NCBI GenBank assembly: GCA_903834665.1
Contig: CAILJY010000053.1
Span: 1 to 38,298 of the forward strand
DNA from: an uncultured bacterium
Lineage (GTDB): Bacteria; Patescibacteriota; Minisyncoccia; Phycocordibacterales; UBA9973
DNA: 38,298 nucleotides
Reading direction: 5' to 3'
Made by a program: the position numbers and the translations under genes. This document shows, piece after piece, positions 1-38,298 of this stretch. The notes below the pieces were generated by a model. It made no database searches. It worked only from the letters and a program-made list of their open reading frames with translations, and had not been told where the DNA came from. The stretch's first letter is position 1, and every line of letters starts with the position of its first letter.

Positions 1-17
1 CGGGATCCATTTTTATT

Positions 18-2144
18 TTAAACCTTTGGCTTGAAGAAATCTTTATCAGCTTCTTTGATTGATAAATTTAATCTTCCTCTCTCATCTACTTTAATAATCT
101 TGATAGGAACTTTTACTCCCTCTTTAAGAATATCAGAAACTTTCTCAACACGGAATGGGGCAATTTCAGATATGTGGACAAGTCCTTCGGTATCGTGACC
201 AATACGAACGAATGCTCCAAAATCCATAATTTTTACAACTTCACCTTCAGCTGTTTCACCGACTTTATATTCATGAGTCATACTCTCAATTATCTTTATG
301 GCTTTATCTGCTCCACCATTTTTACCTGTTACTATTACAGTTCCATCTTCTTCAATTGTTATTTCCGTTTCTGTTTCTTCACGAATAGCATTTATGTTTT
401 TACCGCCTGGGCCAATAACCATTCCAATCTGATCCTTGTTTATTTTTGTTGTTAGAATTTCTGGTGCATTTGGAGATATAGATTCTCTTGGTTTTGGAAT
501 TTCTGCGACGATAGTTTCTATAATTTTTAGACGCGCAATACGGGCACGAACAAGAGCATCTTTTAATATGTGGACAGGGACACCATCAACCTTCACATCA
601 AGTTGTATCGCTGTGATTCCATTTGTTGTTCCTGCAACTTTGAAATCCATATCACCGTAATGATCTTCTGGTCCTTGAATATCAGAAAGTAGAACATATT
701 TATTTTTATCTTTTTGATCAATCATTAATCCGATTGAAATTCCAGCCACTGGGTTTTTTATTGGAACTCCTCCATCCATTAATGCGATTGTTGCGGCACA
801 TATAGAAGCTTGAGAAGTTGAACCATTTGAAGCAGTTGATTCAGATACAAGACGAATTGTATAAGGGAAAGATATTTTTTCTGGGATCACTGGAGTTAGA
901 GCTTTCTCGGCTAAAAATCCGTGACCCATTTCTCGGCGATTGGTTCCACCGACTCTTCCTGTCTCTCCACTTGAATATGGAGGGAAATTGTAATGATGCA
1001 TAAAACGTTTCTTGTAAGAAGATTCTATACTATCTATTGCATGCATTGATTCAGGACCATCAAGCGTTAAAAAAGATATCACATGTGTTTCACCGCGATA
1101 AAATATTCCTGACCCATGAAGAACTTCTGATATTCCTCCGGCTTTCGCTGATAATTTTCTTATCTCATCTAGTTTGCGTCCATCGGCTCGAGCATTTTCA
1201 TTTAAAGCTTTATTGTGAAACTCTAAATCTAAAAAATAATGCATATAATCAAGTGCTATATTTTTCTTTTCCTCATTATCTTCATCTTTGTATTTTATAT
1301 CGAGTATTTCTTTCCAGATAGATTCAGCATCAGTTATTACTTGCTTACTCTCATCACTAAATAGTCCTTTATCTAAAAGTGGTTTTATTTTTTCTCCAAA
1401 CAGTGAAACAACTTCATCTCCAGCGTCTAATTTAGAAAATGTTAATTTATTTTTACCAAATTCACTTCGTAATTTATTTTGGAAGTCTTCCCATTTGGTA
1501 ATTTCAACTACAGCCATGTCGAAACACTTACCCATTTCTTCTTCAGACAATTCGAAAGCCATTGATTCAATCATGTTGATTGTTTTATCTTTTCCACAAA
1601 CAAGAAGATCAAGATCATAAACATGTTCATCGGCATTTGGAATATAATCATTAACTTTTATCTCCTTATCATTTTTTGCTTTACTTATATGAACTGCTCC
1701 GACTGGTCCATTCCATGGAATATCAGACATAGATAAAGCGATAGAAGCAGCATTCACTCCTAAAGTTTTTGGGTCTGCTTTTCCTATTGCTAATACAGTT
1801 ACGATAACTTGAACAGCATTTTTTATATGATGATCAAAAAGTGGACGGATGGTACGATCTGTCATACGAGCAGCTAGTATTGCTTGGTCGCTTGGTCGGC
1901 CTTCTCTTTTGTTAAATTGACCACCTAAGATTTTTCCAGCAGCATAAAATTTTTCTAAATACTCAACTGTTAAGTTAAAAAAACCAGGATTACTTTTATC
2001 ATCTTTACTAATTACAGCAGTCGCCATAATTACAGTTCCTTCACTTTTTAATATAACTGAACCATTGGCTTGATCAGCCAAATCACTAAACATGGCAATA
2101 ATTTTTTTGCCACCAATCTCTACTTCATATTCTTTACTATTCAT
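18..2144 (-). CDS. pnp: polyribonucleotide nucleotidyltransferase (PNPase)
   Basis: 708-aa ORF with duplicated RNase PH-like halves, a KH region and a C-terminal S1 domain (GEVVKIMDFGAFVRI...GLVHISE). It lies downstream of rpsO, as in the conserved rpsO-pnp arrangement. Confidence 0.95.
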   Translation of the reverse strand: MNSKEYEVEIGGKKIIAMFSDLADQANGSVILKSEGTVIMATAVISKDDKSNPGFFNLTVEYLEKFYAAGKILGGQFNKREGRPSDQAILAARMTDRTIRPLFDHHIKNAVQVIVTVLAIGKADPKTLGVNAASIALSMSDIPWNGPVGAVHISKAKNDKEIKVNDYIPNADEHVYDLDLLVCGKDKTINMIESMAFELSEEEMGKCFDMAVVEITKWEDFQNKLRSEFGKNKLTFSKLDAGDEVVSLFGEKIKPLLDKGLFSDESKQVITDAESIWKEILDIKYKDEDNEEKKNIALDYMHYFLDLEFHNKALNENARADGRKLDEIRKLSAKAGGISEVLHGSGIFYRGETHVISFLTLDGPESMHAIDSIESSYKKRFMHHYNFPPYSSGETGRVGGTNRREMGHGFLAEKALTPVIPEKISFPYTIRLVSESTASNGSTSQASICAATIALMDGGVPIKNPVAGISIGLMIDQKDKNKYVLLSDIQGPEDHYGDMDFKVAGTTNGITAIQLDVKVDGVPVHILKDALVRARIARLKIIETIVAEIPKPRESISPNAPEILTTKINKDQIGMVIGPGGKNINAIREETETEITIEEDGTVIVTGKNGGADKAIKIIESMTHEYKVGETAEGEVVKIMDFGAFVRIGHDTEGLVHISEIAPFRVEKVSDILKEGVKVPIKIIKVDERGRLNLSIKEADKDFFKPKV

Positions 2145-2157
2145 ATATTTTAGTTAG

Positions 2158-2209
2158 TCTCCAGACTCTAGTTTTGAAACTTTTTGTTTCAACGCTAATT
2201 GTCCGGAGA
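2158..2209 (-). promoter_or_regulatory. long stem-loop in the pnp 5' leader
   Basis: TCTCCAGAC (2158-2166) pairs with GTCCGGAGA (2201-2209). The single non-Watson-Crick position is a G-U pair only in the minus-strand RNA. An inner GTTGAAAC/GTTTCAAAAC hairpin is present. The position, just upstream of the pnp ATG, resembles RNase III-processed pnp leaders. Confidence 0.35.
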
Positions 2210-2250
2210 TTAACGAATTAACATTATTAATAATCACATCATAGCAAAAA

Positions 2251-2282
2251 ACACCTCTTACCACAATTCCAGTAAGAGGTGT
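2251..2282. terminator. intrinsic terminator hairpin (bidirectional) after the NYN gene
   Basis: ACACCTCTTAC / GTAAGAGGTGT 11-bp stem flanked by an A-run and a T-run. Confidence 0.7.
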
Positions 2283-2292
2283 TTTTGTTTTA

Positions 2293-2799
2293 TTAGTAGA
2301 TTAAATATTTTCGATAATTATTTGAAAGATCCAAGAAATCATCAGCTTGTTCTTTTAATTTCATCGAAGCACTTTTACCAAAGGAAACAACTTCAACTTG
2401 AACGCCAGATGTACTTTGTAAATATTCTACAAGGGGGACAAAGTCTCCATCTCCAGCGACTAAAATTACAGCATCTAGTTTTGGGGCCATCTTCATAGCA
2501 TCCACCGCAAGTCCTACATCCCAGTCTCCTTTTTTTGCTCCTCCAGAAAAAATTTGTAAATCTTTTGTTCTTGTTTCTATTCCAAGTTTTGTTAAAGCAT
2601 CAAAAAAATTTTTCTCTTCACCTCCTTCACTTGTGATAACATAAGCAATCGCACGAACAAGTTTACGTCCCGCGACAGCATCTTTCAAAACAGCACCAAA
2701 ATTAACTTTTCTCTTATATAAATTTTTGGCGGAGTGATATAGATTTGACGTATCTATGAAGACCCCGACTCTTTGCTCTTTGTGTTTTATTACACTCAT
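2293..2799 (-). CDS. NYN/LabA-like (PIN-related) domain protein
   Basis: Motifs VGVFIDTSNLYHS and ILVAGDGDFVPLVEYL are typical of the NYN/LabA family. The start was moved to the internal MSVIKHK Met; the 16 codons upstream look like read-through. Confidence 0.8.
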   Translation of the reverse strand: MSVIKHKEQRVGVFIDTSNLYHSAKNLYKRKVNFGAVLKDAVAGRKLVRAIAYVITSEGGEEKNFFDALTKLGIETRTKDLQIFSGGAKKGDWDVGLAVDAMKMAPKLDAVILVAGDGDFVPLVEYLQSTSGVQVEVVSFGKSASMKLKEQADDFLDLSNNYRKYLIY

Positions 2800-2888
2800 A
2801 ATATATAAATTTTTTATTAATATTAAAAATAAATTTTCATGAAACAATCGACCTTTTTAAAGTATACAACAGTTTAAAAAACAAAACA

Positions 2889-2905
2889 CCCGACTTGTGG
2901 TCGGG
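2889..2905 (-). terminator. rpsO terminator hairpin
   Basis: CCCGAC/GTCGGG stem followed on the minus strand by a U-rich tract, immediately after the rpsO stop. Confidence 0.65.
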
Positions 2906-2911
2906 ATTTTG

Positions 2912-3181
2912 TTAAGCTTTAATTTTTTTAGTTTCAGTTTCGAATCGTGTTTTGTCTGTTTTTTCTAAATGCTTAAGGTGGTTTCTGCGATCAGCTACCA
3001 TCTTTATTAAACCACGACGAGAACTGTTATCTTTTTTGTGTTCTTTTAAATGACCTGCAAGCTCATCGATTCTTTTACTTAAAATAGCGATCTGTACTTC
3101 AGGACTTCCAGTATCTTTATCATGTAACTGGTTTTTCTTTATAATATTTTGCTTTTTCTTTGTTGTTAACATTGTGGACAT
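2912..3181 (-). CDS. rpsO: 30S ribosomal protein S15
   Basis: 89 aa; [39 protein letters not shown] is the S15 signature region. Confidence 0.95.
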
Positions 3182-3358
3182 ATATTAGCATAAAATGTTA
3201 AAAAATGCAAGGCCCCTTGTAAGGACTCCTTAAAAATAGAATTTAAATTCTTTTTGTACTTTTTATTGATTAACTTGTAATTGTATCAATTAAGTTATCC
3301 ACTTTTTTATTACTAACTTTACTTGACTAAAGTTCTTTAGTTTGATAAAGTAAGATAT

Positions 3359-3703
3359 ATGAAGGATATTGATGAAAAAACGATAGAATTAGACTGGAAC
3401 ACAAAAGAAAATACACAACTTTTGGAAGCGTTTTTAGTTCTTAAAAACAAAGATGAAACAGAGCGTTTTTTGCGTGATCTTATGACAATGGGTGAAATTG
3501 AAGAATTTGCCAGAAGGCTTGAGGCTGCTCGTTTGCTTGCTCGTAGTGTTCAATACTGTGAAATTATAGAAAAAACTGGTTTATCTTCTACTACTATTGC
3601 CCGTATTTCAAAATGGCTCCGAGGCCCACTCGGTGGATATCGTTTAATTTTAAATAATCTACATCATCACAACTCTTCAAAATTTGAGAAAGGATTGTCT
3701 TGA
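3359..3703 (+). CDS. TrpR-like / YerC-YecD family DNA-binding protein
   Basis: 114 aa; ERFLRDLMT..EIEEFARRLEAARLL.....GLSSTTIARISKWL matches the Trp-repressor-related fold family. Confidence 0.75.
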   Translation: MKDIDEKTIELDWNTKENTQLLEAFLVLKNKDETERFLRDLMTMGEIEEFARRLEAARLLARSVQYCEIIEKTGLSSTTIARISKWLRGPLGGYRLILNNLHHHNSSKFEKGLS

Positions 3704-3735
3704 TTTGTAATACTAATTTTATATATAAAGAAAAC

Positions 3736-3758
3736 CCCTTCTCAAACTTAAAGAAGGG
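3736..3758 (+). terminator. putative terminator hairpin
   Basis: CCCTTCT/AGAAGGG stem followed by T-rich sequence. Confidence 0.5.
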
Positions 3759-3785
3759 TATTATTTATTAAATTTATATAAAACT

Positions 3786-4322
3786 ATGGAAATAAAAAGA
3801 AAAATTCAAATAGGTGTTATGGGGTCAGCTCGTGATCTTGGTTATAAAGAGGATATGGCAATTCTTGCAGAGGAAGTAGGTTTTTATATTGCACAAGCAG
3901 GAGCCACCTTAGTCTTTGGTGCAGAAAAAGATTGTGATTCACTTTCTACTTCTGCTTGTCGTGGGGCGAAAGAAAATGGAGGTTTGACGGTGGGTGTTAC
4001 TTACGGCAAAGGAAAAGACATCTATGATAAAGAAATAGCAGATATTGTTATTGTTAGTGGGCTTGAAAGAGGTGGTGGAAGAGAGATGGTCCTTGTACTT
4101 AGTTGTGACGGGATTATCACAATTGGGGGAGGATCAGGAACTCTTACCGAAATGGCTATTGCTTATCAAGCAAATATTCCAATCGTTGCAATTAAAAATA
4201 CTGGTGGTTGGAGTGATAAATTAGTTGATCAATATTTAGATGAAAGAAAAAGATTTAAAATTAAGAAAGCAAAGACCCCCAAAGAAGCCGTTCGTTTGAT
4301 ATTGAAATTAATAGGAAAATAA
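3786..4322 (+). CDS. LOG/SLOG-family (TIGR00725-like) protein
   Basis: Rossmann-like; GVMGSAR... and ITIGGGSGTLTEMAIAY resemble the PGGxGTxxE motif of LOG/lysine-decarboxylase-like proteins. Confidence 0.75.
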   Translation: MEIKRKIQIGVMGSARDLGYKEDMAILAEEVGFYIAQAGATLVFGAEKDCDSLSTSACRGAKENGGLTVGVTYGKGKDIYDKEIADIVIVSGLERGGGREMVLVLSCDGIITIGGGSGTLTEMAIAYQANIPIVAIKNTGGWSDKLVDQYLDERKRFKIKKAKTPKEAVRLILKLIGK

Positions 4323-4412
4323 AATTATGAATAACAAATACTACTTTATTAGCCACCATACAAATCTTTTTTTAGAAGAGGTTTGTTGTAGTTAGTTTTT
4401 TACTATACGAAA

Positions 4413-4433
4413 AACCTCTTCTCGAAAGAGGTT
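4413..4433 (+). terminator. intrinsic terminator
   Basis: AACCTCTT/AAGAGGTT stem followed by TTTCTTTT. Confidence 0.7.
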
Positions 4434-4483
4434 TTTCTTTTGGGGAGTTATAAATAGTTCTTTAACATTTAATTAAAATTAAA

Positions 4484-5347
4484 ATGAAAACAAAAACTTA
4501 TGTTGTATCAGCAGATATTTATCTGCTCCTTACTAAATGGGCAAAAGAAAGAAATTTTATTTTACCAGGGAAAGAATTCTTTGAGAATTTAAGGAAAGAA
4601 TTTTCTATTTATATGTCTAAAATTTTTTCAAATTTTGAATTAGTTTCAGAAAATGAAATTATGAAGCATATACAAAAGGTTATTACAGAATCTAGTATTC
4701 TTTGTGTAACACTCGATCAGATCTACTTTCCATCAGATTATTCTATAGAACTCACTAGAAAAGTGGATTTAAATGGAATAGATAGAGGACTTTATTCTCG
4801 TTTTGATAGCCTTTTATTTTTAAAACAACTGAGTAATTTAAAATCTAAAGGAATTAAGGAAATTTGTTTGATTGATGATGTTATTTTTTCCGGAATTCTT
4901 ATTGGGAGATTGGTTAAAATACTTTCAAATTTTGGAATAACTGTTTCGACTGTTTATGCAGGGATAGGAATCCAAAAAGGAATAGATCATATCTCAAAAA
5001 ATGGAAAGATTAAAATTGATTGCGCAAAAGTTTACTCTGAGGTTATAGATGAAGTTTGTGAGAGAGACTTTTATCTTGGGATACCTTATTCTGGGAGGTC
5101 ACTGGTTGGAGATAACAATATGAGTCTCCCCTATTTTCTCCCGTATGGAAATCCTTTAGCCTGGGCTTCTATTCCTTCTCCTTTTGAAATTGAATTTTCG
5201 AAATTTTGTATTAAACAAACAATTTTATTATTTGAAGAAATTGAAAAAATATCAAATAAAAAAGTTTGTTGTTCTGATATAAAAAGAAGAATTCCAAATC
5301 AGTCATTTAATGGTGATTATGTAAGTTTTTTGAAAAATATTATTTAA
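4484..5347 (+). CDS. hypothetical protein with phosphoribosyltransferase-like PRPP-loop motif
   Basis: 287 aa; EICLIDDVIFSGILIGRLV resembles the type I PRTase acidic-hydrophobic PRPP-binding loop. The rest is unrecognised. Confidence 0.45.
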   Translation: MKTKTYVVSADIYLLLTKWAKERNFILPGKEFFENLRKEFSIYMSKIFSNFELVSENEIMKHIQKVITESSILCVTLDQIYFPSDYSIELTRKVDLNGIDRGLYSRFDSLLFLKQLSNLKSKGIKEICLIDDVIFSGILIGRLVKILSNFGITVSTVYAGIGIQKGIDHISKNGKIKIDCAKVYSEVIDEVCERDFYLGIPYSGRSLVGDNNMSLPYFLPYGNPLAWASIPSPFEIEFSKFCIKQTILLFEEIEKISNKKVCCSDIKRRIPNQSFNGDYVSFLKNII

Positions 5348-5355
5348 TTTATTAA

Positions 5356-5376
5356 AACCTCAGACAATCTGAGGTT
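5356..5376 (+). terminator. intrinsic terminator
   Basis: AACCTCAG/CTGAGGTT stem plus a T-run. Confidence 0.75.
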
Positions 5377-5435
5377 TTTTATTTTATTATATAGGTAGGT
5401 ATTGATATTTTGTGATACAATTATTGTGCGACATT

Positions 5436-6371
5436 ATGGCAACAGAACTTGAACAACTAAAAAGAGAATTTCTTGAGCATGTTGAGATTGAGAAAGGAAA
5501 TAGTCTAAAGACGGTAAATAATTATGATCATTATTTAACTCGTTTTTTTGAATTTGCCAAAATAGCCGACCCAAAAGAAATAACTGATGATAAGATTAGA
5601 GAGTTTCGTCTTTACCTCAACCGCCAACCTGGGGTTAAAACCAAGGGTCAGCAAGCAGGGACTTTAAAAAAGAATACACAAAATTATCATTTGATTGCTC
5701 TTCGATCATTTTTGAAATATTTAATGAAACGTGGGATTACAGCTCTTTCTCCAGAGCGGATTGATTTGGCTAAGATAAAAGAACGTTCGCTTGATTTGAT
5801 TTCTACTGACGAACTTAATAGACTTCTCTGTGCTCCTCTTACCTTAGCAGTTACTGATAAAAAGTTTGATAAACAAAAAAGACTTCGCGACAAAGCTATA
5901 CTTGAACTTTTCTTTTCAACAGGTTTACGTTTATCTGAACTTTGTTCTATCAATCGTGATTTAGATTTATCTAAAGATGAATTTTCTATCCGTGGTAAGG
6001 GCGAGAAAGTTCGTGTTGTTTTTCTTTCAGATAATGCTAAAGAGGCAATAAAAGAATATCTTAAAAATAGAAAAGATATGGATGAGCCATTGTTTATTCA
6101 ATATTCTCGAAATGGAGCCAAGGGTAACCGCCTCACTCCCCGCTCAATAGAAAGAATTGTAAAATATTACGCTATTGTTGCTGGGATTTCTAAAAAAGTT
6201 ACTCCGCATATTATTCGGCACTCTTTTGCGACTGATTTACTTTCAAATGGAGCGGATATCCGTTCTGTTCAAATGATGCTCGGCCATGCCAACATCGCTA
6301 CTACTCAGATATATACGCATATTACAGACAAGCAACTACGAGACGTGCATAAAAAGTTTCATTCCAAATAA
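5436..6371 (+). CDS. tyrosine site-specific recombinase, XerC/XerD-like
   Basis: N-terminal SAM-like domain. The C-terminal catalytic region has RLSEL, HIIRHSFATDLL, LGHANIATTQIYTH (R-H-R-Y). The start is set at ATG 5436; the ORF track starts at an upstream GTG. Confidence 0.9.
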   Translation: MATELEQLKREFLEHVEIEKGNSLKTVNNYDHYLTRFFEFAKIADPKEITDDKIREFRLYLNRQPGVKTKGQQAGTLKKNTQNYHLIALRSFLKYLMKRGITALSPERIDLAKIKERSLDLISTDELNRLLCAPLTLAVTDKKFDKQKRLRDKAILELFFSTGLRLSELCSINRDLDLSKDEFSIRGKGEKVRVVFLSDNAKEAIKEYLKNRKDMDEPLFIQYSRNGAKGNRLTPRSIERIVKYYAIVAGISKKVTPHIIRHSFATDLLSNGADIRSVQMMLGHANIATTQIYTHITDKQLRDVHKKFHSK

Positions 6372-6497
6372 ACACTTCATAAAAAAATTCTCGGACTCAC
6401 CACACATAAATTTCTGCTGAGATTTTGCTCTGCTCGCGCCGACGCGCTGCGCAAGGGTTAGCTCGAGAACATTTTCATTTCGTGTTAAAATACATTT

Positions 6498-7301
6498 ATG
6501 AAAATAATTTCTTGGAATACAAATGGATTAAGAGCGACAGCAAAACAGGGATATTTTACTCCCCTTTTCTCTTTTAATAATCCTGCCTCGACTGGCGCGA
6601 GTCAAGGCGGGCCTGATATAGTTTGTTTCCAAGAAACAAAAGTTGAGCCAGATCAGCTCCCTTTGGATATTCGTAATTTAAAAGGTTATAATTCATATTT
6701 TTCATATTCCAAACTTAGAAAGGGTTATAGTGGTGTGGCTATTTATTCTAAAGAAATTCCAGAAAAGGTTGAATATGGTATCGGGATTAAAGAATTTGAT
6801 GATGAGGGGCGCTTGATTATCGCTTATTATAAAAAATTTGTTTTGATAAATTGTTATTTTCCTAATGCGGGGATGAGCCCAGAGAGATTGAAATACAAAT
6901 TAGAATTTTATGATGCTTTTCTATCGTTTATAAATAAATTAAAGAAACAAAATAAAGATGTTATTTTTTGCGGAGATGTAAACACGGCTCATGAAGCGAT
7001 AGACCTCGCTCGACCAAAAGCAAATGAAGAAAATACAGGCTTCCTCCCTATCGAACGTGCCTGGATAGATGAAGTTGTAAATAATGGGTGGGTAGATATT
7101 TTTCGAACTTTAAATAAAGATAAAAAAGATGTTTACACTTATTGGGATATGAAAACTCGTGCCCGCGATCGTAATGTCGGCTGGCGTATCGATTATTTTT
7201 TTACCAATCAATCTTTTATGAAAAATATAAAAGGTTTCAAAACATTATCTGATTATTATGGCTCTGATCACTGCCCAATAATGATTGACTTATCATTATA
7301 A
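6498..7301 (+). CDS. xth: exodeoxyribonuclease III
   Basis: MKIISWNTNGLRA, CFQETK, YSGVAIYSK, WRIDYFF, SDHCPI are ExoIII/EEP signatures. Confidence 0.9.
   Translation: MKIISWNTNGLRATAKQGYFTPLFSFNNPASTGASQGGPDIVCFQETKVEPDQLPLDIRNLKGYNSYFSYSKLRKGYSGVAIYSKEIPEKVEYGIGIKEFDDEGRLIIAYYKKFVLINCYFPNAGMSPERLKYKLEFYDAFLSFINKLKKQNKDVIFCGDVNTAHEAIDLARPKANEENTGFLPIERAWIDEVVNNGWVDIFRTLNKDKKDVYTYWDMKTRARDRNVGWRIDYFFTNQSFMKNIKGFKTLSDYYGSDHCPIMIDLSL
6582..6615. repeat. GC-rich palindromic element CCTGCC-N18-GGCGGGCC, in-frame inside xth
   Basis: Same end sequences and the same 18-nt spacing as the element at 11392-11424 inside cca. It encodes the extra PASTGASQGGP segment. Confidence 0.5.
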
Positions 7302-7319
7302 TGACGATAGAATATAAAT

Positions 7320-7447
7320 CTTCTCAAGGAGTAGGTTTTACACCGAACAACGAGGCGTGAGAATACGCCTACAATTATTCTCTTTAGAATAAAGAGACCT
7401 TGAGGTAAAATATTTTGAGACCAATTTTCGGATTGGTCTTATTTTTT
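7320..7447 (+). ncRNA. candidate structured RNA plus intrinsic terminator (class unknown)
   Basis: CTCAAGG (7323-7329) pairs with CCTTGAG (7398-7404). This stem encloses hairpins AGGCGT..ACGCCT and TCTCTTT..AAAGAGA, followed by terminator AGACCAAT-TTTCGG-ATTGGTCT plus a T-run. Confidence 0.3.
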
Positions 7448-7631
7448 AAATAAAATAAGAGAATTGACTATTAATATCGTTTATACTATATTTAAACCAA
7501 TATAATTCTTTGAAATCGAGTAGAAATTTAGAAAAGAGAACCTAGGAGGATCTCTCGTTGTTGACATCTTTTAGAAGAGGTTATATTTGTAATTTGTAGT
7601 CTTTATTCATTTTTATTAAAAATGCAATGAT

Positions 7632-8183
7632 ATGAAAAAGATGATGTTATTTTTATTTGCGGTCTTTGTTTATTGCTATTCTCTCGCGGCGCAGTTGTTG
7701 CCGATTCCAGTTCTGGGTAATCAACAGAAGGTGTATTATCCAAACTTTAAGGTTGCAGGCACGGCTATATACTTAATATCCGATTTGCGGACAGAAAGAG
7801 GGGCACCCGAAAGAGAGCTCTTTAATAATATCGCGATGTTAACTTCCAGTGAAGGATTGAAAAATGGTAACAGTGAACTGGATTTCAATTCTTTGAATAA
7901 TTCTTTGAAAAATGCGAGTTTGACCACAGCTGATCCCCTAAACCGGTGGATAGAAAGAGAGGCACCTAAAACGGAGTCTTTTGCCTCTGTTTTAACTTCC
8001 TGCCTACAAGAAGGATTAGATTACAGAAATAGCTGGTCTAATTTTTGTGGAGAATCTTTTTTTGAAAATTCAAGTTCACTACAGATTGTTGCTTCTGGCA
8101 GAGGGCCTATTACGGTTTTAAAGGAACCAGTTGCATCACCTCCTTTTGTCGTGATCCGAACTTACACCTTCTACCTCACTTAA
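7632..8183 (+). CDS. secreted hypothetical protein (signal peptide), GC-elevated
   Basis: N-terminal MKKMMLFLFAVFVYCYSLAAQ signal-like segment. Sampled GC is about 50%, against about 25-30% in the flanks. Confidence 0.6.
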   Translation: MKKMMLFLFAVFVYCYSLAAQLLPIPVLGNQQKVYYPNFKVAGTAIYLISDLRTERGAPERELFNNIAMLTSSEGLKNGNSELDFNSLNNSLKNASLTTADPLNRWIEREAPKTESFASVLTSCLQEGLDYRNSWSNFCGESFFENSSSLQIVASGRGPITVLKEPVASPPFVVIRTYTFYLT

Positions 8184-8250
8184 ATAATCCTTACGTTGGC
8201 GCAACGTATACAAAAGCGCCTAAGTGAATTGTACATAATTGATTTTTTAA

Positions 8251-8280
8251 AAACCGTTCCCAATTTTTTGTGGACGGTTT
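8251..8280 (+). terminator. putative intrinsic terminator
   Basis: AAACCGT(T)CC / GGACGGTTT stem with one bulge, followed by a T-run. Confidence 0.55.
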
Positions 8281-8399
8281 TTTTAATTCCATTTTTATCT
8301 CTACAAAAAACAATGAATCTAGATACAATATTTTATATTATGGTTAGTTATTAAGTTTTAATTTTTAAAATAGCATTATATTGTATATAATAGTTTTAT

Positions 8400-9191
8400 A
8401 TGTCACTAAAAATTATTACTCTCAATTGCTTTTACGATCTATTTTCTTTTCATAATATACCCAGGTTGGATACTGCTATTAATGAAATAATAAAATTAAA
8501 TCCAGATATAGTTTGTTTACAAGAGATTATTTCTAAAGGGCAGATAAATATAGTAAAAAACAAACTAACTTCATCCGGCTACCATATTTTTAATGAAGAA
8601 GGCTTTGTGTTTAATAAGGGTGGCTTAGTTTTTGCTTCGAAATTTCCAATTTTAAATAAAGAATTTATTGAATTTAAAAATCAAGGTAAACTTCTCTCTC
8701 TTCAGCTATCCGATAGAATTATAAACAAAGGATATCAAAAAGTAGAAATAGAAATTGATTCTCAAAAAATACAATTTTATAATGTGCATATTGTTTCGCG
8801 ATATAATGGTTCTTCTTTGAAAGAAAAAGTTGAACAAATCCATCAGCTTGATCAACTGGGCGAAGACCTAGAAGCTGATCGTGATAGAAACAAAGTATGT
8901 ATTGGAGATTTCAACACACAATCATCTGGGGATTATTATATGAGATTTATAAACAAAACTTTTTTAATTGATCCTCTTGCTCGCGATTGTATTACTTATT
9001 CTCCAGAAAACACAAATTCAAAACAAAAATTTAGTTTTGATCACAATTCTAGAATTGATTATATTTTATTTTCCCCTAGCATAAAACAAATAGAGACATC
9101 AATAATTTTCAAAAATGAATTTATTATAGAAAACAGAAAACAACATCTATCTGATCACTTTGGAATTCAGTCAGTATTTGAAATTGTATAA
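8400..9191 (+). CDS. endonuclease/exonuclease/phosphatase (EEP) family protein
   Basis: IVCLQEI near the N-terminus, GDFN, and C-terminal SDHFGI are EEP-fold catalytic motifs. Confidence 0.75.
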   Translation: MSLKIITLNCFYDLFSFHNIPRLDTAINEIIKLNPDIVCLQEIISKGQINIVKNKLTSSGYHIFNEEGFVFNKGGLVFASKFPILNKEFIEFKNQGKLLSLQLSDRIINKGYQKVEIEIDSQKIQFYNVHIVSRYNGSSLKEKVEQIHQLDQLGEDLEADRDRNKVCIGDFNTQSSGDYYMRFINKTFLIDPLARDCITYSPENTNSKQKFSFDHNSRIDYILFSPSIKQIETSIIFKNEFIIENRKQHLSDHFGIQSVFEIV

Positions 9192-9301
9192 TTTATTTTT
9201 TCAAACTTTTAGCTCCGAGCCATGCCAATTCAAAAACTTTTTTTTGAGCATCGGCGATTTCTTGGTTATGAATTTAAATTTTTTTGTAGTAAAATTAATC
9301 T

Positions 9302-10258
9302 GTGGAAAATTTTAATCTAGCAAAAATGGAAGACCCCAAAAAAGAATCTATTTTAGGTAAGGAACCTAAGGTTACAAATTTGTCTAAATTTACAGCATTA
9401 CTAAAACCTATTATAAAAGATATCCCTAATGTTAAAACTGCAATTTTATCTAAATTAATAGACAATAGTAAATTTGATAAAACTTTAGCAAATAACCTAT
9501 ATGCCAATCGTATATTAGAAGAAGAACTAATTGCCCCTGATAAATCTTTTTTAGAATTTACTCCTTCTTTGCCTGAGGGAACTAAGATAATTGATGTTTA
9601 TGGTTCTAATTATGTAAATATTGGGGATAAAATGTATTATATCCGAAATTTTAAGGGAGGGTTTGATCTCGTAGACAATACTAGAGATTTTATACCGGAT
9701 AAGTATCTTTCTCCTCGCGAGAACAAGAGAAGAGGTTTTTTCCAAAAAAAATATGGTCTTTCTATCACCACAGAATCAGTTCCTAGAAGAGAATTTTATA
9801 GATACAACGAATCTATTGGTGATTTAGACAATTGGATTATTCATAATGATATGGGGAAAATAAATAAGAATAGATCTAATAAAGATGAAACATGGTGGGT
9901 AAAAGGAGAGCCTTACAAGGCAATGGAAAGGCGCACTTTATTTGATAATCCAGTAGGTAGGCATTTATTTGCAAAGCAATCTGCGCTAGAATCATCAATA
10001 GGAAAGCCATTAGATGAACACAGAGAACTAATCGGAGATATGATAAAAGAAGGAAATGTTCAAAATGGTGGGATAACTGTAACTCATACATCAGAAGCAT
10101 CTTTACCAAACATAGAAGGGTTAAGGTCGTTTACTTATAATCCTATAACAAAATCTATGGAAAGAGGGATTTTCCATAATCCTAATAAACTAAAGGATAA
10201 AGATAAAAAAGAAGATTATAAACATCCTGGTTGGGACTATAATAATCCTGAAAAATAA
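9302..10258 (+). CDS. hypothetical protein
   Basis: 318-aa ORF with a GTG start in the track (alternative ATG at 9326). No recognisable motif. Confidence 0.5.
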   Translation: MENFNLAKMEDPKKESILGKEPKVTNLSKFTALLKPIIKDIPNVKTAILSKLIDNSKFDKTLANNLYANRILEEELIAPDKSFLEFTPSLPEGTKIIDVYGSNYVNIGDKMYYIRNFKGGFDLVDNTRDFIPDKYLSPRENKRRGFFQKKYGLSITTESVPRREFYRYNESIGDLDNWIIHNDMGKINKNRSNKDETWWVKGEPYKAMERRTLFDNPVGRHLFAKQSALESSIGKPLDEHRELIGDMIKEGNVQNGGITVTHTSEASLPNIEGLRSFTYNPITKSMERGIFHNPNKLKDKDKKEDYKHPGWDYNNPEK

Positions 10259-10260
10259 AA

Positions 10261-10284
10261 AATAACCAATTTATGTTGGTTATT
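10261..10284. terminator. bidirectional terminator hairpin
   Basis: AATAACCAA/TTGGTTATT stem between two convergent genes, flanked by A- and T-runs. Confidence 0.7.
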
Positions 10285-10287
10285 TTT

Positions 10288-11901
10288 TTATACCCCGTGC
10301 TTTTTGTGTAATTTGTTTATTTCCTCATCTTCGAGTTTTTCTTTTTTATCTTTCCCTCTATCACCTAGTGTTTTAAGTTCAGCATCACCGAGCATATCGA
10401 GTGATTTTACAAGATCTGATAAGTGCTCTTTGGTATTTTTACTTGGGTCATCTAAAACTTCTTCAAGTAAAGCACTCAAAATCCAACCCATTCGTGGTCC
10501 AGGTGATATGCCTAAAATTTTTATCATATATTCCCCATCAATAGATAGTTGCCCAACAGAGATAGGATCATGTAAAACTTCTTCAATCATTGCGTGATAT
10601 TTTCGTAAACGATATGGAGCTTCTTTCTTTTTCATTCCTACTCTGTCACATTCCCTGACATTCATAAGGTCCCATATATTTTCTTTGCCTACATTAGCGA
10701 CAACTCGACGAACAGCCGACAAGGTGATCATTTCAGTATCAGAAAAGAACATATGTCCACGGACAAGTTTTAAAACCATTTCAGAAGTTTTTTGGGGAAA
10801 TTTTAGACGCTCCATGATAATCTTTGTCATTATTGCCCCTACTACTTCATGCCCGTAGAAGGTATATTTCCCTTTTCCTCCTGCTTTTGTTCCATCCCAG
10901 CGTCTAGTCCGTGGTTTTCCTATATCATGGAATAATGCTGAAAGTCGTATTTCAAGTGGCCAGTCTTTATTCCCTGCATGATCAAGAGCATGAAGTAAAT
11001 GTTCCCAGACATCATAGATGTGTTCCCCTTTTTGTTCGCAACCAATTCCCTCTTCTAATTCAGGAATTATATATTTTAATAAACCAAGTTTTGATAAGAA
11101 ACCTACCCCAACCATCGAATCTTTTGACATGATAATTTTTACAAATTCATCTCGGATTCTTTCCATTGAAATATTTTTTAATAAATGAGAATTATCCACA
11201 ATTGCTTGAATTGTGTCATAAGATAATACAAAACCAAGTTGAGTGGAAAAACGAATAGCTCGAAGCATACGGAGGGCATCTTCTTGAAATCTATCGTTGG
11301 GATCTCCTACCGCTCGAACAATTTTGTCCTTTATGTCCTTTACACCACCAAATAAATCTATAAGTTGTCCTTTAGATTGTTCATTTTCTTGCCTGCCCGC
11401 CAAAGATAATCCATCGGCGGGTCCTTTATGTGGATTATATGCTAGAGCGTTGATGGTTAGATCTCGTCTTTTTAAATCATCTTCTATATTATCACTAAAC
11501 TTAACCTCATCAGGATGCCTAAAATCACTATATTTTGCTTCAATTCTATATGGTGTAACCTCAATAATATGATATTTTGTTACATGTGTAACATCATTAC
11601 TTGTTTCATGTGTAACATTTTCAATGGGAATACCCGCCTGCTCTTGAACTGTCGTGAGAGCGGGCAGGCAAACACCCACTGTCCCGAAGTTATTCTCATA
11701 TATAGTCTTCTCAAATAGTGGAATTATTTCTTCTGGTTTGGCATTTGTTGTAATATCCCAGTCTTTTGGTTCCCTTTCCATAATTAGATCACGAACGCAA
11801 CCTCCAACAAGAAAGACCTCAAAACCAGCTTTTTCGAGGGTTTCAGTTAAACGTGTAACATATGAAGGGACTTTTTTTATTATTTCATTGTTTTTTAGCA
11901 T
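10288..11901 (-). CDS. cca: CCA-adding tRNA nucleotidyltransferase with HD domain
   Basis: GGCVRDL..PKDWDITT, RRDLTINA and LRAIRF are class II nucleotidyltransferase motifs; the HD region is LFHDIGKP. The start is trimmed to MLKNNE (ATG at 11899-11901) because the longer ORF runs into tRNA-Arg. Confidence 0.9.
   Translation of the reverse strand: MLKNNEIIKKVPSYVTRLTETLEKAGFEVFLVGGCVRDLIMEREPKDWDITTNAKPEEIIPLFEKTIYENNFGTVGVCLPALTTVQEQAGIPIENVTHETSNDVTHVTKYHIIEVTPYRIEAKYSDFRHPDEVKFSDNIEDDLKRRDLTINALAYNPHKGPADGLSLAGRQENEQSKGQLIDLFGGVKDIKDKIVRAVGDPNDRFQEDALRMLRAIRFSTQLGFVLSYDTIQAIVDNSHLLKNISMERIRDEFVKIIMSKDSMVGVGFLSKLGLLKYIIPELEEGIGCEQKGEHIYDVWEHLLHALDHAGNKDWPLEIRLSALFHDIGKPRTRRWDGTKAGGKGKYTFYGHEVVGAIMTKIIMERLKFPQKTSEMVLKLVRGHMFFSDTEMITLSAVRRVVANVGKENIWDLMNVRECDRVGMKKKEAPYRLRKYHAMIEEVLHDPISVGQLSIDGEYMIKILGISPGPRMGWILSALLEEVLDDPSKNTKEHLSDLVKSLDMLGDAELKTLGDRGKDKKEKLEDEEINKLHKKHGV
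11392..11424. repeat. GC-rich palindromic element CCTGCC-N18-GGCGGGTCC, in-frame inside cca
   Basis: Same architecture as 6582-6615. It encodes GPADGLSLAGRQ on the minus strand, an apparent insertion relative to the usual CCA-enzyme core. Confidence 0.5.
11574..11625 (+). repeat. 52-bp double-palindrome element, copy 1 (inside the cca CDS)
   Basis: Contains TGTTACATGTGTAACA and TGTTTCATGTGTAACA, 24 bp apart. It matches the reverse complement of 12859-12910 at 44/52 positions by hand alignment. Confidence 0.7.
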
Positions 11902-11910
11902 TATGTTTTG

Positions 11911-11982
11911 TGCCCCTGGAGGGAATCGAACCCCCATCACTGATTCCGAAGATCAGTACTTTATCCATTAAGCTACAAGGGC
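11911..11982 (-). tRNA. tRNA-Arg (anticodon TCG)
   Basis: Cloverleaf read by hand: acceptor GCCCTTG/CAGGGGC, anticodon arm CTGAT-CTTCGGA-ATCAG, T-loop TTCGATT. Confidence 0.9.
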
Positions 11983-12425
11983 TTATTATTTTTAAACCAT
12001 TTAAATTCTACCGCAGTTTTTCTTCTATGGCAATTAGCACATCGAACTTCACATTTTTTAATTTCTTCTTTAATTTTTTCTAGTGGATAGCGGGATTTCA
12101 TTAAGGAGGAAACAGCTTTAAATTTAATGCCTTTATTTTTACTATGATCAAATTCAAGAACCGTTATATCTGATTCCATACAATCAACACAAGGGTTTTT
12201 TAATAAATATTCCTTTATAAAAGAAACCATTTTAGATTTTAACTTTAAATTTCTTTGTCGAGTTTTTTCTAAATAGTAGTTCCTATTTTTTTTATAATGA
12301 TTTCTAATTAATTCTCTAGTACATTCTCTGCACTGATATTGTAGTATTTTTAGAGATTTAACCTTAAAATTAAACTCACCTTCTGTCTTTATTATCTTAC
12401 ATTTTGTGCATTTGCGCATTAGCAT
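11973..12425 (-). CDS. HNH endonuclease-like zinc-finger protein
   Basis: CxxC pairs plus C..DC......LEFDH......EIKKCEVRCANCHRRKT, a typical HNH motif. The 3' end overlaps tRNA-Arg by about 10 nt. Confidence 0.75.
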   Translation of the reverse strand: MLMRKCTKCKIIKTEGEFNFKVKSLKILQYQCRECTRELIRNHYKKNRNYYLEKTRQRNLKLKSKMVSFIKEYLLKNPCVDCMESDITVLEFDHSKNKGIKFKAVSSLMKSRYPLEKIKEEIKKCEVRCANCHRRKTAVEFKWFKNNKPL

Positions 12426-12525
12426 AATTATATCTTATTTGAATTCGAATTACAACATTTATTCGAATTAAAATTGCAAAAATAAATATAAAATAGTATA
12501 CTTAAAAAGCAACATTTTATAGTTT

Positions 12526-12596
12526 GCGGGATTGGTTTAGTGGTAGAACACGTCCTTGCCAAGGATGAGACAGGAGTCCGATTCTCCTATCCCGCA
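12526..12596 (+). tRNA. tRNA-Gly (anticodon GCC)
   Basis: Acceptor GCGGGAT/ATCCCGC, anticodon loop TTGCCAA, T-loop TCCGATT read by hand. Confidence 0.9.
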
Positions 12597-12858
12597 CAAA
12601 AGAAATATAAAAAAATTTGGGAGTAGCCATCTTGAGTTTATTAATGGATTATTGTTTGACCTTTATCAGTCCTTTATCCACTTATAAAAGCTTTAAAAAT
12701 TAAGATTTTTGTGGATAAGTATGTGTGTATTGTTTATAAAAGACATTATTATGATAATACTTTTAGTTAAAAACAAATTGTCTATTTTGTAAAAACCCTT
12801 CTACCGTATAGTTATTTGTTGTTTTTTTGTTATATTAGATTAATTTTTTGTCCATTAT

Positions 12859-12910
12859 ATTGAAATTGTTTCACGTGAAACAATTTTAGCTGTTACACAT
12901 GTAACAAAAT
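12859..12910 (-). repeat. 52-bp double-palindrome element, copy 2 (upstream of yraN)
   Basis: Contains a 24-bp perfect palindrome AAATTGTTTCACGTGAAACAATTT (12863-12886) and TGTTACA-CA-TGTAACA (12891-12906). It is the inverted copy of 11574-11625 and ends 7 nt before the yraN ATG. Confidence 0.7.
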
Positions 12911-12916
12911 GTATAT

Positions 12917-13312
12917 ATGAAGAATTTTACATCAAATTCTCAAAAGATAGGTGAGTTAGGCGAAAGTCTTGCTTGCAATTTTCTTATTAAACATAATTAC
13001 TCTATTTTAGAGAGAAATTATACAAGAAAATGGGGGGAGATTGATATTATTGCAGTTAATAAAGATAAGATATATTTTATTGAAGTTAAGTCAAAAAGTG
13101 TAGGAAGTTTGGATTTTGTTTCTCATGAAACAAATAGACCGGAAGATAATATGCATCCACAGAAATTAAAAAGACTTAGAAGGGTAGTTGAAACGTATTT
13201 GATAAATAAAAGACAGGGAAGTATTGATTGGCAATTTGACCTTTTGGTTGTCTATTTGGATATTGAAAAAAGACTTGCTAGAGTGAAAGTAGTAGATAAT
13301 ATAATTTTGTAA
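12917..13312 (+). CDS. yraN: YraN-family (UPF0102) endonuclease-like protein
   Basis: GELGESLACNFL....Y.ILERNY....GEIDIIA......YFIEVKS is the YraN / restriction-endonuclease-like fold signature. Confidence 0.85.
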   Translation: MKNFTSNSQKIGELGESLACNFLIKHNYSILERNYTRKWGEIDIIAVNKDKIYFIEVKSKSVGSLDFVSHETNRPEDNMHPQKLKRLRRVVETYLINKRQGSIDWQFDLLVVYLDIEKRLARVKVVDNIIL

Positions 13313-13372
13313 AATAGACAGATGGCGTGATTAAGATTATAATTAAAAGATTATTACTCATTGATATAATAT

Positions 13373-15562
13373 ATGTCTTTATCAAAAAAAATAGAGGAAC
13401 TTTCAGAACAAGCTAGATTTAAGAATGAGCAATCCGAGAAAGAAGATAAAGAAAAAGAGCTTGGTCCAGTTCGAGATAAAATTAAAATACTTGAAGATCA
13501 AAAATACCTTTTAGAATTAATAAAAGGCTCTTTAGACTTGAAATCTGGTAATGGTAATGGGATAGGAATGAAAGAGTATTCTGTTGAGTTAAAAAAAGAT
13601 TTTGATAATAAAGAAAATATAATAAAAGCCATAATAAATAATCCTAGTAATAAAGAGGGTCTTAATGGTTTGGGGATTAAGGTGGGAGATGATTTAGAAG
13701 AAAATGAGAATAATTTTAATGAAAATGTGAAGAAGCTTATAGATATATATAAAGAAGATGAAGAAGCAACTGAAGTTAGGGATCTTCTTGATGCTCAAAA
13801 CAAAAAAGATGATTTAATTGATTCTAATAATGCTCTAAAAGAAAAATTAAAATCTACAGGTATTAATATTGATGAAAATAATTTTTCTTATAATTCTGTG
13901 GGAGACTCATTGTCTGGTAAATTAACATCAATTGAAAGTGAAATTTTGGTAGAAAAATTGAAAACTCCAGAGGGGAGAGAAGAAGCGATAGATATGATCG
14001 CTAAAAGTTTGGAGAAAACTTTGCCCAATATGGTTCTCTTGCAAAATACAGCAACAAAAGATTATACTCTTCAAATTGGTTATGCTGAGATATCTGTAAA
14101 TGATAGAAAAGGCTATTCTGGTATATCTCTAAACGAGAAGACAACTAGATTTATAAACTCACGCAACCAAAGATTTCTTCCTGAAAATATTAATGAACTT
14201 GAGATAAAATATGGTAAAGAAGTTATAAAGGAGGCTATAAAAAAAGTTTATTTAAAAGAAGTTGATAAAGATTTTATTTATTTTGATGAAAAAGAAGCGA
14301 ATATTACAAGTCTTTTGGCTGACGTAGAAAGAGCAAATCCAGAAAAAGCTAGACAGGCATTTTTGGTTTTAAGTAATTTTGAAAAAGAAGCTGATATTTT
14401 ACAAAAAGAAGTTGATGAAAAACTTAAGGAATTTAAAGATAAAGATATAATACCAAGAAATGGTTTTCATCAGGCATATGCTATGTTACTTAAATTAACA
14501 CAATATGACAATGATACTGATAGAATAAAAAATATATTGAGGAATCCTTCAAAATTTCCACCAGAATTTGACTGGGATCTTTTAAAACAAAAAATTGAGA
14601 AAAGATTAGAGCAAAATAACAAATTTAAAGAAATATTTTTAGCTATTTCTTCTCAAGAAGAAATGGATCGTTTTACGAATTCAGATAGAAATGGAACACC
14701 AAAAGAAAACTCTCTTTGGGATTTTGATACGAAAATTTGGAGAGAAAAAGATTTTTTTGGAGGAAGAAATAACCAAGAAAATATAAATCCAGAATTTAAT
14801 TTTAAAAATCAAAAAGGTAAAGATAACTTACCCAATACTTTTGATGCAGCCAAGAGGTACTTGATAGAAAAGAAAAATGATTTTGATAAAGTAAAAGAAA
14901 ATGTTGATAAGAAAGTTGATATGGTTATTGATTTTTCTCTAATTAAGAAAAACTTAGAAGTAGAACTTGCTGATCTAAAAATTGACGGGGGTATTTATAA
15001 TTTAGATAGTTCAATAGAACAAGTTAAAAAAGATAAAGAAAAAGCATTATCTTTTATGTTAAAAATTGTGAAACTGGAGTCTGAGTTACCCAAAGAGAAT
15101 TTTGCCTTAAGAGGTCGTTTTATTGATACTGAACTACGAATCAAAAGAAGAGAGGAGTTAAATAATATAATTAAAGAAGAAGAAAATAAATTAAACGTTT
15201 TATCTAAAGAAGTATCAGAACAAAAAACATTAGTATATAAATCTAATTTGTTTAATAAAAGTACAAGAGTTAAAGATCTTTCCAACCTAGAAATAAAGTA
15301 TAGTTCTATCTATAAAAGGATTAAAGAAGAATTAGAACCAGAGAGATATAATTTATCAGCCCCTTATGTTGAAATTAATAAAGAAAAGGAACATTTAATT
15401 GAGAATATTTTGAATTACAGAGAAACAATTGAAGGTACTCCGGATAAAATTTTTATAGATTTAAAAGCTAAACTTACAGAGGTTATAGATAGAAAAATCC
15501 CGGAGTCAATTATAAGGCTTAATAATGAATATAAGGAATTGTTGACCAAGTTAAATAGTTAA
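13373..15562 (+). CDS. large Lys/Glu/Asn-rich hypothetical protein (predicted coiled-coil segments)
   Basis: 729-aa uninterrupted ORF with a low-complexity charged composition. No catalytic motif recognised. Confidence 0.6.
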   Translation: MSLSKKIEELSEQARFKNEQSEKEDKEKELGPVRDKIKILEDQKYLLELIKGSLDLKSGNGNGIGMKEYSVELKKDFDNKENIIKAIINNPSNKEGLNGLGIKVGDDLEENENNFNENVKKLIDIYKEDEEATEVRDLLDAQNKKDDLIDSNNALKEKLKSTGINIDENNFSYNSVGDSLSGKLTSIESEILVEKLKTPEGREEAIDMIAKSLEKTLPNMVLLQNTATKDYTLQIGYAEISVNDRKGYSGISLNEKTTRFINSRNQRFLPENINELEIKYGKEVIKEAIKKVYLKEVDKDFIYFDEKEANITSLLADVERANPEKARQAFLVLSNFEKEADILQKEVDEKLKEFKDKDIIPRNGFHQAYAMLLKLTQYDNDTDRIKNILRNPSKFPPEFDWDLLKQKIEKRLEQNNKFKEIFLAISSQEEMDRFTNSDRNGTPKENSLWDFDTKIWREKDFFGGRNNQENINPEFNFKNQKGKDNLPNTFDAAKRYLIEKKNDFDKVKENVDKKVDMVIDFSLIKKNLEVELADLKIDGGIYNLDSSIEQVKKDKEKALSFMLKIVKLESELPKENFALRGRFIDTELRIKRREELNNIIKEEENKLNVLSKEVSEQKTLVYKSNLFNKSTRVKDLSNLEIKYSSIYKRIKEELEPERYNLSAPYVEINKEKEHLIENILNYRETIEGTPDKIFIDLKAKLTEVIDRKIPESIIRLNNEYKELLTKLNS

Positions 15563-15570
15563 AATTAAAA

Positions 15571-15588
15571 TACCAGCTTAGGCTGGTA
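15571..15588. terminator. intrinsic terminator hairpin
   Basis: TACCAGC-TTAG-GCTGGTA followed by TTTTATGTTTTT. Confidence 0.75.
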
Positions 15589-15600
15589 TTTTATGTTTTT

Positions 15601-15715
15601 GGGGAGGGAGTCGAACTTTACAGGTTCAGTATACCTTTTCCATTCGTGATTACACTCATATGGAAAAGCTTTTCACCTCCCTTACGTTCCGTCCGTAGGG
15701 ACGGAACTATCCCGC
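15601..15715 (-). pseudogene. tRNA-Gly(TCC)-derived degenerate tRNA-like element ('shadow' copy)
   Basis: The minus-strand read starts with the Gly acceptor strand GCGGGAT-AG, then an 8-bp hairpin TTCCGTCC-CTAC-GGACGGAA. It then contains CTTTTCCA (anticodon-loop-like) and ends with TTCGACTCCCT (T-arm-like). The T-stem and the 3' acceptor strand are broken. It shares GAAAAGCTTTT and AAAAGGTATACTG with the element at 16038-16171. Confidence 0.35.
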
Positions 15716-15764
15716 ACATTTTAAAAAACACCCAAATAGGTGTTTTTTAAAATGTGCGGGATAA

Positions 15765-15835
15765 GGGAGTCGAACCCTTCACCACAGTTTGGAAAACTGT
15801 TATTTTACCGATAAACTAATCCCGCAAATATTTAA
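15765..15835 (-). tRNA. tRNA-Gly (anticodon TCC)
   Basis: Acceptor GCGGGAT/ATCCCGC, anticodon arm ACAGT-TTTCCAA-ACTGT, T-arm AAGGG-TTCGACT-CCCTT. Confidence 0.85.
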
Positions 15836-15928
15836 GTAATATACACTATTTATTATATTTATTCAACTAAGTAATTACAGAATGTAATTGTTTTTATTGT
15901 GGAATATGTTAATATAAGAAAATTGCAT

Positions 15929-16001
15929 CGGGGTGTGGTGTAACGGCTAACATTCCTGTTTTGGGAACAGGCGACTCCGGGTTCGAATCCCGGCACCCCG
16001 A
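15929..16001 (+). tRNA. tRNA-Pro (anticodon TGG)
   Basis: Acceptor CGGGGTG/CACCCCG, anticodon arm CCTGT-TTTGGGA-ACAGG, T-arm CCGGG-TTCGAAT-CCCGG. Confidence 0.9.
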
Positions 16002-16006
16002 CAAAT

Positions 16007-16030
16007 AAAAAACTCCGAAAGGAGTTTTTT
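16007..16030 (+). terminator. intrinsic terminator after tRNA-Pro
   Basis: AAAAAACTCC-GAAA-GGAGTTTTTT. Confidence 0.7.
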
Positions 16031-16037
16031 TATTTTA

Positions 16038-16171
16038 GGGGGTGAGTTAGCAAACTTCTTTGCTAATGTCCGGGATTCGAAAAGCTTTTGCTTATTTTTA
16101 AGGAATATATTCCGAAAAAATACAAAAGGTATACTGTCCATGTAATGGAAGAAATTCCCGGCACCCCGACA
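16038..16171 (+). pseudogene. tRNA-Pro-derived tRNA-like element with about 75-nt insertion in the T-loop ('shadow' copy)
   Basis: Order of parts: GGGGGTG-AG, 8-bp hairpin TTAGCAAA-CTTC-TTTGCTAA, CCGGG-ATTCGAA, the insertion, then ATT-CCCGG-CACCCCGACA. The last 17 nt are identical to the tRNA-Pro 3' end. It is followed by its own terminator at 16176-16200. Confidence 0.35.
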
Positions 16172-16260
16172 ATTTAAAAAACTCTCATCAGAGAGTTTTT
16201 CATAATAATTTTTTAGTTTATCTACTTGCAAACCATTTGCATTTATGATAAGCTCTTTAA

Positions 16261-16692
16261 ATGGTCAAAAAAGAAATAGAAAAGAATGATTTTAAAAATT
16301 TATTAAAAAAAGGAGGATTAAAATCTACTCCCATCCGATTAAATATTCTTGAAATCTTCTCAAAAAATAATAAACCGATAAATGCTGATTTTATTTTTAG
16401 TAAATTAAAAGGAATAACAGATGAAGCGACGGTGTATCGGTCATTATCTTCTTTTGAAAAATGTGGAATTTTGAAGAGAATTGATCTTAGGATGAGTTCA
16501 ATATATTTTGAATTAAGTGATATCAATCATCACCACCATATAGTTTGCACAAAATGTGGTGAGATTGAAGATTTTAAAGAAAGTGAAATTATTGAAAGGT
16601 TTTTATTAAAAATAGTTAAAGATTCTAGAAATTTTAAAAATATAACAGAACATTCCTTAGAGCTATTTGGGACTTGCAGGGTCTGTAATTAA
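16261..16692 (+). CDS. Fur-family metal-responsive transcriptional regulator (Zur-like by context)
   Basis: Winged-helix N-terminus (TPIRLNILEIF), then HHHHIVCTKCGEIEDF and a C-terminal CRVC metal site. It sits immediately upstream of a ZIP transporter. Confidence 0.85.
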   Translation: MVKKEIEKNDFKNLLKKGGLKSTPIRLNILEIFSKNNKPINADFIFSKLKGITDEATVYRSLSSFEKCGILKRIDLRMSSIYFELSDINHHHHIVCTKCGEIEDFKESEIIERFLLKIVKDSRNFKNITEHSLELFGTCRVCN

Positions 16693-16697
16693 TTATT

Positions 16698-17444
16698 ATG
16701 ACAAATTATTTATACGCATTTATAAGTGTTATCCTTGTGAGCCTTGTTTCTTTGGTTGGGGTTTTTTCTTTATCTTTAAAAGAAGAGATATTAAAAAAAT
16801 ATATTAATTTTTTTATAAGTTTAGCTATAGGAGCATTGCTTGGAGATGCTTTTATTCATATTATCCCAGAAGCTTTTGAAGGCAAGCTGGGGGTGAATAC
16901 TTCTAGTCTTCTTGTTGTTGCTGGAATTTTATTGTTTTTTATTATAGAAAAATTTATTCACTGGCATCATCACGGAGAGGATAAAAATGAAGAGCAGATT
17001 CATCCTGTAGGGAAGTTGGTTCTTTTCACTGATGGTTTTCATAATCTTATTGACGGAGCAATAATTGGGGCAAGTTTTTTGGTTAGTATACCCGTAGGAA
17101 TTGCAACTACGATTGCAGTTATTTTGCATGAGATTCCCCAAGAGATAGGGGATTTCGCAGTCTTGATACATTCTGGTTATAGTAAAAAAAGAGCATTGTG
17201 GCTTAATTTTATTTCAGGGCTTGCCTCGATCCTTGGTTTAATTATTGTCTTTGTTTTTGGAAATATTATTGAAAATACAGCATTGTTTTTTATTCCTATT
17301 GCCGCAGGAGGATTTATTTATATAGCTATTGCTGACCTTATTCCTGAACTTCATAAAACTAAAAATATTAAACATTCAATAATCCAATTGGGAATAATAA
17401 TCCTTGGTATTTTATCAATGCTCGCATTACTTATGTTAGAGTAG
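16698..17444 (+). CDS. zupT: ZIP-family divalent metal (zinc) transporter
   Basis: Multi-pass membrane protein with a His-rich loop (HWHHHGEDKNEE) and the HEIPQEIGDFAVL ZIP signature. Confidence 0.85.
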   Translation: MTNYLYAFISVILVSLVSLVGVFSLSLKEEILKKYINFFISLAIGALLGDAFIHIIPEAFEGKLGVNTSSLLVVAGILLFFIIEKFIHWHHHGEDKNEEQIHPVGKLVLFTDGFHNLIDGAIIGASFLVSIPVGIATTIAVILHEIPQEIGDFAVLIHSGYSKKRALWLNFISGLASILGLIIVFVFGNIIENTALFFIPIAAGGFIYIAIADLIPELHKTKNIKHSIIQLGIIILGILSMLALLMLE

Positions 17445-17448
17445 CTCC

Positions 17449-17524
17449 ACGGGATTATTGAAATTATTCGCGCTTTACCCAGATTACTGGGCTCCGACAC
17501 GACTCATAATTTCAATAATCCCGT
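17449..17524. repeat. 19-bp perfect inverted repeat enclosing a small hairpin
   Basis: ACGGGATTATTGAAATTAT (17449-17467) pairs with ATAATTTCAATAATCCCGT (17506-17524). Inner hairpin is CCCAG-ATTA-CTGGG. Confidence 0.6.
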
Positions 17525-17560
17525 TTCGCTTTGTTTTTGTTTTTTTAAATCCAAAATAAA

Positions 17561-17588
17561 AACCACTCTTAGATAGAATAGAGTGGTT
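17561..17588. terminator. bidirectional terminator between zupT and HU
   Basis: AACCACTCT / AGAGTGGTT stem flanked by A- and T-runs. Confidence 0.7.
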
Positions 17589-17625
17589 TTTTATTTAATT
17601 TAATTGCTTTATAATGACAATCAAA

Positions 17626-17898
17626 TTATTTTACAGCGTCCTTAAGAGCTTTTGCAGCTCTAAACTTAGGAACTTTTGTTGCAGCTACTTTAACTTGTTC
17701 TCCTGTCTTTGGGTTGCGAGCCATGCGGGCTGCACGAGCCTTAACAGAAAAGATTCCAATACCTGCGATTGATACTTCGCCTCCTTTTTTCAAAGTAGCA
17801 ACGATAGCATCAAACATTGCATTCACTACTTCTTCAGCTTGTACTTTTGTACCGCCTAGCTTTTCATGAACGAGTTCTACTAATGCTTGTTTATTCAT
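17626..17898 (-). CDS. hup: HU-family nucleoid-associated DNA-binding protein
   Basis: MNKQALVELV...GFGIFSVKARAARMARNPKTGE is the HU/IHF signature. The start is trimmed to the MNKQ Met, giving 90 aa. Confidence 0.9.
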   Translation of the reverse strand: MNKQALVELVHEKLGGTKVQAEEVVNAMFDAIVATLKKGGEVSIAGIGIFSVKARAARMARNPKTGEQVKVAATKVPKFRAAKALKDAVK

Positions 17899-18136
17899 TG
17901 TTGTAGTTTTTATTTTTCTTTCAAAAAATAAAATGCTATCTGAATAATATTCGACCGTTTGCAAACGATCCCTAATAAATAGGTATAATCTTATTATATA
18001 TCAAGCTAATTTAAAAACAAGGGTTTTTCGTGTTTGACAAAAAACGTCTTTATTTTATAAAAAATGACACAAATTCTGCAGGGGCAGAATTTGTGTCATT
18101 TTTTGTTCCATAATTAGTAATTAATTACTAATTATT

Positions 18137-19666
18137 TTATCTTGCGTATTCGATTATTCTGTTTTCTCTGATCATCGTGACACGAATTTCACCAGGATAG
18201 GTGAGTTCTTGTTCAATTTTTTTAGCAATATCACGAGCCATTTCTTTTGCTTGTAAATCTGTAACTTTTTCAGGGGTAACAAATATACGTATTTCTCGTC
18301 CAGCTGATAAAGCATAAGACTTTTCTACTCCTTCAAATGTTTTTGTTAGAGCTTCTAAGTCTTGTAATCGTTTAATATAGTTCTCTACACTGTCACGACG
18401 GGCTCCAGGGCGTCCACCTGAGATATGGTCAGCTGTTTGAACGATTACTGATTCGATAGATTCGTGAGGGGTATCATCATGGTGACTCTTCATCGCAGTA
18501 ATAATTCTTGGGTCTGCTCCAAATTTCTGCAGTATCCTTATTCCTATATCAATATGTGTTCCTTGGACTTCATGGTCCAATGCTTTACCGATATCGTGAA
18601 CGAGGGCTCCCGCTTTTGCAATTTGGACATCAGCTCCAAGTTCAGAAGCAAGCATTCCAGCAATATGAGCCATTTCTATGGAGTGTTGAAGAACATTTTG
18701 TCCATAAGAAGTTCGGAAATATAAACGTCCTACAATAGCACTAATGCGTGGGTCTAGATTGAAGATTCCACATTCATAAACTGCTTGATCTCCTTTTTCT
18801 TTTATTATTTTATTGATATCTTCTTGAGCTTTAGCCACAACTTCTTCAATTTTTGCTGGCTGAATTCTTCCGTCTAGGATTAGATTTTCAAGAGCAAGTC
18901 TTGCTACTTGTCTACGAACAGGATCAAAAGATGAAATAACAATTGCTCCTGGAGTTTCATCGATAATGAGTTCTACCCCGGCACCTTTTTCAAAAGCACG
19001 AATATTTCTTCCTTCTTTTCCAATTATTTTACCCTTTATTTCATCGTTTGGGATATTGACGGAAGTTGTCATCATTTCACTTGCAGTAGAAGAAGCTAGA
19101 CGATTGATACTTGCAGCCAAGATATCTTTTGCTCGGCGATCAAGCTTTTCTGTGTTTAGACTTTCCATCTTTTGCATACGAATAAGCAAATCTTCTTCAT
19201 ATTTTTCTTCAATCCCTTTAAAAAGAATTTCTTTGGCATCATCAGTCGAAAGATGAGCTACTTTTTCAAGTTCTTTCTCTTTCTCTGACTCCATCCCATC
19301 GACACGTTCTTTAATTTTTTTGACTTCTTCGACTTTTAATTTTATCTTTTCTACTTCACGGTCGAGTTCTGTCTGGCGAGCATCTAAAAGTTCGTCTTTT
19401 TTAATTAGACGATTCTCAGTGTGCTTCCATTCTTCTTCTTTGGCTTTTGTCTCTTTGTTCACTTCGTTAAGATGAGCTTCTCCTTTCTTTTTTGCTTCAT
19501 CTATAACTTTTTGGGCATCTTCTTTTGCTCCCAACATTATCTGTTTGATCTCAAGCTCCATGGAACCTTTTTGACCAAGAGAAATAATTAGACGCAAATA
19601 ATACCCAACACCAACTCCTACGATAAGAGCGGCTGCTGATATGATTATTATTGTTATTAAACTCAT
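18137..19666 (-). CDS. rny: ribonuclease Y
   Basis: N-terminal TM helix, long charged coiled coil, KH domain (GKIIGKEGRNIRAFE) and HD domain (LVHDIGKA). Confidence 0.95.
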   Translation of the reverse strand: MSLITIIIISAAALIVGVGVGYYLRLIISLGQKGSMELEIKQIMLGAKEDAQKVIDEAKKKGEAHLNEVNKETKAKEEEWKHTENRLIKKDELLDARQTELDREVEKIKLKVEEVKKIKERVDGMESEKEKELEKVAHLSTDDAKEILFKGIEEKYEEDLLIRMQKMESLNTEKLDRRAKDILAASINRLASSTASEMMTTSVNIPNDEIKGKIIGKEGRNIRAFEKGAGVELIIDETPGAIVISSFDPVRRQVARLALENLILDGRIQPAKIEEVVAKAQEDINKIIKEKGDQAVYECGIFNLDPRISAIVGRLYFRTSYGQNVLQHSIEMAHIAGMLASELGADVQIAKAGALVHDIGKALDHEVQGTHIDIGIRILQKFGADPRIITAMKSHHDDTPHESIESVIVQTADHISGGRPGARRDSVENYIKRLQDLEALTKTFEGVEKSYALSAGREIRIFVTPEKVTDLQAKEMARDIAKKIEQELTYPGEIRVTMIRENRIIEYAR

Positions 19667-19909
19667 AGCGACTTTTTTGTCGCTTTAGAAACACAGTAAA
19701 ACCCTTTATTTTTAGGGATTATGGGCGAACAAGTATTATTGATTTAGAACAAGATTCAGATTTAAGCGTATGGTTCATAAATAAGTATAGATGTCGTGAC
19801 TGCATTAAAAAAGCGAACATGTAAATAAAAACTTTTAAATTTCGATACCCTTATAATACTCTAAAAATGAACTTTTGTCTAGATTTCCAATTTTTGGTAG
19901 AATAGGGGT

Positions 19910-22417
19910 ATGAAACCCGATATGTTACCACCAAATACAACAGAACAGAAAAATGAAGATTTAAATTCATTACCTGTAGAAAATAATACTTTAGAAAATA
20001 ATTTAAAAGCAATAATACCTGTAGATGAAAAACAGGAGACTTTTATAAAAATTCCATTGTCGGAAGAAGAATTAAATATGTCTACGGTAGATTTTGCAAA
20101 AAAATATGAATATACTTACAACGGAGCACAATTTGTAAAAGAAAGAGGCTTTAGGTCTATTCGCAATCCTAATTTTATTAGTAATAAATTATTTAATAAA
20201 ATAAATGTAGAAAATAAAAAAAAGTATATAGAAGAGGTCACACAACTGCCAATAATTTCAATTGAAACAGCGATAGGAAATGAGAAAGAGCAAAAAGAAA
20301 TAAAAAAAATAGTTGATATTTATGATCAATATAAACATCTTACTAAATATATTGGAAAGGAAAAGATGTATAGTAAAAAATTTAGACTTTTAAATGGCCA
20401 GGAATTATTTTTTGGAGATTTCGTTGTTTTAGATAGAATGATTGATTTAAAAATGTTTCGTAATAATGATGGAATATTAATGATGTTTGATGAAGAAAAA
20501 AATAACTTTACTAAATTTAAACAGAGTTCTTTTTTTAAAAAAAGTAAAAATCAAGGTTTTATTTTTAGAGATAATTTTAACCAACCCGAAAATCCTAAAA
20601 GGCAACGTGACATCGCTTCTCTTGAATCTTTCTCCCCAACAGTTTTTAAATTAGGATTTTTTAAAGAAGAAGACTTTGGGAAACGTCTTGCTGGAACAGT
20701 TACATATGATACATATGGCCCACACGAAAGAATGTTATCAAGGTCTAACCCCAATGTTTCTTTGTCTAATTCTATTGGTAGATGTATTTATTATATAGGA
20801 AGAGAAAAGTTTGTTGGCACCAATAAGGAAATAAATCATGAAACAGTTCGAGTTTCTCTTTTAGATAATGATACGGGGGTAATTACTGATATTTTTAATG
20901 GAAGAAAAGTTATTTTATATACTTTTCCTTTGATTAAGAAGGAAGAATATGAAATAAAAAAATCAGAAATTATAAAAAGAAGGCTTTTAGAAAATAAGAG
21001 TCTTGATAAAAAAAATGTTGAGGATAACATAACCGCTAAGGTATCTTTAAAAGCTTATTCTATCTTAAATTATATTCCCAAATATGATAAAGAGTCAGAG
21101 GTTGATTATAATAGTCGTATTTCTAAACTTTCGGATACATCTTATGTTTTAGGTAATTTCCGTTCATTTATGTCAGAAACTGGGCTAGCCGCGAATAATT
21201 ATTCATGGAGAGAACAATTAATTCTTGCGGACGCCCTAACTAGTTTTCATGATAAAAATAAAATTTTAGATCTGGGTAAAAATTTTGGTAAAGATGGGAT
21301 AAGAACATTTATTTCTATCGAACAAGGAGGGGAAAAAGAAAAAATGGGGGATAGCATTTTAACACTAGGAGAAACATTACCAAAAGATATAGCTAAGAAA
21401 GTTTTTGCAAAATATGGAGAAATTATAGACAATGTTAGTAAAATAACTGAATTTACTAGAACTAATTTTACTAAGGAAATAGAAATAAACCCCGATCTTA
21501 TTAAAAAGATAGAAGAAACATTATATTTAAAAGGGAAACAATTACTTTCACAGACTTACGATGATATAAATGATAAAAAAGAAGTTAACTATGAAGATAT
21601 AGGTAAACAGTTGGATCGTATAAATGCAGACACTATTACCACTTTTGCAATTTTTAAACAAGCGTTAAAAAATGGTGACAAATTATCTGTGGAAAGTATT
21701 GAGGGGTCAGTTTTTTCTAAAAAAGATACCCGAAGTATTCCAGATAGCCAGAGAGAAGAAATGTCTGATTTATATGATCGCAATTATAAAGATCATCCTG
21801 ATCGACAATTTATCGCAAAGGTTAAAGAATATTTTAATTCCGCTTTTATTCCCGAGGCTAATAAAATTAATAATTATTTTTATACTTTTGAAAAAGATAA
21901 TAAGACGAGAGCTTTTTTACGTTTTGAAAAACAAAAAAATGGTATTTTATACGCTAGCGCATTAAATGTTGATGAGGCAAGTAAAAACTTTGGACTTGGG
22001 GAAGCGATGATGGATGAAGCTCTTAGTCGTGAGGCAAAAGAAAATATTTTGAATGCTACTTGCTTAATATCTAATCCTAGTAATATGAGATATTTTGAAA
22101 AAGGTTTTGTGTCTAATCATTTTAAAATGTTAGATAATACTAATCAATTCGATCTAGTGTGGGATGAAAAGAATAATATAAATATTATCTCTAAGAAAAA
22201 AAGTATTGAGGAATTAATTTCTATGTATTTGAAGAATAATTTTGAAGGAAGTATTGAAATAAAAAAAGAAGAAAATTTAGAAAAGCTACATCAATTTATT
22301 CCAAACAACAAAGCTTTAGTTAGATGTTTTAGGGATCCTGCAAGTCAGAATAGCTGGTATGCCGTCTATGAAAAATTACCTGAAAATTATGGTTTGAATA
22401 CTTCAGAGGTAGTATAA
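19910..22417 (+). CDS. large hypothetical protein with C-terminal GNAT-like segment
   Basis: 835-aa ORF. The C-terminal ALNVDEASKNFGLGEAMMDEAL...NPSNMRYFEKGF resembles GNAT motif A plus the following helix. The N-terminal roughly 650 aa are unrecognised. Confidence 0.55.
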   Translation: MKPDMLPPNTTEQKNEDLNSLPVENNTLENNLKAIIPVDEKQETFIKIPLSEEELNMSTVDFAKKYEYTYNGAQFVKERGFRSIRNPNFISNKLFNKINVENKKKYIEEVTQLPIISIETAIGNEKEQKEIKKIVDIYDQYKHLTKYIGKEKMYSKKFRLLNGQELFFGDFVVLDRMIDLKMFRNNDGILMMFDEEKNNFTKFKQSSFFKKSKNQGFIFRDNFNQPENPKRQRDIASLESFSPTVFKLGFFKEEDFGKRLAGTVTYDTYGPHERMLSRSNPNVSLSNSIGRCIYYIGREKFVGTNKEINHETVRVSLLDNDTGVITDIFNGRKVILYTFPLIKKEEYEIKKSEIIKRRLLENKSLDKKNVEDNITAKVSLKAYSILNYIPKYDKESEVDYNSRISKLSDTSYVLGNFRSFMSETGLAANNYSWREQLILADALTSFHDKNKILDLGKNFGKDGIRTFISIEQGGEKEKMGDSILTLGETLPKDIAKKVFAKYGEIIDNVSKITEFTRTNFTKEIEINPDLIKKIEETLYLKGKQLLSQTYDDINDKKEVNYEDIGKQLDRINADTITTFAIFKQALKNGDKLSVESIEGSVFSKKDTRSIPDSQREEMSDLYDRNYKDHPDRQFIAKVKEYFNSAFIPEANKINNYFYTFEKDNKTRAFLRFEKQKNGILYASALNVDEASKNFGLGEAMMDEALSREAKENILNATCLISNPSNMRYFEKGFVSNHFKMLDNTNQFDLVWDEKNNINIISKKKSIEELISMYLKNNFEGSIEIKKEENLEKLHQFIPNNKALVRCFRDPASQNSWYAVYEKLPENYGLNTSEVV

Positions 22418-23181
22418 AGAGCTTCAAATAAACTTTTGAATAATTTATTTATTCTTTCGTCTTCTATTATAATACTAATAAGATTTTCATTTGAGATGGT
22501 AATAATTCCTATTTTGTTTTCATATATTTGGATAGCCCCTTCTACCTCACTTATTAAAGTTTTGGCTATTTTTATGTTGGTAATAGAAAAATATTTTGGA
22601 TCTTTATTATATAAATCATTAAAATATTTTTTAGAAAAATCATTTTCAATAATTAATGCCCTTTTTTTAATATTTAATTTTTCTCTTTTTATTACATATT
22701 GTTCATTTATCTCTTTAAAATATTTATCGACTATTTCTATATCAGCATAAGTTAGTACTTCTCCTTTTGTGTTTAATGTGTCTTCTAAAACTTTATTTAC
22801 TCCATCTTTACCTTCATAGAACTGAATATTTGGTTTGCCAGAAAGAAGATTAAATTTTGAAGAGAGGGCTCCGAGGGAGAAGGAGACAGTTTCTTTTGCT
22901 AGTGCAAAAGATTTTTCTTTTTGTTCCATGATCTCGGCTAGTCTCGATGGATGATTTGGAGAAAAGACGGCCACTGTACCTTCGCCTCCTTTTTGTGATA
23001 TCAATCCCATATTTTCTAATTGATCAAGGACTTTATAAACCAGTCCTCTTTTTAGGCCTGTCCACGAAGAAATAGAGCCCGCTTTTAATGGTCCTTTATC
23101 TAAGAGGGCACTATATATAGCAGATTGTTCTTCTGATAATCCAGCTTCTATTAATATTTTTTCGTCAGTATTTTGGTTCAT
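22387..23181 (-). CDS. TrmB-like winged-helix transcriptional regulator
   Basis: The N-terminal GLSEEQSAIYSALLDKGPLKAGSISSWTGLKRGLVYKVLDQLENMGLI is a TrmB/MarR-type wHTH. The 3' end overlaps the convergent 835-aa gene by 31 nt. Confidence 0.7.
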   Translation of the reverse strand: MNQNTDEKILIEAGLSEEQSAIYSALLDKGPLKAGSISSWTGLKRGLVYKVLDQLENMGLISQKGGEGTVAVFSPNHPSRLAEIMEQKEKSFALAKETVSFSLGALSSKFNLLSGKPNIQFYEGKDGVNKVLEDTLNTKGEVLTYADIEIVDKYFKEINEQYVIKREKLNIKKRALIIENDFSKKYFNDLYNKDPKYFSITNIKIAKTLISEVEGAIQIYENKIGIITISNENLISIIIEDERINKLFKSLFEALYTTSEVFKP

Positions 23182-23323
23182 GTATTTTATTTAAAGTTAA
23201 TTAATTAACTGTTTAAAGTATAGCATAGTCATTATTTTCACGCAAATATGACAAAATAGATAAATAAAATATCCTTATTTATCAACATATTTCTTTATAT
23301 TATTTTATCATTATCACATAGCA

Positions 23324-23352
23324 TTGACATTATGTAAAGAATCTGCTATACT
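23324..23352 (+). promoter_or_regulatory. consensus-like sigma70 promoter facing the E2/JAB/E1/Ubl operon
   Basis: TTGACA (23324-23329), exactly 17-nt spacer, TATACT (23347-23352). Confidence 0.5.
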
Positions 23353-23358
23353 ATCCAC

Positions 23359-24395
23359 AAGAGTTAAGGAAGAGAGATCGAAAGATAAATCTTCCAAAAA
23401 CAAGGAGAGAGTACCTTAAAGGAGATATAGAAGATTGATGTTCACCTCTGATCTTGAGATTAATAATCAAAGGACGGTATATGGACCGGTAAGCCATACA
23501 AAAAGAGAGAGTGTCCTAGAACAATCTTCAATACATATCTGTTTGCACCGTGAATAGTTAATGACGTTTCAGCCGCAAACCGAAACTATCTAACATACAT
23601 TCACAACCGTGTTATCTCGAAGCAATTCGAGGAGACATCGACAGACCATAAGAGCTTAACCCACTTTTGTGATCTGAAATGTCTTTACAAGGGAGCTTGT
23701 TGTTAATCCGTCGTCGCTAAAGCTATGACGAGACGAAGGGAGAGAGTTGATAATGAGAGCATAGAGAGGAGAGAGACCAGATCTATGGTATAGACGATTT
23801 CTTTGAAAATCATGCCTCGTGGAATTTTAATTATTAAAATTCTTTACGGGGTAAAATATTGTGCATTTAAGAAACTTTTGAAATCACAAGTATTTCTTCC
23901 CTTAGGAAGTTATTCTTGGGATACAGAGCTTTTTGAACGTGCAACAAGCATCGCAAATTATTAAATTTGTGAGGTAGAAAAGTGATTTCATAAAAAATTT
24001 AGGGGTTTATTTAGTGCATCAATTTTGGTGTTTTAAATTAACCTCTAAATTTAATATTATGGAACCACCAGGTGTTTATGGTCGTTATTGGGCGACTTAA
24101 AAGAAACCAATAGGCTGAAGATATACCTATCATGTAGGGTTTATTTTTGGTAACTAAAAACAGAAGTTGTTATATGAATCGTACTTATGTGATCCAACCA
24201 TGGCGAATGATCTATGAGTTGGGGAGTCGTATAGGTACGATAACAAGGTTGATGACCGATATTATCGGATTGACGAAGCTCAGATTGATCTGGGTCAGTT
24301 GATCCAGAGAATGTCTTTAATCAGCCAGACGCTGAGCAAAATTTTTTAAACAGTCTCTAGGCCGATTGATGCTAAGGAGACACAAATTTTGAAAA
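23359..24395 (+). ncRNA. about 1-kb ORF-poor leader / candidate long noncoding RNA with repeated GGAGAGAG-type purine motifs
   Basis: No ORF of 60 aa or more in any frame between 23182 and 24395. Five (A/G)GGAGAGAG-like motifs lie at 23368, 23404, 23503, 23738 and 23768. Several local hairpins are present, for example CTCGAA-GCAA-TTCGAG at about 23616-23631. Confidence 0.3.
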
Positions 24396-25523
24396 ATGGG
24401 AAATGTTGATATTGGAGAGGTGAAAATCCTTTCTTGGCAAGACAATGGTCAAAACCTTGCAGTAAAAGCATTGACTGAAATTCTTCTCCCCACATTGCAA
24501 GGGAAAAATGTGGCAATTTCTGTGCCGCACCAAAATTTAATGGAACCTCAAGAAACTGAGGATTTCCAAATCTTTATTTGGAGTTCACGATCAGGAGACA
24601 GAAAAATCAAACCTCCGTATAAAATATGGGGTTATGATGTTGCTTGCCGTGATGAAGCATTCCCTGGAACCGGTATGGGAACTGCTATTGTGGATGAGTC
24701 CACCGGTTATGTTGTGGCTGAACTTTTTGATGATAAAGTACTGTATGTTCACCATGACATTTTGCATTATGGTGCAGACGCAGAATATAAAATATTCTGC
24801 CATTTGTTACAGGTGGTGATAGAAGAAATATCGTCCAAAGATCCTGAAGAAAAACTGGCACGTGAAAAAAAACGAGCCGAAGAAATAAAAAATGCCAGCC
24901 GTGAAGCATTTGTTAAAGCCTGTTCAGGCCGTTTTGACAAATTGCTTTCTGGAACTCAGAAAACAATTGAGGAAGGTCACAAGACCATCCAAAAATTGCA
25001 AATTGATCTGACCACAAAAGTCCGCGAAGTAAAAGGTGCCGAGCAGAAGCTTGTGCAACTTGCAAAAGCGCGGCCTGAAGCCGAAGACGGCTATCGTAAG
25101 GAGTTCGAAAAATTCCTGACGATACAAGACGTCAAGAAAATTGAAGCCGGCGACGGCGTGATAAGGGTATTTACCAATATGATATTTATTAAACACGAAG
25201 GTGTGAAATATCAGATTGGAGAATTCCGAATCGAGATCTTTATCAACGGAGGGATCAAGTTTTTCAACTTGACCAACGGGGGTAAGGGTCCGGGGGCTAC
25301 AAACCCCTCAGGATTCAATGGTAACACCAGCTATAACCGTCACCACCCACACGTTCAGGGTGATGGTACTCCGTGTCTTGGTACAATCTCTTCAGCTGTT
25401 CCACAGTTGATTGGAGAATACCAGTATAGTGTTGTGGCTATTCTTGCCATACAGTATCTTAAATCAGTAAATGCTGAGGACTCAGCAGGGCAAGGGATTT
25501 ACTGGTGGCCAAAAGCAGAATAA
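24396..25523 (+). CDS. E2/UBC-like ubiquitin-conjugating-type protein with unknown N-terminal domain and central coiled coil
   Basis: Residues 317-328, HPHVQGDGTPCL, align position-for-position with the UBC active-site signature HPN(I/V)xxxGx(I/V)CL. Cys327 is TGT at 25374-25376. A beta-meander-like segment VIRVFTNMIFIKHEGVKYQIGEFRIEIFI precedes it. Residues about 150-235 are heptad-like and charged. The gene is GC-elevated. Confidence 0.7.
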   Translation: MGNVDIGEVKILSWQDNGQNLAVKALTEILLPTLQGKNVAISVPHQNLMEPQETEDFQIFIWSSRSGDRKIKPPYKIWGYDVACRDEAFPGTGMGTAIVDESTGYVVAELFDDKVLYVHHDILHYGADAEYKIFCHLLQVVIEEISSKDPEEKLAREKKRAEEIKNASREAFVKACSGRFDKLLSGTQKTIEEGHKTIQKLQIDLTTKVREVKGAEQKLVQLAKARPEAEDGYRKEFEKFLTIQDVKKIEAGDGVIRVFTNMIFIKHEGVKYQIGEFRIEIFINGGIKFFNLTNGGKGPGATNPSGFNGNTSYNRHHPHVQGDGTPCLGTISSAVPQLIGEYQYSVVAILAIQYLKSVNAEDSAGQGIYWWPKAE

Positions 25524-25579
25524 GTATAGTAAAAAATTAAATATAAAAAACAAAAAAACCGCCCTGGAGGTGCGGGAAA

Positions 25580-26248
25580 ATGAAACAAATGTTCATAGAA
25601 AAGCGTGCTGCGAGCCAATTCGCCCCGCACGACTTTCAAACAGAAACGGTGCTGCTAAATTATGCAGTGCCCCATATTAAGATTACGCAGGCGGCGTATC
25701 TGGATATGTATTACATAGCCGCCGCGTCAGGTCAGGAGGAGATCTCATGGCTTGGAACCGTAAAAAAAGTTGGCCATGTTTACACCATTGAAGAGGTAAT
25801 ACTCTTTGAACAAGAGGTGGAAATGGCCACAACGGCGATGACACCCGCAGACATTGCAAAGGTGTCCACTGACTTAATCATTGCCGGTGAAATTGAAAAG
25901 GTAAATTCGCTGAAGTTCTGGGGCCACGTGCACCCAAGCAACAGCACTTCCCCGTCAGGCCAGGACGAATCCCAAATGGATGTATTATCTAATGGGAACG
26001 AATGGTTTATTCGTGGTATCTTCGGCCGTTATGGCCGTGCGGAATTTACCTTTTTTGACTGGGGGCATGGACTTCGCTTCAATGACGTGCCATGGGAGCT
26101 TGTAGTTCCTAACGATGAAAGTCGTGAAGCTGAAATCCGCGATCAGGTGACCGCAAAAGTAAAAAAAGTCATTCACCAGCCGATTTTTAGTGGCTTAGGC
26201 CACGAAAATGATTGGCATAAAAATCGTGAATCATGGAAAATGGATTAA
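25580..26248 (+). CDS. JAB/MPN (JAMM) metalloisopeptidase
   Basis: Complete JAMM motif: Glu in GQEEISW, then H116-V-H118-x7-S126-x2-D129 (GHVHPSNSTSPSGQD, DNA 25925-25966). An SD-like GGAGGTG lies about 8 nt upstream of the ATG. Confidence 0.85.
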   Translation: MKQMFIEKRAASQFAPHDFQTETVLLNYAVPHIKITQAAYLDMYYIAAASGQEEISWLGTVKKVGHVYTIEEVILFEQEVEMATTAMTPADIAKVSTDLIIAGEIEKVNSLKFWGHVHPSNSTSPSGQDESQMDVLSNGNEWFIRGIFGRYGRAEFTFFDWGHGLRFNDVPWELVVPNDESREAEIRDQVTAKVKKVIHQPIFSGLGHENDWHKNRESWKMD

Positions 26249-26946
26249 CGCCGGATTATTGGCGTCAATTGGATATGTTTGATCCTCAAACCTTTACCAC
26301 CCCAGTGCATATCATAGGGGTCGGTGCTACAGGTAGCTGGGTAGCCTTCATCTTAGCGAAGATGGGGGTAAAAAACATCATCGTATGGGACTTCGATATA
26401 GTGGAAGTCCACAACTTGCCAAATCAGATTTATGGTTTGCAGGAAGTGGGGCTTCTGAAAGTTGAGGCCCTAAAGAAAATTATCCTTCGGGATTGTGGAA
26501 TCGAAATCGAGGCGAAAGTCGAGAAAGTAGATGGATCTCAAAAATTAGAAGGTATCGTGTACATTTGTACTGATACCATGTCATCAAGAAAGGAAATATG
26601 GCTTAATAGCTTGAAGTACCAACTTGATGTCAATCTAGTTATTGAAACTCGTTTGGGAGCAGAGCTCGGCACAATTTATTGTGTTAGGCCACTTGACCCA
26701 ACCGATGTCAGAGAGTATGAAAACACATTGTATGATGACAATGAGGCTGAGGAATCACCCTGCAGTTATCGTGCAATACCAACAGTAGTAAGTATTATTG
26801 CAGGCCTCGCTAGCCACAAGCTGGTGAAGTTTGCAGCAAACAGTGATCTGCAGCCGGTGATAAGACTTCATGAAAATGAAAGTCATTCATCATACGAAAT
26901 GCTTTGCATCCGCCCGATTGTGGCTACAGCCCATGGGTGGAAATAA
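26233..26946 (+). CDS. minimal ThiF/MoeB-type E1-like adenylyltransferase
   Basis: Rossmann GxGxxG (IIGVGATGSW, DNA 26317-26334), DFDIVEVHNLPNQ (the ThiF D-x-D...NL-x-x-Q motif), and a candidate crossover-loop Cys in ESPCSY. The start overlaps the JAB stop by 16 nt, suggesting translational coupling. Confidence 0.8.
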   Translation: MENGLTPDYWRQLDMFDPQTFTTPVHIIGVGATGSWVAFILAKMGVKNIIVWDFDIVEVHNLPNQIYGLQEVGLLKVEALKKIILRDCGIEIEAKVEKVDGSQKLEGIVYICTDTMSSRKEIWLNSLKYQLDVNLVIETRLGAELGTIYCVRPLDPTDVREYENTLYDDNEAEESPCSYRAIPTVVSIIAGLASHKLVKFAANSDLQPVIRLHENESHSSYEMLCIRPIVATAHGWK

Positions 26947-26995
26947 AAAAAAATTAAAAATAAACATTTTTTCAAATTTTTTAAAAACTCAGACA

Positions 26996-27676
26996 ATGGC
27001 AAATTTGAATTTAACCGTCGGGAAAGTCCCGGGAACGGTAAAACAAATCACGATCAATGAACCTGCTACAGTTTTAACAGCGATGCAAACAGCAGCAAGT
27101 GTTTGTGGATTTTCCTTTTCAAAGGACCCGTATTCAGCCAACGGGAAAGACATGGTTGATGTTCCGTTCCTTAACGGTCGCGAACTCGCGGTCCGTGAGG
27201 GGGACAAGATCACTGAAGTTCTCTGGGATACGGAAGTAACCGATGGTGACATTGTGTTGCTGGTCCCAAAAATACGGGGCAATCAATTCTTGGTTACCGT
27301 GGCCAAAGTGCCTGGTGAGAAACACACAATTGCCTTACTTCATGCTTCCGAACCTGAGGCAACCGAAGACGACGGGACTGTGACCAATGCTATACAGGTC
27401 GCCGGACTGGAGTTTGATCCTGAGTTCGAGGAGATTACAGTGAATGGCGAAGAATCTAATACAGAAACCGTTTTGACTGATGGTGACGAAGTTGTGATTA
27501 TGGAAAAGGTTTCCGTGAGCACCTCAGAGTTATTTGAGGAAAAATCGGAGTATGATGAGCCAGAAAATAATTACGGCGAGCCGGAACCAAAAAAATACTT
27601 CACCGTGTTTAAAAATGGAACATTTAAAGTAAGGGTTGCCCGGGACTACACAAGGATATTGATTATCCTGAGGTAA
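26996..27676 (+). CDS. tandem double beta-grasp (ubiquitin-like) protein with acidic linker and basic/hydrophobic tail
   Basis: Internal duplication is visible: LTVGKVPG...TDGDIVLLV (aa 6-90) versus VTVAKVPG...TDGDEVVIM (aa 100-169). ITVNGE...VLTDGDEVVI is ThiS/MoaD-like. The start is set at MANLNL (ATG 26996); the track's upstream extension overlaps the E1 gene. Confidence 0.65.
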   Translation: MANLNLTVGKVPGTVKQITINEPATVLTAMQTAASVCGFSFSKDPYSANGKDMVDVPFLNGRELAVREGDKITEVLWDTEVTDGDIVLLVPKIRGNQFLVTVAKVPGEKHTIALLHASEPEATEDDGTVTNAIQVAGLEFDPEFEEITVNGEESNTETVLTDGDEVVIMEKVSVSTSELFEEKSEYDEPENNYGEPEPKKYFTVFKNGTFKVRVARDYTRILIILR

Positions 27677-28127
27677 AATAATTTTTTTCGCCGTTAAATT
27701 AAAAAGTTAGCAAATAGCTGACTTTCAGGGAGTTTCTTTATTCTCCCATTCTGCTAACAGCAGACTTCGAATAAAATATAGCGAATTGGACACCGTAAGT
27801 CAGTTGGAGCGGGAACTCTAAGTTGATAATGGTGCTCGAGCATGCAGGAAGTGTATGTATGAGGGGTTATGGGTTAAAAAACATAATAATGCCGAATATA
27901 AATTAAGACTTTATTCGGCATCCTTGTTGAGTTCATAAAATATTTTTAGCCATTTAATTTATGAATTCATAGGGATATTCCCTAGCTTTTCTTTATAAAA
28001 AATAAAGAGGAGAGAGAGCAGGGTGATAAAGAGATTTATCACTTTTGCCGAGCGAATAAATTTATTTGTCCGTTCGGTAAAAGTTTGTTCTTTATAAATT
28101 TTCATTAAAAAAAGAAAGGAGAGAGTA

Positions 28128-28394
28128 ATGAAAAAAGTTTACGACTTAGATCGCATTTCAATATCACTTGAAGTTTATAACGTATGGAAAAAATATGTAG
28201 TTGTAAAAGTTGTTGAGTGGTATGAAAAATCGGGTAGATTAAAAGGGATAGATATTTCTCAAATACCAGATGAGCAATTTCGAGAGCTCGAAAATGGTGA
28301 TGGAGAGATATTCCTAATGATGCCTGATAAAGTTGAGATTGTACTTCATGTTCCAAAAGGGCACTGGGGTCCAATCGAGATAATTGAGAACTAA
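28128..28394 (+). CDS. small hypothetical protein (88 aa)
   Basis: Preceded by AAAGGAGAGAGTA-ATG, a strong SD that is also a copy of the island's GGAGAGAG motif. Followed by hairpin GTGGCAAGA-TTTAT-CTTGCCAC (28404-28425). Confidence 0.5.
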   Translation: MKKVYDLDRISISLEVYNVWKKYVVVKVVEWYEKSGRLKGIDISQIPDEQFRELENGDGEIFLMMPDKVEIVLHVPKGHWGPIEIIEN

Positions 28395-28421
28395 GAAAAT
28401 ATTGTGGCAAGATTTATCTTG

Positions 28422-28576
28422 CCACCATAATTTTGTCGATTAATATTTGAAGACGTCGTAATAAATTATTACACTGTAATAATTTATGAAATCTCTCTCC
28501 TCGTCTCGTAAAGAAATTAATTATAATTTCCACGGGATTGCGATTAATTGAAAATTAATCGACAGAATTATGGTGG
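28422..28576. repeat. 155-bp element bounded by 23-bp inverted repeats (MITE-like / structured RNA)
   Basis: CCACCATAATTTTGTCGATTAAT (28422-28444) matches the reverse complement of 28554-28576 at 22/23. The interior holds three hairpins and an inverted GGAGAGAG motif at 28493-28500. Confidence 0.45.
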
Positions 28577-28584
28577 TAAAGAAA

Positions 28585-28612
28585 CAGCCCCGCGACGAGA
28601 GTCGCGGGGCTG
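28585..28612. terminator. GC-rich hairpin CAGCCCCGCGAC-GAGA-GTCGCGGGGCTG (likely clpP terminator)
   Basis: 12-bp GC-rich stem 100 nt downstream of the clpP stop. A near-identical copy lies at 32162-32190. Confidence 0.6.
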
Positions 28613-28711
28613 TTTGTGTATTTAGTATTTTTTCACATCATCGAGGAGCGTATGAACATGTAATGATGCTTATAACGTCCGAGAGAAGATGGGATAAGGA
28701 ATTAATCTTCC

Positions 28712-29302
28712 TTATTTTTCGATTTTTTGTTTGGAAATTATATCATCAATAATTCCGTACTTTTTAGCTTCATCACTCGTCATCCAATAATCACGGTCAG
28801 AATCTTTTTCTACTTGGTCAATTTTTTTATTGGTATTTGCAGCTAAAATTTTATTGAGAGTATCTTTCGTGCGGAGAATATGTTTTGCATTGATTGCAAT
28901 ATCACTTGCTTGGCCTTCAGTGCCACCCATTACTTGGTGAATCATAACTTCGGAATTGGGCAAAGAAAATCTTTTGCCCTTTTTCCCAGATGAAAGGATG
29001 AGTGCTCCCATTGAAGCGGCAATCCCCACGCAGATAGTAGACACGTCACTTTTTATAAAATTCATCGTATCAATAATTGCGAGTCCGGCAGTTACGGAGC
29101 CTCCAGGAGAATTTATATAAAGATAGACATCTTTTTTGGAATCGGTATGATCCAAATAAAGAAGTTGAGCAATAACTAAGTTGGCAACGTGGTCATCTAT
29201 TGGACCTCCAAGGAAAATGATTCTTTCATTTAAAAGACGAGAGTATATATCATATGCTCTTTCGCCAAATTGTGATTTTTCTATAACGGTTGGGATTAAC
29301 AT
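28712..29302 (-). CDS. clpP: ATP-dependent Clp protease proteolytic subunit
   Basis: 196 aa; [26 protein letters not shown] (catalytic Ser), MIHQ (His) and DRDYWM are ClpP signatures. Confidence 0.95.
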
Positions 29303-29310
29303 AGTTTTAA

Positions 29311-29345
29311 TAAGTAGTTAGTAGTAAGTAGCAAGTAGTAAGGTA
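29311..29345. repeat. five tandem heptamers (T/C)(A/T)AGTAG in the clpP 5' UTR
   Basis: TAAGTAG TTAGTAG TAAGTAG CAAGTAG TAAGGTA, starting 9 nt upstream of the clpP start codon. Confidence 0.6.
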
Positions 29346-29604
29346 ATCGACAGGCATAGTATAACAAAATAAGGGTTTTTGGGATATACTTGACAATTGA
29401 CATAAAATATGCTATTGTCTGCACAGAAAGTTCTTTAAAATTTTCTCGGGTAAAGTAAGACTCCATTAAGGTTTTGCAACAAGAATAACTAACTTGTTAG
29501 ATTAAATAGTTTGCGGTGACAGGTAATCTGAAATAGTCCGAATAGGCTTGATTGGACAATAAGCAGTTTGGTTTGATAAAAATCATGCGTAACAAGTCAA
29601 AAAA

Positions 29605-30156
29605 ATGAAAACTTTAATTTATAAGGGGTTTGGATTCGACAACGAAGAAGTACTTATCTTTAAGATTCTTGTTGAGAAGAGTCTTTATGGAATGTTAAAA
29701 GTAGAAATTTCCTCAAATTTGCCCTTTAAAAAGGATGATTTTTTAAGTCATTATAATTCAGTGCAAGAAGAAACTAAATCTATTCTCCATTTGGCGGGTT
29801 CAATTAGCTCTGGATTTATGGGTATAATAACTGAAAGATTGATAAATTATTCTTGGGATTCTGTCAATATAAAGGAGGAATATTTTTTCTGCAAGAGTAT
29901 CACTTATAAAGATATAATTCCAGAAGACTTACCAGACAAATCTCCATGTTTAGGTTTTGCCCGTTGTGAGAAAATGGAAGTTGCTATTTCTTTAATAAAA
30001 GAAATAGTTTCTATTTATAGAAAATTTTGGAGAGAACAGAAGAACGAATATAATACCCTGGTTTCTCAATTGGAGGACTTAAACATCAAAAATTTTATTG
30101 GGGAAGAAGTTGAGATTGAGGTAACTATATCTCAAACCGTTAAATTAAAAAAATAA
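29605..30156 (+). CDS. hypothetical protein
   Basis: 183-aa ORF on the opposite strand between tig and clpP. No motif recognised. Confidence 0.5.
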   Translation: MKTLIYKGFGFDNEEVLIFKILVEKSLYGMLKVEISSNLPFKKDDFLSHYNSVQEETKSILHLAGSISSGFMGIITERLINYSWDSVNIKEEYFFCKSITYKDIIPEDLPDKSPCLGFARCEKMEVAISLIKEIVSIYRKFWREQKNEYNTLVSQLEDLNIKNFIGEEVEIEVTISQTVKLKK

Positions 30157-30210
30157 CGGGGAAAATATAAAAAAAGAGCCGGACGAAATTTTTCGTCCGG
30201 CTCAATTTGT

Positions 30211-31296
30211 TTATTGTGTTTCTAAGAATTTAAATACTTTTTCGTTTTCTAACATTTGTTCCACATAAGCGCGAGCACGGAGAGGGTCTGCATCTTTATA
30301 CATTGCAGTAATTTGTGTTACATCTTTTTCTATTTCTTCTTCTGTTGGAGCGAGGTTCTCTTTTTCGGAAATATTATGGATGATCATTTGTAGTTTCGCA
30401 CGTTTCTCTGCTTCGGATCTCCATTCTTTTCTTAAATCTTCTTCTGTTTTTCCGATTTGTTTTAAATAGTCCTCGACTTTCAATCCAGCATTAGTGATAT
30501 CGGCTTGGAGTCTGTACATTATTTTATCTGTTTCACTTTGGATTAAAATTTCTGGAATTTCTCCCTCGGTTTGTTTCACAAGCTCTTCAACAATCAAAAG
30601 ACGAAGTTTATCTTTCTCAACAGTTTCTTTTTCTATCTTCATATTACTTTTTATTTTTTCTCGAAGTTCATCGGCTGTTTTGAAATCACCAAAACTTTTT
30701 GCAAAATTATCATCAAATAAAGGATAGTCACTCTCAGGAATTTCTTTAACTTCTTCATGAGCTTTTTCGTGTTCTTCCTCATTCATATTTTCGTGTCCAG
30801 CATGATCTCCTCCACGAGCTTGCTCGGCTCTCATTTTACGTAATTCAAGAATTGTTTTTTCTACTTCAGCCTCATCAACTACAATTTCTTTTTTATTTTC
30901 TTCTTTTCCATTTTCAGTTTTAGCAATTTTTTTATAATCACCTAGTTTCATTTCAGGCATTACTGCAGTAATTATTTTAAATTCTAAGTCGGATCCTTTC
31001 GCGATTTTAGTTATAGATATTTGTGGACGACCAATAGCGTCAATCTTATTCTCTTCTAAAATTTTTATATAATTTTCTTGTAATGCACTTTCTGCCATTT
31101 CTTCGAGTAATTGCATCTCTTGTACGTTTTCTTTCACAATAGAGGCAGGAGCTTTACCTGTACGGAAACCAGGGAGTTCCATCCTTTCGCCTATTCTCTC
31201 TAAAGCTTTTCCTTCATATTTTTCAAACTCGGTTACTTCTAAAACGCCAGTAATTTCTATTTCACTTTTCTCTAGTTTTTTTATTGTTGTTTTCAT
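30211..31296 (-). CDS. tig: trigger factor lacking the PPIase domain
   Basis: The N-terminal ribosome-binding signature PGFRTGKAP and C-terminal arm regions are present. The FKBP-type PPIase module is replaced by a His/Glu-rich linker of about 30 aa (GGDHAGHENMNEEEHEKAHEE). Confidence 0.85.
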   Translation of the reverse strand: MKTTIKKLEKSEIEITGVLEVTEFEKYEGKALERIGERMELPGFRTGKAPASIVKENVQEMQLLEEMAESALQENYIKILEENKIDAIGRPQISITKIAKGSDLEFKIITAVMPEMKLGDYKKIAKTENGKEENKKEIVVDEAEVEKTILELRKMRAEQARGGDHAGHENMNEEEHEKAHEEVKEIPESDYPLFDDNFAKSFGDFKTADELREKIKSNMKIEKETVEKDKLRLLIVEELVKQTEGEIPEILIQSETDKIMYRLQADITNAGLKVEDYLKQIGKTEEDLRKEWRSEAEKRAKLQMIIHNISEKENLAPTEEEIEKDVTQITAMYKDADPLRARAYVEQMLENEKVFKFLETQ

Positions 31297-31471
31297 ATTG
31301 AGTTTATCTTATATTGATAAAGCATTTTTGTCAAAATAGTTTATATTATTTATTTAGATAGACCCTTTCTGAATTTATTGACAGTCTGTATGAGAGAGAG
31401 GTAAAATGATGGTATTAGAAAAGTTTACATTATTAACTATCTGCCTAACGGTAGATTAACTTAAAAAATTT

Positions 31472-32068
31472 ATGAAGGAAGAATTAGGGAAAAAAGTTAC
31501 ACCTGAAGATGTTAGTACTAGTATTGAAGATTCTAAGGAAATTAAAGAAGAAGAAATAATTTCTATTATGGATAAAAAAGAAGTAGCTGAATTAGAATTT
31601 AATAAATTGAGTAAACATGAAAAAGTTTCAAGACTTTTAGGGGAAAATACAGGATTAGTTAATTTAAAAGATTTAAAAATAAAATGGATAAATAGACATA
31701 ATGCTCGTGGTAGTATGGGGGATGGAGAAATAGTTTATGTTGGAGATAAAAGTTATGGCTCTAATCAAATAGTAGGCAGTGGGAAAAACCCTAATTGGGA
31801 ATGGCACGGAGATGGAACTAGAGCGGGACTAGAAATAGAAAACGGGAATTTAGTTATAGATCAAGTTCCATCTAAAACAACCAGTGTAAGAAAAATATTA
31901 TTATTAGATGATAATGGAAGAATAAAAGGGGAAGAAGATAATATTGAATTACCACACACTAAAACAATTTTGTGTAACATAGAAGATATTTTATCTATTG
32001 ATACAAACATTGATAATGGTGAATATTATGATGATGGTGCTCAAATTTTTCACACATCTTTTGAATAA
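31472..32068 (+). CDS. hypothetical protein
   Basis: 198-aa ORF; no motif recognised. Confidence 0.5.
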   Translation: MKEELGKKVTPEDVSTSIEDSKEIKEEEIISIMDKKEVAELEFNKLSKHEKVSRLLGENTGLVNLKDLKIKWINRHNARGSMGDGEIVYVGDKSYGSNQIVGSGKNPNWEWHGDGTRAGLEIENGNLVIDQVPSKTTSVRKILLLDDNGRIKGEEDNIELPHTKTILCNIEDILSIDTNIDNGEYYDDGAQIFHTSFE

Positions 32069-32123
32069 TTAAATTTAAATAATATTAAAAAATCCCTCGC
32101 TTGAGGGCTTTTTTAATTAGAAG

Positions 32124-32152
32124 AATCTTTGGAAGTTGGACTTCCAAAGATT
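32124..32152. repeat. REP-like palindrome (variant core GGAAGTTGGACTTCC)
   Basis: AATCTTTGGAAGTT-G-GACTTCCAAAGATT. It shares the GGAAGT(C/T)-N-GACTTCC core with the REPs at 35.7-36.7 kb. Confidence 0.6.
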
Positions 32153-32161
32153 GGTTTAAAA

Positions 32162-32190
32162 ATAGCCCCGCGACGAAAGTCGCGGGGCTA
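32162..32190. terminator. GC-rich hairpin ATAGCCCCGCGAC-GAAA-GTCGCGGGGCTAT plus T-run (bidirectional; hppA terminator)
   Basis: Near-identical to the 28585-28612 hairpin. It sits between convergent genes. Confidence 0.7.
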
Positions 32191-32205
32191 TTTTTTATTT
32201 AACTT

Positions 32206-34242
32206 CTAAAACCAAAATGTTACTAAAAGAGGAACAAGAATCAAAGCGATGATGTTTAAGATTTTAATCATTGGATTGATAGCTGGCCCTGCAGTATCTT
32301 TATAAGGGTCACCAACTGTGTCCCCTGTAACAGCGGCTTTGTGAGCATCAGATCCTTTACCACCAAAGTTTCCAAGTTCAATATATTTTTTGGCATTGTC
32401 CCATGCTCCTCCACCTGAGGTCATAGATATTGCGAGGAATATTCCCGTTACGATTGATCCGACAAGTAAACCTCCAAGAGCTTCAGGTCCAAGAATGAAT
32501 CCAACGAGTATTGGAGTAACAACAGGGATAAGAGCTGGAAGAATCATTTGTTTGATTGCACCAGTTGTAACTATATCTACACAAGTTTCATAATCAGGCT
32601 TACCTGTTCCATCCATTATTCCTTTTATTTCTCTAAATTGTCGGCGAACTTCTTCAACAACTTTTCCTGCGGCTTTACCTACAGCTTCCATACATAATGC
32701 ACCGAAGTAGTAAGGAAGTAATCCTCCAATCAAAAGTCCAACAATAACCAATGGGTTTCCTAAATCGAAATTTAATTTATGACCTAGATCTGCAAATTCT
32801 TGTGTGTAAGAAGAGAAGAGTACGAGCGCGGCAAGACCAGCTGAACCAATTGCATAACCTTTTGTCACAGCTTTAGTTGTATTTCCAACAGCATCAAGTG
32901 GGTCGGTTACATCACGAACACTTTTAGGTAAATTAGCCATTTCAGCAATACCACCAGCATTGTCTGTTATTGGACCAAAAGAATCAATAGCAACAATTAT
33001 TCCAGTAAGTGAAAGCATTGCCATTGCTGCGACTGCAACACCATATAATTCTCCAAAATAATATGAAGCCAAAATTCCCCCTACAATAGAAAGAAGAGGA
33101 AGAGCAGTTGATTTCATTGAGATTGCTAATCCTTGGATAACATTTGTTCCATGGCCTGATTGTGAAGCGGAAGCAATTGATTTTACGGGATAATATTTTG
33201 TAGAAGTATAATATTCTGTAATAACAATAATAAGTGCAGTTACAATTATTCCAACTAAGGCACTCATATATAAAGCTCCAACTGAGTAAGTTGTTTGTCC
33301 TTGCATTAACCATTTTGTGATTGGATAAAATCCAATTGCAGAAAGTATTGCAGAAACTGTGAGGCCTTTGTAAAGTGCACCCATAATATTTTTATTTTTT
33401 CCAAGACGGACGAACCATGTACCAATGATTGTAGAAATTATAGATACTCCACCAATAGCAAGAGGATAAATAATTGCATTATCAAAACCCGAAAATACTA
33501 GTGATCCAAGAAGCATAGTTGCAACAGATGTCACAGCGTAAGTTTCAAATAAATCAGCGGCCATTCCAGCACAGTCTCCAACATTATCTCCGACATTATC
33601 TGCAATAACTGCAGGATTACGAGGATCATCTTCTGGAATTCCAGCTTCAACTTTACCAACAAGATCAGCTCCGACATCAGCAGCTTTTGTAAATATTCCA
33701 CCACCAAGACGAGCAAAAACGGAAATCAAACTTGCTCCGAATGATAGACCGACAAGGGATCGGACAGCACCTGCGCCTACAAATTTAGTCGCAATTATAT
33801 AAAATAAAGTTACTCCTAAAAGGGCAAGACCGACGACGAGAAGCCCAGTAACGGAACCTCCTTTGAAAGCAAGAGAAAGAGCTTCTTTTAATCCTTTTTT
33901 AGCTTCTTCTGTTGTGCGAACATTTGCACGAACTGAAACATTCATACCGATGTATCCAGCGAGAGCTGAAAGTATTGCTCCAACCAAGAAACTAATTGCC
34001 ATCATCCACCCAAGCATTGGTATGAAACCAATGATTAAAAATAAACCGAGAGCAATGACACCAATAGTTTTGTATTGACGATTTAGGTATGCTTTTGCTC
34101 CAAGCTGGATAGCAAGAGCGATAGCTCTCATCTTTTCATCACCAGAACCTTTACTCATTACTACTTTAATAAGAAACAAACCGTATAAGATTGCTATAAC
34201 TGAAGAAATAAGAGCAAAAATAATAAATGGATTCATATACAT
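32206..34242 (-). CDS. hppA: membrane-bound proton/sodium-translocating pyrophosphatase
   Basis: 678-aa polytopic protein with [33 protein letters not shown] and [12 protein letters not shown] signatures. Confidence 0.95.
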
Positions 34243-34352
34243 TAGTTACTAGTACCTAGTGACTAGGGGCTAGTAGAATTATTTATAATAAATTTTTAAT
34301 AAAATGACCTTTTGTGTTCTATTACTAATCACTAGTAGCTAGAACCTAGAAA

Positions 34353-35531
34353 CTAATTTGTCCCATCATCAACGATGCCATCATCCAGTATATCATCACT
34401 TGCGATAACTTCACCAGTTGGAGTACCATTTGCTTCTACACTTTTTATATCAATTCTCCATCCTGTAAGTTTCGCAGCTAAGCGTACATTTTGTCCACCT
34501 TTTCCGATAGCAAGAGAAAGTTGATCATTGGCTACTTCAACAACAGCTTTATGTTCATTTTCATTTACATTAATACTTAAAACATTTGCAGGAGAAATTG
34601 CACTTGCGATATACGTTGCAGGGTCTGGAGACCATGGAATGATATCAATTTTTTCGCCATTTAATTCACTCATAACCGTAGTGACTCTAACTCCTTTTTG
34701 TCCGACACATGATCCTACTGGATCAACATGTTCGTCGTTTGAAAAGACCGCAATTTTTGAACGGCTTCCAGCTTCACGCGCAATTGATTTTATTTCTACG
34801 GTTCCACTTGCTATCTCTGGAGCTTCCATAGCGAAAAGTCCTTCAATGAGTTCAGGATGAGTACGAGAAAGTTTAAGATTTACTCCACGAGGAGTTTCTT
34901 CTACTTGGTATAGATAAGCACGGATTCTATCTCCTCTTTTATAAAATTCTCCAGGAATTTGTTCTTCATGAAGAATGATTCCAGTTGCACGATTGAAGTC
35001 GATATAAACTATTCCTCTTTCAACTTTTGAAACGAAACCATTTATTATTTCTCCTTCTTTATTTCCATATTCATCAATGATAGCGCCACGTTCTGCTTCG
35101 CGAATCTTTTGAATAATAACTTGTTTAGCTGTTTGAGCTGCAATACGGCCGTAGTCATCTTTATTTTCAAGAGGGAAAATTAATTCTTCTCCTGCTATCG
35201 CATCACTTTTTATTTTTTTAGCATCTTCTATTAAGATATGATGTTCTTCGTTGAAACGGACTCTCTCATCGTCTTCAGATATTTCTTCTTCTTCGTCTTC
35301 ATTCGTCATTCTGACTAAAGTATCATCTACCACTATTTTGACTTGGTTGAATTCCATTTCTCCAGTTTCAATATCAATTTTCGCACGGATTATTTGACCT
35401 TTTTTACCGTAATCTTTTTTATAAGCAGCAGCAAGTGCTTGCTCTATTGCATCAATGATTTTCTCACGAGGAATTTTTCTTTCCTGCTCTAGTTGCTCTA
35501 GGGCTGACTTCATTGTTTTTAAATCTAACAT
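34353..35531 (-). CDS. nusA: transcription termination/antitermination factor NusA
   Basis: N-terminal NusA domain, S1 domain (GEIINGFVSKVERG), and two KH domains (CVGQKGVRV, AIGKGGQNVRLA). Confidence 0.95.
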   Translation of the reverse strand: MLDLKTMKSALEQLEQERKIPREKIIDAIEQALAAAYKKDYGKKGQIIRAKIDIETGEMEFNQVKIVVDDTLVRMTNEDEEEEISEDDERVRFNEEHHILIEDAKKIKSDAIAGEELIFPLENKDDYGRIAAQTAKQVIIQKIREAERGAIIDEYGNKEGEIINGFVSKVERGIVYIDFNRATGIILHEEQIPGEFYKRGDRIRAYLYQVEETPRGVNLKLSRTHPELIEGLFAMEAPEIASGTVEIKSIAREAGSRSKIAVFSNDEHVDPVGSCVGQKGVRVTTVMSELNGEKIDIIPWSPDPATYIASAISPANVLSINVNENEHKAVVEVANDQLSLAIGKGGQNVRLAAKLTGWRIDIKSVEANGTPTGEVIASDDILDDGIVDDGTN

Positions 35532-35696
35532 ATAATTGATTACGAATTAATAATTACTTATAAATAATTAAAATTCGTTTTTTATTAAATTTTACTTAAC
35601 TATTAAATTGTTTTCTAAAAATAAAAGCCCGGTTCGAAGACGGACTTATACTTTTAAATGTTATCAGAAAACATTTTTTAGGTCAAATCCAAATTA

Positions 35697-35768
35697 TTAA
35701 GATTTTAGGAAATCGGACTTACTAAAATCTTAATATAATCAATTGTTGGAAGTCGGACTTCCAACAAT
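35697..35768. repeat. two REP-type palindromes upstream of the RAYT gene
   Basis: TTAAGATTTTAG-GAAATCGGACTTA-CTAAAATCTTAA (35697-35733) and ATTGTTGGAAGTC-G-GACTTCCAACAAT (35742-35768). Confidence 0.75.
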
Positions 35769-35793
35769 AAATAATATTTGATATAATAATTAT

Positions 35794-36543
35794 ATGTCAA
35801 TTAGAAAGTCAAAACTAGCTATAAATGAGATTTATCATATATATAATCGTGGAGTAGATAAACGTGATATTTTTATGGAAGACAGTGATCGCCTTCGTTT
35901 TATTCATGATTTATATGAATTTAATGATAAAAATCCAGCAATTAATATAAATAATTTAATTAGTCGATCCAACCTTACACAAACAAAAAATAAATTGTTG
36001 GAAGTCGGACTTCCAACAATTTTGAGAGAGATGAAGAGCCAAAGGGAGATTTTGGTAGAAATATTGGCTTTTTGCATGATGGATAATCATTTTCATATGC
36101 TTGTGAGACAAAAAGAAGAGAATGGGATAACTAATTTTATGAGGAAACTTGGGACGGGTTATACTAATTATTTTAATAAAAAATATGAAAGAAATGGAGC
36201 TTTGTTTCAGGGGAGATTTAAATCAGTTCATATAGAAAATGAGAGTCATCTTATGTATTTACCTATATATATTCACTTAAATCCACTAGATTTTGATTTT
36301 AAAGAGTGGAGAAATGGTAAAATCGAGAATCCTACAGGAGCTATAAATTTTTTGAATAATTATAGATGGAGTAGCTATATGGATTATACTGGGAAAAAGA
36401 ATTTTCCATCGTTGATAAATAAGGATTTTTTGTTAAATAGGCTTGGAAATGAAGAGAATTTCACGAAAGAAATAACAGATTGGGTTGGCTCACCTAAGGT
36501 GGAGATAAAAGAGTCTTTGTCAGAGAATATTACTTTTGAATAA
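35794..36543 (+). CDS. REP-associated tyrosine transposase (RAYT; IS200/IS605-like Y1 HUH transposase)
   Basis: HUH motif in MMDNHFHMLV (CAT TTT CAT at 36088-36096), then FQGRF, YIHLNP, and the catalytic Tyr region YRWSSY. REP palindromes flank it on both sides. Confidence 0.8.
   Translation: MSIRKSKLAINEIYHIYNRGVDKRDIFMEDSDRLRFIHDLYEFNDKNPAININNLISRSNLTQTKNKLLEVGLPTILREMKSQREILVEILAFCMMDNHFHMLVRQKEENGITNFMRKLGTGYTNYFNKKYERNGALFQGRFKSVHIENESHLMYLPIYIHLNPLDFDFKEWRNGKIENPTGAINFLNNYRWSSYMDYTGKKNFPSLINKDFLLNRLGNEENFTKEITDWVGSPKVEIKESLSENITFE
35993..36023. repeat. REP palindrome located in-frame inside the RAYT coding sequence
   Basis: AAATTGTTGGAAGTC-G-GACTTCCAACAATTT is a perfect 15-bp-arm palindrome. 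It is translated as KLLEVGLPTI within the ORF. Confidence 0.8.
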
Positions 36544-36580
36544 TAAAATTAGTTGAATATATTCATATAAAATATGATAA

Positions 36581-36739
36581 ATATCAAAATTGTTGGAAGT
36601 CCGACTTCCAACAATTTTGATATTTATTTTTTTAGGGATGGTGGAGAATAAGTAAAATTCTGCGAAATTGGAATTTATGGAAATAAATAATACGTAAAAT
36701 TTTTAGATTTGAGTACTGTTGGAAGTCCGACTTCCAACA
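36581..36739. repeat. two REP palindromes downstream of RAYT, in opposite orientation
   Basis: A 43-bp perfect palindrome ATATCAAAATTGTTGGAAGTC-C-GACTTCCAACAATTTTGATAT (36581-36623) and TGTTGGAAGTC-C-GACTTCCAACA (36717-36739). The central base is C rather than G, which indicates an inverted orientation relative to the upstream copies. Confidence 0.75.
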
Positions 36740-36787
36740 ATAATGGAGGGGGAAGAGGGGTAGGGATGGATTGGGGTAAAAAAATAG

Positions 36788-37005
36788 GTGGGGTGCAAAT
36801 TGGGGGTGTGAGGTAGGAGGAGGGACATAAAAAAAGTGGGGTGCAAATTGGGGATGTGAGGTAGGAGGAGGGACATAAAAAAAGTGGGGGGGGTAAATTG
36901 GATTTGAATAAAAACAGATAGGGGGGGGTAAATTGGATTTGAATAAAAATAGATAAAAAAAAGGGGGGGTAAAATTAGGCATAAATAAAAACAGATGAGA
37001 AGGAG
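36788..37005. repeat. composite G-tract/A-tract tandem repeats
   Basis: A 48-bp unit GTGGGGTGCAAATTGGGG(G/A)TGTGAGGTAGGAGGAGGGACATAAAAAAA occurs twice (36788, 36836). A 35-bp unit GGGGGGGGTAAATTGGATTTGAATAAAAA(C/T)AGATA occurs twice (36886, 36921), plus a degenerate third copy. It contains G8, G8 and G7 runs. Confidence 0.8.
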
Positions 37006-37188
37006 GAGAAGAATCGAGTGGGGATAAAAAGTGGATAACTCGGTGTGTTTTTATTGACAAATGAAAAGATTAGTTAGATAATTGGTATAAATACAAATTG
37101 TGTGGGTTTATTGGCTTTATCTGTCTCTTTTAGATAAAGTTTTACGAACCCTTTGATAAAAAAACAAAAATAAATAAAACAAAACACC

Positions 37189-38133
37189 ATGAAAAAGGTT
37201 AGTATTTTCTATTGTCTTTTTCTGTACCTGGTGTTATTAATCATACCAGGATGTGGAAAAGACCCTATTGAGCCTATTACTCCTGTAGAGGAGTTGAGCT
37301 TAAGGGTTCAAGCAATGCCGAATATCCTGGATTCTCCGGGATTGAAAGCAGTTATTGAAATAACCGCGGTCGCTGACTCAACAGTCTCCGATCTTCCTGG
37401 AGCTACATTTATAAGTGGCTCGTTTACCAAAACGGTGGAAACACCTAAATTGGGTCAAACAACAACTTTTCGTTTTAGATCATATCTCGACGGAGAGGTT
37501 GCTTATAATAATGTCACCATCCATGTTCTTGGTGTGCCTAGTCCGCCTAACCCAACCCTAACTCTGACTTCATCGGTATCTATACTTCCTATTGGTGGAG
37601 GTGAAGTTACTATAACTATTATTACAACGAGTGCAGATTCTGTCTTTTCATTTTTTGATGGGAAGAAACTTCTGCCAAATTGTAATGAAACTTATATTAT
37701 CGACACCACCACTACTTTCACTTACGAGGCTTACGGACCCGGAGGTAAAATAAAGAAAGATACTATCGTTGTGGTTGAAGAACCTTTAACTATAGCCCAA
37801 CTTCTTTTTTTAGCCTCATTGAAAATAGTGAAATTAGAGTTTAAATTGGTTGATGGCGATTGGTATGAAGGGGATATTGGATGTAGGTCTGATGATAAAC
37901 TCACTTTTTATATTGAACCTCAAACAGTTACAGAGGATTATGGTGAAATAAAATGTGGAGGTAGTACACAAGATTCAGCCTCATTTCCTTGGGTGCTTGA
38001 TGGTTATTTTATTAGTATAGGTGATCCAAGAGGAATAATTAGAGAGATTACTTTTATTTCCAATGACACTCTTGTATGGATCTACTGCTTCAGTGACGGG
38101 GTTTGTACAAGAGAAACCTTTGTTCACCCATAA
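37189..38133 (+). CDS. putative lipoprotein, GC-elevated
   Basis: Signal peptide with a lipobox-like LIIPGC (Cys22). A sampled line gives about 45% GC. Thr/Val-rich beta-type sequence. Confidence 0.6.
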   Translation: MKKVSIFYCLFLYLVLLIIPGCGKDPIEPITPVEELSLRVQAMPNILDSPGLKAVIEITAVADSTVSDLPGATFISGSFTKTVETPKLGQTTTFRFRSYLDGEVAYNNVTIHVLGVPSPPNPTLTLTSSVSILPIGGGEVTITIITTSADSVFSFFDGKKLLPNCNETYIIDTTTTFTYEAYGPGGKIKKDTIVVVEEPLTIAQLLFLASLKIVKLEFKLVDGDWYEGDIGCRSDDKLTFYIEPQTVTEDYGEIKCGGSTQDSASFPWVLDGYFISIGDPRGIIREITFISNDTLVWIYCFSDGVCTRETFVHP

Positions 38134-38170
38134 TATTATTTATTTTTGTTCTGAGGGACAAATAAAAAAA

Positions 38171-38190
38171 CCACTTACTTAGGTAAGTGG
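38171..38190 (+). terminator. intrinsic terminator
   Basis: CCACTTAC-TTAG-GTAAGTGG followed by a T-run. Confidence 0.75.
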
Positions 38191-38298
38191 TATTTTTATT
38201 TTTATGGTATAAATATTTTATTATTTATGGTATAATTTTATTATTAAAATTGAGTTTTATTATTATTAATTTGTTATTAATATGAATCTATTTAAAAA

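Follow-up and report, generated by a model that had tools for sequence, protein, structure and literature searches.

In this study, we report that the gene-free gap ahead of an E2-like gene is probably occupied by one long structured non-coding RNA, which runs rightward from a consensus promoter and forms the leader of an E2-JAB-E1-Ubl operon. The gap, located in a window of 38,298 nt (the whole stretch of DNA that was analysed), separates a divergent TrmB-like gene from the E2-like gene by 1,214 nt, 1,043 nt of which lie between the -10 box and the E2 ATG. RNA structure in this region is under selection on the plus strand, and the architecture is conserved across three lineages of the Candidate Phyla Radiation (CPR). 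A long regulatory 5' UTR, one of the explanations offered in an earlier note on this DNA, is thus supported by the conservation of promoter, leader and a pseudoknot abutting the ribosome-binding site, with covariation, ahead of E2 genes. The RNA would be built of modules: the promoter, sometimes accompanied by the gene for a divergent TrmB-like regulator; a 5' domain of about 330 nt rich in purine motifs; a variable, hairpin-rich spacer; and an E2-operon-specific 3' domain of four helices, a pseudoknot and a conserved junction, followed by a hairpin, P4, that overlaps or abuts the translation start region. The features of the locus are as follows.

22387-23181, minus strand: divergent TrmB-like helix-turn-helix gene (Pfam TrmB, E 5.7e-11)
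23324-23352, plus strand: sigma-70-type promoter TTGACA-N17-TATACT with extended -10 (consensus match and invariance in loci)
23359-23688, plus strand: 5' domain, a folded RNA of about 330 nt (RNAalifold covariation and RNA-seq contigs)
23371-23377, plus strand: purine motif copy 1, AGAGAGA, relaxed
23403-23411, plus strand: purine motif copy 2, AGGAGAGAG, in the loop of a short AAGG/CCTT hairpin
23430-23437 with 23522-23529, plus strand: long-range helix of the 5' domain, GAAGATTG with CAATCTTC
23480-23498, plus strand: 5'-domain hairpin TATGG/CCATA with loop ACCGGTAAG
23504-23511, plus strand: purine motif copy 3, AGAGAGAG, relaxed
23616-23631, plus strand: 5'-domain GNRA hairpin CTCGAA-GCAA-TTCGAG
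end near 23688, plus strand: closing helix of the 5' domain
23689-24059, plus strand: variable middle part with long hairpins at 23814-23853 and 23990-24057
23738-23746, plus strand: purine motif copy 4, GGGAGAGAG, followed by a mini-ORF at 23753-23764
23763-23776, plus strand: purine motif copies 5 and 6, AGAGAG then GAGAGAGA, followed by a mini-ORF at 23785-23793
24060-24225, plus strand: start of the 3' module (ATGGAACCACC...), with hairpin GTCG-TTATTGGG-CGAC
24226-24337, plus strand: pseudoknotted 3' domain (covariation and covariance model)
24226-24241, plus strand: P0 of the 3' domain
24247-24253 with 24320-24326, plus strand: P1 of the 3' domain
24256-24268, plus strand: P2 of the 3' domain
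24269-24277, plus strand: junction of the 3' domain, ATTGACGAA
24278-24283 with 24332-24337, plus strand: pseudoknot of the 3' domain
24282-24285 with 24313-24316, plus strand: P3a of the 3' domain
24289-24308, plus strand: P3b of the 3' domain
24353-24381, plus strand: P4 hairpin GTCTCT ... AGGAGAC with conserved loop GCCGATTGATG
24396-27676, plus strand: E2-JAB-E1-Ubl operon served by the leader
24396-25523, plus strand: E2-like protein (invariant HPH...C-L-G motif)
25580-26248, plus strand: JAB-like protein (weak PADLOC match, E 0.0015)
26233-26946, plus strand: ThiF-type E1 (Pfam ThiF, E 4e-19)
26996-27676, plus strand: ubiquitin-like-fold protein (ThiS and Ub-Mut7C, E about 0.001, under Pfam cut-offs; start at 26996 inferred from homologue lengths)

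The consensus promoter claimed in the earlier note was confirmed. The hexamers TTGACA (23324-23329) and TATACT (23347-23352) are separated by a 17-nt spacer with TG at 23344-23345, match 11 of the 12 consensus positions and form the top promoter-like site within 6.5 kb; from the sequence, transcription is predicted to start near 23359. Seven further loci, which belong to Saccharibacteria, Moranbacteria and Nomurabacteria, have gene-free leaders that open with the same hexamers and the same TGnTATACT element, without variation. Of the seven, six (L001, L007, L009, L012, L023 and also L011) precede homologous E2 operons, and the seventh, L026, combines the same promoter with a leader of approximately 660 nt and a different cargo. 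When only loci with a recovered upstream region were counted, the identical promoter was found 1.15-2.3 kb upstream of E2, with no credible coding sequence between, in 6/9 distinct loci (L001, L007, L009, L012/L018, L023 and L011, where L018 is a Moranbacteria contig matching L012); L004, L019 and L024 had no match to it, and L006 and L021 fall outside the count because their upstream regions are cut off, in L021 by the contig end. No convincing intrinsic terminator was found between the promoter and E2, including the stretch after 23688.

Evidence for a structured RNA comes from the 3' domain. In its alignment 94.6% of cells are paired, against 32-44% in slid controls, and 17 of its 27 pairs are changed on both sides, against 6.8 +/- 1.7 after shuffling (0/500 shuffles reach 17); covariation in leaders of homologous E2 operons, for which a check was proposed earlier, is seen in this comparison with shuffles. 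P1, the pseudoknot, P2, P3b and P0 each occur in three to five sequence versions, all of which pair, and the many G-U pairs fit the plus strand only. The folding z-score of the domain is -3.5, and the leader as a whole folds with a minimum free energy of -298 kcal/mol as plus strand versus -241 as minus strand. The domain keeps 75-90% nucleotide identity between loci whose E2 proteins share only 40-56%, and its covariance model, scoring 78-126 bits, finds matches solely upstream of E2 genes. A search with this model, filters off, gave only noise in L019, L021, L024 and L026, and pattern scans of metagenome and genome collections returned, among the matches listed, the known loci plus L018 only. 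A conserved aptamer-like fold with covariation, one of the criteria used for riboswitches, was thus found in the 3' domain.

The 3' domain ends 59 nt ahead of the E2 ATG (24396), and the 3' arm of P4 supplies the only Shine-Dalgarno-like sequence (AAGGAG, 24374-24379) before that codon. The P4 stem covaries (CCCC/GGGG in L001, CCCT/AGGG in L004), its loop CCGRUUGAUG is kept in L019, which is without the pseudoknot domain, and the called start codon of L011 lies within P4. The Shine-Dalgarno sequence is hidden by P4 only in window-like loci; L012 and L023 have a separate one after P4. We infer a riboswitch-like gating of E2 translation, in which the 3' domain would sense a small molecule or a protein and decide whether P4 hides the E2 ribosome-binding site. 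A conjugation system that may do harm would thereby stay off until it is required. No mutually exclusive alternative pairing (an 'on' structure) was found for the 3' end of the leader, and a switch in which the P4 loop mimics the 5' strand of P1 was rejected, as the loop is constant while P1 changes in L012.

The middle part is where relatives carry their insertions (about 800 nt in L009, more in L001), and its hairpin at 23990-24057 shows a compensatory change from G-C to A-U, read from the alignment. The 3' module that follows is duplicated as a unit in L009. A conserved peptide from the MEPPG... ORF at 24058 was rejected, since a one-base indel relative to L007 breaks the frame, and the same indel excludes a conserved peptide from 24060-24225. 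Across the E2 loci the leader measures about 1.0-2.3 kb. Its alignment with L007 and L009 is at 78-84%; in these two loci neither the adjacent TrmB gene nor the initial ~490 nt of E2 can still be aligned. The distant E2 operons L019, L021 and L024 are without the pseudoknot domain, and the upstream gaps of L019 and L024 are only ~200-270 nt. Since L011 has no TrmB gene and lies in a different genomic neighbourhood, promoter, leader and operon move as a group.

The operon itself is located in a horizontally acquired, higher-GC island adjoining defence-type genes (AbiEii and Bro-N in L007). The HPH-x7-C-L-G motif of the E2-like protein is invariant, and its top structural match is UbcH7 at a weak E of 0.087. 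The TrmB-like protein is a candidate transcriptional regulator of the promoter; full-length homologues (31-52% identity) adjoin the same promoter in L001, L007, L009, L012, L023 and L026. An obligatory partnership was rejected because L011 and L004 are without TrmB. Host genes in the window mostly have neither a leader nor a Shine-Dalgarno sequence, so a leader of 1 kb is exceptional here. According to the earlier note all other intergenic regions were of about 50-500 nt, which nearly holds: the next-largest are 698 nt (15563-16260, with two tRNA genes), the one that exceeds this range, 491 nt and 451 nt.

The 5' domain was folded with RNAalifold from four sequences, and the same four served for scoring: 61 pairs were predicted, 16 of them with compensatory changes, and 94.9% of cells are paired, against 38-48% with partners slid. 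Two of its hairpins carry GNRA loops. Metatranscriptomes from wastewater and peat (five runs) hold contigs on 23347-23688 and none beyond; these come from relatives, are strandless and of depth 2-5, and may include carried-over DNA. Their spans are 23347-23505, 23397-23686, 23430-23686 and 23514-23666. In run X14 the 5'-domain contig is the sole contig matching over its full length anywhere in the window, and run X16 also covers the promoter region. Relatives thus transcribe the 5' domain, which seems to build up as a stable RNA and may act as such besides its role in the leader. No RNA reads joining it to E2 were found in these runs. In a separate pattern scan of viral contigs, the 5' domain gave one match, in a densely ORF-covered phage contig, which was taken as chance.

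These data also bear on a different division of the locus, in which the first ~330 nt would be an independent, stable, trans-acting ncRNA gene, possibly a sponge or scaffold for an AG-repeat- or GGA-binding protein, and the E2 operon downstream would have its own 5' UTR element. We regard this as possible, though rather unlikely. Two of the RNA contigs, obtained in different studies of peat, stop at 23686-23688 where DNA contigs extend further, and this suggests that what lies downstream may be transcribed separately or rarely. The segment 23300-23700 occurs in DNA metagenomes in numerous variants, with depths reaching 363; the very conserved 3' domain is mostly missing from these metagenomes. 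L011 combines promoter, middle part and 3' domain without the 5' domain, and L004 has the 3' domain without promoter or 5' domain. Nine of 34 copies of the purine motif lie in loops of hairpins of at least 6 pairs, against 1.7 expected, and, as a lead only, Bacillus subtilis Hfq binds (AG)3A specifically (PMC3287200). However, the absence of a terminator after 23688 speaks against a separate gene, no Hfq or CsrA gene was found within the 38-kb window, and an equally good explanation for the limit of RNA coverage is that no other part reaches 80% conservation between strains. An independent ncRNA, as had been suggested before, thus finds partial support for the first ~330 nt, given contigs confined to that part and the frequent absence of the 3' domain alongside it; it is, moreover, compatible with the leader model and not exclusive of it.

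Within the leader model, the 3' pseudoknot domain might instead be bound by an operon protein, so that translation would be autoregulated and no small molecule sensed; candidates are the E2 N-terminal domain, the JAB-like protein, the Ubl and an 88-aa protein. Among the matches listed, the 3' domain occurs only with this E2 subfamily. The retention of the P4 loop in L019, where the pseudoknot domain is absent, suggests a sequence-specific reader, and the E2 protein begins with a domain of ~125 residues and a long helical region for which no recognisable fold match was obtained. We nevertheless consider autoregulation unlikely: no RNA-binding domain was found in the four operon proteins by comparing their sequences with solved structures and by a fold search with the E2 model, and a compact pseudoknot with an invariant junction is more typical of ligand aptamers.

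A speculative proposal, of low probability, makes the RNA a functional part of a ubiquitin-like conjugation system in bacteria. The pseudoknot domain would, in one version, be a new riboswitch class sensing a small molecule derived from infection or stress and turning on the E1, E2, JAB and Ubl genes; in another, the E2 or Ubl proteins would bind the large RNA, which would serve them as scaffold or sensor. If true, either version would constitute the first RNA-dependent ubiquitin-like pathway in bacteria.

The purine motif GGAGAGAG occurs in 6 exact copies in the 38-kb window, all between 23.4 and 28.5 kb, against 0.40 expected (0/100 shuffles reach 6), and GAGAGA/AGAGAG is absent from the minus strand of the gap and of all homologous gaps examined. 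Among the five copies listed in the earlier note, three are exact matches to RGGAGAGAG (23403, 23738 and 23767), and those at 23368 and 23503 are the relaxed forms GGAAGAGAGA and AAAGAGAGAG. The segment with copies 5 and 6 is kept in L011 too. A hairpin-loop position for all GAGAGAG copies was unsupported: with stems of at least 4 pairs, 12/34 copies are in loops, no better than the 10.2 in shuffles, and only the subset with at least 6 pairs is significant. The GGA-motif protein sponge listed in the earlier note may apply; no protein that binds the motif was found. In the leader model, a purine-repeat-binding protein or 30S subunits would dock on the copies as single-stranded sites and so stabilise or tune the long untranslated RNA.

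A narrower account of the motif takes the GGAGAGAG copies as Shine-Dalgarno-like decoys that dock 30S subunits and shield the RNA from 5'-to-3' decay, as in the STAB-SD element of Bacillus cryIIIA mRNA, and that might start tiny ORFs. The same 9-mer doubles as ribosome-binding site of the 88-aa ORF at 28128, the E2 Shine-Dalgarno sequence of L012 is itself AAGGAGAGA, a gene for RNase Y lies nearby, and mini-ORFs come after two of the copies. The latter, ATG-AGA-GCA-TAG at 23753 and ATG-GTA-TAG at 23785, are present as previously described but are not conserved, each being lost in one of the two closest relatives (L007 or L009). This, together with the scarcity of Shine-Dalgarno sequences among host genes, makes the decoy role doubtful, and it would cover the motif only, leaving the conserved folds unexplained.

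The gap was also analysed for coding capacity. As claimed before, the leader, then put at 1,035 nt, has no ORF of 60 aa or more; the longest start-to-stop ORF inside the gap has 53 aa and the longest stop-free run 59 codons. TGA, TAG and TAA are each common in all six frames, and the statement that reassignment of one stop rescues no long ORF was borne out, the stop-free maxima being 79 codons for TGA, 86 for TAG and 133 for TAA. An alternative genetic code was rejected on these values and on the normal reading of the flanking genes under table 11. Pfam searches with nine of the longest stop-free fragments (at least 43 aa) gave no match better than E 0.005, a score under the cut-off, and a small peptide from the MFTS... 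ORF at 23435 was rejected, that ORF not being conserved. The decayed genes proposed among the first explanations, and equally a protein gene with an unusual code or frameshifts, are therefore very improbable: in their favour there is only the lack of ORFs, given how compact the genome is, and against them stand the missing Pfam signal in any frame, the short reassigned runs, the normally read neighbours, a gene-free state kept across loci with E2 proteins 40-83% identical, indels that are not in threes, and compensatory substitutions that keep helix pairs.

A long structured leader on this operon matters in several respects. CPR genomes are strongly reduced, and since host genes here are also mostly leaderless, the retention of a kilobase of ncRNA implies strong selection. 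A rare operon subfamily in these ultrasmall bacteria bears a structured RNA of 1-2.3 kb, with at least two RNA families absent from Rfam, the 5' domain and the 3' pseudoknot domain. The latter suggests, as a concrete hypothesis, a means of holding a potentially toxic conjugation system in check. It is also an orphan riboswitch-like candidate, and a new signalling molecule could be traced from its gene context. Bacterial ubiquitin-like conjugation (Bil, Bub and CBASS type II) is a recent and active topic.

Comparison with catalogued RNAs gave no family for the leader, which answers the Rfam scan suggested in the earlier note. At the gathering threshold, Rfam 15 (4,227 models, with riboswitches, ribozymes, 6S, RNase P and tmRNA among them) identified four tRNAs only in the window; at E <= 10, the region 23100-24500 gave AT-hairpin miRNA/snoRNA matches far below threshold (E 0.08-10), and L001, L004, L006, L007, L009, L011, L012, L023 and L026 gave nothing beyond tRNAs and hairpin noise. 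Like type III toxin-antitoxin systems of the ToxI kind, the locus has an ncRNA expressed from a strong promoter directly upstream of defence-type protein genes, but the leader is without tandem direct repeats, and no terminator separates the RNA from the genes; a repeat search of the gap found one two-copy 19-nt family only, and no CRISPR or ToxI-like array. With CsrB/RsmZ sponges and (AG)n ligands of the Hfq distal face it shares a multi-copy GGA/(AG)n motif on one strand, some copies in loops, that overlaps true ribosome-binding sites elsewhere in the island. It differs from them in that only about one copy in four lies in a clear hairpin loop and the motif is GGAGAGAG, not A(N)GGA, in a window without a CsrA or Hfq gene. 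The sole Rfam match to PrrB/RsmZ, at 23.8 bits against a cut-off of 44, fell in another spacer of L001.

The large RNAs OLE, GOLLD, ROOL, HEARO/omega RNA and raiA resemble it in their hundreds of nucleotides of covarying structure, GNRA loops, narrow phylogenetic range and mobile or defence-type neighbourhoods, although none of their models matches the leader even at E <= 10, and the present RNA is modular, 1.0-2.3 kb long and joined to an operon as its leader. The operon shares with Bil, Bub and CBASS type II (Cap2/Cap3) an E1 (ThiF), an E2-like protein, a JAB-like protease and a ubiquitin-like protein, but its proteins match the known families weakly. To our knowledge, the regulators of those systems are all proteins (CapW, CapH/CapP, CapK/CapS), not RNAs, and no non-coding RNA component of them was found in the literature searched. 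Set beside riboswitches and other structured 5'-UTR regulators, the 3' domain is unusual in closing a leader of 1-2.3 kb instead of lying near the transcription start, in preceding genes of ubiquitin-like conjugation and not of metabolism or transport, and in having no evident alternative 'on' conformation or ligand assignment. It nevertheless resembles them in its covarying helices, pseudoknot and invariant junction, all within ~110 nt, and in its position directly upstream of the ribosome-binding-site hairpin of the first gene of the operon.

The leader, the gene-free ~1 kb between a promoter and an E2-like gene, is firmly supported as a real, selected, modular structured RNA of the plus strand, linking the consensus promoter on its 5' side with the translation start of E2 on its 3' side and conserved in three lineages of the Candidate Phyla Radiation (CPR). 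Its parts and the genes that it precedes are as follows.

Parts of the leader and genes of the operon
23324-23352, plus strand: consensus promoter
about 23359-23688: 5' domain
23689-24059: middle part
24226-24337: 3' (pseudoknot) domain
24353-24381: hairpin P4
24396: start of the E2-like gene; invariant HPH-x7-C-L-G motif
JAB-like gene: weak PADLOC match
E1 gene: ThiF match (E 4e-19)
26870-27676: Ubl gene as called mechanically; weak matches

The promoter and ORF-free gap described in an earlier note were recovered. TTGACA-17-TATACT with an upstream TG scores 11/12, the top match in 6.5 kb, and the gap extends over 1,214 nt, from a TrmB-like gene (22387-23181, minus strand) to the E2-like gene (24396), with no ORF of at least 60 aa in any frame. 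As had been claimed, all three stop codons are dense in the six frames, and any single reassignment gives at most 133 stop-free codons. The leader contains no tandem repeats. A protein-coding leader was rejected, every small ORF being broken by single-base indels between close relatives; the same indels, together with stop-free fragments that lack a Pfam match, dispose of the proposal of decayed genes. The two mini-ORFs proposed earlier are both present but not conserved: of the two closest relatives, each mini-ORF is missing from one. The TrmB-like gene is preceded by a -10 box of its own, TGCTATACT (23217-23225, minus strand), which mirrors the leader promoter 120 nt away, and an imperfect 25-nt inverted repeat (23210-23234 with 23335-23359) relates box and promoter, suggesting joint control of both divergent promoters. 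Where this gene is present, its product probably controls the leader promoter.

The E2-like family is very small (24 clusters among 5.8 billion proteins), and the DNA surrounding 13 of the 24 clusters was compared. A long gene-free stretch was found 5' of E2 in every locus with an E2 at least 43% identical, and in the Moranbacteria locus L012 (40%), the sequence of which is that of L018, labelled Candidatus Moranbacteria.

Gene-free stretch upstream of E2 in related loci
L004: 642 nt
L011: 1,172 nt
L007: 1,420 nt
L009: 1,804 nt
L023: 1,893 nt
L012: 2,297 nt
L001: 2,527 nt

The same promoter, with hexamers and TGnTATACT invariant, heads this stretch in L001, L007, L009, L012, L023 and L011. The neighbourhood of L011 is completely different (RuvC, RuvB) and lacks the TrmB gene, indicating that promoter, leader and operon move as one. 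In a further locus, L026 (a Candidatus Nomurabacteria contig, 2250-3200), the TrmB gene and a promoter of identical sequence recur with a leader of ~660 nt, in which GGAGAGAGT and AGAGAGA occupy well-defined hairpin loops on stems of 6 and 10 pairs. Three uncharacterised genes (199, 269 and 118 aa) follow, and there is no E2; promoter and leader start thus form a cassette reused with different cargo.

The strongest conservation lies directly 5' of E2, where ~110-150 nt retain 75-90% nucleotide identity even between loci whose proteins share just 40-56%. In the alignment, the 3' domain consists of hairpin P0, an AA dinucleotide, helix P1 enclosing hairpin P2, the invariant junction UGACGA, a two-part P3 (P3a, internal loops GAUUGAU and AAUGUC, P3b) and an invariant CAGACG, with a pseudoknot joining junction and tail. 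Every helix occurs in several sequence versions that all still pair, for example:

P1: GGTTGAT/ATCAGCC; GATTGAC/GTCAATC; GGACATC/GATGTCC; GGATGAT/ATTATCC
Pseudoknot: GCTCAG/CTGAGC; GCCCAG/CTGGGC; GCTTGGG/CCCGAGC; ACCCAG/CTGGGT; GCTCAGG/CCTGAGC

Paired cells amounted to 94.6% in the model-based alignment, compared with 32-44% when partners were slid, and both partners had changed in 17 of 27 pairs, where shuffles gave 6.8 +/- 1.7 and 0/500 of them reached 17. Frequent G-U pairs assign the domain to the plus strand. Across loci totalling 185 kb, a covariance model (78-126 bits) had matches solely upstream of E2 genes, two of them in L009 and one apiece in the other loci with the domain; with filters off, it found no 3' domain in L019, L021, L024 or L026, and an exact-pattern scan of metagenome and species-genome collections gave no loci beyond the known ones among the matches listed. 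The additional L009 copy stems from duplication of the complete 3' module within that locus (5240-5660), placed in the middle part; it is diverged (95 bits) and no gene follows it. Directly after the 3' domain lies P4, with a covarying stem and the conserved loop GCCGAUUGAUG. Its 3' arm is the sole Shine-Dalgarno-like sequence ahead of the E2 ATG in the window; in L011 the called start codon falls inside P4, and L012 and L023 have a separate Shine-Dalgarno sequence 3' of it.

The 5' domain (~300 nt) is common to the window, L007, L009 and L001. RNAalifold predicted 61 pairs, 16 with compensatory changes, and paired cells reached 94.9% against 38-48% in slid controls, in the same four sequences from which the structure was derived. 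Hairpin swaps read from the alignment include TATGG-ACCGGTAAG-CCATA to CCTAA-GCCTGTAAG-TTAGG, and CTCGAA-GCAA-TTCGAG to CATCACC-GTAA-GGTGGTG with a GNRA loop in both. In alignments to L007 and L009 the leader is 78-84% identical; the flanking TrmB gene and the first part of the E2 gene are too diverged for blastn to detect. The folding energy of the leader is -298 kcal/mol on the plus strand versus -241 kcal/mol on the minus strand. The middle part is an insertion site in relatives; L011 keeps pieces of it in unchanged order.

The window's own sequence was found in DNA runs from lake water, with zero RNA runs from the organism itself. Contigs on the 5' domain came from five RNA-seq runs representing relatives from wastewater and peat.

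RNA-seq contigs on the 5' domain
X14: 23514-23666
X15: 23347-23505
X16: 23403-23685, three pieces
X17: 23430-23686
X18: about 23370-23686

These contigs are of low depth, carry no strand information and may include carried-over DNA, X16 including the promoter. Of the X14 contigs, the one on the 5' domain alone matches over its full length (~96% identity) across all 38 kb. Contigs of X17 and X18, from two studies, stop within 2 bases of 23688, where DNA contigs of other samples run on into divergent sequence, suggesting an RNA 3' end. None of the five runs gave RNA contigs on 23860-24395 or E2, a reading of coverage limited by the 5' domain being the sole part conserved enough for mapping between strains. 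Variants of 23300-23700 are numerous in DNA metagenomes (wood decay, marine, drinking-water, groundwater; depth up to 363) from which the highly conserved 3' domain is mostly absent; the 5' domain therefore occurs also apart from the E2-type 3' domain.

The purine motif reported earlier is genuinely enriched: the window has 6 copies of RGGAGAGAG where 0.40 would be expected, all inside the 23.4-28.5 kb island; of the five leader copies then counted, three are exact and two relaxed. The GAGAGA/AGAGAG core is absent from the opposite strand of this gap and of every homologous gap examined, and GGAGAGAG is likewise enriched and strand-specific. Across loci, 9 of 34 motif copies lie inside loops of hairpins with at least 6 pairs (1.7 +/- 1.3 expected), with no excess for shorter stems. 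The 9-mer also forms the ribosome-binding site of a conserved 88-aa ORF at 28128, and recurs in the conserved 450-nt spacer 5' of that ORF and at 28493 (minus strand). The motif equals (AG)3A, which Bacillus subtilis Hfq binds on its distal face (PMC3287200); this may serve as a lead only.

That spacer (27677-28127, ~450 nt, Ubl gene to 88-aa ORF) is a second gene-free region, kept in L001, L006, L007, L009 and L012. Its hairpins covary (e.g. GCCGAATA...TATTCGGC versus GCTGAGTA...TACTCAGC), it holds two AGGAGAGAG copies (28008 and 28117), and 28004-28140 is 90% identical to L007, compared with ~79% in coding parts; it is probably a further structured RNA element of the operon. The 88-aa ORF (28128-28394) is one of a tiny family, of 13 clusters, and matched neither Pfam nor PADLOC; in several loci the E2 operon is followed by an ORF of similar size (85-88 aa), and L026 has a family member without the operon. 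A candidate small RNA (28400-28515, minus strand) lies between terminators 28404-28425 and 28582-28615 and is conserved in L009; a TATAAT box is followed by ACGAGACGAGGAGAGAGA, closely similar to leader 23728-23748, a hairpin and the 28425-28404 terminator. In L007, the leader and the downstream spacer of the operon have two small elements in common; these are functional modules shared by the two regions or else miniature mobile insertions.

Twin elements of L007
4875-4928 and 9551-9606: GTCCT/AGGAC hairpin, then GCGAGATAAAAG-GGAGAGAG
5223-5260 and 9483-9525: CCAGCACTAA...TTAGTGCTGG hairpin

The window comes from the chromosome of an AT-rich CPR bacterium (~27-37% GC), with housekeeping genes (PNPase, ribosomal protein S15, CCA-adding enzyme, Fur, HU, RNase Y, ClpP, trigger factor) and four tRNA genes; its nearest public contigs are labelled Candidatus Saccharibacteria. 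GC rises to 42-46% across ~24.0-28.0 kb (24000-28000), against 27-37% in the flanks, coinciding with the E2-like/JAB-like/ThiF-E1/Ubl operon and marking it as acquired DNA. In relatives, AbiEii, Bro-N, Fic and AAA_14 genes also occupy the same slot, from the RNase Y/GNAT/TrmB side to the ClpP side, which makes it a variable, defence-island-like hot spot. The AlphaFold model of the E2-like protein is confident (pLDDT 90), its top, though weak, fold match being the E2 enzyme UbcH7. The mechanical Ubl ORF (268 aa) runs 77 nt into the E1 gene; as homologues have 197-227 aa, translation probably begins at the ATG at 26996, and the product appears to contain two beta-grasp-like halves. Most host genes in the window are without a Shine-Dalgarno sequence, and a TATAAT-like -10 box lies 5-10 nt ahead of their ATG (e.g. 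13373, 35794, 11973-12425 on the minus strand, 8400), a pattern suggesting mainly leaderless host mRNAs; inside the island, Shine-Dalgarno-like sequences precede the E2-like, JAB-like and 88-aa genes.

The 3' pseudoknot domain and P4 would most likely act as a riboswitch-like cis-regulator of E2 translation, responding to some protein or small molecule. In the same model, the 5' domain would be a stable, possibly protein-binding RNA that influences what becomes of the long leader, or else acts independently. No family in Rfam 15 matches the leader RNA, which is outside every catalogued family, and text searches of the literature found no RNA component described for bacterial E1/E2/JAB/Ubl systems and no such system described in Saccharibacteria. 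In how it would work, the leader resembles an orphan riboswitch or structured 5'-UTR regulator to which a large, ornate ncRNA is joined.

Follow-up and report, generated by a model that had tools for sequence, protein, structure and literature searches.

We identified, in the genome of a tiny, symbiotic CPR bacterium assigned to Candidatus Saccharibacteria, a compact four-gene cassette, which, judged by sequence comparison and structure modelling, is likely to be a self-contained ubiquitin-like protein-conjugation operon. Its very probable function is to link a small ubiquitin-like modifier to other proteins, and its E2-like enzyme comes from an unannotated family. The cassette lies in a stretch of 38,298 nt (the window), and consists of ORF1 (E2-like), ORF2 (JAB/JAMM), ORF3 (minimal E1) and ORF4 (Ubl), all on the + strand (Table 1). 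An earlier note on this DNA had described four co-directional genes with one 16-nt overlap and gaps otherwise of about 50 nt. We confirmed the coordinates and the overlap (ORF2/ORF3), and found gaps of 56 nt (ORF1/ORF2) and 49 nt (ORF3/ORF4). A GGAGG ribosome-binding site is located upstream of the ORF2 start. Because 8 homologs of ORF4 begin at the equivalent of 26996 (MANLNLTVGKVPG), its true start was placed there rather than at the mechanical ORF start, 26870. The cassette forms a GC island, with a GC content of 0.435 compared to 0.322 in the remaining window.

Table 1. Positions of the cassette genes, their domains and key codons, and the neighbouring elements
Feature	Position	Strand	Remarks
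TrmB-family winged-helix regulator	22387-23181	-	Pfam TrmB 5.7e-11; divergent from cassette
Sigma-70-like promoter	23324-23352	+	TTGACA-17-TATACT, extended TG; consensus match only
Long non-coding leader	23360-24395	+	no conserved ORF
Pseudoknotted RNA motif	24223-24341	+	helices P0-P4, P1 crosses P3; 55 nt upstream of ORF1 start
ORF1, E2-like	24396-25523	+	375 aa
ORF1 N-terminal alpha/beta domain	aa 1-147		variable
ORF1 long helix	aa 150-241		about 90 residues
ORF1 C-terminal domain	aa 232-375		contains H319, C327
ORF1 H319 codon	25350-25352	+
ORF1 putative catalytic C327 codon	25374-25376	+
ORF2, JAB/JAMM	25580-26248	+	222 aa
ORF3, minimal E1	26233-26946	+	237 aa
ORF3 candidate catalytic Cys177	26761-26763	+	aligns with UBA5 loop cysteine
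ORF4, Ubl	26996-27676	+	226 aa
ORF4 N-terminal beta-grasp unit	26996-27280	+	aa 1-95, predicted mature modifier
ORF4 Gly95 codon	27278-27280	+
ORF4 C-terminal extension	27281-27676	+	second beta-grasp-like unit and conserved tail
Second conserved RNA-like element	27780-27862	+	about 105 nt downstream of ORF4 stop

The E2-like, JAB, ThiF and Ubl genes were found together, in synteny, in 12/12 distinct metagenomic loci, in which ORF1 identity ranges from 83% to 34%. The order differs in one locus (L008), where the JAB gene is present behind the Ubl gene. With the predicted catalytic residues conserved and the four genes together in every locus, a ubiquitin-like conjugation and deconjugation set is the best reading of the cassette, as had been suggested.

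ORF4 had been described as a di-Ubl without terminal Gly-Gly. An internal duplication can be recognised, though weakly (29% identity between the halves, E=0.004), and a second beta-grasp-like unit is present. However, this description misses an internal Gly95-Asn96, which is invariant in 8 homologs and ends the first beta-grasp unit. Three single-domain homologs terminate right here, in KI[KRQ]GN or GNN followed by the stop, and in nine multi-domain Ubls the KI+GN motif recurs internally. Among the homologs, the extension after the Gly ranges from 1 to about 280 residues. Since the single-domain homologs stop exactly at Gly95-Asn96, it is probably through Gly95 that the modifier is conjugated, once the JAB peptidase has exposed this residue. 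We thus predict that the mature modifier comprises aa 1-95 and that the JAB peptidase removes the C-terminal extension. The last 24 residues of the N-terminal unit align to MoaD up to the penultimate Gly of MoaD, the second unit gave weak ThiS and Ub-Mut7C matches at 1e-3, and a precomputed PF02597 is present in some homologs; ORF4 itself reached no curated Pfam threshold and matched no Multi_ubiq model.

The motifs quoted earlier for ORF1, ORF2 and ORF3 are all present in the sequence. In ORF2, the five residues of the JAMM motif (E54...H116-x-H118-x7-S126-x2-D129) are invariant in 8 homologs, and the protein is predicted to be a JAB/JAMM (MPN+) metallopeptidase responsible for pro-Ubl processing and for tag removal from targets. 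It matches PADLOC JAB models weakly (1.5e-3), and no curated Pfam threshold was reached and no Prok-JAB match was found.

ORF3 scored above the Pfam ThiF threshold (4e-19). Its motifs G29xG31xxG34, D53xD55, N61...Q65, D114, R119 and C177 are all invariant or nearly so, and G29, G31, D53, D55, N61, Q65, D114, R119 and C177 are also invariant in phage ThiF relatives. The best PDB matches were UBA5 (3e-7) and ThiF, and the loop cysteine of UBA5, which we take to be catalytic Cys250, is matched by C177 in the alignment. The E1 NLxRQ motif reads NLPNQ, with the conserved Arg replaced, and the adenylation domain matches PADLOC Cap2 'E1-E2' models over about 65 residues. On this sequence evidence, ORF3 is a minimal E1 whose one adenylation domain is of the ThiF/UBA5 type.

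These proteins could instead belong to a sulfur-carrier or biosynthetic ThiS/MoaD-ThiF-type system with a JAB for processing, like CysO-Mec+, QbsE-QbsD or TtuB-TtuC. In such a system a thiocarboxylate would form at the C-terminus of the beta-grasp protein, and ORF1, rather than being an E2, would relay persulfide or act as a partner in biosynthesis. E1+Ubl+JAB triads are established in sulfur metabolism (Iyer et al. 2006, PMC1779556), ORF4 has ThiS, MoaD and Ub-Mut7C as its sole family matches, ThiF, MoeB and TcdA are among the closest named relatives of ORF3, and ORF1 has an invariant cysteine. However, neither the window nor the 12 loci contain genes for a cysteine desulfurase, rhodanese, thiazole/molybdopterin synthase or tRNA thiolase. 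The modifier does not finish in GG but in one Gly, after which come Asn or entire additional domains; the motif and best profile matches of ORF1 are E2-like, and the swap of its N-terminal domain between close relatives is atypical of a biosynthetic enzyme. We consider a sulfur-carrier system unlikely.

ORF1, the E2-like protein of the conjugation operon, carries the motif H317-P-H-V-Q-G-D-G-T-P-C327-L. Among 24 homologs P318, H319, C327, L328 and G329 are invariant, and position 317 is H or A. The earlier note had relied on Cys327 and His317. Cys327 is indeed invariant, but at the position of His317, 79 of the 118 motif matches have Ala (136 wider-family representatives; 22 without match), and the invariant histidine is His319, which occupies the Asn position of the E2 HPN motif. 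Across the domain family, [A/H]-P-H-V-x3-G-x2-C-L-G is invariant or nearly so, with E2-like spacing. At least 3657 clusters belong to the family, for which Pfam, PHROG and NCBIfam offer no model. The Cys is missing in some wider-family members, as in UEV and RWD domains; these Cys-less domains are possibly the second copy in two-domain proteins.

In the AF2 model of ORF1 (pLDDT 90.5 for the whole protein, 94.6 for the C-terminal domain), six strands lie ahead of the active-site loop, not four as in UBC. The His is located 8 residues before the Cys, in a loop after a beta-meander and ahead of three helices. As modelled, this is the UBC arrangement of the His-Cys loop, and not a papain-like or NlpC-like one. 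The UBC fold proposed earlier was upheld in part. Two independent profiles ranked the human E2s UBE2L3 and UBE2A first among 177,635 PDB sequences, with alignments in register from the G-x-F-R-I-E-I strand through HP(N/H)V...G.xCL, but at E about 0.8. Foldseek gave E 0.4-2.1 and TM <0.5 for the best E2, with RWD domains also among the matches, and full-length superposition on UbcH7 gave TM 0.41-0.43. No statistically significant sequence or structure match to UBC was obtained in the PDB profile search or Foldseek, and one family member matches Pfam UQ_con at 0.068. Taken together, the profiles and the model are only suggestive, and point to a probable UBC fold for the C-terminal domain.

E2-independent conjugation, as in archaeal SAMP/UbaA or Thermus TtuB/TtuC, would have the E1 alone activate and transfer the modifier, with ORF1 as a substrate, adaptor/scaffold or E3-like factor whose Cys-His pair has another role. 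ORF3 is minimal and single-domain like UbaA, TtuC and UBA5, the statistics do not establish ORF1 as an E2 homolog, and its long coiled coil and variable N-terminal domain are typical of adaptors. We nevertheless regard this as improbable, because the E2-like motif and spacing are kept in a family of thousands of clusters, the ORF1 homolog is the first operon gene in 12/12 loci, and UBA5, the closest solved E1 to ORF3, works with a dedicated E2. It is very unlikely that the ORF1 C-terminal domain is another thiol enzyme (such as a Cys-His peptidase, deamidase or transglutaminase-like effector) with a convergent HPN...C resemblance, regulated by the Ubl/E1/JAB module or regulating it: Foldseek found no significant PDB neighbour and only one significant match, an uncharacterised 1146-aa phage protein, and His319 and Cys327 form the invariant pair in place of a canonical His...Asn...Cys, but the loop arrangement, the E2 ranking by both profiles and operon partners that are exactly those needed by an E2 argue against it.

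The conjugation operon may thus work as a cycle. ORF4 would be produced as a pro-modifier, for which the gene, its homologs and the invariant Gly95-Asn96 are observed. By analogy with BilC on BilA, the ORF2 JAB would cut after Gly95 (KIRG-N), freeing a 95-residue beta-grasp tag, and the extension would be discarded. ORF3, probably a homodimer, would adenylate Gly95 and hold the tag as a thioester on Cys177, as its ThiF domain and UBA5 alignment suggest. The tag would be handed to Cys327 of the ORF1 C-terminal E2-like domain, ORF1 would choose the target through its variable N-terminal domain and its long coiled coil, and the JAB peptidase may also take the tag off.

Expression is probably under the control of the divergent TrmB-type regulator and the long leader. 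TrmB homologs (31-43% identity) are found in the same place beside the cassette in L001, L003, L007 and L009, and the window gene is the probable transcriptional regulator of the operon. The 1-kb leader reported earlier is real, and we found no conserved ORF in the spacer upstream of ORF1 (23182-24395). The strong promoter-like site, the best in the region (11/12 consensus positions), may be where a leader transcript of about 1 kb starts. Nucleotide identity of the leader to L007 is 78-80%, and translated matches to L007 and L013 are equal in all six frames. Using nhmmer and a covariance model, we identified 9 copies of the pseudoknotted motif in 8 loci, upstream of the E2-like gene and on the same strand: one in the window, one in each of 6 other distinct loci and two in L013. 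In the alignment 94% of cells are paired, compared to 80% in shuffles, and 16/23 pairs show compensatory changes, a covariation reached by 0/500 shuffles. The MFE z-score is -4.2, the helices were verified by hand, and no Rfam match was found. The motif is a candidate for a previously undescribed cis-regulatory or riboswitch-like element, which may switch the operon on. The second RNA-like element, also without an Rfam match, was located by nhmmer once each in L001, L006, L007 and L013, at the corresponding position; its consensus fold is a conserved long stem enclosing a variable, compensated hairpin.

As for the biological role, the leading though tentative candidate, at somewhat less than even odds, is a stress-induced system of conflict or anti-phage type like Bil. 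The ORF1 N-terminal domain is replaced between the window and L007, where ClpP and RNase Y are 93% and 96% identical, whereas TrmB is only 34% and an 835-aa neighbour 49% identical. In L007, AbiEii and Bro-N adjoin the cassette, and the cassette GC exceeds the flank GC in 9/10 loci. The support for a defence role, which is plausible, is circumstantial: the swapped domain, the hypervariable neighbours and AbiEii beside one homolog. As had been noted, no cyclase or known effector gene lies near the cassette in the window; no target, E3 or effector gene was identified. The cassette is surrounded by the housekeeping genes RNase Y, ClpP and trigger factor in a reduced genome, and a housekeeping or regulatory role is therefore possible instead of defence.

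One of the known systems nearest to the cassette is Type I / Type II Bil (BilABCD, bacterial ISG15-like, anti-phage), which has separate Ubl, E2, JAB/JAMM and E1 genes and no E3. In its Ubl, which may have more than one beta-grasp domain, further residues follow a conserved Gly and are taken off by the JAB, as is predicted for the cassette. However, the Bil E1 is a pseudo-dimeric IAD-AAD-CYS protein with a Pfam PF14459 N-terminal domain, whereas the cassette E1 is a single adenylation domain of 237 aa with a short-loop Cys. The Prok-E2, Prok-JAB and Multi_ubiq searches recommended earlier returned nothing: ORF1 matches no Prok-E2 Pfam or PADLOC model, and PADLOC recognised no system at the cassette beyond partial E1 and weak JAB matches. 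In Type II Bil the JAB cuts after the conserved Gly, with up to 9 residues beyond (PMC10557695), whereas the cassette Gly ends the first beta-grasp domain, with up to about 280 residues beyond. The gene order E2-JAB-E1-Ubl, the CPR host and the structured RNA leader also differ.

The eukaryotic UFM1 pathway (UBA5-UFC1-UFM1-UfSP) provides the closest solved relative of ORF3. UBA5 is a minimal homodimeric E1 with its catalytic Cys within the adenylation domain, UFM1 starts as a precursor that is cut back to one C-terminal Gly, as is predicted for the cassette modifier, and the E2 of the pathway, UFC1, departs from the canonical HPN motif. In contrast, the cassette processing enzyme is a JAMM metallopeptidase, not a cysteine protease, there is no UFL1-like E3, and the sequence relationships of ORF1 to UFC1 and of ORF4 to UFM1 are undetectable. 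The Caldiarchaeum-type archaeal Ub-E1-E2-RING-Rpn11 operon also combines a pro-modifier, E1, E2 and a JAMM peptidase exposing a C-terminal Gly, and its Rpn11-like JAMM protein 6fjv was the only PDB match of the ORF2 profile, in register at a non-significant E of 1.3. The cassette lacks the RING E3, and its E1, E2 and Ubl have diverged much further from their eukaryotic counterparts. Type II CBASS Cap2/Cap3 and Bub (6E) share the bacterial E1, E2 and JAB chemistry. Cap2 is an E2-E1 fusion conjugating a CD-NTase, which the cassette lacks. In Bub operons Ubl is fused to E2 and JAB to E1, or else E2 to E1; they include a DUF6527 protease and use serine oxyesters, whereas the cassette has separate genes, conserved cysteines and no DUF6527. 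The cassette therefore falls outside the definitions of Bil, Bub and CBASS, and its architecture, as the earlier note had supposed, is distinct from those described.

The four-gene cassette proposed in the earlier note clearly recurs elsewhere. We found the E2-like (ORF1), JAB (ORF2), ThiF-type E1 (ORF3) and beta-grasp ubiquitin-like (Ubl, ORF4) genes together and in that order in 12 distinct loci, with ORF1 identity running from 83% down to 34%; the sole exception in order is locus L008, with the JAB gene placed behind the Ubl gene. All four genes are co-directional on the plus strand, as had been read before, and the reported junctions (a 56-nt gap, a 16-nt overlap and a 49-nt gap) agree with our coordinates. 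Read at its longest, ORF4 would begin at 26870; we set its start at 26996 because all its homologs begin at the equivalent position (MANLNLTVGKVPG).

The cassette is a compositional island (GC 0.435 versus 0.322 in the remaining window), and cassette GC exceeds flank GC in 9/10 related loci. It is preceded by genes for RNase Y, for an 835-aa protein that gives a weak GNAT signal and for a divergent TrmB-family regulator, then a 1.2-kb spacer, and is followed by an 88-aa ORF, ClpP, a 183-aa ORF without family match and trigger factor. Homologs of the TrmB regulator (31-43% identity) lie divergently upstream in five loci. The 88-aa ORF has a strong AAGGAGAGAG ribosome-binding site. Its single homolog, with 34% identity, occupies the corresponding place in L001; the other loci have none. 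Downstream of it, we observed two terminator-like hairpins, one of which is GC-rich and lies in a segment that recurs about 3.6 kb further on; the GC-rich hairpin and its copy could represent a terminator present twice or a small repeated element.

Positions of the cassette genes, RNA elements and neighbouring features in the window and in related loci (L numbers)
Feature	Locus	Position	Strand	Remarks
835-aa GNAT-like gene	window	19910-22417
TrmB-family regulator	window	22387-23181
Promoter, near-consensus extended -10	window	23324-23352		1.04 kb upstream of ORF1
Leader	window	23324-24395
RNA motif, one copy	window	24223-24341	+
RNA motif, one copy	L001	7824-7940
RNA motif, one copy	L003	4096-4220
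RNA motif, one copy	L006	7822-7942
RNA motif, one copy	L007	7827-7946
RNA motif, one copy	L008	7840-7959
RNA motif, one copy	L009	7830-7948
RNA motif, two tandem copies	L013	7215-7332 and 7566-7686
ORF1 (E2-like)	window	24396-25523	+	375 aa
ORF1 N-terminal alpha/beta domain	window	aa 1-147		AlphaFold model
ORF1 ~90-residue helix	window	aa 150-241		AlphaFold model
ORF1 C-terminal domain	window			AlphaFold model; helix, six strands, loop with H317-P-H319...C327, three helices
ORF2 (JAB)	window	25580-26248	+	222 aa
ORF3 (E1)	window	26233-26946	+	237 aa
ORF4 (Ubl)	window	26996-27676	+	226 aa
Second non-coding element	window	27780-27862	+	~100 nt downstream of Ubl stop codon
Second non-coding element	L001	11423-11509
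Second non-coding element	L006	11357-11445
Second non-coding element	L007	11286-11367
Second non-coding element	L013	11024-11107
88-aa ORF	window	28128-28394	+	3' of cassette
Bidirectional terminator-like hairpin	window	28404-28425
GC-rich terminator-like hairpin	window	28582-28615		15 pairs; inside 28574-28624
Copy of 28574-28624	window	32152-32201		84% identity
Phage cluster X-JAB-ThiF-Y	L010	2664-6289		crAss-like phage cr85_1 (MT774390.1)
Phage cluster X-JAB-ThiF-Y	L011	2548-6709		Flavobacterium phage FpV4

The identity of ORF3 as a ThiF/E1 protein, suggested previously from its motifs, was borne out by a match to Pfam ThiF (PF00899; 4e-19, 69.1 bits, the cut-off being 28.1) and by conservation of the GxGxxG and Asp motifs. 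Across ten sequences, G29, G31, D53, D55, N61, Q65, D114, R119 and C177 are invariant. In ORF3, the Arg of NLxRQ is replaced (NLPNQ). The protein consists of one ThiF domain (residues 24-206) without PF14459, a second inactive adenylation domain or an inserted CYS domain, and its Cys lies in a short loop. The best solved relatives are UBA5 (3e-7) and ThiF. Cys177 aligns with the loop cysteine of UBA5, which we take to be the catalytic Cys250. Membership in a PRTRC system was rejected, as the ORF3 match was weak and sub-threshold and ORF1, ORF2 and ORF4 had none.

The JAMM motif described for ORF2 is complete (E54...H116-x-H118-x7-S126-x2-D129), and its five residues are invariant in eight homologs. 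Profile support for ORF2 is weak (PADLOC JAB, 1.5e-3); its sole PDB profile match, in register at E 1.3, is a Caldiarchaeum Rpn11-like JAMM protein.

The assignment of ORF1 as an E2 is less direct. We found no significant match for ORF1 in Pfam, PADLOC, PHROGs, NCBIfam or PDB sequences, and neither ORF1 nor ORF4 matched the Bil, Prok-E2 or Multi_ubiq models of Pfam and PADLOC. AlphaFold modelled ORF1 with confidence, at pLDDT 90.5 overall and at pLDDT 94.6 and pTM 0.89 for the C-terminal domain by itself. The six strands of this domain compare with a four-stranded meander in the UBC fold. The HPN-type active-site signature noted earlier stands in its spacing (H317-P-H319-x7-C327-L328), and P318, H319, C327, L328 and G329 are invariant in 24 ORF1 homologs; however, H317 is not conserved, and His occupies the Asn position of HPN. 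In the wider family of this domain, 136 representatives gave 118 motif matches, 22 of the representatives having none, and the first position was Ala in 79 versus His in 31 of the 118 matches. Since Ala is commoner than His there, the conserved motif is x-P-H-[VI]-x3-G-x2-C-L-G.

Two domain profiles, built from 23 and 49 sequences, were searched against 177,635 PDB sequences. E2 enzymes such as UBE2L3 and UBE2A made up 9/10 and 12/13 of the matches at E of only 0.8-1.3, and the alignments keep register all the way from the G-x-F-R-I-E-I strand, across HPN, to the catalytic Cys. One family member reaches Pfam UQ_con at 0.068. Foldseek searches of the PDB with the whole ORF1 model and the C-terminal domain model gave nothing significant (no E-value <0.1); UbcH7 (TM 0.43 over the full domain, 144 columns), E2H (TMt 0.42) and RWD domains were among the matches. 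In BFVD, the one significant structural match for the domain was A0A6J5NL39, an uncharacterised 1146-aa protein of an uncultured phage. We consider it probable, short of demonstration, that the C-terminal domain has a divergent UBC-like fold, because the operon partners of ORF1 are exactly those that an E2 needs.

The full-length ORF1-type protein is rare, with only 24 found in 5.8 billion proteins. Its C-terminal domain belongs to a family of at least 3657 clusters at 50% identity (E<=1e-3), or 2074 at the stricter E<=1e-10. Ten scanned members had no match in Pfam, and three had none in PHROGs and NCBIfam. The family is large but unannotated, and giving it a name would label thousands of proteins now called hypothetical. 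Its distribution is sporadic. One member carries the label Candidatus Parcubacteria, and a genome-contig search with a single protein gave matches only in two Saccharibacteria MAGs, which carry the closest relatives. For a distant member (P0183), the contig stops right behind the gene. Some members, about 650 aa long, have the domain twice. Some domains have lost the Cys and/or PH residues, resembling UEV/RWD pseudo-enzymes, and the Cys-less ones are possibly second copies in the two-domain proteins.

ORF4 had been described as an internal duplication of a beta-grasp unit. The two halves are indeed weakly similar (E 0.004). The family matches stay below threshold: the second unit scores 19.7 bits for ThiS against a cut-off of 22.5, and Ub-Mut7C is also sub-threshold. 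Some homologs carry precomputed PF02597 or PF02824 (ThiS/TGS) annotations, and one is named MoaD by JGI. The C-terminus of MoaD, as far as its penultimate Gly, can be aligned with the first unit (pairwise E 5e-4). In an alignment of eight ORF4 homologs, only eight positions are invariant, including G95 and N96, which close this unit.

The position of this site differs among loci. In L004 and L016 the entire protein terminates in ...[KR]I[KQ]GN* and in L018 in ...IRGNN*. KI[KRE]GN is internal in the window and eight other loci, followed there by one to three more beta-grasp-like units and tails (100-280 residues). In these alignments, the pattern is that of a capped or fused ubiquitin precursor. 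We infer that the first unit would be the modifier, with Gly95 as its reactive end. In Type II Bil systems, the JAB enzyme BilC cleaves after a conserved Gly with up to nine residues beyond it (PMC10557695). Based on this precedent and on the motif placement in the ORF4 homologs, ORF2 is predicted to cut ORF4 behind Gly95, which would release a 95-residue tag and split off the C-terminal 131 residues. The G95-N96 pair and the homologs terminating there are consistent with pre-processing by the JAB enzyme.

The leader of about 1 kb pointed out in the earlier note is real and non-coding. Its translated similarity to L007 and L013 is equal across six frames, and small ORFs were ruled out as its explanation, since conservation is independent of frame. 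The nucleotide identity to L007 is 78-80%, again without frame preference, and the region is therefore a long non-coding 5' leader. Purine motifs resembling GGAGAGAG and AAGGAGAGAG are repeated in the leader (23340-23790; for example near 23404, 23506, 23741 and 23768) and in the downstream spacer (28000-28125; near 28010 and 28118).

Within the leader, a 120-nt stretch whose end lies 55 nt short of the ORF1 start shows 75-82% nucleotide identity, even where ORF1 is only about 40% identical. Using nhmmer and a covariance model, we found this RNA motif on the coding strand in every case, at most about 170 nt from where the E2-like gene starts; L004, L016, L017, L018 and L019 have no copy. We defined five helices (P0-P4), of which P1 crosses P3 as a pseudoknot, and every helix pairs in 9/9 copies. 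In the model-derived alignment, 94% of cells are paired versus 80% in shuffles, 16/23 pairs have compensatory changes, and 0/500 shuffles reach the observed values. Slid controls gave 28-48% pairing, and the MFE z-score is -4.2. Rfam had no match at gathering threshold, nor at E<=5. Covariation is strong, and the motif is a candidate cis-regulatory or riboswitch-like element. All matches to the pattern in a metagenome scan were copies of the L001 locus. The lone IMG/VR match was rejected by the covariance model as a chance one inside an ORF.

A second conserved non-coding element downstream of the Ubl gene has a conserved long stem (TTGGACACCGT / ATGGTGCTCGA) around a variable, compensated hairpin, and likewise no Rfam match. 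The entire 27680-28140 stretch is 88% identical to L013. The leader may hold further RNA elements.

While the chemistry of the cassette is reasonably constrained, its biological role is not. Between the window and L007, two closely related genomes, ClpP (93%), RNase Y (96%) and trigger factor (73%) are more alike than TrmB (34%) and the 835-aa neighbour (49%). The N-terminal ~130 residues of ORF1 (24396-24790, aa 1-132) are not alignable, the domain being replaced by an unrelated one, and the remainder is 79% identical. From this comparison, the ORF1 N-terminal domain, TrmB and the 835-aa gene form a hypervariable patch beside well conserved cassette enzymes. A role in conflict is favoured by this domain swap, the divergent TrmB and 835-aa genes, the AbiEii and Bro-N genes beside the cassette in L007 and the sporadic distribution; against it stand the failure of PADLOC to recognise any system, the setting among housekeeping genes and the searches of phage collections, which turned up no relatives. 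A phage origin of the cassette was rejected: a tblastn search of 50,697 phage genomes with ORF1 gave no match, and a scan of IMG/VR showed no relative.

The study of ubiquitin-like conjugation in bacteria (CBASS Cap2, Bil, Bub) is still young; it is relevant to how eukaryotic ubiquitination arose and to immunity against phages. The cassette would add a minimal version, with a 237-aa E1, a divergent E2-like enzyme whose active-site loop reads xPH...C and a tag whose reactive glycine sits mid-precursor. It is retained in episymbiotic Saccharibacteria, whose genomes are highly reduced, which is notable for a non-essential system. The pseudoknotted leader is a candidate new class of regulatory RNA coupled to protein tagging, and offers a testable handle on the activating signal. 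A broader proposal is a CPR-centred Ubl branch, not recognised before, that is gated by a new pseudoknotted riboswitch-like RNA, with a polyprotein pro-modifier that JAB cleavage splits into the tag and a second, functional beta-grasp product, and a new E2-like family including Cys-less UEV-like copies; we consider this rather unlikely. If true, the riboswitch-gated cassette would be the first RNA-sensor-controlled Ubl pathway, and an E2-like family of thousands of clusters would be absent from all current domain databases.

A search of full-text literature for CPR, Saccharibacteria or Patescibacteria with ubiquitin found no description, an absence that is not proof. As far as they could be read, none of rows 6a-6e of Iyer et al. 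2006 matches the cassette. Two phage loci carry a cluster X-JAB-ThiF-Y, where X is a 371-aa hypothetical protein with HSH...PCLG and Y is another hypothetical protein; they lie in crAss-like and Fipvunavirus phages. The phage ThiF is 31% identical to ORF3 and has its invariant loop Cys, and the neighbouring 'metalloprotease' carries HxHx7Sx2D. The cluster may represent an analogue borne by phages, and we keep it as no more than a lead. A link to these phages was rejected for ORF1, since hhalign and hmmsearch gave no support for X or Y being its homologs, and no homology of X/Y to ORF1 or ORF4 was detectable.

Among the characterised systems, Bub / 6E has Ubl-E2 and JAB-E1 fusions or an E2-E1 fusion, a DUF6527 serine protease and serine replacing catalytic cysteines, whereas the cassette has no fusions, no DUF6527 and conserved cysteines. 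Type II CBASS combines an E2-E1 fusion with a CD-NTase whose C-terminus is conjugated; in the cassette, the E1 and E2-like proteins are separate, and neither the window nor the related loci contain a CD-NTase. Bil Types I and II resemble the cassette in having separate Ubl, E2, JAB and E1 genes, as in the window and the 12 loci, but their defining E1 is an IAD-AAD-CYS pseudo-dimer with a helical CYS insertion of about 80 aa and a PF14459 N-terminal domain, all of which ORF3 fails to show. In its predicted working, the cassette is like Bil and like the UFM1 pathway, with a minimal UBA5-type E1 and a precursor that would be trimmed to a single Gly.
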